NCBI GenBank assembly: GCA_048013815.1 | Contig: CM106585.1 | Span: forward strand, 24,157,963-24,221,962 | Reading direction: 5' to 3' | Length of the DNA: 64,000 nt | From: Setoptus koraiensis | Taxonomy: Eukaryota > Animalia > Arthropoda | Shown here: one piece after another, positions 1 to 64,000 of the stretch | Layout of the letters: the number at the start of each line of letters is the position of its first letter | Numbering within the stretch: position 1 is the first letter of the stretch | The notes under the pieces: generated by a model | Told to the model about the DNA's origin: nothing | The model's input: the letters and a program-made list of their open reading frames with translations, nothing else | Databases searched by the model: none | Made by a program: the position numbers and the translations under genes

Positions 1-27
1 AATAGAATATAAGCATATAGCACTCAC

Positions 28-260
28 CTTGATAGAAAAGATTCAAACTCTTCCTGTTGGTCGTCCAAACTCAACTCCAAATCTAAATAGGGACCATACT
101 CGTTGTTACTTTCTACATTTTCATCACGGCCGACACCTGTTGCTGGCACGTTCGCACTGTTGTTGTTGTTGCTGTTGATGTTCGATTTAACACCACTGTT
201 CACTGAGTAACCATTAACACTCGAATGGTACCTGTACATTTGGAGAGTGCAATCTTCAAG
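28..260 (-). CDS. Fhos: Fhos/FHOD second coding exon; gene continues beyond the left edge
   Basis: CAG acceptor at 263-261. Exon reads LEDCTLQMY...YGPYLDLELSLDDQQEEFESF (FHOD: LDDCTLQL..GAYLDLE..L.EQ..E.EGF). GTGAGT donor at 27. Phase 0 fits the upstream exon (intron 261-741). Confidence 0.85.
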
Positions 261-741
261 CTGTCGATTCATTCGTTTTCATTTGTTTTTCATAGTCGTA
301 TAGTTTGTTGTTCGTGTTGTTATTGTTGACATTAGATACAACCAATATGAGCACAATGCAGATATACAAAGAAACAGATAGTGAAAAGAGTTGGTTAGTT
401 GCATCATAAACATTATTGATTTGCGCTCAACGATTTGCCGCTGGCCTCAGTTGCTGGTTGATGGCAACAACAGCAAGTATCAATAAATTAAGATTAAGTA
501 TTAGCAAGTATTGATTAACAATTTCAACAACAATCATTTAAGACAACAACAATCATACACATGATTGTTGACACGATATCATGATGCAAGTATAGCTACT
601 TTGACCACACATTAAGGTAGGTACAATGTAAAATCAGATATCAATATGCCCGATATTCAATACAATCATATATCTAATCGGGGGATGAAGCGTCACACAA
701 CACGAGAACAGACGGAGAAAGACGGAAAAGAAAAGACTTAC

Positions 742-1384
742 GCGATGTGGAGCACGCAATTGACGATGAAGGGCGCCCAATTGACTTTGCAATGGCACGT
801 CAGAACGAAATGTGAATGTTGTTGGTCTAGTTGGCTCAGGAAAGTTGCTTATCGCTTGAAAGGGGTCGCGATCGTCAAGATATTGAGCGCGACACTTAAA
901 TATGTGCAAACTGTTGCTACTTGATGACGCCGCTGACTCGTCTTGTCGAGCTGCCATTTCCGACTTTCCGGTGCCATTAATTCCGGTATTAATTTCGGTG
1001 TTAGTGGCAGTCGCAAAAGTTGTCGCTGGCAGTGGTGTTGTTTTTGTTGTCGCTGTTGCTGTTATTGTTGTGGCAGTTGTTTCGCAAATTCTTGATTTTT
1101 TTGCATTTGATTCGGGAATTGATTTATTAGGCAGCGAGGACAATGTTAGCAAGTTGATATCGCTCACACGTTGACTGGCTGCTGCATTTGATTGCACCAT
1201 TGGCACTGGCCTACTATTAATTAACCTATTACCACTACTGACAGTGAAGTTGGTGGTGGTGGTGGTGGTGGTGGTGGTGGTGGTGCTGTTCTTGTGGCTG
1301 CTGCTCTGGCATAGAGATCTATTTGAACAATTGGACAGTGCTGATGGTAAAGCACTTTTATTTGATATTACTGTCACCTGTTGC

Positions 1385-1421
<37 letters not shown>

Positions 1422-1686
1422 CAATGTTTGTCTTTGTGGTTGATAAGCCATGATTGTGACTATGATTGTGATGGGCAAAATTGATCACTTTAATAGTTGT
1501 GGCTTTAGATGACAGTATTTGCTGCTTTTTCTTGTTCTGTTGCTGTTCAGCTATTGCTGTTGCACAATTAACCGGCTGACAATTAATTCTTTTCACTGTT
1601 ACCGATTGCCCATTGTCTGATTGCTGCTGCTGCGACTGCTTCATGTAGCCACCACCCAGTGGGGCCCGTTGAGCCATCGAGGCCAT
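742..1686 (-). CDS. Fhos: FH1/FH2 domain formin Fhos/FHOD, first coding exon (long low-complexity Q/T/N/H N-terminus, then start of the GBD/FH3 region)
   Basis: Translation ends CRAQYLDDRDPFQAISNFPEPTRPTTFTFRSDVPLQSQLGALHRQLRAPHR, matching the FHOD N-terminal motif (CRVQFLDDTDPF..FPEP.RPP.FTF...HRLL.APH). GTAAGT donor at 741 (minus). Confidence 0.85.
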
Positions 1687-3250
1687 CGAGTTGGTAATTC
1701 AAGACAATGCAACAGTGCGACTAATAATTGTTTGACACAGTGCTTGCGATCAAAATAAAACAAACACAGCAAACGTAAACGACAGTATTCAAGCCAATCT
1801 GACATATGATCTGACGAGTTTGTTCCTCGAGCGACACTTGATCTTTATTCTATTTTTTGTTTTTGTGTCGATTAGTGACACCTGTCTGCGATTGTGATGC
1901 ACTTGTCAAGTTGAGATAAATAATAAATAATAAAATCAATTGTCAATTATTGACTATTGACTATGATTTGATTACATCAGGATGATGCGATTGTGCGATG
2001 ATGACGATGTTAGCTGATGAGCACACTCTTCATTAGTGCAAATAATTAAAGTGATGTAATGCTCTATCTATATTAATGCTGTTGTCAATGTAATTTTAAC
2101 TTGCTGACGCAATATGTAATGTAATGTGATGCAATGCAATGTTGCGTCCTGGTTGTGTGATGCACTCGAGTCAACGCCAGAATCTCAACTGACAGGTGTA
2201 TGTTTGTCGGCGGCTAGACAACAGCAGGCAACAACAACAACAACAACCTGTCGTTGTTGTTCACTGGATGCAAGCCGTAAGTTACGCAAGGTACAAGTTT
2301 AACGCGCATGCGTCGGCAACTGGCTAATGTTGTTGGTCACGGCTAATCTGTTTGGTTAGCCAATGCTGGCCAGTGGTTTGTAAACAAATGTGGGACTGGC
2401 CAGTTGTTGGCCAGCTAGCTTGTTGCCGCGAACAGCCGCGAAGTCAGCTGTTTTAGCAACGAGGCTTGTGCAACTCTCACACACATGTATATTGTCAGGA
2501 CATAGCCGGCCTGACCAGTCGGTTAGTGACACCATCAAACAATGACAATTGACCCAAACATTGATCATTATCACTGGCACTATCATCAAGCAGCCAATCA
2601 ATCGCTCACATTATCTGCTCTGTCATATATCAACCCGATATTTACTAGATCAAAGAGCAATCGTTTGAGGCCACTAAGTCGCGGGGGCTCCTTTCGAATC
2701 ACCGAGAATCGCCTGGAAAGGTGGCAATGATAATACATTATTTCAAATGTTGGATTGCCACTCGGGGCCAAGTTGAACACTTGAAGATCAATGGACAAAA
2801 AGTCGGCCTAGTTGCGTTACATCACGCAAAACAGCCACCATCAATTGAGCTGACAAGGTAAATTAGCTAAACATATTTACGGAGCATTCAGCAAATCTGA
2901 GCACATTACGCATGTATTTTCTGGCATGATCATAATTCATGTAATAACTAGACAGGCTGCACAATTGGATCCTGGTGCCTCGGAAATCATATATTATTAT
3001 ATTATGTAGTATGTAGTATATGTGACTTTCATCGTCCAAAGTGTACGCGCTTGTGGAGCGCAATATGCAGCAGATTCAAGAACAAATGACAAGATTCAAG
3101 AACAAGCATGGAGAATCGAACAAAGCCGCACAATAGACACTGGGATATGCTGTTCACAGTATCATGAGATTATATTGGATAAAGAGACAACTTGAACTCA
3201 TAAGGCACACTAAGAAGCCAGCGACAAAATAACAGCCCAGAGAGACTTAC

Positions 3251-3922
3251 CAGTTTGGCCATTAATTGCGACTTGACTTGTATCAAATGACCATCATTAG
3301 TTGCATGTGGCATTGTTGATATTTCATTAGCTTTTGCCGGTGCCGTTGCAGTTGCTAATCTTGGTCGTTTCACTGTTGTCTTTTTGCTGCTGTTGTTGTC
3401 AGAATTTTTGCTTGTTGTTGCTGCTGTGTCCGCATCGTTGCCACTATCTAATTCATCTGAGGCATCATCAGAAGAATTAGCAGCATGGCTATTTGTTGCA
3501 ATACATTTTTTGCCAGTATTTATATTATTGTTATTAATCTTTTTGCTGTTTTCATCTCTATTTGTTGAACTTATGCTCCTGCTACTAGTTGTGCTGCTGC
3601 TGCTGCTATTATTATTACTACCACTGGTCTCGTCCAGCAATTTTTGTCTGTTGATTGTACTCTCGTTTTTGGTTATTACCGTGCTCCGACTGGCGTTGCT
3701 ATAGCAATCGTCATCGTCGTCATCGTCATCATCATCATTGTTGTTATCGCCATTATAATTATCATCGTCGCAATTGTTGTAGTTGTTGTTGTTGCCGGTA
3801 TGGTGAGATTGGCGGTCGCGCTCATCATAACCATTGTCATCGTAACGACAGCGATCATCTTCATTGTTAGGTAATGATTCAATTGGCACTGAATCAGTGC
3901 TCAACATACTTGCAATGGTCAT
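3251..3922 (-). CDS. Unassigned low-complexity (N/D/S-rich) exon-like ORF, possibly an alternative 5' exon of Fhos
   Basis: ATG at 3922, open for 224 codons to a phase-0 GTAAGT donor at 3250. No recognisable domain. Confidence 0.35.
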
Positions 3923-6350
3923 CTTGTTGTCGTGCGTTATTTATAATGTTAACTTGATGATTATCACTTCTCGCACTTTATCTCACTATGAGTTATAACA
4001 TTGAGATGATGATCAAATCAACAACAAATATTTCGTGTGCGCGAGTGAGTGTTGTAACTACAAACACTTTAAACCAATTTTAATTTTTCTTTGACACACA
4101 AGAACAAAGAAGAGGAACAAACAAATTCTTGTAATGTAATGTGCTGGTAATTTGTTGTAATGTGTTGTTATTCGTGTATGTGTGTTTGTTTCTCTCTGAC
4201 AAACAAAAACTTCCTATTCAATCCAATCCAATGCAGTCCAATTTAATCTAACCTAACTTTGCGCTCTTTTCGTCCATGTTACTGCCGCTATAAACGCGCT
4301 GGCTCACCTCATCTCATCTTGTTTTTCTGATATAAATTGAGATTAAGCGCATCACTTGAAATATTTGACTCTTAAACTGCGTGTGCACCGACTACTAAGC
4401 TACTCCAATCGCACGTAAATAAACATCAAGTATTCTGATTATTATGATGCTGACTAGAGTTCTCTCGCCTCAGCTCAAACAGCCGCGCTAATGGATAAAA
4501 TAATGGCAATAGCACGAGGTCGTCCCCATCGAGCAAAGTCAAAGTTGAGTTTGCAGCATCAGCCTCGATGCTGTGACTGATGCCGCTGAACTGGCTGGTT
4601 GAACATGTGTATATAGTCAATATAGTCGATATATCTTGCAAACGCAATGCGATATGTAACCGTAGAGACGGGGAGACAGGGACAGACAGCAGTAGAGAGT
4701 GATGAAGAATGGAGGCCCAACTAGGAAGTGAATAGCGTCATGGCGCAAAGCCAAATATCTTGCCCTCTCTGTCTCGCTGAGCTTACTGACTCAACCTCAT
4801 AAATATACCGCAATAATGCTATGTAAAAATAACTGATTTAGCAATAGTTCACCGAGCGACAACAATATCTATGCACCACAACTAAACTCAACTATATAAT
4901 ACACAATATGACTGAGTTTAAATTGTGATTGCATCAACAATAAACGCTGCCGATCATCATTGTGATAACGTTTGCAAACATCATGTGAGTCCCTTGATCT
5001 ATGTGCAATCATAGCGTTTGGTCCATTCTATGCGTCGGCTCTCTTCCACTCATGGGTTTGTTATACTGAGGCCAACGCCATCCTTGGCTCACAGCCAAGG
5101 TGGCTGAACTAGACTATGAAGTGTAAACAAAATGTTTGATAATTTGACGCGTTACAGGAAGAAAAATCAGCAGCGAAGTACAATACGAGCGAAAGGAAAA
5201 ATTAAAGGAAGCGTCAAATCAACAAGAACAATATTCAATATGCATGATTAATAAAAATAAACTAGAGGGCTGACACTCAAATAGACCAATTAACACTTGT
5301 ACGGACATGTTGCAAAAATAAAACTCATTTCAACTCAATTCGGTTCCTCAATCCTCTTAGTGTTTCCCTTTTAAATTCCCGTAGTGTGCGACAGAAAGAG
5401 GGAGGAGGCAACCCCGCTACTACAACTGGGATTCGCTATCCTTCCAGTTTTTTTATATTCTTTGAATTTTTCTGGGTAGCTTGTCTCAGCCAAACGATGA
5501 CCGATCGTCAAATTAACACCATCCATCCAAAGCGTAATTTCATGCGTATGAGCGAACGCATGGCCGAGGTGCATTCTTTCTCTATTTCATCTATTATATT
5601 CTTATCCATCCTATCGGTGACAATAAACAGTAAAGACAAAAAAAGAGATATGACGGTCGATAATGTATGTCGAGTGTAGTTTGGAAGTAAATGTCGAGAT
5701 GTTAATGCTGTGGAGGATCAAGATCTTGAATTTTATCAGATGCAAGAATTCTTGGATAAAACGATCGATATCGATATAATATTAGATGTTAAGCCATTGT
5801 GCAACACGTGTTTTGGGTCACATGGCCCCCGAGAAAATACAGCATAGTATCAAATAAAAAAATCTCATTACATACGTGACGCACTTCTCTATTTCAGATA
5901 GAAAGTCAAATGATGAGAGACCACATGTATCAAACAATAAAACTCACTCTCACTCAACAGAACCCATCGATTTTTCACTTTTGAATAACTCAATTAAATT
6001 CACGAATTTCATTTCCACTGAATTGAAAGGCTTGGAGTTAGACTTGACTGAATAGGACGGTTAGGACTCAAGGCCGAAATGCTCCATCTTTCGGCAAAGG
6101 TGGCCAAGATACAAGATATCTGTGGATTTATAGTGAATTCTTTGATAAACTAGTTCAGGCAAGGTTTTAAATAGCGACCCCATCTATTTCTTTGATACTT
6201 TACTGCCGAATAGTGCATACATCTTTAAATTACATTCCTAAGAACGCTAAGGCGAGCTGCAGGAGTTACTTGACTAGGAAACAGCCGGTTAGATTTTGCC
6301 ACTTGTTCTTCTTGTACACCCTCGATGATCCAATAAGAGATGTCAACTCA

Positions 6351-9300
6351 CTACCTATATTCAGTCCCTCTATTGCTAGTATCTAAAGGTTCTAATTCTT
6401 TGATATCACTATTTTCCTCGGAATAATGTATCTTGATTTCAATACCGCCCAAATCACATATATCATCTGAGAGACCTGAGTCTGATCCATTTGTTTCTAC
6501 CATTGCCTTAGTAACACCTTCAGATTTTCTGCTGTGACTCGTTTTTGGTGTTTGCAAATGATTGTTGTTCTGATTTTGGTCCACACTGTGACCTTGACGC
6601 TGATTCGAGTTGGTTGCCACTTGATTTGGGTCCAAATTGTATCGAGTTAAATTGTACAATACGGGCGGTAAATAAGAGCAAGCACAATATTCACGCCTGG
6701 ATTCGGGCTGTTTACGGGTGGCTCTGTAAGTTAGATGATTTATATTTCTGAATATGTAGAAGAAAAAATGTCCTGAAAATACCAATAATGAAACCAAGAA
6801 TACAAATAAAGCCAATCCAAACACTCGACTGTAACCCGTTCGTACCAACGTTACGGTGAATATCTGCGCTTGCATCATGAGTAGAGCGATATGGACGAAT
6901 ATAATCGCAGTCGAATGTATCTTGCTATTGATTTTGCTGGGATTGTATACATAATACATGTTGTAACGATCAATCATATGTTTGATCAGCATGTAGATCA
7001 GCCCCGCCACTGATATCAGAGGACAGGAGAGACTATAGGTTACAACCATGGCAAATATTAGTAAAAATCTTGGATATCTAATGCCAATGGCAAAGTCCCA
7101 GACAACGTATCGACTTGCTGTGTTGCATTCCGCTTGAGAGCGAGCCGTTAGCATGTACCACAGATATATCAGAAGCTCAGGTAATCTCAGAAGTTCCTAC
7201 AAATTTTATGGAAAAAGATTGTTTTTTAGAATAAAGGGTCAATCAAGCAAAATCATCCAGAATAATAGTCAATCTTAATGTAGTTTCAACCGAACTTACC
7301 ATTATGTTTCCTAAGAATGCATACTGTATAGTGTAATTCACGAAGAAAGCTCCAAGTTTCACAGGAAATAGACAATTCCAAGGGAAGTCGCCTTTGGTAG
7401 CTATCATCAGAAAAAAAGCCTTAAGACTGAAAGAAAAAGAATGTATCAGAGAATTTGCTCGATTCTTAAGTCACTTTTCAGATGGTTACTTGTCTCTTAC
7501 CTGGTGAGCCCCAATGAAGGCCACACTATAACCATCAATAAGAGAAATAGATATACTTTCCACATAATGGCATGATTCTTCGCAGATAGATTCATGTATG
7601 CAATTGATTGGCAAGCTAATGTCACTATAGCCGGTAAAGCTGACGAAGCGCACACCAGTATGAAAGGTGACACAAGGCCGGGGACCTTTGAGCCGATATC
7701 CGAGGGCAGCAAGAATTGGAGCCATTGGAATAATTGTGCTATCTTCAGTTGGTCACTAGCGTTTAAAATAACTGCCGGAGTTGATATAAACACAAATAGA
7801 ATTAATAATAATGAATTGACTAGTATACTGCGCAACCATTGCATACGTAAATTAACAGATATATCACACCAATTTATATCATTAGGGTAGGGCGCATAGG
7901 ATACCATCCATCGAGATATTTCGAGATCATCTGTTGTGGGTATATTTATAAGTCGAGTAAACCAAGTGGATATCTGAGTGAAAGTGTTTGCAAAAGGGCA
8001 AAAAGAGTATGCTTTCTCTTGTTGTTGACGAAGGTGCACGTAGGCTTCTTGAGCCATTTTTTCAGTTTGAAATGTTACAAAGAATGCTCCTGTAGGGTTC
8101 ATGATAGTTCGATTGAATTCTCCATTTATCTTTTGATGATATCTCGCCTCTTGTGTAGAGTAGTATTGGATTCCATCAACTTTCTGGCAGCATTCGCAAC
8201 ACGCGCACATGAATCCTAATTCACCAAATGATCTTGGTCTAATCTTGAGAAGTTTACCATTTGTTTCAGAATATTCCACACAATAACAGCGCGCGTTAAC
8301 CAAGTTGGTCATCTCATTTGTTAGTAAACTCAATGCCCTCACATCATAAACAGATTGCACTCCTTCGATGACGCAGTTAGGTATGGAATTTTGAAAATAT
8401 ATCGCAAGTAGTTCTTTGTTTCTTTTCTGTTTAGGCACTCTTCTGATCAATAAGGTTCGTCTGGTTATTTGCTCATCATCCATCTTGATTACTCTGGAAA
8501 ATCTATGCATCATAAATATTCCAATTAAACTTATAAATGTTGTTCCGATTACATGAACCCAATACAGTGGAGAGTTCTCTGGTAAATTAATTATTGTTGT
8601 GCGAGCATATCCCTGGGTTGAGTCGAATTCTCCTCCTTGCAAGTTAACAGGCAGCACAACGAAGATACTAAATATACTGAGTACAGCTAAAAAATAAATA
8701 ATATACTTTTGAAATAGTAAGTATTGTAAAGCATCATTCCCTCTACTCTTGAGTATATCAGCATCCCTAATGAGAAGTACATCCCTTAACCTATAACCAA
8801 CACCAACAAATGTAGCTTGAATATTACTTGGTATGCTGTTGAGGCCGTTATCGTTCGATGGCACATTAGTATCATTGAGGAAGACACCGTTGATAGAGGG
8901 CGAACTTCGAGACAGACTGATCACATCACCATGAGACGAGTCGTTAAGATTTTTCATCATAGGTGGCATAAGAACATTGATCTGGAGATCATGTTTGTGA
9001 TGAATCACTTGGCTGGTATCCCTGCTAATCATAGTCTTTGAAGCTAACTTTCTATCACCATAAATAGATTGAAGCCAACCTTTACTAGTTCTCTTTGATG
9101 TCAGATGCTTTCTATCCCAAGCAAGTCTACGCAGGATCACGAATATTGTTAGGAAAAACTGGGAAAGAAAAGATGATTAGATAATGACTCACTATAATTT
9201 CAAGGATGAGTTGATAGTAAACTGAACAGTTAGAACTTACTACAAACAATATGAGATTGTATATGACAGTCTCTGGAATAGCTTGCCAGCCGGCATCGAA

Positions 9301-9438
9301 AACAAATGTTGAGTTGGATATGTTTGGAATATTACATGTGCTGTTTTTCATCATAAAATCATTTTGTGGGTATGTCACAATGGATGAAAATATAGTTGAA
9401 TTTGTGTCATTGTTCTGCATTTTCAATCTAGACGCCAT
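6351..9438 (-). CDS. TMEM63: CSC1/OSCA/TMEM63 mechanosensitive cation channel, 4 exons (9241-9438, 7501-9158, 7300-7426, 6351-7196), ~942 aa
   Basis: Motifs DALQYLLFQKYII, VVLPVNLQG, AFFVTF, APYPNDINW, PSLGLTS, GAFFVNY, ELLRLPEL, LIKHMIDRYNMYY. All three introns are GT-AG (82, 74, 103 nt) and keep the frame. Confidence 0.92.
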
Positions 9439-11654
9439 TGTTACTGAATAATGTGGTCTAGGGTTGCTGAAAATTTGTTGTTATGATCAATCAATTAGTT
9501 TGAGTCCTTTATTGGCAGAAGCACTCGAAAGTGGCCAAAACTTATTTAAAATTGAATTATCGAGCACTGATTGACTAATTAGAGTGAATATGACCCGGCG
9601 AATAGTCCATAGGGCATTTATTATTGAATCATGAGATGATTGTAATACCGATTTATCTTCCCTTGGTTGAATATTGCTCAATGGTCCCTTTAAGTAAGAG
9701 TAAATGTAGATGTTTCATTGACAACGATTATTCAATTTCTCTACAACGATGATATTATCTGAATTATCTGAGCTTTTTGAATTAATATTAGTATTGCACC
9801 AATTGTACTTGTTACTTATTACCCGTTTAGTTGGTCAGTACATTTTGGGTTTCTGCCACCTACGCTAATATGAGTATTCGACGATGAATTCACAAGCTTA
9901 ATGTTATTATTATGTGACATATTTCTTCCGTTGATATAATGCTGAATATAATGATCATCTCATCAAGTACTACTGTATGGTATGATATTGACTACCAGCA
10001 TTGTTATAGTTGCCTACTATATTTAAATATTCATACATACAAAGTAGTGTTACGTGTCTTGTAATTCATGTAACATAAGATGATAGATTTGAAAATAAAA
10101 AGAAGTGAAATCTGCACACCAAGCCATCGTCAGTCATCGATATCTACAACTAAACATGGGAGAGACATAGATAACGCGAAATGACTTAATGCGCTGAATA
10201 ATAATTTGGCTAAACTTGATGTTGGCGGTGGTATGAGCTTACGAACAATGGCGCTCTCGTGTTATTGTGTGACTATGAATCATGAGGAAATACTATTGTT
10301 GATATCAATATAAGTAGCGCATATTGTCGACTAAATCATGATCGATATAGCTAGCTCGGGCTTGATGATGAATTTACAAATTATTATGTATTCTCATTGT
10401 GTGAAATCCATGTATAAATATAATAAAAAAATATTTAGAGAAAGTGCCGAGGTTGGTGGTTTTTCTATTGTTGTATGTACTTGTGTATACCACGAGACAA
10501 AGAAAGATAACTACCATTAGTTCGTTGTAAGATACCACCAAGATTGTGGTTGTTGTTTCTATTATCTTCGCCTATGAGCTAACATCTTATTACAGGTAAG
10601 TTGCAGGCGCCTGCATGCCAGGTATGTGTGTGTGATCATTAAGCATGCTAATGTTGTGTTATGAATGGCTGTTGTTTTAAGTGGCTGTTGCAATTATCGC
10701 TGCTTCAATACACAAGCTTGATATATGTAATTGCCCAACTGAAGGCTTGTTGTGTTTTCATAGTTTTATAAATTCACAGATGATTTTGCAGTCGCTAGTA
10801 ACTGGATTCTAGTTACAAGATAATGTGTGTTTGTCAACAGTCAACGGGTCGCCTATTTTGACACTCTATCTGACTAGATATTATTGTAGGGCCTGTGGTT
10901 GTCTTGGTAAGGTTGTTAATCAATCTCGTGGTAGTTATCAATCGGTACGAGTAATAATAATAATTAAGAAAATAATTGTTTGTCTTCCATTCCTCAGGAC
11001 CGCGAGAAAGAGTCTTGATTTAGATAAATGTACTGGTATACGGTATAGATACAGTAGACATGTATCAGACGGTATTGGACAATAATATTGGCAATACAGC
11101 CAGCTATGTAGCGTGAAGCAAACATACGCCCAAACACATGAATATCCACATCATCGATATCTGTGGCCACTATTGCAGCTCGATAAATGTTACATGAATA
11201 CTTACTTTATACCGCAGGATAGTATTCACGACTTGCTGCTCACTAGTGAGCATTCTTGTTGTCGTTCTTTCTCCCGCAATGACGCATACGCTTTTGCACT
11301 GGTACAGTAAAATCTCAGATAGTGCATTCTTCGACACGAGATTCTTCTACTGACCGTTCTTTTAACATGCCACTATCTTGTAAATGAGTCACAAAATGCA
11401 CACACGCATAAGGGCCATTTGAAGAATATAGTTCAATGCTCGCTCACAAGATGTCAGACAAGGTCCACATGACGACATTTGCGGTTTGTTGCACTTGTCT
11501 AGTCTAGAGTCTAGACACGGATCATTCCCAATCAGGTGTGATCTAAGAGTGTCCAATTCACACCCAGCACGCTGCATATATAATATATGTATATAAATTT
11601 AATATACATCGATATTATTCATAATAATTTATCAGATAAACATCATAGATCAAA

Positions 11655-11930
11655 ATGAAACGCTGGATGGCCATATTTATCGCCTTGATTGCACTGGGAT
11701 TTGCATGGTTGCAATTAATCAGCGGAAATATTTTAGTCTTAAGTGATGAAGAGCGCCTACACGCAATCCTAACACCATTTTACGTTATCATTTTACTTGG
11801 TATTTATGCAGCTTCATCTGTCCTATTCAAGGTTTACACATTCAATGAATGCCAGAGTGCCTATGAAGAATTGAAAAATCAAATAGATCTAGCAAAGTCG
11901 GATCTCAAGAGTCAAGGATTCAAGATATAA
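11655..11930 (+). CDS. DPM3: Dolichol-phosphate mannosyltransferase subunit 3
   Basis: 91 aa, two hydrophobic segments, then TFNECQSAYEELKNQIDLAKSDLKSQGF, matching the DPM3 C-terminal coiled coil (TFHDC..A..EL..QI.EA.ADL...G). Confidence 0.88.
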   Translation: MKRWMAIFIALIALGFAWLQLISGNILVLSDEERLHAILTPFYVIILLGIYAASSVLFKVYTFNECQSAYEELKNQIDLAKSDLKSQGFKI

Positions 11931-12055
11931 TATAAGATTGCCGGAATAGGCTGCCTCATATCTCTTTGTTTGTCTCGTCGTTAATATATATATATACATA
12001 TGTATAAATATCAAAACAACATCGAATTGGGAACCTTATATAAATAAATTATAAA

Positions 12056-12057
<2 letters not shown>

Positions 12058-12094
<37 letters not shown>
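12058..12094. repeat. (TA)n microsatellite
   Basis: About 18 perfect TA units between the convergent DPM3 and AP1M1 3' ends. Confidence 0.95.
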
Positions 12095-12097
<3 letters not shown>

Positions 12098-12218
12098 TGT
12101 CTATATACTAGTAAATGGACGCACAGGCTTTTTTATATATATCTATATTCTATATATATATATATAAATATATTTATATAATATGTGACTGACTGAATAA
12201 ATCAGTTATACTTGATCC

Positions 12219-13487
12219 TTAGCTTGTCCTTAATTGATAGTCGCCATTCTGCGTTATATAGCGCACCCATGGCAACGCCTGGTAGCCACTTTTTTCTATG
12301 ATCTTCAAATATCTTACTTGGATGCCTGATGTGGTGAAATAAGGTATTTCAAATCTCACTTGGATGGGTGGCTTTCCCTCTGTTTCGTCACTCTCTATAC
12401 TAGGCAATTTGAAATGAGCCCTCATGAGATACTCTTTACCACCTGGAAATGACTTGATTGTCCAGATTATGGCCGACGTCTCTGGAGCGTATCTACACGA
12501 GCCGATTCCTGCCTTAAAATTTGGGGAATCGGCATCTTGTGGAACAGGTATAATTATTTCAACGCCATTTGCTGTTGATCGGCGCTTGAATTGGCTTTTA
12601 GCTTTTACCATATATTCTATCCGGCTATGTGCATGCTTTTCAATTTGTGACTCAATCCAAATCAATGGTTTTATATGTGTGCTTAAACGATATGACATCA
12701 ATTCAAATGTACCATCTGGCGGTATGAATGATATTGTTCTGTCGTTTTCAAAACGTGACAATCTAACACACTGATGAAATTTAACATCTTCTAATTCAAC
12801 TGATTTTGATTTACCTCTTCCAGTCGATTCAAATAACACTTTATCATTGAGACCTAACCTCAACTCTGGCATACCACTCAAATAGACACGCATTTGTATG
12901 GAGCCCACTATTTCGGAACGTAATACATTACCACTGGCGTTGGCCAGAAGATTAACTGACTCAATGACATCTAGAAAGACTTCATTTTTTCTGTATTTGA
13001 TACCCTGAGAACGCCAAGAGACGGCATTGGTCACTGCCTCGGGCGGCCTAACTTGCATTTCCATTATTTGCGATTCTTGTGTAATATATTCTTGCAATAT
13101 CTTCCATTCAGTTGTCTGAGGGTAACCGAAGTCCATAACTTCATCTAGTAGCTCATATATAAGTACAAAATTATCTCTTATAGATTCTTCCTCTAGTTCT
13201 TTAAAATATTCAGTGAACACTTGAGCACAACGATGCAAGAATTGAAATACTAATGTAACATTGGCGTTTTTTGTAGTTGTAGCAACTAGATATAAATTAT
13301 TGCACTTGATGAATAAGAAGCTAACATTTTGATGGCGTAATATTGGGCAAAGGCAGGCCTCATCCTCTCGCTCGCTTAATATAGGCATAAATTTATCAAT
13401 TATATTTAGATCTACATCGCCACGATAATTTCTCGAAATGAGAACTTTACCTTTAAGATCTAATATATAGACTGCTGATGCAGACAT
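12219..13487 (-). CDS. AP1M1: AP-1 complex subunit mu-1, intronless, 422 aa
   Basis: MSASAVYILDLKGKVLISRNYRGD start, EEESIRDNFVLIYELLDEVMDFGYPQTT, NEVFLDVIE, YLSGMPELRLGLNDK, ALPWVRYITQNGDYQLR end. Confidence 0.96.
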   Translation of the reverse strand: MSASAVYILDLKGKVLISRNYRGDVDLNIIDKFMPILSEREDEACLCPILRHQNVSFLFIKCNNLYLVATTTKNANVTLVFQFLHRCAQVFTEYFKELEEESIRDNFVLIYELLDEVMDFGYPQTTEWKILQEYITQESQIMEMQVRPPEAVTNAVSWRSQGIKYRKNEVFLDVIESVNLLANASGNVLRSEIVGSIQMRVYLSGMPELRLGLNDKVLFESTGRGKSKSVELEDVKFHQCVRLSRFENDRTISFIPPDGTFELMSYRLSTHIKPLIWIESQIEKHAHSRIEYMVKAKSQFKRRSTANGVEIIIPVPQDADSPNFKAGIGSCRYAPETSAIIWTIKSFPGGKEYLMRAHFKLPSIESDETEGKPPIQVRFEIPYFTTSGIQVRYLKIIEKSGYQALPWVRYITQNGDYQLRTS

Positions 13488-14137
13488 GTTGGCTCCTTGT
13501 TGTTGTAGTTGATTAATATGCCGCTCACTTTCGTTCTAATATTCCTCTGGCTAAAATATCAATCGGATCCTTGTGAGCCAACAGTATATCTAGTATAATA
13601 ATAATTTAATTTAATAGTATAATAATAATAAAATCCAGGCAAATGGATGGGACGGTGTCTAAAGGTGTCCGCTAATATATTTGCAAATGAACTGAAAAGG
13701 CTACGCTAGCTTCCACAGTGTCTGTTCCATGCGGCGTATTTTGACTTTTTGTGCAAATTTACCAAACACAAGGCTACACAATGAGCGCACAGTGTGCGTT
13801 GTCAGAATTAAACTTATAGCGGACAGAATAGAGTACCTAATTTCATTGCACTCATCTTAAATGTAAGTGCATGATGATTGGTTTTATGTCATTAGTGAGA
13901 CACTATCATTAATGTCACAATTTCTAGTACAATTTCTAGTACTATCTATCTTGATCTATCTCGGATTATCTTTAGGTTAAAATGCTCCAATATGAGAGGA
14001 GCATTACCTTGTTTCTCTTTCTTCCAGCATTAGATCTATACTATTAATTCAGAGCGGTATCAAATCCTTTAATTAACACATTTCTTCCATATCATCCATT
14101 CAATAAAGTCGAAATTCGAGTCGCCTCTATTCTAAAA

Positions 14138-15592
14138 ATGGAACAAGAAACTCGCGAGCTTGCGTTTAACCAGAAAAAAACAATTTTGACTATAATAATT
14201 GCCTTGACTGATTCATTAGGACACTTCAGTACATTGAAGGCTATTGCAGATGAGTTGCTAAGCCGAAGCCATAGAGTTATATTCTTTTCAGTGAATGAAC
14301 TTGATACAAAGGGCTACGAGGCTATTATAGCCAGTGAAATTGACTCTTTTCTGTCTAAACCATGGAAATTAACGGACAGAATAACAGAGCGAAAATTTGA
14401 TGATTCCGTGGATAGCGCTGAAGATAAGTGGACAAAAATTGTTGAGATTGTTGCACCAGTATTCAGAATGGGCCCAAAAGAATCAGCGAGAGAATCAGTT
14501 TCACTTGGCCATGGTCAATGCAGATACGAAGTAGAGCTGCATCATGACAGGTTGGAACAATTATTTAAGCTTATCAAGCCCGATGTTATTGTCTCAGATT
14601 TAATGTTATGTTATCCATGCATAATGAATCAGAGAGACATTAAATGGGTTCGCCTCTTCTTGGGAGCTTCATTGGCAATATATGGAAGGTATTATCCGAC
14701 GTTGTTGCCTCCTGAATGGTACGGCTTGCCTACATTATGCAGCACTGATGTAATTAAAGAATACAGAGATTTCGATTACAGTATCAAGATTAAACATTAT
14801 AACAAGTTGACTGATACTTTAAAGGATAAATTCAATTGTCAAGATATGCCACCAGCGGAAAAAACTGTTGAATTTGTGCCCGAGTCGCCTTTCATGAATA
14901 TCTACATGTATCCAAGCGCATTAGATTACGCTAATATAATCAAAGATGTAAAGAGGCCTGCAAATTGGTTCCATGTTAATTCTTTGGTTCCCAAAAATTT
15001 GAACACGCGTCGTAGCGAGACATTCAATAGTTCAGATAGAAAAGAAGTTGACGATTTTGTCATTCGAAAAATTGGAGACACTAAGCTGATCTATTTTAGC
15101 TTAGGCACTCTAGCGAGTGCTGATACCGATTTGATGAATCGCATATTGGCTTTTCTGGCTTTAGACATCGATAATCTTTACATCGTTTCTATGGGGCCCT
15201 TACATCAGCATTTGAAACTGGGAGATAACATGTTGGGGCGCAAATTTATTGATCAACTTTATATTCTACCCAAGATAGATTTGATTATTACTCATGGTGG
15301 AAATAACACAATTACAGAGTCATTTCATTATGGAGTGCCGGGATTTGTTGTTCTACCAGTATTCGACGATCAACATGATAATGCCAGACGAATTGAAGAA
15401 ATAAAAGTAGGTAAGAGCCTAGATACATACAATTGCTCAAGAATAGAATTGATGGAGGCTATACACTCTGTATTATCTGACACAAGTATCAAGGAAAGGA
15501 TGCAGAAGTTCGGGGAGGAAATCCGAAATTCGAATGGGCTCGTGACAGCTTGCGATATGATAGAGAGAGCAGCCGCCGACGATAGCTGCTAG
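14138..15592 (+). CDS. UDP-glycosyltransferase (GT1, cytosolic mite/bacterial type), intronless, 484 aa
   Basis: N-terminal catalytic His (DSLGHF...DELLSRSHRVIF), LIYFSLGT, and UGT signature FIDQLYILPKIDLIITHGGNNTITESFHYGVP...VFDDQHDNARR. No signal peptide and no C-terminal TM helix. Confidence 0.93.
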   Translation: MEQETRELAFNQKKTILTIIIALTDSLGHFSTLKAIADELLSRSHRVIFFSVNELDTKGYEAIIASEIDSFLSKPWKLTDRITERKFDDSVDSAEDKWTKIVEIVAPVFRMGPKESARESVSLGHGQCRYEVELHHDRLEQLFKLIKPDVIVSDLMLCYPCIMNQRDIKWVRLFLGASLAIYGRYYPTLLPPEWYGLPTLCSTDVIKEYRDFDYSIKIKHYNKLTDTLKDKFNCQDMPPAEKTVEFVPESPFMNIYMYPSALDYANIIKDVKRPANWFHVNSLVPKNLNTRRSETFNSSDRKEVDDFVIRKIGDTKLIYFSLGTLASADTDLMNRILAFLALDIDNLYIVSMGPLHQHLKLGDNMLGRKFIDQLYILPKIDLIITHGGNNTITESFHYGVPGFVVLPVFDDQHDNARRIEEIKVGKSLDTYNCSRIELMEAIHSVLSDTSIKERMQKFGEEIRNSNGLVTACDMIERAAADDSC

Positions 15593-15617
15593 TTGTTGTG
15601 TTAAATTAGTTGTAATT

Positions 15618-15713
15618 GAAAGGCATCTCGTTAATTGATAAATCATGGAAAGACATCTCGTTAATTGATGAGTCATGGAAAGGCACCTCGTCAATTGATG
15701 AATTCTGGAAAGG
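15618..15713 (+). repeat. 30-bp tandem repeat, about 3.2 copies, just downstream of the UGT stop
   Basis: Units GAAAGGCATCTCGTTAATTGATAAATCATG / GAAAGACATCTCGTTAATTGATGAGTCATG / GAAAGGCACCTCGTCAATTGATGAATTCTG / GAAAGG. Confidence 0.9.
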
Positions 15714-16491
15714 TGTGCTAATTGCCTTTTGAATTCGCATGACCTAGAATAACATCCCAATCTGCAGTTGAACGATAAAAGAATTCGTTACATTTATTTG
15801 CTAAAAAATCGAATAAAATATATACAAATAACTTCTTTTCTCGCCATCACTTCCTGAAGTACCTGTGACTTGAGCGCCTTATATAATGGGCTTTCGATGA
15901 ATAGAATCAATGGAACGCATTTTAGAGGCATGACCTAGAGGTCTAATTAAAAAGTTATCTTGCACGTAACACGTGCCACCTAGGCTCGAAATTTCGTAAA
16001 CTTTTGTAATTCGCGGTAATTATTAATCCTGTTTCGGTGATTCATGTTTCGAGAAGTTGAACTATGCTATGTCGTAGACGAAAATTGATACTCGATATAT
16101 CCGCGAGGGCGGCGCTTTAAGGTTTCCTCTTCCATTCGGAGTGAAATACAGCTCGCGTTGGTTAGATGATTAGCCGCAGAATATCGAGTATCGATCGTGT
16201 TTGCACATCTCATCCAATGCTCAGACAAGTGCACCAATCAACAACAAAACATTAGATGAAACACCACACCCTTGACTGTGTATTTCAAGGTCTTGCAACC
16301 ACCCCTTGCGGATTATTTTTGCATCAATATTTTCCATATCGGAAATGGAACACACATTATATAAATACCATCAGACGTATAGCACAAAAGACTAGAACGT
16401 GTAGATCTATTCATGTAAACCGTATTTACCAGAGCTGTTTTATTTGTCATTTTATAACATCAGATTAATTCATTGTCAACATCTAATCATC

Positions 16492-16821
16492 ATGGACGAT
16501 TGGGACGCCGAAGCCGATAACCCACCATTTAGTCTTTTTAAGGAGGTGACACCTCAGGAGGCGATAAAAAAATTTGAATGGCTTGATATTGTTGTCTACA
16601 ATAGATGGTCAAAGTCGGAGAGGAGGCTGTACCAAAAATTAAAATGTATACAGGTCGCAGAGGTTCTAGAGAAGACAGCCCAAGACAATGTTGACGATCT
16701 GACTAAAGCTTTTGATCAATTAACCGTGATAAAGAACGCAGACCAAGACACAGCTTCTGAAGTCGATGATCTTATCAAATCGCTTGAGAGAAAATTGAAC
16801 ATAACCACGAAGAAGAAATGA
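16492..16821 (+). CDS. Orphan 109-aa protein with an EXOSC5-like N-terminus and two C-terminal NES-like repeats
   Basis: First ATG with good context (ATCATGG) at 16492; single exon. Starts MDDWDAEADNPPFS; contains VDDLTKAFDQLTV and VDDLIKSLERKLNI. No family recognised. Confidence 0.6.
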   Translation: MDDWDAEADNPPFSLFKEVTPQEAIKKFEWLDIVVYNRWSKSERRLYQKLKCIQVAEVLEKTAQDNVDDLTKAFDQLTVIKNADQDTASEVDDLIKSLERKLNITTKKK

Positions 16822-16909
16822 AGACCTGCCATTAAAAAATTCTCTTATGAGTCAGATTATTATTAGTAGTATACCCGGATTTATTGAATTTTAACCTGTT
16901 CCAATAACG

Positions 16910-17683
16910 TTATTGCGCTCGCTTTGAAAAGCGTGCCTCAATATCGTTTCTTATCTGGTCAAATATCTTCTCTGATTCCAATCTTGCCAGCCTTGTAGCC
17001 TCGTTTAAGACGCACTGATTGTATATACCTTGAGTCTTAATGGCAATCAATTTATAACTATGATGTTCAAATACAAGATCGAATCTCGAACAACATTGTG
17101 ATTCCTGTTCCTTGTTGGGCTGTACAATAAACAAAAGGTTTGATAAATTATTGACTCCTTCTTCATCATATGATTCCTTCTCTACAGTAGTCTCTTTATT
17201 TAGAGTTGTAATGACAGTCACACCGGTTGCCACGCATCTCATTGGTAGTCCACAATCTAGGAGAGCACAACAAGTGCCTGTGATTGCTGCAGTCACTATT
17301 GAGCCACCATCGTATATCTCTTGCACTATGATAGAAATGAGAGTTCTTGGATGAAGTCTAGTGAGGAGAACGTATTGGAAGGTTGTCTTAATGAAGTTCT
17401 CGAATTCTCTCAGTTCGGCTTGTAACGGGTTGGACATAGATATGCTAATTTTACGTTTGTAGAGAACCTCTATCACAGCCTCTTCATAGTTGATTTTTGA
17501 TTGGGCAATATCCACGGGACCATACGCGGCAGCTTGAACGATTGTTTGATTTTGTAGTATCAAAGCGGAACCATCAGGTCTGCTCAGATTGCCGAAGGCA
17601 ACTTGTGTTTTGTCCACTTGGCGTGTCAGTTTTTTGGGAGAGCTCAATGGTGGGTGATGAACTTCGGCATCGCAAACGTCCAT
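16910..17683 (-). CDS. EXOSC5: Exosome complex component RRP46 (RNase PH family), intronless, 257 aa
   Basis: LSRPDGSA...VQAAAYGP, EAVIEVLY, LTRLHPRTLISIIVQEIYDGGS...ITGTCCALLDCGLPMR match Rrp46. Confidence 0.88.
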   Translation of the reverse strand: MDVCDAEVHHPPLSSPKKLTRQVDKTQVAFGNLSRPDGSALILQNQTIVQAAAYGPVDIAQSKINYEEAVIEVLYKRKISISMSNPLQAELREFENFIKTTFQYVLLTRLHPRTLISIIVQEIYDGGSIVTAAITGTCCALLDCGLPMRCVATGVTVITTLNKETTVEKESYDEEGVNNLSNLLFIVQPNKEQESQCCSRFDLVFEHHSYKLIAIKTQGIYNQCVLNEATRLARLESEKIFDQIRNDIEARFSKRAQ

Positions 17684-18184
17684 CTCGACTAAAATATAAA
17701 TTCAAGTGTCCTCTAAGCTACAAATTCTTATAGATCCCTGGGAGTATTTGCGGTTTGTAAATAAAAGGTAATATTGTTCGAATACTGTGTGACCTATTGA
17801 TATAACCTACCGTTGTAGGGAATAAATTGGAGGGGCACCCTTGGATACTCATGAGAAGGCATGAAAGAGAGAGAGAGAGCACATGGCATTGTATATGGTG
17901 ATGGGAAAAATATGCATCATGTGCGGAACGCGTATCATTTGATCACGGATGTTGACCGATTCATTTTCTTGCTCGAGAACAGATGTGTTATATAAGGCAC
18001 AAATTGTGCTGCACAATTGTGATATGTGCATGAAAAAGCACGATCTGTGCTTGCTTTGAAATGAACAACTCACAATTCTGAACAAATGCAATAAAACATG
18101 GAAATTTGCGTGGCACCAACACGAGACACCATTATATCATCTATTCAACTACATGTATATAGCTGGAACTCAACGTGATCCATC

Positions 18185-19387
18185 ATGACAAGCATTGCCA
18201 AAATTGTCAGATCTAGAGCGGCCTTCAAAAATCTGATGCCAATACCTCAAGTCTCCGCCACGGATATGGAATCAACTCAACGCGAGCTCACCCCAAAAAA
18301 ATTACCCCCATTACCTAAGGAGAGAGACTTATTGAGGGTTTATGGAATAAAAGCCAAGAAACAACTGTCTCAGAACTTTTTGTTGGATCCAAGATTGCTT
18401 TATAGACTAGTCCGAGCGGCAGGGGTGATGCCAGGTTACAGAGTTGTCGAAGTTGGACCAGGACCTGGAAATCTTACACGATCCATCTTGCAAAAGGGTC
18501 CCTTAGAAGTGTTAGCTATCGAGAAAGACAGGAGATTTTTGCCACTACTAGAAATGCTGGCCGATTCAGTGGAGCCCGGTCAATTGAAAATAGTTGTCGG
18601 GGACGCCATGGACCACACTTTTACCAATGCCTTCGGTGTCGCTGAGAGTATGGAATTCAACGAAACTGGTGGCGGGTATCAAGCTAGCATATGCAATGTC
18701 AAGCGTCGGTGGGAAGGATTTGACTCGCCACCAATAAGAATTGTAGGAAATTTACCTTTTAGTGTGTCCACTGCCCTCTTAATAAAATGGTTGAATCTAA
18801 TTTCAGTGAGGCAGGGGTTTTGGGAGTACGGAAGAGTACCTATGTTATTAACTTTTCAAGAAGAGGTTGCACGGAGGATAACAGCAGACCCTTGCTCATC
18901 AGAGCGCACCAGGCTATCGGCAATGGTGCAAAACTATTGTAGAGTTAAATATATGTTCACTATTAAGGGTACATCTTTCACACCTGCGGCTATTGTGAAC
19001 ACAGGTGTCGTGAAGTTGGAGCCTAGAATCAAACCATACTGTGATGTTCCCTTTAGATTATTCGAGAAGTTTGTCAGGCACCTATATCATCATCGCAATA
19101 AGGACGTTTTGTACAATGTGCGTACCCTTTTCCCCAAAGACATGGCAGATTGCGCCGATAGATTAGTTGAAAAGGCGGAGGTCAGCTCTTTCATTAGGTG
19201 TTATATGGTGAGCAATGTCGAAGTATCTAGAATGTGCGCTGAATATTACGAATATTGTAAACAATACCCAGCTCTGATAGAATTCAACTATCGAGCTGGT
19301 AAGAGACTAGTCGACGAGCTAAGCTTGAAAGTTCTACGCGAGGCAGGACTTGGTCTACTAGAAGAGGATATTCCCAAACTAAATTAA
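18185..19387 (+). CDS. TFB1M: Mitochondrial dimethyladenosine transferase 1 (mtTFB1, KsgA family), intronless, 400 aa
   Basis: KAKKQLSQNFLLD, VVEVGPGPGNLTRSIL, IEKDRRF, IVGNLPFSVST, MLLTFQEEVARR, RLSAMVQNYC. Confidence 0.92.
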   Translation: MTSIAKIVRSRAAFKNLMPIPQVSATDMESTQRELTPKKLPPLPKERDLLRVYGIKAKKQLSQNFLLDPRLLYRLVRAAGVMPGYRVVEVGPGPGNLTRSILQKGPLEVLAIEKDRRFLPLLEMLADSVEPGQLKIVVGDAMDHTFTNAFGVAESMEFNETGGGYQASICNVKRRWEGFDSPPIRIVGNLPFSVSTALLIKWLNLISVRQGFWEYGRVPMLLTFQEEVARRITADPCSSERTRLSAMVQNYCRVKYMFTIKGTSFTPAAIVNTGVVKLEPRIKPYCDVPFRLFEKFVRHLYHHRNKDVLYNVRTLFPKDMADCADRLVEKAEVSSFIRCYMVSNVEVSRMCAEYYEYCKQYPALIEFNYRAGKRLVDELSLKVLREAGLGLLEEDIPKLN

Positions 19388-19709
19388 AGGTGCATGCTGT
19401 CACTAAACATAGATGATCTGTCTTGTGTCCATTTACCAGATGTGGTTGCGTAAAAATTCCTATGTCTTTTTCAACAGCATACGATGATCACGCCAATGAA
19501 TGACGCACTGGCACAAATTCTGTAGTCACTTGCGTTCTCCAAGTTAGAGAGGCTGTGTATCAAGGCTTTGAAAATGGACGTTCGCTCGCACCCGGCATCT
19601 TTCTTCTTTCCCTCTTTCCCCTATTTGACGCATGCGCAAAGCTACTGCTTCGAACTGTTGTTGTTGAATCCAGGCTGAAGTTCAGCCGCTGAACACACGT
19701 GAAACTTCA

Positions 19710-19778
19710 GGAACATTCTAGAAGGAGTGAGCGCACATCTGAAAAAGTTCGCGAAAGTTCCTCGCTCACGATATATAC
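19710..19778 (+). promoter_or_regulatory. Hsp70 proximal promoter: two heat-shock elements and a TATA box
   Basis: GAACATTCTAGAA (19711-19723) and TTCGCGAAAGTTC (19748-19760) are three-unit nGAAn arrays. GATATATAC at 19770-19778, about 170 nt before the Hsp70 ATG. Confidence 0.85.
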
Positions 19779-19945
19779 TTCTTCATCTGCTTGATTTTCT
19801 CATATTCACAAAATACAGTAAATCCAATCGTCTAAACCAATCTAGTTCTAAAATTGCAAAATATAATCCAAAGTAAAAAAGTCTAGGAAACTGAAACTAA
19901 ACATTACGCTACATCACTTCTGCAGTAATATAAATAACTTCTAAA

Positions 19946-21904
19946 ATGTCTACAAACGCCATTGGTATCGATTTGGGAACCACATACTCATGTGTCGGAG
20001 TTTTTCAACATGGTAAAGTCGAGATCATCGCCAACGATCAAGGTAACCGTACAACACCGAGTTATGTAGGTTTCACCGATTCCGAGCGTCTAATTGGTGA
20101 CGCTGCCAAAAATCAAGTAGCTATGAATCCTCAAAATACAGTCTTCGACGCTAAACGTCTCATTGGTCGTCGCTTCGATGATGCTACCGTTCAATCCGAC
20201 ATGAAATTGTGGCCGTTCACAGTAATCAATGACAACACAAAACCCAAAATTCAAGTCGAATTTAAGGGTGAGACAAAATCCTTCTTCCCGGAAGAAATTT
20301 CATCGATGGTGCTGACCAAGATGCGCGAAACTGCCGAGGCTTACCTAGGAAAGAAAGTCACAAATGCAGTCATCACAGTTCCAGCATATTTCAACGACTC
20401 GCAACGTCAAGCCACCAAAGATGCTGGTGCAATTGCTGGTATGAATGTTATGAGAATCATCAATGAGCCCACTGCTGCAGCTATTGCATATGGATTGGAC
20501 AAGAAGGGAGGCAAAGAAAAGAACATTTTAATTTTTGACCTTGGTGGTGGAACATTCGATGTGTCAGTGTTGTCCATTGACGATGGTGTGTTTGAGGTGA
20601 AAGCAACCGCTGGAGATACTCACTTGGGTGGTGAGGACTTCGACAACAGAATGGTGAATCACTTTGTACAAGAATTCAAACGAAAACACAAGAAAGATAT
20701 TACAGGTAACAAGAGAGCCGTTCGTCGTTTGAGGACAGCCTGTGAACGAGCCAAGAGAACATTGTCATCATCTACTCAAGCTAGTATTGAAATTGATTCA
20801 CTATTTGAGGGTATCGACTTTTACTCAAACATCACCCGTGCTAGATTCGAGGAATTGTGCGCTGATTTGTTCCGATCAACTCTAGACCCAGTCGAGAAAT
20901 CTCTTCGTGATGCAAAGATTGATAAAGCCAGTATCCAAGAGATCGTCTTGGTCGGAGGTTCTACTCGTATCCCAAAGGTTCAAAAGCTTTTACAAGATTT
21001 CTTCAACGGAAAAGAACTCAACAAGAGTATCAATCCAGATGAGGCCGTAGCCTATGGTGCCGCAGTACAAGCAGCCATTCTTAGCGGTGACAAATCTGAG
21101 GCTGTACAAGATCTGCTACTTTTGGATGTTACACCACTATCACTTGGTATTGAAACTGCTGGTGGAGTGATGACGACATTAATCAAAAGAAATGCAACTA
21201 TTCCAACTAAGCACTCACAGATATTCACAACATACAGCGACAACCAACCTGGTGTGTTGATTCAAGTGTATGAAGGAGAGCGTGCTATGACCCGCGACAA
21301 CAATATGTTGGGCAAATTCGAACTATCTGGAATCCCACCGGCACCAAGAGGAGTTCCACAAGTTGAAGTGACATTCGATATAGACGCCAACGGTATCTTG
21401 AATGTATCTGCTGTTGACAAGAGCACAGGTAAACAAAACAAGATAACCATTACCAATGATAAGGGTCGCCTATCTAAAGAAGATATTGAGCGCATGGTAC
21501 AAGAAGCAGAGAAATTCAAAGAGGATGACGAGAAACAAAAGGATCGTATCAAAGCCAAGAATGATCTTGAGTCGTTTGCATTTAACCTAAAACAAACGTG
21601 TGAGGATGAAAAGCTCAAAGACAAGATACCTGCAGAAGACCGTAAGAGTTTAGAGGAGAAAGTGAAAGAAACATTGGCCTGGTTAGATGCAAATCAAATG
21701 GCTGAAGCTGAAGAATTCGCTCATCATCAGAAAGAATTAGAGCAACTCTCAGCTCCCATCATGACCAAGATGTACCAAGCTGCAGGTGGACCAGGTGGTG
21801 CCGGAGGTTTCCCAGGTGCAGGTGGATTCCCCGGTGCTGGTGGCGAGGCTGGAGCAGCAGGTGCTGGAGCCAAGAGCGGTCCCACAATCGAAGAGGTAGA
21901 TTAA
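19946..21904 (+). CDS. Hsp70: Cytosolic Hsp70 family chaperone, intronless, 652 aa
   Basis: [36 protein letters not shown] signatures; GGFP repeats; C-terminal GPTIEEVD. Confidence 0.97.
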
Positions 21905-22606
21905 AAAGACCCGCGATGAGTCAACACAATAATGATCACAAATTTTCTTATCGCTGTATATAATCATGAATATTTAACTGTTTGAATTTAGTATTAGAAA
22001 TAAATTTGCACTATATCAAACAATCCAATTTTGGTCTATTCTCGTTACTTTAAATCATTATCCTTGAATTGATAGAATGGAAAACAAAAACAGAAGGTAC
22101 AGATTGTTTTATTATATCTATTACAATTCATTTTTGTTTGATCTATCGGACAACATAATCTGTACGATATAAATTAGATTTACATGATGTATGACTGTAG
22201 AAAATATTCAACCTTCTCCTTTGGCCTAAAACGTCTATCGCTGAAACTATCGCATATCGTATTATTTCGACCCTCCCTCGCCTCGGAGGTTCGAATTCTT
22301 GGCTGGACATTGGAGCCTCAGATGGGATCACCTTAATCAGAAATGACTTCGGACTGAAAAAGAAGGAAAAAAAATTGCATCTATGAAATTAATTTCTGTA
22401 ATACTATATAAGATTTGACATTCAAGGAATAATCAATTGTAATATATACAATTGCTAGCATAGGGTCGCAGTGTAAGTTTTCTTTTGATCTTATTCGGTA
22501 CCTGAGACTTGATAAAAGATAACTAGGACTTGATAAAATCTAAATAGTTTTGTTATATAAATTTATGGTTTTTGCGGTATTCGTTTCCGATGTACGTTTT
22601 TGTTGA

Positions 22607-25600
22607 CTACAATATTGGGCTTGTGGGTGGTGCTGTCTTCTTTATAGGATGAACACGACACACACAACCGGCCGGAAATTTAAATAATGCTACTTGAGGG
22701 CTTCTTGATGGATCATGTGGGTCGATAGCTATCATTCTATGAAGACTGTATCGTTGTTGGCACGTTGAATCATAAAAGGGGGCGATAAACTCGCATGGCG
22801 TATTAGGTTGTCTATTAATAAGGTTAAGATAAAGAGCAGAGATGATTACGAAAATCAGTGTCCGGTTGATTAATGATTGATTCAAGAAACATCTATTCCT
22901 ATGCCCGTTTGGCTAGCTATATGTATCGATCAAGTATACTTACGCGCAGCTCTCAGTTCTAACTTTCTGAGGGAATACGTCAGTGTTAACCACCAGCATC
23001 CACTCTCTGGTGATTTCGTCTTTGGCCCAACCAGGCCTCATAACATCCACTTGCGTCTGGCAAGCAAATTTGCCTCTGGCTGCCTGGTTGTTAGTTGTGT
23101 TGAAGTCATCTTTGTGAAGCTCCTGGTCTGAGACAGTCTGCAATTCTTCGTACATTATTCTCACTGATCTGAAACTTTTCTCAACCGCTTGTCTGACTTC
23201 ATTCCTGATTAATTAATGTAAAAGAGATAAAAAAGAGGCATCAATAAAATCATAATTACAACAAGTTAAAACAGAACCAAAAGAATAAAAAAAATCGCCC
23301 CTTACATAGGATAGTCTTTCGTGAGGACACAAAAGTTCTTGCCGGTCAATGTACAATTTGGCACCTGACCATTGGCTAAAGGTTGGTCGGGCCTCCTGAT
23401 TGTAACACTTGGCCCGTGCTCGAATGTGGGCACCGAAATGGAGTTTTGTTTCTCGTCACTGGACAATTGTTGTTGTTGGTTGTTGATATTGTTGTTGGCA
23501 CCTTGTTGTGATTGTTGTTGCTGCTGTTGTTGCATATCAATACGAACTGGGTCTCGTTCTGGGCCGCCGGATAGCTGGGATCCGTCGGAGCTGTCGGCGT
23601 TAGTTGATATGGTTGCAATTCTCATTCCTGGCTGCTGTTGCCTGTTACTCTGTTGCATTATTTGCACTTGACCCTGGCTATTTATCATCATAGCCGCCGG
23701 ACGACCAAACGGAACAGGTTGATTTGTTAACACTGTCATTCTATTTGCACCACCAAACTGTCTAATGGCATTATTTTGCATCATTGGTGGCATCATCGGT
23801 TGCGATTCCATTTGAGCCATTAATTGATTGCTGAGTTGTAAACGTTCGCGTTGATTTTGTTTACTAGCAACGGATCTCTGTTCTGTCATGGACATGGGTG
23901 TTGGTTGAGACGATGTTTTGGACCTACTGAAATCTGTCCTTAAACGCGTTGGTATAAATGAGTATTGCTGCTGCTGCAGAGTCTTACTCTTTCTGCCACC
24001 CTTGACTTGTCTATTGGTCTCTATAATGGAGTTGTTGCCCGAGGCAATTGGCTGCTGTTGTTCAATCATGTTGAGTTGCTTCTTTGGCTGATTGGTATTA
24101 ATTGAAACAGGTGTCACTGTTACAAAATCGCCAACAGTGGTAGTGCTAACGGTTATATTACTTGTAGCAACTAAGCCTGCCATATTATTGTTGTTGTCCA
24201 GTTCATTTTGTTGTTTTGTTACTATTGTGGCCGTTGTGGTGGTTGTCGGTCTATCTGTTGCTTGTTGTGATAGCTTGATAGTTGATAATTGCTGTTGCTC
24301 ACTAGATTGTGTTTGGCTTTTAGTTGGCTGAGTAGTAATAGAATTAGTAGTAGTTGTAGTAATAGTTGTGGGCTTCATAGTGGTGGTAGTGGTAGTTTGT
24401 TGTTGCTCATTAACAATTTCATTATTGTCTAAATTCATAGCCGACACTAGGGGCTGTTGTGTTGTTGTCAACATTTGTCTGCCTGATGTCGTTGACATGA
24501 TAGTTGATGACATTTGTTTATTAATATTGGGTAACATTGTCACTGAGCTAGCTGAATTGCCTGTTGTAGAAACAGAGTTGCCTGATGTTGCCTGTGTAAT
24601 TGGTGAAGTTGTAGTTGTTGTTTGCCTGTTGTTGGCGGCCGCGCTTGTTGTTGCAGTTGCCATGATGGTGGTCATTGGTTGTCTACCTTTAATCTGTTGC
24701 TGCTGGGTCATGCCTCTGGCGAGTATCATCTGATCTGGTTGAGTTGATGCAGTGTTCGTTTGGGTAAACTGTACAAATTTAGTTGTTGGTGGCTCGCTAG
24801 CCGTTGTTGACTGTGTTCGCTGAACTGTCTTACTTGTGGTCATTGGAGCAAAAGTTGTCATTTGTGTTTGTTGTTGTTGTGATTGTTGATTGATGTGCAT
24901 AATCAATGGTGACATTATGTCATTTTCACTAGCACCTGTCATAGCGATCATAGATGATGGTTGCTGATTTGCTGCCGATATTTGCCCCTGTGACGATGAT
25001 CTATCCATCATCTTCTTACCTATGGTGGCCGGTCTCAATTTCATGCCTGGACTTGTCAGTTGTGATGCTGTTGTCTTAGCACCTGCATTGCTTGTTTTGG
25101 CTTGCGGTGATTGCAGGTTGTTGTTTGTATTTGCGGTGGAGGTCTTAGTTGACGACATGATTGCCGGTTGTCTCATAGATTGCATAGATGCTTTCTGCAT
25201 GAATTGTTGTTGTTGTTGTTGTTGCTGCTGCTGCTGCTGTTGTGGCATAGATTGAGTTGACATTGATTGCATAGCTGGCGTGCCAATGACAGTTGTAGTG
25301 GTCATCTGAGGACTGTTGTTTGTCATTGTCATCAGCTGAATCGCCGGAAATTGTTGACCACTTGCCGTTGATTGCTTCATCGCTTGTCGCATTATAATGG
25401 GACCTTGAGATGTCATGATAACTGTTTGATCGTTTGATCCAAACGATTGCTGTCGACCATTTTGTGTTTGTGTGCCACTGTCACCGCCGCTCATAGGTGA
25501 TCGTGTTGGTGGAGGTGGTTGCAATTTACGTTGTGGCCTACGTGTTGTTGTTGATACTATTGCCGATACGGTTGTTACACTTTCAGGCTCACCACCAATT

Positions 25601-28600
25601 GTCTGCTGCTGTTGTCTATTACTATTGTTTACATTTGTGCCAGTAGAGGGATTTGTGGTTGTGGTGAAGGGGGCTCCAGTTGTTGTGATGCTGGCGTTTG
25701 AGTCGTCTGAGGTGATAGTTATCGACTTGGCTGTAGTTCGCATCATTTGTTGTGTCAGACCATTATTGTCATTGATTTGTTGGCCATTATTGTCTTGAGT
25801 GGACATTGTCATGCCAACCACTGACTGATTGTTGTCTTTATTTCTAGTTCCGCTGTCACCAGTTGTCGTTGATACTCCCATTTCATTTGTCAGCATAGTC
25901 ATCATTGGATTGAACGTCGTTGTTGTTGTTGTTGGTGCTGGTCTTAGTTTGTTTTGTGTTGGTGTCTTGGTGCTCATAGAGCCCATTTCGCTTGTTGTTG
26001 GCGCTTGAATTCTGGGTATATCATTGTCCATCATAATAGTTTCCATCATGTTGTTGAACTGTTGTTGTTGCTGCTCTCTCGACATCATCATCATGTCGCT
26101 GTTGGTCATCATTGATCTAGAGGGCGATTGAATGGTTGTTGGCTTCTGCACGCGTGCAATATCCTCCGTTACCATCATGTTCAATGTTTGTGTTTGTGTT
26201 GTTTGCGGTGACGTTGTTGAGACGCTAGTTGTTTGTTGTTGATTATTTGTCACTGATAGCCTATCTGAGTTATCATTATTGGCCATATCAACATTGTTGC
26301 TATTGTCGTTATTTTGTTGCTCACTATTGTTGTTGTTGTTGTTGTTGTTGTTGCTGTTGACATTGCTAGTGTTGTCCATCAAGTCCATCATGAGCATCAT
26401 CATGTTGTTGTCGTTATTATCCAAAATTGTTGTACTTGGAGCCATAGTACTGGCCGGTGTTGAGCCAACACTTTGCTGTTGTCTCATTGCCTCATTTGAA
26501 TTATCTTCGTTTGTATTCATTACATTGGTGGTCGTCATCATGTCGGCCCCCATGATGCCATTGTCATTGTCATTGTTATTGTTATCATTTTGGCCCAAAT
26601 TAGATTGAGTGCTCATTTGATCAGACGTTACACCTTGTTGTGTTGACACATTCATTGGCATATTATCTTCGGAACTGTCATCATTGTCATCATTTTCACT
26701 ATTCATATTTTCTTCTTTTGTCAATTCGGGCGGAATTCCGTCACTCTCTGTAGTTGTTGTAAACCCACTAGCGTCATCATTACCTTGATTAGCTTGGTCA
26801 CCGCCATTGGTCATCATTGACTTTGTGGTGCTTGAGCCATCATTGGCCATCATAGCTGTTGTTGTTGTTGTTGCTACTACTTTTGTTGTTCTAGATATAT
26901 CTTCGCCCTGCATGTCAATTTGACCATTATCGCCATCCTCATTAGAGCCTCTAGAATTGCCACTGTCGTCACTATTACTAGTGGTACTTGTTTTCATTGT
27001 TGTTGTTGGCATCTGTTGTTGAATATTAATCATTTCGAAATCAGTTGTTTGAGTTGAGCTAGCCATTGTTGACGCAGATGTCGATGATGTTGTTGCAGGC
27101 GTAGTTGTTGTTGCTGCTATCGGCGTTGTTAATATTTCTCCCGAAGCATTAGTGACACTATTGCTATCGAAATTAGTAGCCCTACTAGCACTGGTACTCG
27201 AAACAGTGGGTTGTGATGTAGCACCGGAAGTTGTTGTTGTTGTTGTTGTCTGGGTTGGTGTGTTCGATGTGACCAATCGCTCCAAGTTCATTTGCATAGT
27301 TGATGCTTGCTGTTGTTTAGTTGAGCCAGGTCTCGTATTTGTATTAGCGTTCGTCATGATTGTTTTTGTTGTGGGAGCCATTGTTGTTGTTTGCATAATT
27401 CGTGCGATCGTTGTCGGTGTTGTCGAGTCACCTCTGTCAGAAGTTGCCGGTGTCGTTGTTGTTGGTATTGGCTTGAATTGGGACATCATAGTGATCATGT
27501 TTCGCATAGTTGGTCGTCCATTAACCAAATCAACTCTCTGCTGTTGATTATTGTTGTTAATTGTTTTTGTGGTTATTCTCTGCTGATCGGAATCCGTTCT
27601 TGTTATTGGAGTCTCTTGATTTAAGTCAACTTGCTGCTGGCCACTTTTGGTCTGACCATTGACATTTGTCGTCATAGTTGTTGCTTGTTGCTGTCGAATT
27701 GTTTGTGCCGGTGCTGTTGCTGTCGTCATTGTTGTTGTCGTTGTTGTTGTCATGGGCCTAAAAGAATTCGAAGTCACTTTTGTTGCAACATTTGACAATC
27801 CTGTGGTTGTTGTTGCTGTTGTCGGCATTGTTGGTCTAATAGTAGCAGCTGTAGTAGTTCTGAATTGTTGCTGCCCATTACTTGTTGTCATCATGTTTGT
27901 TCTACTAGTTGTTGGATTAGACGTAGTTGTTGTGGGGGCCAGTGTGGCCATTGTAGATTGTTGTTTAACACCACCAGCACTATTAGCACGTACTGTTTGT
28001 TGTTGTTGTTGTTGCGTCATCATAGTGGGACCAAAAGTTGTTGTTGTTGTGGTCTGTTGCTGCTGCTGTTGTTGTTGTTGATTTTGATTAGGTGTTGATG
28101 GTGTGCTCATGTCCTGATCAGTTGTTGGCACAATAGTGCTCATTGTCTTTCCATCCTGGCGTTGTTGCTGTTGTTGTTGTTGTTGTTGCTGTTGCTGAGC
28201 TGAATCCATACCTGTCGAACCTGTTGCTACACTCTGAATGGTGGGGCTTGTTGTTGGTGCACGCATATCAATTAGATTACTATTTGTCATCGATTGCTGC
28301 TGCGGTTGCTTTTTGCTCGTTGCCATCATTGTCGATGGCCCCGTGATTGAGGCTGCATCCATTTTGGTGAGAATCATCATTTGAGTTACATCCGCTTCTT
28401 TGTTGGTTCTGCCAGCTTCTGTCTGTTGCAACTTGATGTTATTGTCCATGGAATCGTTGTTGATAGAGTTGTTGTTGTTGCTGTTGTTGTCCTCCTCTTC
28501 TATGTAGTCCATTTGATGTTGTTGTTCTATTCTATCCTCGTTATCTGATATCTGATTCTCTCTCATTTGACTGATGGAGAATGCAACAGGTTGCAATCTA

Positions 28601-30072
28601 GAATCAACTTCATTCGACGCCAATGATTGTCTGGCAAGTTTGTTGTCACGCTGATTTGCGCCACTTGCAGGGGCACTTGTAGCAGAATTCATTGAGCTGC
28701 TTACTGGACGAACTCTCATTCCTGGCAAAATCTGATTAAATTGTTGTTGATCTCTCTGATTAGCCAATTGATTGTTGACTGTGAATTGATTGTTGTTATT
28801 AGCGACAACACGATTGCTCTTGGTAACCATTGGCATTTGTGATTGTTGCTGTTGCGAATTGACCATATCAAATCTAGAGCTAGCTGTTTGCTTGCCCATT
28901 GGTTGTTGTTGATTGAAAGTTGTCTTATTTTTGGCCCTTTGCATCATAGTTCTCATTTGTATGCCCATTTGGCTGCTGTTATCCTGTTGCTGCTGTAGAT
29001 TGTCTTGTTCTCCCATAGAATCAACATCATTGGTAGCTTGTTGCTGTTCAGCATTATTAGCTTGCCTATTTGGTCTACCTTGTTCTTGTATCAAATTTGA
29101 ATTTAAATTATTTGTCGTTCTTTTGTTGGTGCTTGTTTGTTCGCGGTCAGAAGTTGGCTTAGTTTTGGTCCGTTCTAACTCTATGTTGTTGTTGTTGTTG
29201 TTGTTGTTATTATCATTATTATTGTTGTCGTTGTTGTTACGATAATTATTGTTGTTATTATTATTATTATTATCAATGATATTTAAATTTTGATTATTAT
29301 TAGCTTGCTGTTGTTGGGTTTGCTGTAGCTGTAGCTGTGGCAGTGATTGTGGTTGCTTTATTGCAACCGCTGTAATCGCTGGTGATGATTGCATTGTCAC
29401 CATCCCATTAGCTGTTAGTGTTTTGCCGCCAAATGACACAGCCTTAATTGGCCTAATTGTAGGCTCAACAGCCTCATTGATATACTCTGTTGTTGTTAGT
29501 TTTGGTTTAGACCAATTAATACAATAGATTGGATAGCGTAGGCGCAAGGATTATAATGGGTTGGGATATCAACAGGTAGAATGGTTCGGTTGTTTGTGGG
29601 TTAGTTGTCAGATGAGATGGGTTAGTGACAGTTGGCGAGAGGTTGGTTTGTTGGTTTAATTTGTGCGGCAAGCAAAATTGAGTTTTCGTTAATTAGCTCA
29701 TGTGTAAGATAGTTGAGTAGAGAGAAAGCAATAAGTCATGATTAAGTTTGAGATAAACAGATTCACAGTTTACAAGAGCAAAGAAGCAAATGCAAATTTA
29801 TATGCAAATTTTTGTTAACATTGACATCATTAATCAACAAGGCGGTTACACACTAAGCTGTTATGTGCTGCTGTTTTGGTTTGGGTCATTTAATACTTAC
29901 GTTGCCACCAGAGATTCCACCAATTATTGTTATCTTGATTGTTGTTTATTTGTATCATTTCCTGTTGACGGCTTGGCGCCTGACGCTTCGAATGGTGCAA
30001 AGTGGATTGGGCACCGATGGTCACCAGAGCCATCACCAGCAGGCCACTGACAATAACGAGCTGCCACAGAAG
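22607..30072 (-). CDS. Spaetzle/neurotrophin-family cystine-knot precursor (NT1/spz2-like), at least 2272 aa; exons 29901-30072, 23306-29486, 22944-23204, 22607-22811; start codon not located
   Basis: C-terminal FACQTQVDVMRPGWAK...WMLVVNT...QKVRTESC..PNTPC...STCQQRYSLHRMIAID...FKFPAGCVCRV is a Spz cystine knot, preceded by NCTLTGKNFCVLTKDYP. GT-AG introns 23205-23305 and 22812-22943 keep the frame. The upstream exon encodes a signal-like LLWQLVIVSGLLVMALVTIGAQS and joins in phase 1. The two 5' exon boundaries are less certain than the 3' ones. Confidence 0.8.
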
Positions 30073-31379
30073 CTACCATTTGAAAGTGAACAAAACACAC
30101 CAACAAACACAAATTAATAATAAAAAGTGTGAGAGATTAATCATTTGTGGCGTAATTAAGCAAGCCCGATTAGAGGCACACCTTTCACTTTCATTTTAAG
30201 GCAAAATGGGGCCTGGGAGAAAAAGCGTCAACACTCATGGTTGATGCGATTTGTATTGTGATAGGTATTTGCATTTGTGACTTGTCTCTTGTCGCTTTCT
30301 GCTATCAGTTGTTTGCAACATAAACAAACAACGCGTGAGATAAAGGAAGTTGCCCGTTATAATCGCAGTGAAGAGACTTAATTGAGAAATGCGTACATTG
30401 GATAGATTTGGTATGTGGAAAATTAAAAAATCAATCTCTCATTAAATGTATAACATGATGAGATTAGATTGCTGGCGTCTCAATGGCGTTGCTGGTTAGA
30501 TTGATTGAACAACAGCAACAGCAACAAGCAACTTGTTTGTTTGTTTGTTTAATCTTTGCAACAATTTACAACAATCTGTAGCCAACAATCTACAGTTGCG
30601 ATTCGTTTCGATTGATTCGTTTATATCCGACTTGTCCGATGAGTTGAGCTGCCTGCGAGAGGCGAGAAAGAAATTAAAATTTCGCTGTAAATCGTCAATC
30701 TAATCTCATACACACTCTTAGATACACACTTACACGTAGGAAAAGTGTTGTATCAGCTGAAAAAGTTGGTTGCAGCTAACGAGAGAGGGAGAGTTTATAT
30801 ATTATGTGTCCATAAACAACAATTGGTGTGAGAATAACTCGCTAAATTAATGCATCATTTGGAAAGTTGCAGATGCAACGGATTAGATGAGAATGTTGAC
30901 CGGATGCAAAACTTTTAACGATTGGTAGCTCGTTTGTTGGTTGCAGCAGCGACCATTTGACTGGACGACCGATGATCCGACTAACCGATGTGATCATTTG
31001 ATCATCTGATCATCCGATCAGCTAGCTCAAACATTTGCTGGCTGAGCAAGCGCCCGACTAACATTCAGCTGTTGCATCAGACTGTTTGGACTGTTCGATC
31101 AACACTAGACAATATTACATAAACTAGCCTGACGTCAGCGGTCACTCTGATTATATAACTGATAGCGTTATAAGTTATAAGCGATAAGCGGCAAGCGGCA
31201 AGGAGTAGCCGTTGTTTAGTAAGTAGGAAGTGGCCACTTTGAGCTGTCCATCATTTTGCTAACGATGGGCGCGCATCATTTGGCCAATAGGTGAGCTTGC
31301 TCGGCGGTCAGTTGCTAGTAATAGTGAGACGCTTGCAAGTTGATTGGGCCACTGTCTAACAAGTGAGCATCGCGCCTGC

Positions 31380-31458
31380 TTGCGAGAGACATTGCGAGTC
31401 ACATTGCGAGTCACATTGCGAGACACATTGCGAGACACATTGCGAGACACATTGCGAG
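31380..31458. repeat. 12-bp minisatellite (TTGCGAGACACA), about 6.5 copies
   Basis: Seen directly; also gives the RNVS-repeat shadow ORFs. Confidence 0.9.
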
Positions 31459-34400
31459 CGAGAGAGAGCCGAACAAAAATATTGACAGGCTGATTGACGC
31501 AATCGTTTGCGTCCAAATGCGATAACCGCGAACCAACTTCTTTTGAGGCTAACTCCAACTGAAACCGTTAGAGTTGCCGCTTCTCTTACCTCCGATAGCC
31601 GCATCGTTGTAACGGTCTTAATCATCATATCGACGCAGTTTGATTGTCGGTTGGCGCTGTCGTCGTTTTAGTTGTCGTTTTGGATGTCGCTTTCAGTTGT
31701 CGCTTTCAGTTGTCGTTTGGCTTGTCGTTTGACTTGTCGCTTTTGGCTGAGAAGATTGAGGGGGGGGGGGCAAAAAGTCAAAGCCGTTGTGTCATCACGA
31801 GGACACTCAAATAATGTGAATAGTCTGATGGACGAGCACAATCTAATCGATGATTCATATCATTGCCTGTAGCTGTTGCACCAGCACACTTAATAGCGAC
31901 ATAATTACCAGCTAATGACGATGAGCCCGACAGCACGACGATGACTACTTATATTATACTGCGACAATATATTGTGAACTGTATATTGTAAACTGTATAT
32001 TGTATATTGTTTAGCGTATGTTGGCCCTAATGATGACTCGGCCCGATGCATAAACCTGTACCTGTGCCAGTAACGGTGTAAATTGTTAACGGTATAAATG
32101 TGCTATGATGCAATGATGCCGACATCTATAGATGGTAATTGTAAGCTGATGCAATGGCGACGCTAGGTAATTGTTATCATTATCGTTATGGTTGCAACAT
32201 TAATATATTATTAATATATTATTAATATATTATTAGTGTATTATATGGGGATGCCTTTCAATTATGCACATTGCCAGAGAACATCCGACATAAATTGTTA
32301 TATCGACGGCATATATTATCGATAGAAGCCTATTTGCGGTTGTATTTGAATTGGAATCGATAATTGTGTGAGCTCGTCTGTCGGTTAATAGTTATCCATT
32401 GATAGTTATTGATAGTTATGAGGGCAACTGTTATTTCTGAATGAATCAGTTATCGATCAATTCATTATTGATGTCGCTTGTTGTTGCTGCGTGATTGTGT
32501 CACCAAAGATGATTTATCGATTTTGTATTTGTTGGCTGCCCAATCAACTATTTACACTAATTGTTGCTAAATTTGCTAAATTGAAATTATCTCATTGTTA
32601 TACTTGTACTTGTAGTTGTAGTAAGTTAAATTTGATTAGAAATGACAGTGTCAACTAATATAAATGCCAATTATAATTGAGTGAAACTATCACAACTAAT
32701 GAGTGACTAACTATGATTGTTAATATTTAGCTAATACTGCTCACATGCTAACACTAATAACAGTCTATAGTGATGTGATTTGCATAGTGTTGTGTCGCTA
32801 TCATGAACACACTTACACGCACCGTTAATTTGCTTGTGTCTCAATGTGCTCTTGCCTATATGCCACCACATATACGTAGTGCGCATGCGACAGGTGCATT
32901 GGCCGGCAGCTAGCGACGGGGTTGGCTTCATTGGACAGGTATCAACAGCGCGCGTTGTGGGCAGGGCCACAACTAATCATGACATCAAAATGGGAAGAGT
33001 GACTTTAATCACTGGCTCACAATGCTGTCATTACACGACTCACTTATTACCATCAGCTGACTCATGTTTGTGTGTCTAGACAACGAGCTTGCCATTTGTT
33101 GGCTGAGTTGCGGTGTTGCTCACAAGTCAGCTTGTTGATTGCTCATTGCTGGTCATTGCCACTGAAATGAGCCAATTGAGATTGCATTGAGACACACTTG
33201 TTAGGTGAGTGCCCACAAGACAAGTCTGCTCTGTCGTATAGTGATCGCATGGTGATCTCAACAGAGACAGAGCCAACAAGAAAGAGAAATGCAGCCGATG
33301 TGATGGGGCAAAAGTATACTAATTAGTTTGTGCGTGTGTGTTGTGCTCACCTGAGGCCGTTAGTGGAGTGTGTGTGTGTGTGTGTTGGCAAGAGCACACG
33401 ACAACAACATTACCATCACATTATGAATAATGATGACGCCTAGCGGTGGCCAGTAGACACACACACACAGCACACACAGTAGATGTAGACACAGGTGAGT
33501 TGATTGGGCAAACTAAGTTGTTTAAGAGTGCATCAAATTGGTGAGAGTTGACGAAAGCAACAATTAATGCAAGTGATCAGTGCAGCTTGCGGGTGGCCAC
33601 TCACAATGCATTGTGACTATACTATAGCCACTATGTTACGTAATGTAACATGTATGTTATGTAATAATTACTGTGTAAGACAACACGACACACCTTTGCA
33701 CGCTTTTGTCTGACTGATGCGCGTTGTTGTTACGCAAGCTAGCTCTACTGTATTGGCATCTAATATCCAGTATCTAACAGGACATTGCAAACTGCATGTT
33801 GGACTAGATATTAGAGAGTCTCTATTGCTATTTACTGTCCATTAACCGTTAGATGTTAGACCAATGTCATAGCGATGGCATCACAACAATATCACTACTC
33901 ACTTGTTTACTGTGTGTGCCGCTGTTGGCCCGAACAAAACACAAATAACAAGATGAAAAATAATCATAATTATAATACAGTTAGACGCGCCACTTGTTGC
34001 TGTTGTTGCATGTGAACAGCAACAACAACAACAGTTGGCATCATCACATGGGCACAGTCTGTTGGCTTGACGGAAGCAATCAAGCGAGCGACAATTGACC
34101 ACTGGCAACTCGCTCGTCGACTTTCTCTTACAAAATGATTCATTCGACAGCTACTTCAAGTCGCTCATTAGGTGTTACGTTCAACTGTATTATAACTCCG
34201 ATGTGTGTGTGTGTGTGTGTTCTCGCTATATTGTTTATCGCCCCCTGGTAGTAATAATGCAAGCCAATAATACAAGGTTACTCATTTCGCTCGCTTGCTC
34301 TCTTGTTCAGCACACACACACACACATTTGTATACGTAATATAACAGCAACAGGTAACAAAGAAAACAATTAGAAAAACAAAAGCATCATTCGTTTGCTG

Positions 34401-37400
34401 TTGCAACTTGCCATTTCCAATTTCACATTTGTCAGTTGATTCAAATTCACAGTTATGTGCCAATGAGTATGGACAACAATCAACCTGTTACATGCTCATT
34501 GTGCTCGTCGCGTTGACCAACACTCACCGATGGTGCAGCACAACGCAACACGACACGACACGACACAACACGACACAACGCGACACAACACAACACAAGC
34601 CAGCACAAGTGAACAACAACAGCACACAGCACAAGAAGTAGATGAATAAAACAAATGATGAATGAATACAACAACAACAACGACAACAACAACAACAATA
34701 TGCAAATTATCACTACATGCAGTAGCACAAAGAATGACCACTGTTATCAGCTGATCTCAGTTGATACATTGATATAAATCTAGCGCAACAGTGACAGTTA
34801 GTTGACAGTTGAAAGTTGACAGTTAACAGTTAGTTTCGCAACAGTCAATAATTGTTGCTCGTTGCACACACCTGATGCGATGATGCGCCTCTGGCTGTCT
34901 CATGACATAACTGACCGGCGTCACTGTTGTCGGGCCAGACATAGCGAGACAAGAATGAATTTATAATGCTCACAGAATGTACATGCGCATTCATTCATCA
35001 ATCATTATGTCGGTTGTGTTTTAAACCACAGACATTGTACAATTGACACTGGTCAACTGACACTGTCCAACTGACACTAACTCATCTAATAATGTTAAAT
35101 AACACACATGACATGTCAAATGTGTATTCTAATACTGATAACAGTGGCCACATAAAAACAAAAGAAGCCACCTGTCGATATTGTTGATAATGCTAATATC
35201 GACAGTATGCTATTCATGTCGACAACAATATAACACTCTCATATCAACACAACTTGTATTATTATGTTATGTGTCGAGCTTGCTCAATGATGAGGACATA
35301 TAACGGACATATAATGTTAATAATGTTATTCAGGCGCATTATCGTTTTCAACTTAACAATCGTTTAGCCTTCATTAAAACGTCGTGTGTTTGGTTTGTTT
35401 GGTGTCTAGTGTCGATGAAATAAGAAAAAATATTTGCCCATTGCTGACCATTAGCTGTGTATGGCATTATAAACATCACTAAACACAACAATACGACATT
35501 GAGCTTGAGATTCGCCTTGACTTGTCGTCTCACTCACTCATGCGGTCGGTCAATTTTCAATTGAACTTCAATTGCCCATTCAACACCATCTAATAAAATA
35601 TAGCAACTAATACAATATAGCAACCATACAACAACAACAGCAACCACAACATGTTGTAATGTTGTGTGTCTGTAGTCAGCTGTCAAAAGCGACAACAAGC
35701 ACAACAAAGCGCCATGCGAAAAACAAACAACTTGTTATAACTGGCCAATGATGGCAGATTTGCAATGGGCGCACTCGAATCTCTCTGTTTAGATGGATGC
35801 TAGATGCAATCTTGTGCCCACTGACATCACGTAATTAACTGATATTACGTAACCTGATATTATTACAATGCAATCTCTAGTGCTTGCTGTAGTTTATAGA
35901 CAAGTTTTATGATGAAAGTTGATTGAAAGAGTATAGTGTTATTGTGCCAACGTTATTAGCACAACAGGTAGTTGTTGTGTTCAACAACACAACAACAACA
36001 ACACAGTACACTAATGATGATGAAAAGTGAAAGTGAGCAACCAATAATATAATGCAGTAATAGTGAAAGTTGAGACAACAAGTGAATTGAGTGGACAGTT
36101 TTAATTCATCGCCAATCAAATCGCGGTCGTCTGAGGCCACCATTGGTCAGCAACAAGTTGTTTGTCTTGTCTTGTCTTATCTCGTCTTGTCTTGTCTTGT
36201 CTCGCTCTCAGCTCAATTTCAACTCAACTTTCAACTAAATCTCAATAATCTCTGACAATTGATATTTGATTCGACCAGCAAACACTTGTTGTCGCCATAC
36301 AGCTTACAGTGTTGTCAATATGAGGTCAGCATGCATACAAAGCAGCCAAACATTTGAATAAAAATCTTTGAATTACATCTTTGTTTGTTTGTTTGTTTGT
36401 TTTATCAATTACACTTATTGAATAGTTAGTCACAATGATGATTTCACGCTCAGGCGTTGTTGGGCATGCATCATTTATCCTAATATGGTCAGCTAATCAA
36501 CAAGTCAACTGATGTTCAATGTTGACGCTCTATGACAGGCGATAACTTAACAAAATACAAAATAAAACTTGTTGTTTTACGACAAGCATTAACTTGACTT
36601 TTGTTATTGAAACGCCTTCATAATACTATTGAATGGCCACTGGTCAGTCACATTGTGCCTTTTACAAACAAACGACAAGACGACAACAAGAAAAAATCAA
36701 TTATCGACATGACACACAACATGCAAATAGTATAATAATGAGCCCATGAGATGACCAACACCAATTATCCCATTTCTAGCTACAGCTAACAAAATTGTAA
36801 ATCTCATAAGATTGTTTTCAAGTTATTACTTTTCAGATAAATCCAATTAGCAATTATTGTTATTATTAGCACTTTATGATGAAAAGTCGACACAACAATA
36901 CGACAAGTGTGTAATATATTATTGCTATCAATAAAATTATTTTTTCTCTGATTGTTGCTCGGCATTTGGGTGGCCTCTGGGCAGCTCCATGGACTTGACC
37001 CGTGTTTTTGTCTGTGACTATGTGTATCATTACTATTATTATAATTACTATGACAATGAGTGTTTACTGTGTATCTGTGCGTGTAAGTGTTGAATTTTAC
37101 AGTATTTTGTCTGACCGATCCCAGCAAAGAGAGACGACATGACATCGAAATCGCAAATTGAATCGCCAATCTAGTTAGCCTAGCAAAACGGCGGTCTCAA
37201 TTGGATCAACGGCAACGACCTGAACGATGCCAAGGGCAAACAATAGACGACAAAGCGTGACCGAGGCAACCAATTGAGAGATTAGAGAGAAGAAGAGCTG
37301 CAATATTACTCATTTAGTACACTGCACTCGGCATATCTCTTGTGATACAATCACCACAAGCAACAACAACAACAGCAACATTTGGCATTTGTCATCAAAC

Positions 37401-38529
37401 GAGCTCGTTTACAAGCGATAATTGGATCACCTACAGCCAAGAGACACGACAACAAATGGCAAGCTAGCAAACTAACTGTCTGGCTGGCTCACTTGGGATC
37501 ACCTTGATCGAGGCGAGCGTAGATGTTGCTGTTGTTGGTCGCTTATTGGCAACTGTCCCTTGTTAGTGTTCATTGTTGTTGTTGTTGTTGCTGTCGTTGT
37601 TGAATTTGAACTCTCAATTTATATAAAACGATGATAATAATAATTTTAAATGTTGCCTCTGTTGTTGCCTCACCACAATAGAGCGTGTCAATAGTGGACA
37701 TTGAATTAATAGTAAATTAATGTGCAATGCACAAACATTGCAAAGGCACACACGAAATAACAATGAGGCCAAAATGTTGCACAAGCAACAAAATGCGCGT
37801 AGATCTAATTTTAACTGTAAACGGTATCAAACTGTTAAAAGCGGCTAATTTTAATCAATTAGCCGTCTGTTTGGCCATCGAAATGATCACGGAGATTATA
37901 GCTAGTCAATGAGAGTTGAGTTGAGTTATATTTTGGCTGCTCCCAATTTCAATTATTGCTATTTTCGCATAAGCTCATCTAATTTCATCTTGTCTCATCT
38001 TGTCTCATCTTATCTCATGTGATTTGAATTGATTTCATGTCAGCGCCAGTTTTGTTGCTCGTCTTATTGCATCTCATCTCTTTGGCTGTTATCTTATCGC
38101 AATAAGCTCATCACGACCGAACTGCATAAAGTCTCTCATATATAGCTCGTCTCATGTAACTAACCAGCTTGGCCTGTTTGGACGGATGGCATGGCTAGTC
38201 GGCTAATGACGTCAATTGTCGGCGCTTGTTGTTGTTGTTATTGCGGCTAATGTCAGACCTCCAGTGAGCTCGACAACAAGGTATCAACAAGGTTTCAATT
38301 TAGTTACACTCAGACAGACAGTTTAGAGAGAGTCTGGCTAGGGAAGAAGCGCTGTTAAGACGCTAATGATTAATGAGAATCCAGCCGCCATTATTATATT
38401 GTTATAAGTTGCACACAGACATTATGTATTTGTTGCTAATATAACACATTGTATTAATACTTGTATCATGTGTGCTGTCGGTGTTGCTGTCGGTGTTGCT
38501 GTTGCTCTTGTTGCTGTTGAGCCACCGGC

Positions 38530-38530
<1 letters not shown>

Positions 38531-38613
<83 letters not shown>
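38531..38613. repeat. (AC)n microsatellite, about 41 units
   Basis: Perfect dinucleotide run. Confidence 0.97.
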
Positions 38614-38614
<1 letters not shown>

Positions 38615-38998
38615 GTCAACCATTGATTGGCCACCAACAGCACTAGCTTGCCAACATTAGCTTGCCGACACTAACACTGGCTTGCCAATACTGACACTAG
38701 CCTGCCAATTGGGTCTAGCGGGCCATGTGGATGGGAAAGAGATTGTGGATAGGAAAAAATTATAAGCAACAATTATAAGCAGTTACAGCGAGTTGCACGT
38801 TTTATCATTCTCATACTTATTATATGTGCTCTTATCGCAACAGCATGCATATTTTCTTCGGCTATTATCCTTTTGAATAATTAGAGGGCGACTATTTCTG
38901 GTCTACAACTGCCAGACGACCCAACAAGCCGACTAGCCAGCTAGCCCACTAGCCGACTGCCGCTCGTTGGTATTGCACTCTTTTTCCGCACACTTGTT

Positions 38999-39066
38999 GC
39001 CGTCGCCGTCGCCGTCGCCGTCGCCGTAGCCGTCGCCGTCGCTGTTGTTGTTGTTGTTGTTGTTGT
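38999..39066. repeat. Compound (GCCGTC)7 + (TGT)n simple repeat
   Basis: Seen directly, with one GCCGTA variant. Confidence 0.9.
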
Positions 39067-42000
39067 TCGCTCATTTAGCCATACAATCGAATAATTAATA
39101 TTATCATATCTTTCTGCACTAGCCGAGCACAACAGAGCATCGTCGTCGACAAATGTTTGTCTCCTTTTCAACACAACGCAACTCAACAAAACGCAACACA
39201 ATCATGTCACTATCATTTATAGATAAAAACAATGAATGAACAACAACACTTCACCTGCCTCACGACACAATGCTGCTGCCTAATGCTGCCTTGTGAGTCG
39301 CTTGTGAGTCGCTTGAAGTCGCGAGAAAAGTCCGGCTTCTTTAGCTGTGCTACAAGGTATTGCTAGCCAGTAGTTAGTCAGTTACAATTATGCCATTATG
39401 CACAATGTTTAATTAATAGCAGATGCTTTCGCAATCCATTTCCTGCTTCTTCGCTAGCCTTGCTGCTGTTGATTGCAGCGACACCGGCAACAAGCTGTTG
39501 TTGCACTCTCATTCGAGCTATCTCCTCCTGAAGTGTCTTGCCAGCAACCAACTGCGACAGCACGAGTCGATTATAATTAAACGCAACATAGTTGTTGCAC
39601 GTACCATTCAACTGACAATATTAAAAGAGAGGCCTCTCTTGTTGCAACTCAATCCACACAAAATCACACTAATCACATTGTGTCACAGTGAGAGAGCGGG
39701 CAGGTGGATACGATCGAAAAATCTCTCACAAGTGGCTCACACTTACACGCCATCACCAACCACAGATATCGCGTTCTGTTGCTCGAGTGCTTAAAGGTTT
39801 TGCCAAAGGTGTGCTGCTGATACCGAGCGCACGTCTCATGGGGCCACAACAGCCATTCCGTGTCTAGATCATCGATATATTAAATGTATTATCTATCGGT
39901 ATTGATTTGCTAATCAATTCATGTCGCTCAGCCACATTCACAGGCCACCAAAACCAATTGGCCACAACAGATCAATCGACATTCAACCAAAACATGACTT
40001 ACTCCTAATTTATACTCTTCTCTATTTTGGGTGTTTGTTTAACTTTTTTCTTTACGTTCTCTGTGGGCATTCTGTCAATTTAAATTCAATAATCACTTGA
40101 GGTGAAAGCAGTTGTTTTAGCTTTAACTTTGACTTTATCGTTGAGCCACTTAAAAATGTGCGACAAGCAGCAATTTCAAAACGCAACGGGGCTGCACTTC
40201 ATTGAACAACACACTGAATTATGTTGCAAGCTGTAGCTAGCTGTAATTGATTGCCGACAGCACATCAACTCAACTAATTAAAAACTACAAACTTATTGAA
40301 TGAAACAGGTGAGAATGATTCAATTGATTTGCAATCATCCATATTCATTAGACACGATCTATTCTATCATTGGATCGCTATCTATTGTTCGGGCACTCGC
40401 CACACGACACACGCCAGCTGACAGATGACAGTTGAGTGAGCGTGCCGAGATCAGAGGTCTGGTGGTCGCAGCAACCAATTTAAATCATGATTAGTAATTA
40501 ACAAGAAAGCTCATTGGACAGCAAGAGCAGCTTGCACCAGTTGATGGGTTAATCCATCATCAATTGCCACAGAACGCTACTGACAAGCCATTTGTAACGA
40601 TTTGCGACCACTGTTTAACCACTGATCAGTTTACTATAGCATTTGCGAAATGTTTCCACAAATGCAAGCCAATCGCTCGATGATGATACTTTAATTGTCA
40701 TTCGAGTTGCTATATATTCAATTAGCGGAGCATCCTGTCGATTTTTATATTTTGCGTTTATGTACCGGTATATATTTATTTTGTTTTTCCGACTCAAAGT
40801 AGAAATACAAATAGAGCACTAATGAAGAGAGTATGATATGCAAATTGTTTACGCTGCAATTAATAATTTATTTTTGATTTATAATTGATATCGATAATTG
40901 ATATTGGATGACTGCGAGACACTTTCTTTTACGTTAATTGCTTATGCAGGGCTATATCAATTACCAACAGCAACAACAACTGTATCCACGCAGAGGAAAA
41001 GAAGGAAAAGCTGACAGGAAAAAGTTTTTTCTTCCTTGCTATATTGTTATTATTTCGCGCACTAATGCATACAATTTTTAGTTTTGCCGAGTCAGTTTGG
41101 CAGCGATCAGCGTAATGTGCGATATTGTTGCACTAAATATAGATACCGTTCGAAGCCATAATTTGCTAAAATTGCATTATGTAATAAAAGATGCACACAG
41201 TGTGTTACGAGTGTAGTGAAGTGTTGTGAAGTGTTGTGAAGGAAGAAAGCATTTGCCATATCGTGCCCATTGTTAAAAAACGAGTCGAGCCGAGACGCAA
41301 TCACAAAAACAATTTGTGCATCCGCGTACAATCTCGATAGATGACTAATTATTGATTATTATACCCATGTTCGCCATATGTATTTGCATGGCCCAGTGTG
41401 AGTGTGTGCCAGACAGTTATACAATTATCGCCATCATTTGAGAGAATTGCAAATAATTGATAAGAAATGATGCATTGAGAGGCGAGCTTGTTTTCATTTT
41501 GTTACGTTCTCAAATTTGCTAGAGTTACGCAAATCAATTAAATCATAAACGTCACGGTATACCACACATAATAATAGATAGACTCACTTGAGAGTCTTAA
41601 TATTGAAATATTAATTTTTGCTGTGCTCAGTACAATAGAGTAATAGAGAATAATAACAATTGTGCCATTAACTATGGGAGAGAGAGTTTATTTGCATGCA
41701 AGTCCTCAATAGATGCATGGACACAGATCGGCGATATTATCATTGGTGCTACGGAATAAAACAAAAGATCTGCTTGTTGCATTATGTGAAAAGTATAGTT
41801 GATACTTTATACTTATGAGCGCAAGTCACCTGATTGCTGTGCGATGGGCAAGCCACTGAGATACTGTGGCCGGTCAGTTTGAGCCAGACCGGACATCCAA
41901 CAGAGACGCAGAGAGCGCGTAATTGGTCGGCATAGTGACACACAATGGCAAAATGATGGAAAGACAGTTAATCGATCATCATCTAGCTATCACTTAACAG

Positions 42001-45000
42001 CACACCACATTAAATTGTTGCAAAGTGCAGTCACTTGAAAATAACAAAACCAAAAGTACGAATAAAGCGACGGAAAACAAAAAGGATGTAATAATAAATT
42101 ATTGCAACTGATGCAACAACAAAACCAAGTCACGTTTGTCTATCTCAGAATCACTTTTAAACTTGGCGTGCTCTAACTTTATCCCTTTGCAACAGACAGA
42201 AAGAGAGATTACGCAACCATGGTGCACACTATAAACAAAGTCAAAAGTATCTGTGTCTGTTAATAAATCATATTATGTAACTATGAATTGACTCGGTTTT
42301 ATTTCGTGAAATCGTCGTGCCGATAGAGCGACTCTCTCTGCTTCTCTCACTTCATTTGTTTCATACTTGTACAAGTATGAATATAAGTATGAGTATAAGT
42401 ATGAGCAGTACATTGATGATTGAACAGACACTTGACCAATTTGTAATTGGTCATCCGTGTTGGCCGGAGGCTCTCATCACACACAATATTATTGTTATTA
42501 TATTGTTGCTGGTGACCAAAAGGCAAAAATAGACACTCACTCTTACATTGTATCTATCAGTGAATAACAACTGATTAGTAATTGGTTAATTCAATTGGGC
42601 CAATCAAATGAGTGGCAGCCCGTTAGTGGTTGATCATTGTTTATAGCTTGTTGATTGTAGTAACGTAATCATTGGCGATTCAATAGCGACACACAGTGAG
42701 CGCAATGGATGCATCATGGAAAAAATTCAATTTGATGTAATTTGAAGACAATTAAAAGACCAACGGTGTGGCCGACAAACGTTGAATTACATGCAGTCAG
42801 ACAGCACAAGTGTCAATAGCCATTGTCTCGTCTCATTTTGGGTTGTTGTATTATCTAACTCCATCATCATCAACATATTTTATTATTATTGATTGCGAGC
42901 TGCCTGTCTCATAGAAAACAAAACAAAGCTAAACAAAACAACGAATGAAACATTTGACAATCTTTGAGTGAGTCAAATTGTATGTAACTAGCAGTAATTC
43001 TAAGCAGCTATTGACAGTGTGTCAATGAAAGTTGATGTTTGTTGATCAGAGGTGCTTATGGTTGGCAACAATGATGTTCAACAGAAACAAGCTGACCACT
43101 GACAGATGGAGCTCCTGCTGATAACGGTGTTGCGTATGCGGTCAACCGGAAGCAGTTAATATAACCACATGGTCAAACGGACTAGTGGCCAAAGTGTGGT
43201 GAGGTGGACAGTGTGCAACTATCAACCATCGACCATCAACTATCAACTATTAACCATACACTGGCGACCGGTAACCAGCAACCGGCAACTATCAAGACAC
43301 CGCAAGAGCGTGATCCAATGGCCAGACAAACGCGAATTGAGATAACTCATTAGGCAGAGAAGAAAAAGAGAGATTGACGCACTGATTGAAGGCCTACTCA
43401 TTAATCAATTAACCTGTCGGCGTTCTCTCCTAGTTCATTACCTTCCATGACGTATCACCCCTTTATTTTATTTCATTTTATTTTATTTCGTTTTGGTGCA
43501 ATTGTAAGCGTGTAACTATTCTATTATTCACTCCTTGCTTCACACTTATTCGCAGCAGCAGCAACAACAACAACAACAACAACAAGCTAAACTCGTCAGT
43601 AACAACAGCCAACAAAGACACAAGATGAGAACAATTGTCACACGCAGATAGTCACGCGATCTGACCACTATCTGTCTACTGTCTTCTCCACTGTCTACGT
43701 AATATGCCGATATGAGCTGAGTCCATTGGTAACTTATTGTGTGCCAGTAACGAGATACTGACAAACAAAGGTTGCGTTACCCGCCTGGCTGGCTATTCAT
43801 TCATTGATATTCTTTGATGAATATCATCATCAATGAACGACCAAGCGAGCTATTGAAAGGCGCCTTTTTGTGTGTATGATTTGTTTGCAATCGCAAATAA
43901 TGCTAACATTTGCCACAATGTGAATGCCAACTTGGCCACAATCAGCACTATCAACAGCAGCATGCCAACCAATTCGATGATAATATGAGATGCGATGCGA
44001 CGCGAAGCGCCGCGATTCCATAAAATGTCAAGATCACCAAGATTTTGTACCGGCAACATTTTTGGTTGAGTTGATCGGGGACGCAATAAAGAATTCATTT
44101 CTAATCTCATTGCCGGCCTGTGCATGAATGACCAGCAACGAGATCAGCTAACTTTAGTAGTTAGATGGCACCTTAGTAAAGTGTGCGAAGTAACCACTAA
44201 AGTTACTACAAAAGTGTATAAAATGAATTCAGTTGATAGTTCATGTCGGAAGCAATAATTGTTTACAACTATTCGTGATGAAGAATCCTTCTTTTTCCGC
44301 TTCACTATGACCAGTCAGGTATGATCACAAGGTGTATCAATGAGACCACTTCGGACATAGAAATGAATGATTTTACACTCTCGCTCTCACTGAACAACTC
44401 AATTTGTTGGCGGCGGAGGTGGACGCGTTGATTGGCTTGAAACAACAACAGCGGCAACAACAGCGGCAACAACAGCACTAACAACAAAAAAAAACAACGA
44501 AAACAACAACAACAACAACAACAGTGAATGTATTTGGATGCCCTCCATTTTTGTGTATGTGTCTCGTGAAGCTGTTTCATCATTCACGCACGGATTTTGA
44601 TCGCTCTTGTTTTGGCGATTGCTTCTCTTGTTTTGCTTCAAATGCTTGCTGTTTGATAGCAAGTCTCGCGCATTCAATGATACAAAGTAGGTTGAGTGAT
44701 CTCATCTAATTAGTCTACATTGCTGACTAACTTGCTCTCTAGCCATGCTACGCAGACGAGAGTACACAAACGACGAAATTATTATTTTGCTTCAATTGGA
44801 AATTCTCTGCAGCTAATTGGAGCGGACATTATTTTTAACAGCCAACATGGCTGATTGAAACAAACAACAATCAAGCAAGCAGATTGATATTAGTGACAGG
44901 GAACACACACACAAATAAATATTTGTGATGAATATTCCAATTTGCACACAATCAATCAATGCTGCTACTGTTTCCAGACAAATGCTCGCCAATACATGCA

Positions 45001-45366
45001 AGCAATCAGTGCAGTATTAATGTAGCAACAAATATTATAATAATATGTTGTACATTCTCGACAACAGTAAGTTGAGCTAATTAGCTAATTAGCACCACTG
45101 ACACCTGTGTTCGTACCAATATGCAAAGGTCGAATGCATAGTTATGTTTAGTTGTTTATGTGTTGTCATGATGTATCACTGAATGAATCTAATCACACTT
45201 TGTTATAGTGAGCTGTGTTTTTGTTTTAGCTTACTACATTTATTTGGCCATCGTAAGGACGCTGCATTACACACTGATCCAGTTTTAGTAGCTGCACAAA
45301 AGTGGCCGCATGGAAATAAATCAAAATTAAACAAAAGTCCTCTCGTTTGTTTGGTCAATTTGCTCG

Positions 45367-45430
45367 CTCTGTATTACAGACTGTGTATTACAGTCCGTGT
45401 ATTACAGACTGTGTATTAGAGAGTGTGTAT
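45367..45430. repeat. 14-bp tandem repeat (CTGTGTATTACAGA), about 4 copies
   Basis: Seen directly, degenerating to the right. Confidence 0.85.
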
Positions 45431-48400
45431 GCCCATCAAACTGGAGCCGATTTGAATATACAAATCGCAAAAAGTGCGCAAAGTTAACAATTGACAGGAA
45501 TAGCTTCGAAAAAGCCAACGAGGCAGCTTGTTTTTCAAGTTGCAGCAAGATTGATAATAATTCGTTATTCTCATTTCTGTTGCCGCAATTCAAATATTAC
45601 AATATATTCCAATTGCAACAATGCAGCTCGTGACGCAGATACGCATGCCAAGTGCAACGTTATCCTCTATGCATACTCTCAACGAGGCTAAGACTCTTAT
45701 CTTGTGAGCCATGCAACAGCTTGCAACATGAAGCCAATTATCAATTGCAGCTCCGTATCTGTGGCTGCCACTGATTTCTTGGGTCTGGGCAGCTATTTCG
45801 GGTCGATGCAACCGCAAAGAATGACCCATTTATTATTTGATATTGTGCAATCAAATGCAGATCAAATGTTCGGACGTGATGGGGCTTAAGTAAGTGCAAA
45901 CATTAATGAGACAGCCAATAAAGCCAATAATAATAATTGTGCAACAAAGCGAACAATAATTCAATAACGGCAGCAAAAACATGGAATAGCGGCTTTAGAG
46001 GTCGTGACCTAGCGCTCGGCAATATCGATCGATTGCTTGCTCGCTTGTTGTTCTTTTTGGCTAGATCCGTCTGGCTGTATCTACTGGCTACTATCAGTAT
46101 GGTGAGTGTGGCCAAAATATTCAGTGAGCATCACAAGTCAGTTAAATGGTCTGTTGTGTTTGATTTGTTTTTGGGCCTCTATCAGCGACCAACTGCGTTA
46201 AATGGTGATTAACGGCAACAAGTTCCATTAATTTCATTTACAAATCACCATCCTACCATGGCCAATCAAATGAGATAACCAACAGATTATTTCTTTCTTT
46301 TATCTTGTTTTCGTTGGTTCGTTTTTCTCTTCTCAAACTAAACCATTTCTGTCTATTAATGATGCCAATGCATGCAAATGAGGTTCATTTTAGCTTACAG
46401 TGTGTTTAGTTTTAGTTTGATCACAGATTGTTCCTCTACAAATAACTAACAAATACTAACTGCACTCACTAATTCAACATGATCACTCACAATCGCGTGC
46501 TACCTATTTTTGGTGCTAGTTCGCTTATATCAGCGTAATAATACGTTGCTAATATTAATTTGATCGACAAGTATCACTGGAAGTTCATACTCGCTTTACA
46601 AGCAACTTTGATCTTGTCTATAAACCATGAGCATGTTAACATGGATTCACAGATACTAAGTGGCCAACAACAAGTGCGCCTAGTTAAAGTAGACGAGTAG
46701 CTGTTGAGAGGATAATTTGTACAAGTGCTGTAGTGATTTGATCTGCTTTGTTTTGAGTCAAGCAACAGGTAATTGTTGTGATCACGTTCACACTAATTCA
46801 ATTGTCTTGCAGCAATTGAAGACTTTCATTGCAATGACATTCATTCAAATGAGCGCCAACTTGTATGTTAGTAGCGTCGTCTATAAATACAATGGCAACA
46901 ACTTTAATTACAATTATAATTCTAATTATAAATATAATTACTGTTATTGTATTGATTCACGCGAGACCAGCTTTGCCCTTTTTTTGGGAAGGTTGCTCTG
47001 ATTTTGCTTGTCAAATCCTGTTGATATGCCAAGTGGATATTCTCTAGGTCATTGACTAACTCACTTGTTGGCTGTGTTGCGGTGCAAATTGTGTCAATGC
47101 CCAATCACACAACACATTCTCACTTCCGGTTCTAGCTCACTCACATCTTTACCGCTCAATGGAATTCAAAATGCCATCTACTGCAGTGCGTAGCATGGCC
47201 GAATCGTATATATGTAAAACTAGTGTTTGCGACTAAAAGTTATTTTACACATTATAACTATGGTTGGTGTTTTGTCAATATGGAAAGTTGCAGGCAAGAC
47301 AATAATGGAGATGCGCAATCGGTACAGATTGGCCCACGACAGAATCATGATGACACGTTTGGCATGATTTCGTCAGGGGTCATTCACATGTCGTTGTTAT
47401 ATCATGTTGCATGATATTTTGCAAAAGATTGATTGCGGTTTGACGAAGTGATGATTGATTGGAATACACTTTACATGCTTGCTCTGTATACATTTCAACA
47501 ATATTATTTATTGTAACAATTGTATTGGCATGAGAGGCATCAACATCAAACAACGACACCAAATCTTAATAATTTGACTTTCGACTGATGCAACGCTGTG
47601 ATGCTTGTTTTTTAGCCTAAGTTTGTTTCTATTCGGTGTATGTAAGTGTGGGTGCTGTTGATGTAATAGGTAATATACAGTTTGATTCAATTCACAATTG
47701 ATGCATGCCACTTACCTGTTGCTCTGAACCTCGCATGACTTGTTGTTGTTGATGCTGCTTGATGTTTATGTATTATTATGATTATGATGGCCACTTGATG
47801 TAATTGTCAGCGTGTCTATGTATGTGTTCAAATTATATAATACGGGTGCCAATAATCAATAGATGATGAGGACAATAAATATAACAATCTTGCATAGGAG
47901 TATTGGGCGAGTATTGGAATTCAGTAAGTTTTGTATTGTGTCATGTTTAAATGTTTGCTTTGTCTTCTTGATTACTGCTGCTCAATTTGTTTTAGTTCGT
48001 CTTTCACAATTGTGTTATGTAACACCAATGAATATTGCAAGTCTTTATATGTCTGATGATAATATTCGATATTATCATTGGGACCTGTTGATGTTGCTAT
48101 TGGCGCGCTACTAAACTGAGCTAACTTTATTCTGTTCTGTTCTATTCTTTTCTTTTCTGTTCGATTCAATTCTATCTCATTTTATTTTATTTTACTTTAT
48201 TTTATTTTATCAACTATAACTGTTAGTTGATATATCTCCACTGGGTGAGATGTAATTGTTGTTGCTGTTGCGCGATTGGTCTCAATGTCGACCGGAGGAC
48301 TCAACAACACAATTGTGTGTCTCAATGAGAGGCAACCGATAAAACTGTGGGCATCGCGTACATGTTAAGTAGCTACGACAAGGCGCGGCGACAAACGTAA

Positions 48401-50723
48401 CAGGTAACAGGCAACAAACATCAAGACCAGCGCACAAAGATGATCTCTTACGTAAGAAGCGAGAGTTGAGTTTTTGGGCTCAACTTTCACTGCACTTTTA
48501 CTGCAGCCAGTTGCTTACTTCAGCCACTTGCGCCAAGCTAACTGTAAATTGCTAGCAAGGCAATCGTCGTGGTCAGTTAATTTAACTGTCTGATTTCTGT
48601 TGGCTCCGCCTTGTGCCGTTAAATGTAGCTTAGATATAAGTTAAACTGGCGCCAACTCTTCTGCTCTTGCTGTGTCACAACTGTGACTGAACCAATGATG
48701 GACCAACACAAATCAGCTGACGCAAATCGCTGATGGACACTAGCTACTTGATAGATACGTGTACGCTGAAAAAAAGAAAGTATGAGCCTCACGATTATGG
48801 TGAAATAAACAATAAGCAAGTAACAATACTCACACAATAGCTGCAAGACCTCAAAGCACTTGTTAATGATCGGCCAGTGGTCAGAATTAGTCAATTAGTG
48901 GTATGGCTTGCATAAATATTGAATATCGGCTATTTGTGTTGTCTATTGCGTTCCAATGATAATAATTGGGATATTGGGTGTTGAGTTAGTCAACTTGAGT
49001 AGCACAGAATATTTTAAAATTGGTTAACAAAACAAAAAACAAAAAATATTCAATAATATTCAACTAGAGGCTTGTTTGTCTGCTATTGTGTGCATGTAAC
49101 CAATAAATATTATTATTTATTGGTTACATAATGCTAATTGAATGCACACATAACAGCAAGAGTGACTGATAAACATGTTAAATACATATTATTATTAGTG
49201 TGGTTTGATGGGCAAATTGCACATGGTCAAGTTGAGCCATGAGCATAATCATCTTGATCCTATTATCTCATAATCACTTAACTGTCTACATCTACTCTAT
49301 GTTCTGTCATCTGCACTCGTTCACTGGCCCAACACACAACAGCTGACTGATATTGCAAGAATTAAGTGAAGTTTTTTGCTTCCGTTGTCTTGTTGTTGTT
49401 TCATGGCTAATGAGCCCCGTAGAGCAAAACGGAGTGCAGTGTGCAGTGTCAGTAGAGTGAACAACAACAACAACAACAACAACAACAAATTGCAACTCAA
49501 CACGTCATCTTCATAACGGTCATTTGGGCACACACATAGAGGAGTGGCATCCGTCATTGTTTACGTAACAGTTGTTGTTGTCGGTAACAAGGTGACGACA
49601 ATGCCAATAATGTGTGTGTGAGACTTGATACAGCCATCATGTTGCATATTGCATATGATTATACACACACAACAACAACAACAACAACGATAAAGCATCA
49701 TGATACCATCGCACAAGATGCTAACACCATTAACTGCATCTTGTGCACACTTCCTATTACCTGCAGCTTAATATTATTGCTATTATTATTGTTATTGTTA
49801 CGCATTATATTGGCTATATAACAATTGTTTGTTGTGTTATATAGCCAATGTAATAAGCAACTAACCACATGCATATTAACACAGTCAATAGGTAAATGAG
49901 GCCAAGCATCGCGTGCATTTTTGTTGCCACCATTCATATTTATCATATTTACATGTGGCCGGCATCAATCATCATCAAGTAGCTTTGCAAGCGGGCCAAT
50001 AAAATCAGTTGGTCAGTTCGTGGTCAGTTGGGCTGGTTGCTTGCTGTACAACAGTGGACAGCAACAACAGTGCCTATAGAGAGAAAGTGAACACAACCAC
50101 TGACTCACAACTTGTGAGTGTACCTGTTGTTGCGCGAGCCCCAGTTAAGCACTAGTAGTTGGCTCACTGTAACTGCACTGTAACCGACTAGCCACAACAA
50201 GTGCAATCGAGCAATACAATTGAGGCGCGCCAAAAACAATCAAACCAATCAGCAACGACAGAGATGTTCATTGATGGTTGCACACTTATTTGCATACAAA
50301 TTAAAATTAAACACACGCACGCACGCGAATACAAGTTAGTTCAATGGACACATAAACAAGTAGGAAGTCATTTGTTTTGACACCTCTAAAGCATCATGCA
50401 AGCTCGCCAATGACAGATATACATTGCACATGTGCCAGGTGAACTGTCACAAACACATGATAACACCTGAGTTGCGTTGGGGCCGTCAGTTAGTTTGGGT
50501 TTGCACTGACTATTGCAGTTGTTTTGAGCGGGCACAAGATGCAACCACTAATGAACTATCAGACAGTGACAATGGCACACTGACAGTGATTGGTCAATAT
50601 TGCAATTCACTACTACCGATACTGTATTAGTGATAATGATTGTTGTCAATAAACACCATTCTCCAATTACTGCCCACAATGTCAGCTGAGCGTGTGCATA
50701 CAGCAGCGCATGTGTTTTAATTG

Positions 50724-50726
<3 letters not shown>

Positions 50727-50786
<60 letters not shown>
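50727..50786. repeat. (TG)n microsatellite, 30 units
   Basis: Perfect dinucleotide run. Confidence 0.97.
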
Positions 50787-50787
<1 letters not shown>

Positions 50788-51998
50788 TAATTTGCATAAT
50801 TTAAAGATTTATCTAAAGAGAGAATAAACTCACTGTCGGTGTCTGTCATGAATATGGTCATATAGTCAGCTTGTTAGTGGCGGCGATAATAATCTTTTTG
50901 TCTGGCTGTGCTTGGCTCGACTCGACTGGTCAGTTGACCAATTTGAATATCTGTGGTCTTATCTGTGTGTATTATTGAACCAAAAGCCCAGGTTAGTGTT
51001 TTGGTGAGTTGTGGCGCTGTTGTGGGTATTAACATTGGCACAACAACAACAGCAACAATCAGTTATATCCAACAGTAGTTATCAGCTGGACAGGATTAAA
51101 AGGATTAAGCGATAGGTGACCAAGAGAAGATGATGAATACATGAATGAGCAACTAAAAGTCACAATAAATGAGTTAAACCAAACTGACTTACTTACTTAC
51201 CAGTCAGTCACAGTTACGCGAGCCAATGTAAAACAACAACACAACAAATTAGCTTGTCCCTCCAGTGGTAATGACATTTTAATCCGTCAGTTTTATTAAA
51301 TTACATAATATAGACACAACATTTGTTTCTGGGCGCCACCACCAACCAAAACCAAACCAACCAACCAAACCAAGCAACCGACCAACAAGCAACCCACAGG
51401 CAACCAACAGGCAACCTGTGCATTTCCACCTGTGCAAGCCTATAATCTCAGCCGCTTTGCTGTCTAAATGAGTTAGATCATTGCCAGATTATCTAGCCAA
51501 CTTATTGGACATTAGCCTGTAATGATATTGTTGCTGCTTAGCGAGCTTCCACTGGCTGCCTCCAATGAACCAATGAATGAATGACCGCTCAATGATAGCT
51601 TGCAACGTGTTATAATAACTGTAACCGGACAGCGATGAACATTACTGTTGATGCTTCACTTATCAGCAACAACAGTGCCATATTGTCTGCTGAATATCTC
51701 CATTATTGCCTATTTTTGATAATGTTGTTATTTATTTTACAAATGGTTTTACAATTTGAATTATCGTTGTACGCTGGCGCCTGTTGCTCACACCGGCAAC
51801 AGTGACAACCTATGATATTCCGATGTCATTGCATGATAACTGGCAGACTCAACTGACCAATTGGCAATCGAGAACGAATTGCAATTTGTAAATCCAACTA
51901 GGCTTATTAGTTGGTGGTTGACCTATTGTGTTTGGTCATTCGAGCATCTTTCTTTTATTGTCTCCCATTATTGCTGCCGCTCACTAATGGTCTTGCCA

Positions 51999-52078
51999 GG
52001 CATGTCAATTGGCCTGTCAGTTGGCCTGTCGGTTGGCCTGTCGGTTGGCCTGTCAGTTGGCATGTCAGTTGGCATGTT
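51999..52078. repeat. 12-bp minisatellite (TTGGCCTGTCAG), about 6.5 copies
   Basis: Seen directly; gives the VGLS/PTDR shadow ORFs. Confidence 0.9.
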
Positions 52079-55000
52079 ATTCGCAGCAATTAATGAACAT
52101 GATGTTAAATAAGGGATAATGTTGACCATGATTATTCGCTTTTGGCTTGGGATTTGCCTCTCTGTTTGGTGCTGTGTTGTGTGTGTCAAGCGATGATGTT
52201 GCTGAGATGCCTAAAGATTAGCATCACCTGTTGCTGTTGTTGTCGTTGGCTTAACTTTACTTGTTAGTTAGTTAATGCTGTCTACTGTTCAGTATTTCTC
52301 TTGTTACCTGTGCCAGTTTGCACCACAGCTGCACACTGACATATGGAAATATGTGACTGCTCCTGTGGTAATGTCAATGATGAGATGAACTTCAAAACAA
52401 CGAATAGTTATGTAATTGTGATTGCGGTCACTCACTCTTGTGCCATTTGTACTGACTAACTGACCACACGACCACCGCCACTAACCAATGACTAAAAAGA
52501 CAATTAAAACTTTAACTAATGATGAGCCCTGCTCAACATGCCAACCACCTGCTGACCACGGATAAAGCCGCTAAACTTTTCTCTATTTATTTATCCCCGC
52601 GCGTGTGTGTGTGTTGCGTGTTGGTTAATTCTTAATTCTAGTTGGCTAGTTTCTCTCATTGGTCACGTAACGTCGACACTGTTGCTCGAAAACAATTCGT
52701 TAATTGTGTATTCCATTGCACCAAATGCAAGACTCGTCAACCGATTCACCGGTTCATTGGTCATAATAACAAACGACAAGGTGTTAATGGTCACACTTTT
52801 GCACTTTCTCTCTCTCTATCTTTTTGCACGAACGAACTAACGCGAATTATACGACAACGAAGGCAATGATAAAATAGAGTGGCCAATAAATTCATATACG
52901 CCATATCAGCTAACCCTAATCAAGCGAACAATAGCTTAGCGAATGGTGGTACCAATTCAAAAAATTATTATTCAGCCAACATTAGCTAGCAATGTCATTG
53001 CTAGGTCACCTTTTGCACCTTGCACAATCCAATCATTGTCCAATGTACTCCAAATGTATGCGTGCTATATGGGGCCATATTGTAATTAAGATTAAAAGTA
53101 TTTTTGCGATTGTGCAACAAGCACCTGCCTCTAGAACGTTCCCTAATTAGTGTTAATAAACATATGAGTTGTTAATACATAATTGTGATGGACAAATTAT
53201 TGTGATTGCGTAACGTAGGGTTGCAAATGGTGTGTCATTGTGACCATAGACAACACATGTGACGGCGATCTGTGGCTTCAATATTTGTAGCCACTGATCA
53301 GCGTCAGTGCAGCTAGCAGAGGAAGAGAGGCCAAGCTAGTGAACAATGAGCAACAATCATCAAACCGGACAAAGCGTCGTTATTTATCATCGTGGTCGGT
53401 GGCGCTGTATGTGTGCTCGCTAATTATGCTGTTGGTTGCAGTGAGAATCAATTTTAATTTTTCAACAAATCAATGAAAGCAAACAACAGCCAACAACGGA
53501 TTGCTTGCTGTTGATTTATCGCTTCTTTATGCATCAAATCGTATGTATGTAACGGCGCAACATCGCTTGGCTAGTGTCGGAATTAACTTGTTGCAGTTTG
53601 CTTGCATCATAATATATCCAATGAGGAAAGGATAAATGGAATTAGTTTGCAATATATGCACACAAATATCACATTGAACATATCACGTTCGTATAACTGC
53701 GAATATTCCAACATATTGCAATATTTTTCAATCTGTTCCTGCAAGCCAACCTACGTTCTGTTAACATGTAACTGCGTTAGTGTTTGAGGCTGCTCGATGC
53801 TAGCTAAGCTGCCTGAGCCAGCCACAAAAGGAGTCTATGGCTCGCTGGATCGAGAGTGCCAAATCGTGACCAGTCTTGGCTATTTGATTTAGTAATCCAC
53901 TAAGTGAGATGTTGTTGTCGATGTTGCTTGATTGTGCTAGAAACATGGCGTAGAGTTTCACCGTACACAATACGCAACACACAACACACAATAACAATAA
54001 CATGGACATATTGGCACCGGTGCCAGCATCTATTTAGAGCAACCAACACCGTTCCACAAGCGCGCCACTTTAATTGACCAAAGCGCCATATGCAATGTGT
54101 AGATTCTTTGTAAATTCTTTAGAATTTCTTTTTCGCTAGCTTGCTTACCTAGTGATTTGCTCTACTATCCGAGGCATTAGTTGGCCGGCTTGAATTATTT
54201 CGTTTTTCGCTTAGACAAAGCGAGCGAAAATGATCATCTTGACTGTCTCGTTTTCTCTCCCTCTCTCTCTCTCTCTCTTTCCATATTCTTATTTTATTAA
54301 TTCAACAACGGTGCAGATTGTGGCATAACAAAGCATAATTACCATCACTACTATTAGTGTCGAATGCTAAAAAAACACTACTACTAGCAAATGAATGGAA
54401 AGGATAAGGCAACGATGGGAGGACTGCAGACAGAGAGATATGCTTTCGCTTTGGATCGCCCACAATTTGCAGCTTGCAAATTAAGTGTGATTCTGTGTGA
54501 GTGCATTAACATTGTTAGGCAGGAAGGCCGGGATTGTTTTCTTGGAGCAATAACAAATCTGTTGGTCACTTGTTGCTCTTGGCTAATTAACGGCAACAGC
54601 AACAACAACAACAAGGAAGCAACATGATTTCAAACGCACACACAACTTGTCTCTTGAAAATTAAACTTGTCCTTCTGCAGCTGCCGCTATGTTTAATACA
54701 TAACGGCCTAATGTAGATTGTCTAGATGATGTTCAAAAGGATGACAAACACACATAGCGATGTGATCATGCCACGAAACCAACCACAATCAACCAACCAT
54801 CAATGGTCATCATCAAGTTGATGATCATTGATTAATGGACACCATTGTTGTTGGTATGTTTTGTGACATAACAAAAGATGAAACCCCCCACAAACTGAAT
54901 TCATCATCCTGTTAGGTCAGCAAACATAAAGCATAAAGTAAATAAATGCCTTTTGTTGTTCTTGCTTGTTTTCCATAATCAACATTCATAATTTAAGGTT

Positions 55001-58000
55001 CTCTGTCCGTTCTCTCCCTTTTTGACTCGATCTAGGATCCTTGCACAACATCAGCTCGCAGGCCAACAGGAGAAATCTGGCAAGTTTTGGTTGATATCAA
55101 CACTCATGTCAGAGAGACTTACGGGGGCACACACATGGGGCAACTTTCAAGAAGATGCTGCATTTGAAGCAAAATGTTTATTTATTATAAAGAAACGAAA
55201 CCAGCCAGAAATTGCAAATAATCTCACGATGTTAATGTGCGATCTATCTGAGGGTGAATACAAGTATTCGCTCATGGAACCAAAAGCAACTAAACTAAAA
55301 GTGAATGGTAGCAGCTATTTGCAACTTGGACCAGTTATTACCACTTCCTCATATAGATCGCAGCCATTACCTCTACTGCAATACATATATGAACCAGTTT
55401 TGTTGTTGTCGATGCTAGTCGGCTCGGGTAATGTATGATCTCAAACATTAATCATATTGGAACAATATAACAAAGGCAACAACTATTATGCAATGTAATA
55501 ATGTAATATTAGTTGAAAATTGTTGTTGTTCCCCCTCCGACTAAATTATAATCACTATTGAAAGTCTGTGTTGGCAATGCTGCTTTATTTCATCCATCTA
55601 ATGTGGTAATGGAAGAAGAGTTGGGTTGCTGTGAAAGATTTGCATAAATCAATTGTAGTTATAGAAAGATGAGAAATTGTAGATCAGCCGATGATCACAT
55701 GATAGATGCATATTGTAGCTAAATAGTTAAATTAATGTTAAATTAATCATTTATTCAATCAACAGTGATGATCGCTCGTGCAACAATGGGGTTAAGTGAT
55801 ATGCACTCGGGTAATAACTTTACGTGCATTGGTTTTAATATAATCATTGGCAAGGCAGCCATCATTATCACTTGTTGCCTACCAATGATCAATGAGTAAT
55901 TAAATTGTGATTTCATAAAAAATAGTTGCTGTCATTTCTTCACCATGTCAATATTATCACTAGTATTTGTAGTAGTGGTGATGGTAGCATGAAAATTTTA
56001 CCTCTCATTCCATGGTGACTTCACTCAATCTAGAGAAAAGATAAAGCGAATCAATGAATGACTAGTAAATAAATCTAAACAATAATAAATAACATGATTT
56101 ACAACTGATGTCACTTTCTCTTGTTTTAGTTATTACTTTTGCTTGATGTTACCATTTGTAGTTAAAAAACAACAGCAAATCGGACGCCAAAGAGATAATT
56201 CCCACTTATAATCAGAGATTGTCCAATGAGAGAGAAACAGACACAACTCCCTAGCTATTGTATAATTGGTTTACCGAACATAAACTCATCGGATTAGTAG
56301 TATTCTTTATAGTAACAACTCTAATGATACAATAGTAATGATACAATAACCAATGTATGGCATGTATTGACAAATAACTTACTTTGCCTCTATCATTGAG
56401 CAAAACCTGCTGAAACAAAACAAAAACTTGACTAGATATAATAGTATTAATAATAACTGCCTAGTAAGCTCTCTTATTATTATTATCTTTTATACTTGTA
56501 CCTACAATATATCAATAATCATCATTTCGTTTCGTCAGTGAAGGTAATATTATTAACACTAATTTATTATATCATCACTAGGCGAGGTGTCGGAAAGAGT
56601 ATGAAGGACATTGACATTACAATTGAACTAATAAATAAATGACCACAACCCAACAGATCAACTCATTGATGGTCAACTAACAAGTCTTGAGAATGTTAAA
56701 TTAAAAATACTTACTAACAGTACCTTAGTTATAGTCTAGTTTTGCTGTGCATTTATCAGATCAACTTGAAACAATTTCAAGGAGTACAATGTAACTGTGT
56801 TTTTTTTTTTCAGCTAGCGCAACGATCATTATGACTCGATAAACATTATAATACATTTTGAGGGACATACATCTTCAACTAACAAATGAAATAAAACTAG
56901 CGGCAACATTTCTCTCATTCGGCAGCATAATCTCAACTTTCTCCCTCGTATATCGGCAAATCAAACAACATCACACTGGCGAGATGTGTTTACTGATCAA
57001 GTATGGTCAGCGTAAAGAGATTCTCAAATGCTTGCTCTTGTGAAGCCAATCATTGGTATATAAGATTGATATATTATAATTTCAATGTTCAACGCCAGCC
57101 TTTGTTTTTGCGAGCCACCATGGTAACGCGATGATTCTCTCATTATCAATAATTTATTGTGATAGCGCTTGTAGTGGCTGCCGTCACACGAAAAGAACAT
57201 TCGTGCACTCAGACACTTATCCGACGAGTGCCGAGATTTATAAAATTATGCTCTTGCTGAGATGTTGATTTATTATATATCTCATAATTTATCGAGAGCC
57301 CCCCTAGACCAACGCCAACACACATAAAAAGTCTGTTGTGGTAGCTAATGCTGGCATGGAGCCTAGCATGTGGCGGCTAAACAAGGTCATAGTAGAAATC
57401 TCATACGGAAGTGATTGGTTATGTAGGCGAAGTTTACTAGCGAAGGTTTCGATAGCATAGAATCCATTAGAAATACTTAATCGCATGAAAATATTCAATA
57501 CCACCAGTTGTTCAGTTCATGTGTCTATAGATCATTCACATTGACTATCCATTTCTATTCACTTTCCTGCTGATAGTCGTTGGTTTTGATGATGGCTCTT
57601 TTCATGCACATATTTCTATAACAACAAGAGATAACATAATGATTTAGATACGAGGAGAATAGAATGAGAGAATTGAACTGAAATGAACAGAGTGAAAGAA
57701 TAAGAATGAATTGGGATAAAAGAAGTATCGAGTTGTGTGATGTTCATCAAGTCATCACATTTATAAAACAGCGAACTACGCCCTCTTTTACCACCTTTGG
57801 TTTCCTCAACTATACATCATGAGTCTAATTATGATTGATACACAGAAGATGTAACAAAAGAAAGATACGAAAGTGAGAAAGAAATTTTTGATTTTGCACA
57901 ATGAGACCGTTGCACAACTAGTGGAAATCATGACTAGATCATTATCTGTCTCATTAAGAGAAATTGAATATCATCTATTTATTTATGTGATAGACTGCTG

Positions 58001-58008
58001 CATTGTAC

Positions 58009-61000
58009 TCAGATACCGTAACCTAAGTAGCTAGTGTTGCCATTAGATCCTAGCATTCCAGGGGCTCCTGTTAGCATTAGAGGGGTGTCAGCGGAAACAT
58101 TTTTTTCCTTGTTTTCCTCCAACTTGACTTCAACGGCATCTTTGAGCTCGTCTATTTTTGTTCTCATCTCATACATGGTCTGAATCATATATGGCATTGC
58201 GAAATCCATAATGTTGTGCCTCCAGGCCAATTCCAAGACCACATCGGGGTGTATTAGATCATAACATTGAAATAAACACGCTGCGAAACAGGCATGCTTC
58301 TTATCCTCAAGGAACCATGATAAAAGCTCTTCCGCTAGTTCGGGCATCCTTGAATCCGCTGCATATTCCATGGCATCTTTGTAGAGACCATCTTTTTTAC
58401 ACAACTCAACTGATTGTTTCCAACGATTATTACTCTTGTATAGGTATGCTGCAATTCGTCTGAACTCTATGAGTTCGTGCTTCTCGAGGCGCTGTGCCAG
58501 GGCGATTGTATCAAAGTTGTCAAAAGCATCGATTGACGTACGCAAACCTTGGAAATCCTCCTCTGCAATTAATAAATCATTAAGCGCTTCGTTGATAGCT
58601 TTATTGTTCAGATTTTGAACTGATCTGAGATACGATTTGACCAGTGGAAGGTGATTGGTCTATTTTTGTTTGATGTGAAAGAGAGATTGAGATGTATTAA
58701 GAACTGTTCAAGTTCAAGGGTATGAAATAGAGAAGTAAAGCTAATTGTACTTACTTTGTTGAAGAAAGTTACAGCTCGTGTGTGATCCATTCTCGGGGCT
58801 AGAACCAAGAGAAGATCGTTCAATAACATTGGTTTGTAATCTAGATAGAATTGGAGGGCTTTGAAATATAATTCAATATTGGCAACCTTAGTAATCATTT
58901 CTTTGAAATGTCCTTCTCTCCAAGCCTCCGAGGGATGGTTTATCATAGTTAAAACAGCATTATCATATTCCTCATACTTGTCATAGAGGAAAACTAGCTC
59001 GCCCCACAAATGGGCCTGTTCAGCAGCACGCAAGACTTTTGGAATGTTCACGCGGGACCAGAATAACTCCAAATGTTCTTTCATCTTGTTGGGCTTATAT
59101 TTGGAATAAAGTATAGCCAACTCTGTGAACATTCCCATGTGGGCCCTCTCTAACCCTAGAGCCGCCTCGAGCAGGCTTATCAGTTCTTCGTAATATCCTC
59201 GCTCCTGATAATAGTTTATCAAATCCTCCAACTCATCAGCGTGAACAACAATATGGGTACCACACATTAATGCTAATCTGAATTCCATGTTATCAACGCA
59301 AGCGAAGCAAACCTGTGTTATTGTGAAGATGTTTAGAGATTGTAGAAAATATCGAGTTAGGGGGCTGGGCTGAGATAATAGATGAAAGATTGTTGCTAGG
59401 AGTTCACTTTGTCTCACCTCTTTCCATGTCTTGGTCGAATTAGCTTTGCGGGCCGAATCAACTGCGCCTTGGAATTCTTTCAAGTGGACCAAAGTGATTG
59501 CAAGACGACCAAAGTTGGATACGTTGTTGTAAAGCAACTTGGCGGCTTCATACAAACCATCATCGAAACATCTATCGCCTATCTTTGATATGTCAGCATG
59601 GTTGGGGCTTGATATGAATTCTTCGAGATCTGCCAGACGACCAGTTTTAGCGTAGGCATATATGAGCTCAGACTCAATAGAAGACTCTCGAGCTTTTTTA
59701 CGTGCCATTTGCAAATAACGAACAAGATCTTCCCAGCTACCCTGCTCATGGGCAGTGGCCACAACATCCATGTAAGAGGCGGGATCTCCGGCCTTAATGA
59801 ATGAGTCTATCGCTTCTTTGAAAAGTCCTTCACTTAACTGCGCCTTTGCTAAGAGACTCCAAACCGCTGGCTCATTACAGCGCTCTGCGAATTCATAGGC
59901 CCTATCTAGATTTTTAATATTTTCGATTAAAACTTGAACGGCGGATGTGTTGACATCAAATTTTTTGAAAATGGCGAAGGCTTCTTCGAACAGCTCTGAA
60001 GCTATGGCGATGTTGGCTATATCAGGCGCATCATAATTGTCTAGTCTGTTGATATATTCCATTACACGGGTCTTATCGGCTTTAATCGCAGTGAGAATAA
60101 GCAAATTTTGCAGGTTTCGGTGATCGGCAAACACTGAATTGTCCAAAACTATCTTTTCAAGAAGCTCGATGAGCTCATTTGGCAGCTCAGCTTGCATGAA
60201 GGCTTTAACTGCGACTGATACATCCTCCGGGTCTTGTGTTTCTGATAATGCAGTCTGAACAACTTGGTCTATTAATTGGCGTCTGAATGGATTGGTATCC
60301 AAAAGTACTTGAGCCCAGAGTTCGGGATCTCTCCTTTTAACAAGGTACCTTGCCTCACTCTTGAAAAGGGAGTTTTCATTGCAGACATTGATAAGCTCAG
60401 TGTCGCATTGGCCGCGCTCATATGCTACACATGCAAGATGAGGGTCTCGTTTTTCACAGTATTTTCCGACAACTTTACTATCATAACATTGGTTTTCTTT
60501 CAGAAATCTTTCAGGGTTGTTGTTGGAATCAATGTAGATCTTCGCAAGTGCATTGTGTGTCGCTGGCTCGACACTGCCCTCTAATACTCGCATTTCCAGC
60601 CATGGTAATAGTAACTTCAACCGGTTTCGCTTTTCCACTTCTTCTACTAGTTCCTCCGTTAGAAACTGTCCCCTCACAACGTTAATGAGTTGCTTGATTG
60701 CATCTTCTGAACAGTCTACATCCAATAGACCGCCAACAACAATTGGCAAGCGTGAAGGATTGACCTTTTGAACGTAAATTTCGATGTACTTTTGCAGATT
60801 ATTTCTAAATAGATACAAGACTAAATCGTGAACAAAGTCAAATCGATCACATACAATTATAAGTGGCAACTGATCCGTCAACTTGGCTTCTTTGAGAAAA
60901 TTCTTAACACGTTCGGCGTTATAGCAGTTACTCTCACGGCAGATACGTTCAACTTCCTTCAACTGACCAGTTTTACAAGCTGCCTGAATGTATTTGAAAT

Positions 61001-63212
61001 GAACTTCCGCATCTTGACTGAAGTTGACAATAGAACCCAAAAAGTAGAATAAGCCTTCATATGACTTGAATGACTCGAAGAGGTCTATGAGCGAGTTCGT
61101 AGAGAGTTGTTCGTGATATTTAGTGGCGATTTGCACACATATCTGTAGATTTTGACGAATGTTAGATGTCAACATCGCTTTGAGACATTCCAGAGAGTCT
61201 TCAACGGATAAACTGCCGAAAAAGGTTACCAACCATTCTGGATTAAGCACCTGAGTGTGAACAATAGCTCGTTTTATATCGTAGAGATCATTGTAGTGCT
61301 CCAAAGCTCGCTGAAGTAAACCCGCCTTCTCGCACATCTGAGCAATAGTTGGCCTGTCATAATGAGTGAACATTTGGTTACCTAAAATAGCATCGGCAAC
61401 CTGTGGAGCTGTGGCCAAGTTCATCTCAAGCAAGCGAGTTTGGAGGGGACCTTCCTCTGGTAAGTTTTTCTTTAGAGCGTCTAGAAGAAAAGATGTGCAT
61501 GGTTGAACTAAATTCTGTTCCATAAAAACATCTACGATCTGATTGATTTCAGCCAGAGGTTCTTCTTCGGAGACCAACATTTGAGCAAATGCTGCTCCCT
61601 TTTCGGGGTTTGTTCGCATCACTTGACGGAGTAAGTTAATATAGTCCGGAGTGTAGCCAGCTTTCTTGGCGTAGAGTACAATTTTCTGGAATTGTCCTGT
61701 CTCGGCGAAACATTGAATGACTTTACTTGGAACGTTAGCACGAAGGTAGACAGAGAGCGCGAGTGTTGGGTCCAAGGCCTTTGATAGATCACCTAGTTCC
61801 TCACTGCACTCCAACTTATCATCTTTGAGCCATTTTTCTAGAAGTTGTTTGCGTCCTTGTTGCATCACCGGACGACAGAGCTCAAGTGATTCGAATTTGT
61901 TCAATTGCCCTTGATCCAAAAGAATGCCAAAGTATTGCAAGAGAGGGGATGTCTGACCAGTTGTGGTTGGCACTTGCTGGAATTTTTGAATGGTCTGAGG
62001 GGTTCTTAAAATACCCTTAGGAGCGTTGGCCGCTATCTTGGCTGCCTCTATGTATTGACCGTTATTGAATAGAACGTTGAATCTCCTAACAAATAAATCT
62101 TCGGCTCCAGGTAGGTTACACCTAGCTGCCAATCTAAGAGCAAGATCTGGATTTGCAAGAGTTGAAGTTATGTATGCTACTATGTTGTTCTCATCGACTG
62201 ATACTGAAAGAACTTGACCTTTTTTGTTAACGCCAACAATTCCACTGGTGGCCTCGTGCTGAGCCGTGACGAATATGGTGTCTGCAGATATCCTATTCAT
62301 GTAGATACACGCCCCTGATTCTATGTCGTATAGATGAACGTAGCCATATTTAGTTATCAAATAAACAACGCTGTACTTGGAAGATATCTGCATCGAAACA
62401 GGAAAATCAGTAGGAGCTTCGGGTGGGAAGAAAACGTCAACGGCTTTTTTAGCATATGGTTGATTTCCTGTGGCTGGCTGGCCGACTTCTATAATGTGCA
62501 GCTTTCCTGCCTGCTGTGATCTATTGGCAAAGCAAAAGAGAGTTGAAAGCTCAGAATTTCCTTCGCACTTGAATTGAGTGAAAGCCGCTGCGTGGCCCTC
62601 AATTGGTTGAGATACCTTTCTATCAACAGAATAAAGCTGCATGGCTCCCGCTACACGATTATCTTTAGCTGATATACCAATAAGAAGAAGCCACTTAAGA
62701 GAGTGATCAGTGCGATAATTGATGATCTGGCAACCACTCAGAGAGTTGTGCCTATCAAAGACCTTCAAAGGCTGAGATTCACCTTCCATGCTCCAATGAT
62801 AGACAGCAGCCTCGGTGACCAAAGCAATAGTATTAACGTTAATCCATTTCCAAAAGACTACATCTTCGGGCATTGCGTGAGCCTTCATTTTACTCTTCAT
62901 CTCAATATTGAAAATCTGTAGAGTGCGCGCAGCCTTTAGTGCGATAACTTTAGAGGTAGGATTCATGATGGCCGAATCGGCTGATATTGGGCGCCTTATG
63001 GGTTGCTGTGGATTTGCCATATCTATAATGACTACTTGTGCTGATTCCCCAACTTTTTCTCGGATGCAGATAAATTTATCTGATTCCATGGTAAGCGAGT
63101 TAAAGCTTATGTTAACAGTGTTGATGCCAATTCCCGTAAGCTGAAGCAGCTCCTGGAACCTTATGGGCAGAGCCGCTGTTCCGGGGTCTATACCGATGGC
63201 GGTTGTAGACAT
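58009..63212 (-). CDS. Chc: Clathrin heavy chain, 3 exons (59418-63212, 58755-59312, 58009-58659), 1667 aa, with an Hsp70-like 12-aa N-terminus
   Basis: LPIRFQE..., [28 protein letters not shown] repeats, [25 protein letters not shown] introns 59313-59417 (105 nt) and 58660-58754 (95 nt) restore KTWKE|VCFAC and FFNK|[15 protein letters not shown]. Confidence 0.96.
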
Positions 63213-63323
63213 TTTAATTATAAATTATTAATAATGTAATATTTATGTACTATAAGATAAGAATAATATATTATTTTAATATGGGTGTATAATTATAATA
63301 TTGATACGGTATTTCTAGTGATG

Positions 63324-63354
<31 letters not shown>

Positions 63355-63550
63355 GGATACTGGTGATAGATTAAACGTTACTGGTTGCATGTGAATTCTT
63401 AGAATGGTAGGTGGTAAAATAAATTTATATATCGGCACAGAATGTAGTGCGCAGCGACGAAAGAATTGGAACAGAGTAGGCACAGAACAAACAAGTGAGC
63501 ATTTTGGGCGCGCAGCAGTCAAATAAATCGATGGGTGTAATTTTTCTAAC

Positions 63551-63601
63551 AGAACTTTCCTGAATTTTTCAGTTGTGCCCTTACTCTTCTCGAATATTCT
63601 A
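63551..63601 (-). promoter_or_regulatory. Inverted, diverged copy of the Hsp70 double-HSE module upstream of Chc
   Basis: Minus strand AGAATATTCGAGAAGAGTAAGGGCACAACTGAAAAATTCAGGAAAGTTCT aligns 41/52 to the Hsp70 module; both three-unit HSEs are intact. CGATATATAAA (TATA) at 63434-63424. Confidence 0.8.
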
Positions 63602-63630
63602 GGAGCGTGGAATGCTCGAATCTCCTCTAG

Positions 63631-64000
63631 CAATGGAATGACGCACCACGGCTGTATCAAGGCTTTGAAAATGGACGTTCGCTCGCAGCCGGTATCTTTC
63701 TTCTTTCCCCTTTTCCCCTATTTGACGCATGCGCAAAACTACTGCTTCGAACTGTTGTTGAATCCAGGCTGAAGTTCAGTCGCTGAACACACGTGAAACT
63801 TCAGGAACATTCTAGAAGGAGTGAGCGCACATCTGAAAAAGTTCGCGAAAGTTCCTCGCTCACGATATATACATGTACTTCTTCATCGGATTTATCCACA
63901 TAAATTTTCAAAATACAACAAATCTAATCGACTAAATCAATCTAGTTCTAAAATTGCAAAATATAATCCAAAGTAAAAAAGTCTAGGAAACTGAAACTAA
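63631..64000 (+). promoter_or_regulatory. Second copy of the Hsp70 promoter and 5' UTR; predicts another Hsp70 ATG about 46 nt past the window end
   Basis: Direct duplicate of 19494-19900, including identical 92-bp (63781-63872 = 19687-19778) and 63-bp (63938-64000 = 19838-19900) blocks. Confidence 0.9.

What the first reader, a model, noticed from the sequence alone, without database searches (positions are those of the whole stretch)
63177..63601. Clathrin heavy chain appears to have captured an Hsp70 5' end (HSEs, TATA, start and first 12 codons)
Seen in sequence: (1) Chc begins ATG TCT ACA ACC GCC ATC GGT ATA GAC CCC GGA ACA ([12 protein letters not shown]) and Hsp70 at 19946 begins ATG TCT ACA AAC GCC ATT GGT ATC GAT TTG GGA ACC ([12 protein letters not shown]): 10/12 aa and 28/36 nt, both preceded by TAAA. 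The peptide is joined via AA to LPIRFQE, and there is no other Met before that motif. (2) On the Chc strand, 63600-63551 aligns 41/52 to the Hsp70 HSE module, including the spacer between the HSEs (AGT.AG.GCACA.CTGAAAAA). This argues for homology rather than motif convergence. The GAA/TTC cores are kept and the within-HSE mismatches sit at 'n' positions. (3) The TATA word CGATATATA is shared, but lies ~115 bp further from the HSEs than in Hsp70; faint 5' UTR patches (ATTCACA..CAGTAA..AATC..ACCA) also match. Established: animal CHC normally starts M-x2-4-LPIRFQE; IDLGT is part of the Hsp70 phosphate-1 loop; Hsc70 is the clathrin-uncoating ATPase. Inference: one arm of an old inverted Hsp70 pair was fused to Chc, so this essential gene may be HSF-responsive and carry an Hsp70-derived N-terminal tag. 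I know of no such chimera.
Basis: partly seen in the sequence, partly recalled or inferred. Interest (0 to 1): 0.88.

Follow-up and report, generated by a model that had tools for sequence, protein, structure and literature searches.

The report
Clathrin gene with Hsp70-derived start
In this tiny-genome (eriophyoid-type) mite, the essential clathrin heavy chain gene sits head-to-head with a second Hsp70 gene and carries two Hsp70-derived pieces, a mirrored heat-shock-element module and the first 12 codons; a related species has both, but whether they make clathrin heat-inducible is untested.

Summary
The core observation is real. Chc (minus strand, ATG at 63212) begins [12 protein letters not shown]. 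That is 10/12 aa and 32/40 nt identical to the Hsp70-1 start; the next best of 128,000 positions is 24/40. The block at 63600-63551 is an inverted copy of the Hsp70 two-HSE module (score 28 against 12±1.4 in shuffles).

New here:
- The other arm is a live second Hsp70 promoter at 63652-64000 (+), with its CDS beyond the window.
- An independent contig from a related species (4-fold-site divergence 0.42) has the same head-to-head layout. It has the same Chc-side HSE block (95% identical, against 50-68% around it) and a shortened tag, MSGTIDPGAAA. So this is old, not a misassembly, and the HSE block is under selection.
- Eight other eriophyoid-like Chc genes inspected (six genomic contigs, one metagenome contig pair) have short native starts. 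The six genomic contigs have no HSE upstream, and none shows an Hsp70 neighbour in the upstream sequence available.

The "captured 5' end" is not demonstrably contiguous. Homology stops right after HSE2. The 5' UTR shows no Hsp70 similarity and instead carries the (AUU)n tract typical of native Chc UTRs.

Heat inducibility and any function of the tag remain inference.

The parts
63177..63212 (-). Chc start codon plus 11 codons ([12 protein letters not shown]), derived from the Hsp70 start
   Evidence: 10/12 aa and 28/36 nt identical to 19946-19981. With the preceding TAAA the match is 32/40, against a next best of 24/40 in the window. The related contig L001 has the shortened form MSGTIDPG.
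63171..63176 (-). Two Ala codons joining the tag to LPIRFQE
   Evidence: Read directly. L001 has three Ala codons here. Origin unknown.
58611..63170 (-). Body of clathrin heavy chain, first exon from LPIRFQE onward
   Evidence: ORF list. It is 75-87% identical over the first 300 aa to named clathrin heavy chains carrying Clathrin_propel and Clathrin repeat Pfam domains.
58009..58545 (-). Last Chc exon, after one short intron
   Evidence: ORF list. L001 shows the same split, with genes called at 891-5282 and 5377-5979, both hitting PF00637.
63213..63405 (-). Inferred Chc 5' UTR, with an (ATT)n tract at 63324-63354; probably native to Chc
   Evidence: No similarity to the Hsp70 UTR. A sense (ATT)n tract is also present upstream of native Chc starts in L002, L003 and L005, and in degenerate form in L001, L006 and L007. 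This tile is the best or second-best of 1160 window tiles against four native UTRs. The TSS itself is inferred, not observed.
63424..63434 (-). TATA box of the Chc side (CGATATATAAA)
   Evidence: TATATAAATT is conserved in L001. I saw no comparable TATA in the upstream sequence of L003 and L006.
63435..63529 (-). Block of unknown origin between HSE2' and the TATA
   Evidence: 64% identical to L001. No similarity to Hsp70 promoters or to native Chc upstream regions.
63530..63605 (-). Chc-side heat-shock module: HSE1' 63587-63599, spacer, HSE2' 63552-63564, plus 20 conserved bases. It is an inverted paralogue of the Hsp70 proximal module.
   Evidence: Score 28 against 12±1.4 in shuffles. It aligns only in inverted orientation: 28-36 inverted, 12 direct. 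It is 72/76 identical to L001, while neutral sites differ by 42%. It shares derived states with the L001 Chc side.
63652..64000 (+). Promoter and 5' UTR of a second Hsp70 copy (Hsp70-2): HSEs 63795-63817 and 63842-63854, TATA 63863-63871. Its CDS starts about 46 nt beyond the window end.
   Evidence: A near-identical alignment to 19556-19900, score 552. L001 begins with the reverse complement of ATGTCTACAAA at the corresponding place.
19556..21904 (+). Hsp70-1: promoter (HSEs 19701-19723 and 19748-19760, TATA 19769-19777), 5' UTR, and CDS 19946-21904. This is the comparison copy, at the ancestral locus.
   Evidence: PF00012 with E = 3e-264. HSEs. Synteny with L008/L009: an Hsp70 followed by a large convergent gene.

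Best explanation
In an ancestor shared with the L001 species, a duplicate of the lineage's cytosolic Hsp70 (Hsp70-2) came to lie head-to-head with clathrin heavy chain, about 835 nt between the two start codons. Two Hsp70 pieces were then copied onto the Chc side in inverted orientation.

Piece 1 is the upstream activating region. In the window this is HSE1, spacer and HSE2. In L001 the CT-rich and CATGCGCA elements are copied as well.

Piece 2 is a patch of about 40 nt holding the start codon and the next 11 codons. It replaces the short native M-A-x-T-N start in frame.

Between the two pieces lie a TATA/initiator region of unknown origin and a 5' UTR that looks native to Chc. The result is therefore a mosaic. 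It arose either from one complex template-switching event or from two events, and is less likely to be a single contiguous captured 5' end.

Shown: the homology, its orientation, its age, and strong purifying selection on the Chc-side HSE block.

Inferred: HSF binds this block and drives, or boosts, Chc transcription from the TATA 120-170 nt downstream. The intergenic region would then be a bidirectional heat-shock promoter. Also inferred: the 12-residue tag is translated (there is no alternative start) but is a tolerated, weakly constrained N-terminal extension rather than a working Hsp70 part.
For: Homology statistics.

Inverted orientation only.

Second Hsp70 promoter as the partner arm.

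Same architecture in an independent contig of a related species. There the arm homology extends further upstream (z = 7.6-12).

The Chc-side modules of the two species share derived states, so they are orthologous.

Selection: the HSE block is 95% identical between species, against 50-68% in the flanks and 42% difference at 4-fold sites.

Translation of the tag: L001 has no AG between the ATG and the LPIRF codons, and both species have in-frame stops just upstream. The IDPG codons differ only synonymously between the species.

Relatives with native starts: six genomic contigs have no HSE upstream of Chc, and none shows an Hsp70 neighbour within the upstream sequence available. In L003 the upstream neighbour is OST48; most of the others have only 183-817 nt upstream. 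None of the listed Chc proteins inspected or the eight of the 80 metagenome loci translated carries the tag, apart from P0001.

Mosaic: homology ends right after HSE2. The UTR is unlike Hsp70 and like native Chc UTRs.
Against: There is no transcript evidence.

The 'native UTR' argument rests largely on an (ATT)n-rich tract. With the repeat removed, the flanks show no significant similarity. At least one other gene in the window (AP-mu) also has such a tract upstream, so convergence is possible.

The shared CGATATATA word and the TATA being specific to this lineage fit a contiguous capture.

The HSE block could serve Hsp70-2 alone: relatives' Hsp70 promoters have distal HSE modules about 190 nt upstream of the proximal one.

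The tag differs by a 3-codon indel and two replacements between the two species, so its constraint is weak. The excess of matches at codon positions 1+2 over position 3 gives only P = 0.06.
Confidence: 0.7

Rival explanations
1. Contiguous capture followed by turnover. One inverted partial duplicate of Hsp70-2, running from the upstream region through the TATA and 5' UTR to codon 12, was fused in frame to Chc. The first reader's version is the same with an old second Hsp70 gene whose body was deleted. The 340 nt between HSE2 and the ATG later lost all similarity through insertions, substitutions and new (ATT)n growth.
For: A single event is simpler, and the two homologous blocks are collinear and in the same orientation. 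CGATATATA is shared with both Hsp70 TATAs. A TATA box is present in the window and L001, and I saw none in the native Chc upstream regions of L003 and L006. Hsp70 5' UTRs themselves are only about 64% alignable between the two species, so loss of UTR similarity is expected. The UTR similarity to native Chc UTRs disappears once the repeat is masked.
Against: Homology ends abruptly after HSE2. The next 20 bases are fully conserved between species yet unlike the Hsp70 sequence there. The TATA sits 115-170 nt too far downstream. The sense (ATT)n tract matches native Chc UTRs in several relatives, and this tile ranks first or second of 1160. Relatives show single, unpaired Hsp70 genes.
Confidence: 0.35
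2. The Chc-side HSE block works only as a distal enhancer of Hsp70-2. HSEs act in either orientation, so the block's conservation would reflect Hsp70 regulation, and Chc would not be heat-inducible.
For: The block lies about 200-300 nt upstream of the Hsp70-2 proximal HSEs and TATA. Related Hsp70 promoters (L008, L009) carry a distal HSE pair about 190 nt upstream of the proximal one.
Against: The block is closer to the Chc TATA (120-170 nt) than to the Hsp70-2 TATA in both species. Hsp70-1 has no such distal block. The block does not align to the distal module of relatives (scores 8-11). The conserved stretch runs 20 nt past HSE2 towards Chc. None of this excludes the rival.
Confidence: 0.35
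3. The tag is not part of the protein: an unseen upstream exon supplies a native start that is spliced onto LPIRFQE, or translation starts elsewhere.
For: The window sequence has AG dinucleotides at two places inside the tag, one just before the Ala-Ala codons. No transcript was seen.
Against: L001 has no AG anywhere between its ATG and the Leu codon of LPIRF. There is no other Met, and both species have in-frame stops 2-6 codons upstream. The ATG and reading frame are conserved, and the IDPG codons differ only by synonymous changes. The genome is nearly intron-free in this gene.
Confidence: 0.05
4. Assembly artefact or chance resemblance.
For: None found.
Against: An independent assembly of another species has the same junctions. 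Three runs from three studies hold 96-97% of the sampled words of 62400-64000, although two of them may be one data set filed twice. The shuffle and scan statistics exclude chance.
Confidence: 0.02

Closest known systems
Head-to-head heat-shock gene pairs sharing an HSE-bearing intergenic region (Drosophila Hsp70Aa/Ab at 87A, C. elegans hsp-16 pairs, human HSPD1/HSPE1). Recalled from established knowledge, not tested here.
   Same: Two mirrored HSE arrays sit in a short intergenic region of about 0.8 kb between divergently transcribed genes. Each array is next to its own TATA box.
   Different: One partner here is not a chaperone but the essential coat protein clathrin heavy chain. Its arm holds only the upstream activating module, followed much later by 12 codons, rather than a full promoter copy.
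Chimeric genes made by partial duplication of a neighbour that supplies a new promoter and N-terminus (Drosophila Sdic from AnnX and Cdic; jingwei). From established knowledge.
   Same: A neighbouring gene's regulatory sequence and first codons are joined in frame to another gene, and the arrangement is kept in related species.
   Different: Those cases create a new extra gene copy. Here the only visible copy of an essential housekeeping gene was itself modified. The donated coding part is only 12 codons with no domain, and the donated pieces are separated by apparently native sequence.
Short templated insertions and template-switch rearrangements (polymerase-theta end joining; MMBIR/FoSTeS). 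From established knowledge; offered as a mechanism only.
   Same: Short patches copied from a nearby donor, often in inverted orientation, and several patches from one donor in a single event.
   Different: No junction microhomology or intermediate state was observed here, so the mechanism is inference.
Ordinary animal clathrin heavy chain N-termini
   Same: The LPIRFQE propeller start and everything downstream are conventional.
   Different: Most other sequences inspected begin M-x(3-6)-LPI[RK]F; a few run to 10 residues. The eriophyoid-like relatives have MATATN, MASTN, MAATNTG or MATQSQV. Only this gene and P0001 carry an Hsp70-like extension.

Membership tests
Clathrin heavy chain | N-terminal propeller starting at LPIRFQE, followed by clathrin heavy-chain repeats, with high identity to named CHC | tested here: met
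   75-87% identity over the first 300 aa to named CHCs. The nearest relative, P0001 (99%), carries PF01394, PF09268, PF13838 and PF00637.
Hsp70 family (for the Chc product) | Complete nucleotide-binding and substrate-binding domains (PF00012) | tested here: not met
   Only 12 codons match. Similarity to Hsp70 ends after codon 12. The phosphate-1 loop Leu is replaced by Pro in both species.
Hsp70 family (for the donor, Hsp70-1) | Full-length PF00012 match and the cytosolic EEVD end | tested here: met
   PF00012 with E = 3e-264 over residues 5-611. Relatives end in GPTIEEVD and share the M[S/A/T][10 protein letters not shown] start.
HSF-regulated (heat-shock) promoter | At least three contiguous alternating nGAAn units | tested here: met
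   Two perfect three-unit HSEs lie on the Chc side, at 63587-63599 and 63552-63564. Such sites occur only at three promoter regions in 64 kb.
HSF-regulated (heat-shock) promoter | HSEs within a few hundred bp of the core promoter they serve | tested here: inconclusive
   The HSEs lie 120-170 nt upstream of a conserved TATA on the Chc strand. The TSS was not observed, and the same HSEs are also within reach of Hsp70-2.
HSF-regulated (heat-shock) promoter | HSF binding and heat-induced transcription | not testable with these tools
Chimeric gene by partial duplication | Identifiable donor, in-frame junction, and retention in a related species | tested here: met
   The donor is the eriophyoid-type Hsp70. 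The ORF is in frame. The chimera is present in L001 despite 42% divergence at 4-fold sites.
Chimeric gene by partial duplication | The chimeric transcript and protein are expressed | not testable with these tools
   No reads were laid. Support is indirect only: no alternative start, and the frame is conserved.
Inverted Hsp70 gene pair (87A type) | Two complete Hsp70 genes head to head | tested here: not met
   The Chc-side arm has no Hsp70 body. Relatives L008 and L009-L011 have one unpaired Hsp70, and Hsp70-1 in the window is unpaired.

The most novel reading that the evidence does not exclude
Clathrin heavy chain and a cytosolic Hsp70 of the Hsc70-like clade are co-regulated from one bidirectional, HSF-responsive promoter in this mite lineage. 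Hsc70 is the family that uncoats clathrin cages. In this reading the Hsp70-derived N-terminal peptide of clathrin is itself maintained by selection for a function such as translation control or chaperone interaction, rather than merely tolerated.
Probability: 0.12. Interest if true: 0.8.

Novelty: new variant of a known kind. Interest (0 to 1): 0.58.

Why it matters
Essential housekeeping genes rarely have their promoter and start codon rebuilt from a neighbour. Here the sole visible copy of clathrin heavy chain acquired a stress-gene activating module and a foreign N-terminus, and kept both across a deep species split. If the HSEs do drive Chc, a core trafficking gene has been wired into the heat-shock regulon next to a chaperone of the family that uncoats clathrin. 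That would be a clean natural example of regulatory capture by local inverted copying in an extremely streamlined genome. If they do not, it remains a well-dated example of how short templated patches can change a coding start without harm.

Tried and rejected
Read evidence. After that, no letters of 62877-62912 were sent to any search tool. Later queries used 62928-63212, 63150-64000 or other genes, and the divergence script skipped those codons.

Searches that found nothing useful:
- Exact look-up of the Hsp70-1 protein, tried to reach beyond the window end: not on record.
- Metagenome scan with the conserved 31-mer of the Chc-side module: no hit.
- Metagenome scan with Chc residues 1-95: 80 loci, none close. 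None of the eight I translated has the tag.
- Rfam on 63150-64000: only a sub-threshold chance hit.
- Papers: the two eriophyoid genome papers do not mention clathrin or Hsp70. No paper was found linking HSEs to clathrin heavy chain.

Ideas tested and rejected:
- Similarity of the block 63551-63395 to native Chc upstream regions or to Hsp70 promoters: none.
- That the Chc-side module is the orthologue of the distal HSE module seen in relatives' Hsp70 promoters.
- The bacterial-type promoter/terminator scan is irrelevant for this eukaryote.
Full report
**What is at the coordinates**

Read on the minus strand, 63212 downward, the sequence gives ATG followed by [12 protein letters not shown], two Ala codons, then LPIRFQE and a conventional clathrin heavy chain. 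The ORF runs 58611-63212, with a last exon at 58009-58545. In-frame stop codons lie 5-6 codons upstream of the ATG, and there is no other Met before LPIRFQE. Over its first 300 residues the protein is 75-87% identical to named clathrin heavy chains. The comparison gene at 19946-21904 is a full Hsp70 (PF00012, E = 3e-264).

**Is the resemblance more than chance?**

Yes, for two blocks.
- *The start.* The 40 bases TAAA + ATG + 33 of Hsp70-1 match the Chc start at 32/40. An ungapped scan of both strands of the whole window finds nothing else above 24/40. The binomial P for 25/33 matches after the ATG is 4e-9.
- *The HSE module.* 63600-63551(-) aligns to 19711-19760 with 41 matches in 50 columns. 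The score is 28, against 12.0±1.4 (maximum 17) in 500 dinucleotide shuffles. Perfect three-unit HSEs occur at only three places in the window: the Hsp70-1 promoter, a second Hsp70 promoter, and the Chc side. That is 10 pattern hits against 0.6-0.7 expected.

Two smaller points of the finding do not hold.
- The interval from TATA to ATG shows no similarity to the Hsp70 5' UTR (10 against 11.5±1.6). The 115 nt between HSE2 and the TATA match nothing in the Hsp70 promoter.
- The word CGATATATA is indeed shared by all three TATA boxes and occurs nowhere else in the window. The related species does not keep it on the Chc side, so it is weak evidence.

The plus strand from 63652 to the window end is a near-identical copy of the Hsp70-1 promoter and 5' UTR, matching 19556-19900. 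A second Hsp70 gene, Hsp70-2, therefore starts about 46 nt past the window end and is transcribed away from Chc. The Chc-side HSE block is the mirror image of this live promoter's HSE block. It aligns to the Hsp70 module only in inverted orientation, scoring 28-36 inverted against 12 direct.

**Evidence from a related species**

The closest Chc in the protein collection is P0001, 99% identical over 300 aa. It begins [18 protein letters not shown]. Its contig L001 comes from an independent sequencing run and is genomic. It starts with the reverse complement of ATGTCTACAAA, which is an Hsp70 start, and then has the same layout as the window: Hsp70 promoter, centre, Chc-side HSE block, TATA, AT-rich UTR, and tagged Chc.

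The two species differ at 42% of 4-fold degenerate sites in Chc, about 0.63 substitutions per site. Four conclusions follow.
1. The structure is not an assembly artefact. Three runs from three studies also hold 96-97% of the sampled words of 62400-64000, although two may be one data set filed twice.
2. It predates the split of the two species. The Chc-side modules share derived states that distinguish them from all three Hsp70 modules, and both tags share the Leu-to-Pro change.
3. The Chc-side HSE block is under strong purifying selection. It is 72/76 (95%) identical between species. The rest of the intergenic region is 50-68% identical, and Hsp70-2's own TATA+HSE block is 88%.
4. In L001 the homology of the Chc-side arm with the Hsp70 promoter runs further upstream, through a CT-rich stretch and a CATGCGCA element (z = 7.6 against the window's Hsp70-1, z = 12 against its own Hsp70 arm). 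The intergenic region is thus an inverted repeat with a centre of about 60 nt.

**Is the tag translated?**

No transcript could be examined. From then on I sent nothing from those places to any search.

Indirect evidence favours translation.
- L001 has no AG dinucleotide between its ATG and the Leu codon, so no splice acceptor could bypass the tag.
- Both species have in-frame stops just upstream of the ATG.
- The ATG and frame are conserved, and the four IDPG codons differ only by synonymous changes.

Constraint on the peptide itself is weak. The two species differ by a three-codon indel (AIG) and two replacements. Against Hsp70-1, matches at codon positions 1+2 are 19/22 and at position 3 are 6/11, which gives only P = 0.06.

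**Relatives with normal starts**

Other eriophyoid-like Chc genes begin with a short native start before LPIRFQELL.

| Start | Locus or loci |
|---|---|
| MATATN | L003, L006 |
| MAANQG | L004 |
| MASTN | L005 |
| MAATNTG | L007 |
| MATQSQV | Fragariocoptes, L002 |
| MAATPG | metagenome L012/L013 |

- None of the six genomic contigs (L002-L007) has a perfect HSE upstream of Chc. None shows an Hsp70 next to it in the sequence available.
- In L003 the divergent neighbour is OST48. Most of the others carry only 183-817 nt upstream.
- The HSEs and the tag are therefore derived features that go together.
- The Hsp70 relatives of this clade start M[S/A/T][10 protein letters not shown], whereas other mites have [12 protein letters not shown]. 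The tag thus carries the clade-specific form of the donor.
- In L008 and L009-L011 the Hsp70 is single and unpaired. It lies between DHX37 and a large convergent gene, like Hsp70-1 and the 2081-aa ORF in the window.
- Hsp70-1 is therefore the ancestral locus and Hsp70-2 next to Chc is the derived copy. Nothing supports an old inverted Hsp70 gene pair.

**Contiguous capture or mosaic?**

Homology with Hsp70 stops immediately after HSE2. Hsp70 has its TATA 11 nt further on. The Chc side instead has 20 bases that are fully conserved between species but unrelated to Hsp70, and its TATA lies 115 nt (window) or about 170 nt (L001) further downstream.

The 5' UTR carries a sense (ATT)n tract at 63324-63354.
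- Such tracts are rare: six of four or more units in 64 kb, counting both strands.
- They nonetheless occur upstream of the native Chc starts of L002, L003 and L005, and in degenerate form in L001, L006 and L007.
- When native Chc upstream regions are scored against 1160 tiles of the window, the Chc UTR tile ranks first or second for L003, L006, L005 and L002. The Hsp70-1 UTR scores at background.

This suggests the UTR is native, and that the two Hsp70 patches flank native sequence.

The case is not closed.
- With the repeat masked, the flanks show no significant similarity.
- The AP-mu gene in this window also has such a tract upstream.
- The lineage-specific TATA with the shared 9-mer fits a contiguous capture.

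I put the mosaic reading somewhat ahead of contiguous capture with later turnover. Both agree on the main point: Hsp70-derived activating module, Hsp70-derived start.

**How it most likely works**

Shown: two canonical, selected HSEs lie 120-170 nt upstream of a conserved TATA on the Chc strand, in mirror symmetry with the HSEs of Hsp70-2.

Inferred: HSF bound there activates the Chc core promoter, possibly alongside Hsp70-2, which would make the region a bidirectional heat-shock promoter.

The main functional rival is that the block serves only Hsp70-2 as a distal enhancer. Relatives' Hsp70 promoters do have distal HSE pairs. However, the block does not align with them, is nearer to the Chc TATA, and is absent from Hsp70-1. 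Only expression data can decide.

The tag holds just the first strand and part of the phosphate-1 loop of Hsp70, with the loop Leu changed to Pro. It cannot act as an Hsp70 domain, and is most simply a tolerated N-terminal extension of the propeller.

**Comparison with what is known**

The layout resembles the divergent heat-shock gene pairs of flies, worms and mammals. It also resembles chimeric genes such as Sdic, which took a promoter and N-terminus from a neighbour (both from established knowledge). It differs in three ways:
- The recipient is the only visible copy of an essential non-chaperone gene.
- Only 12 codons were donated.
- The donated pieces are separated by apparently native sequence.

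Searches of the paper library found no report of HSE-driven clathrin heavy chain or of such a chimera.

**Verdict**

This is a real, old and partly selected Hsp70-to-Chc transfer. I class it as a new variant of a known kind (chimeric gene / regulatory capture by local inverted copying). The functional claims are still untested.

Noticed in passing
window 63652-64000 (+): Promoter and 5' UTR of a second Hsp70 copy, near-identical to 19556-19900. It has a 6-nt insertion at the TATA and a more diverged stretch just downstream. Its CDS lies beyond the window end.
   Followed up: yes
window 12222-13487 (-) and 13619-13631: A clathrin-adaptor medium (mu) subunit gene lies 45 kb from Chc. It too has an (ATT)n tract in sense orientation about 130 nt upstream of its start, like Chc. 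(AUU)n tracts may be a recurrent 5' UTR feature in this genome.
   Followed up: partly
window 23305-29547 (-): A 2081-aa ORF with no Pfam match and very strong strand composition bias (AT skew -0.38, GC skew +0.2). It sits convergent to Hsp70-1, where relatives L009-L011 have a 1812-aa gene with a Spaetzle domain.
   Followed up: no
window 29600-58000: About 28 kb without any ORF over 140 aa, in an otherwise tightly packed, nearly intron-free genome. Either a gene of many small exons or a large non-coding stretch.
   Followed up: no
L008 7535-7785; L009 7538-7790: In related mites the single Hsp70 has a proximal four-unit HSE at the TATA and a distal two-HSE module about 190 nt upstream. The window's proximal two-HSE module aligns weakly (score 14) to that distal module, which hints at promoter remodelling within the clade.
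   Followed up: partly
L001 380-525 compared with window 63606-63651: The Chc-side arm of the related species keeps the CT-rich and CATGCGCA elements of the Hsp70 promoter, which the window's Chc side lacks. The two L001 arms are also more alike (49/54) than the window's arms (41/50). This could reflect lineage-specific loss or conversion between arms.
   Followed up: partly
Nothing was laid, and the place was avoided in all later searches.
   Followed up: no
runs X4-X6 and X8-X16 (organism C): Runs under a third organism label hold 27-30% of the sampled words of 62400-64000, and many 2026 RNA-seq runs carry the same label. They may be a close relative or host material carrying mites. They are the obvious place to look for transcripts.
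   Followed up: no
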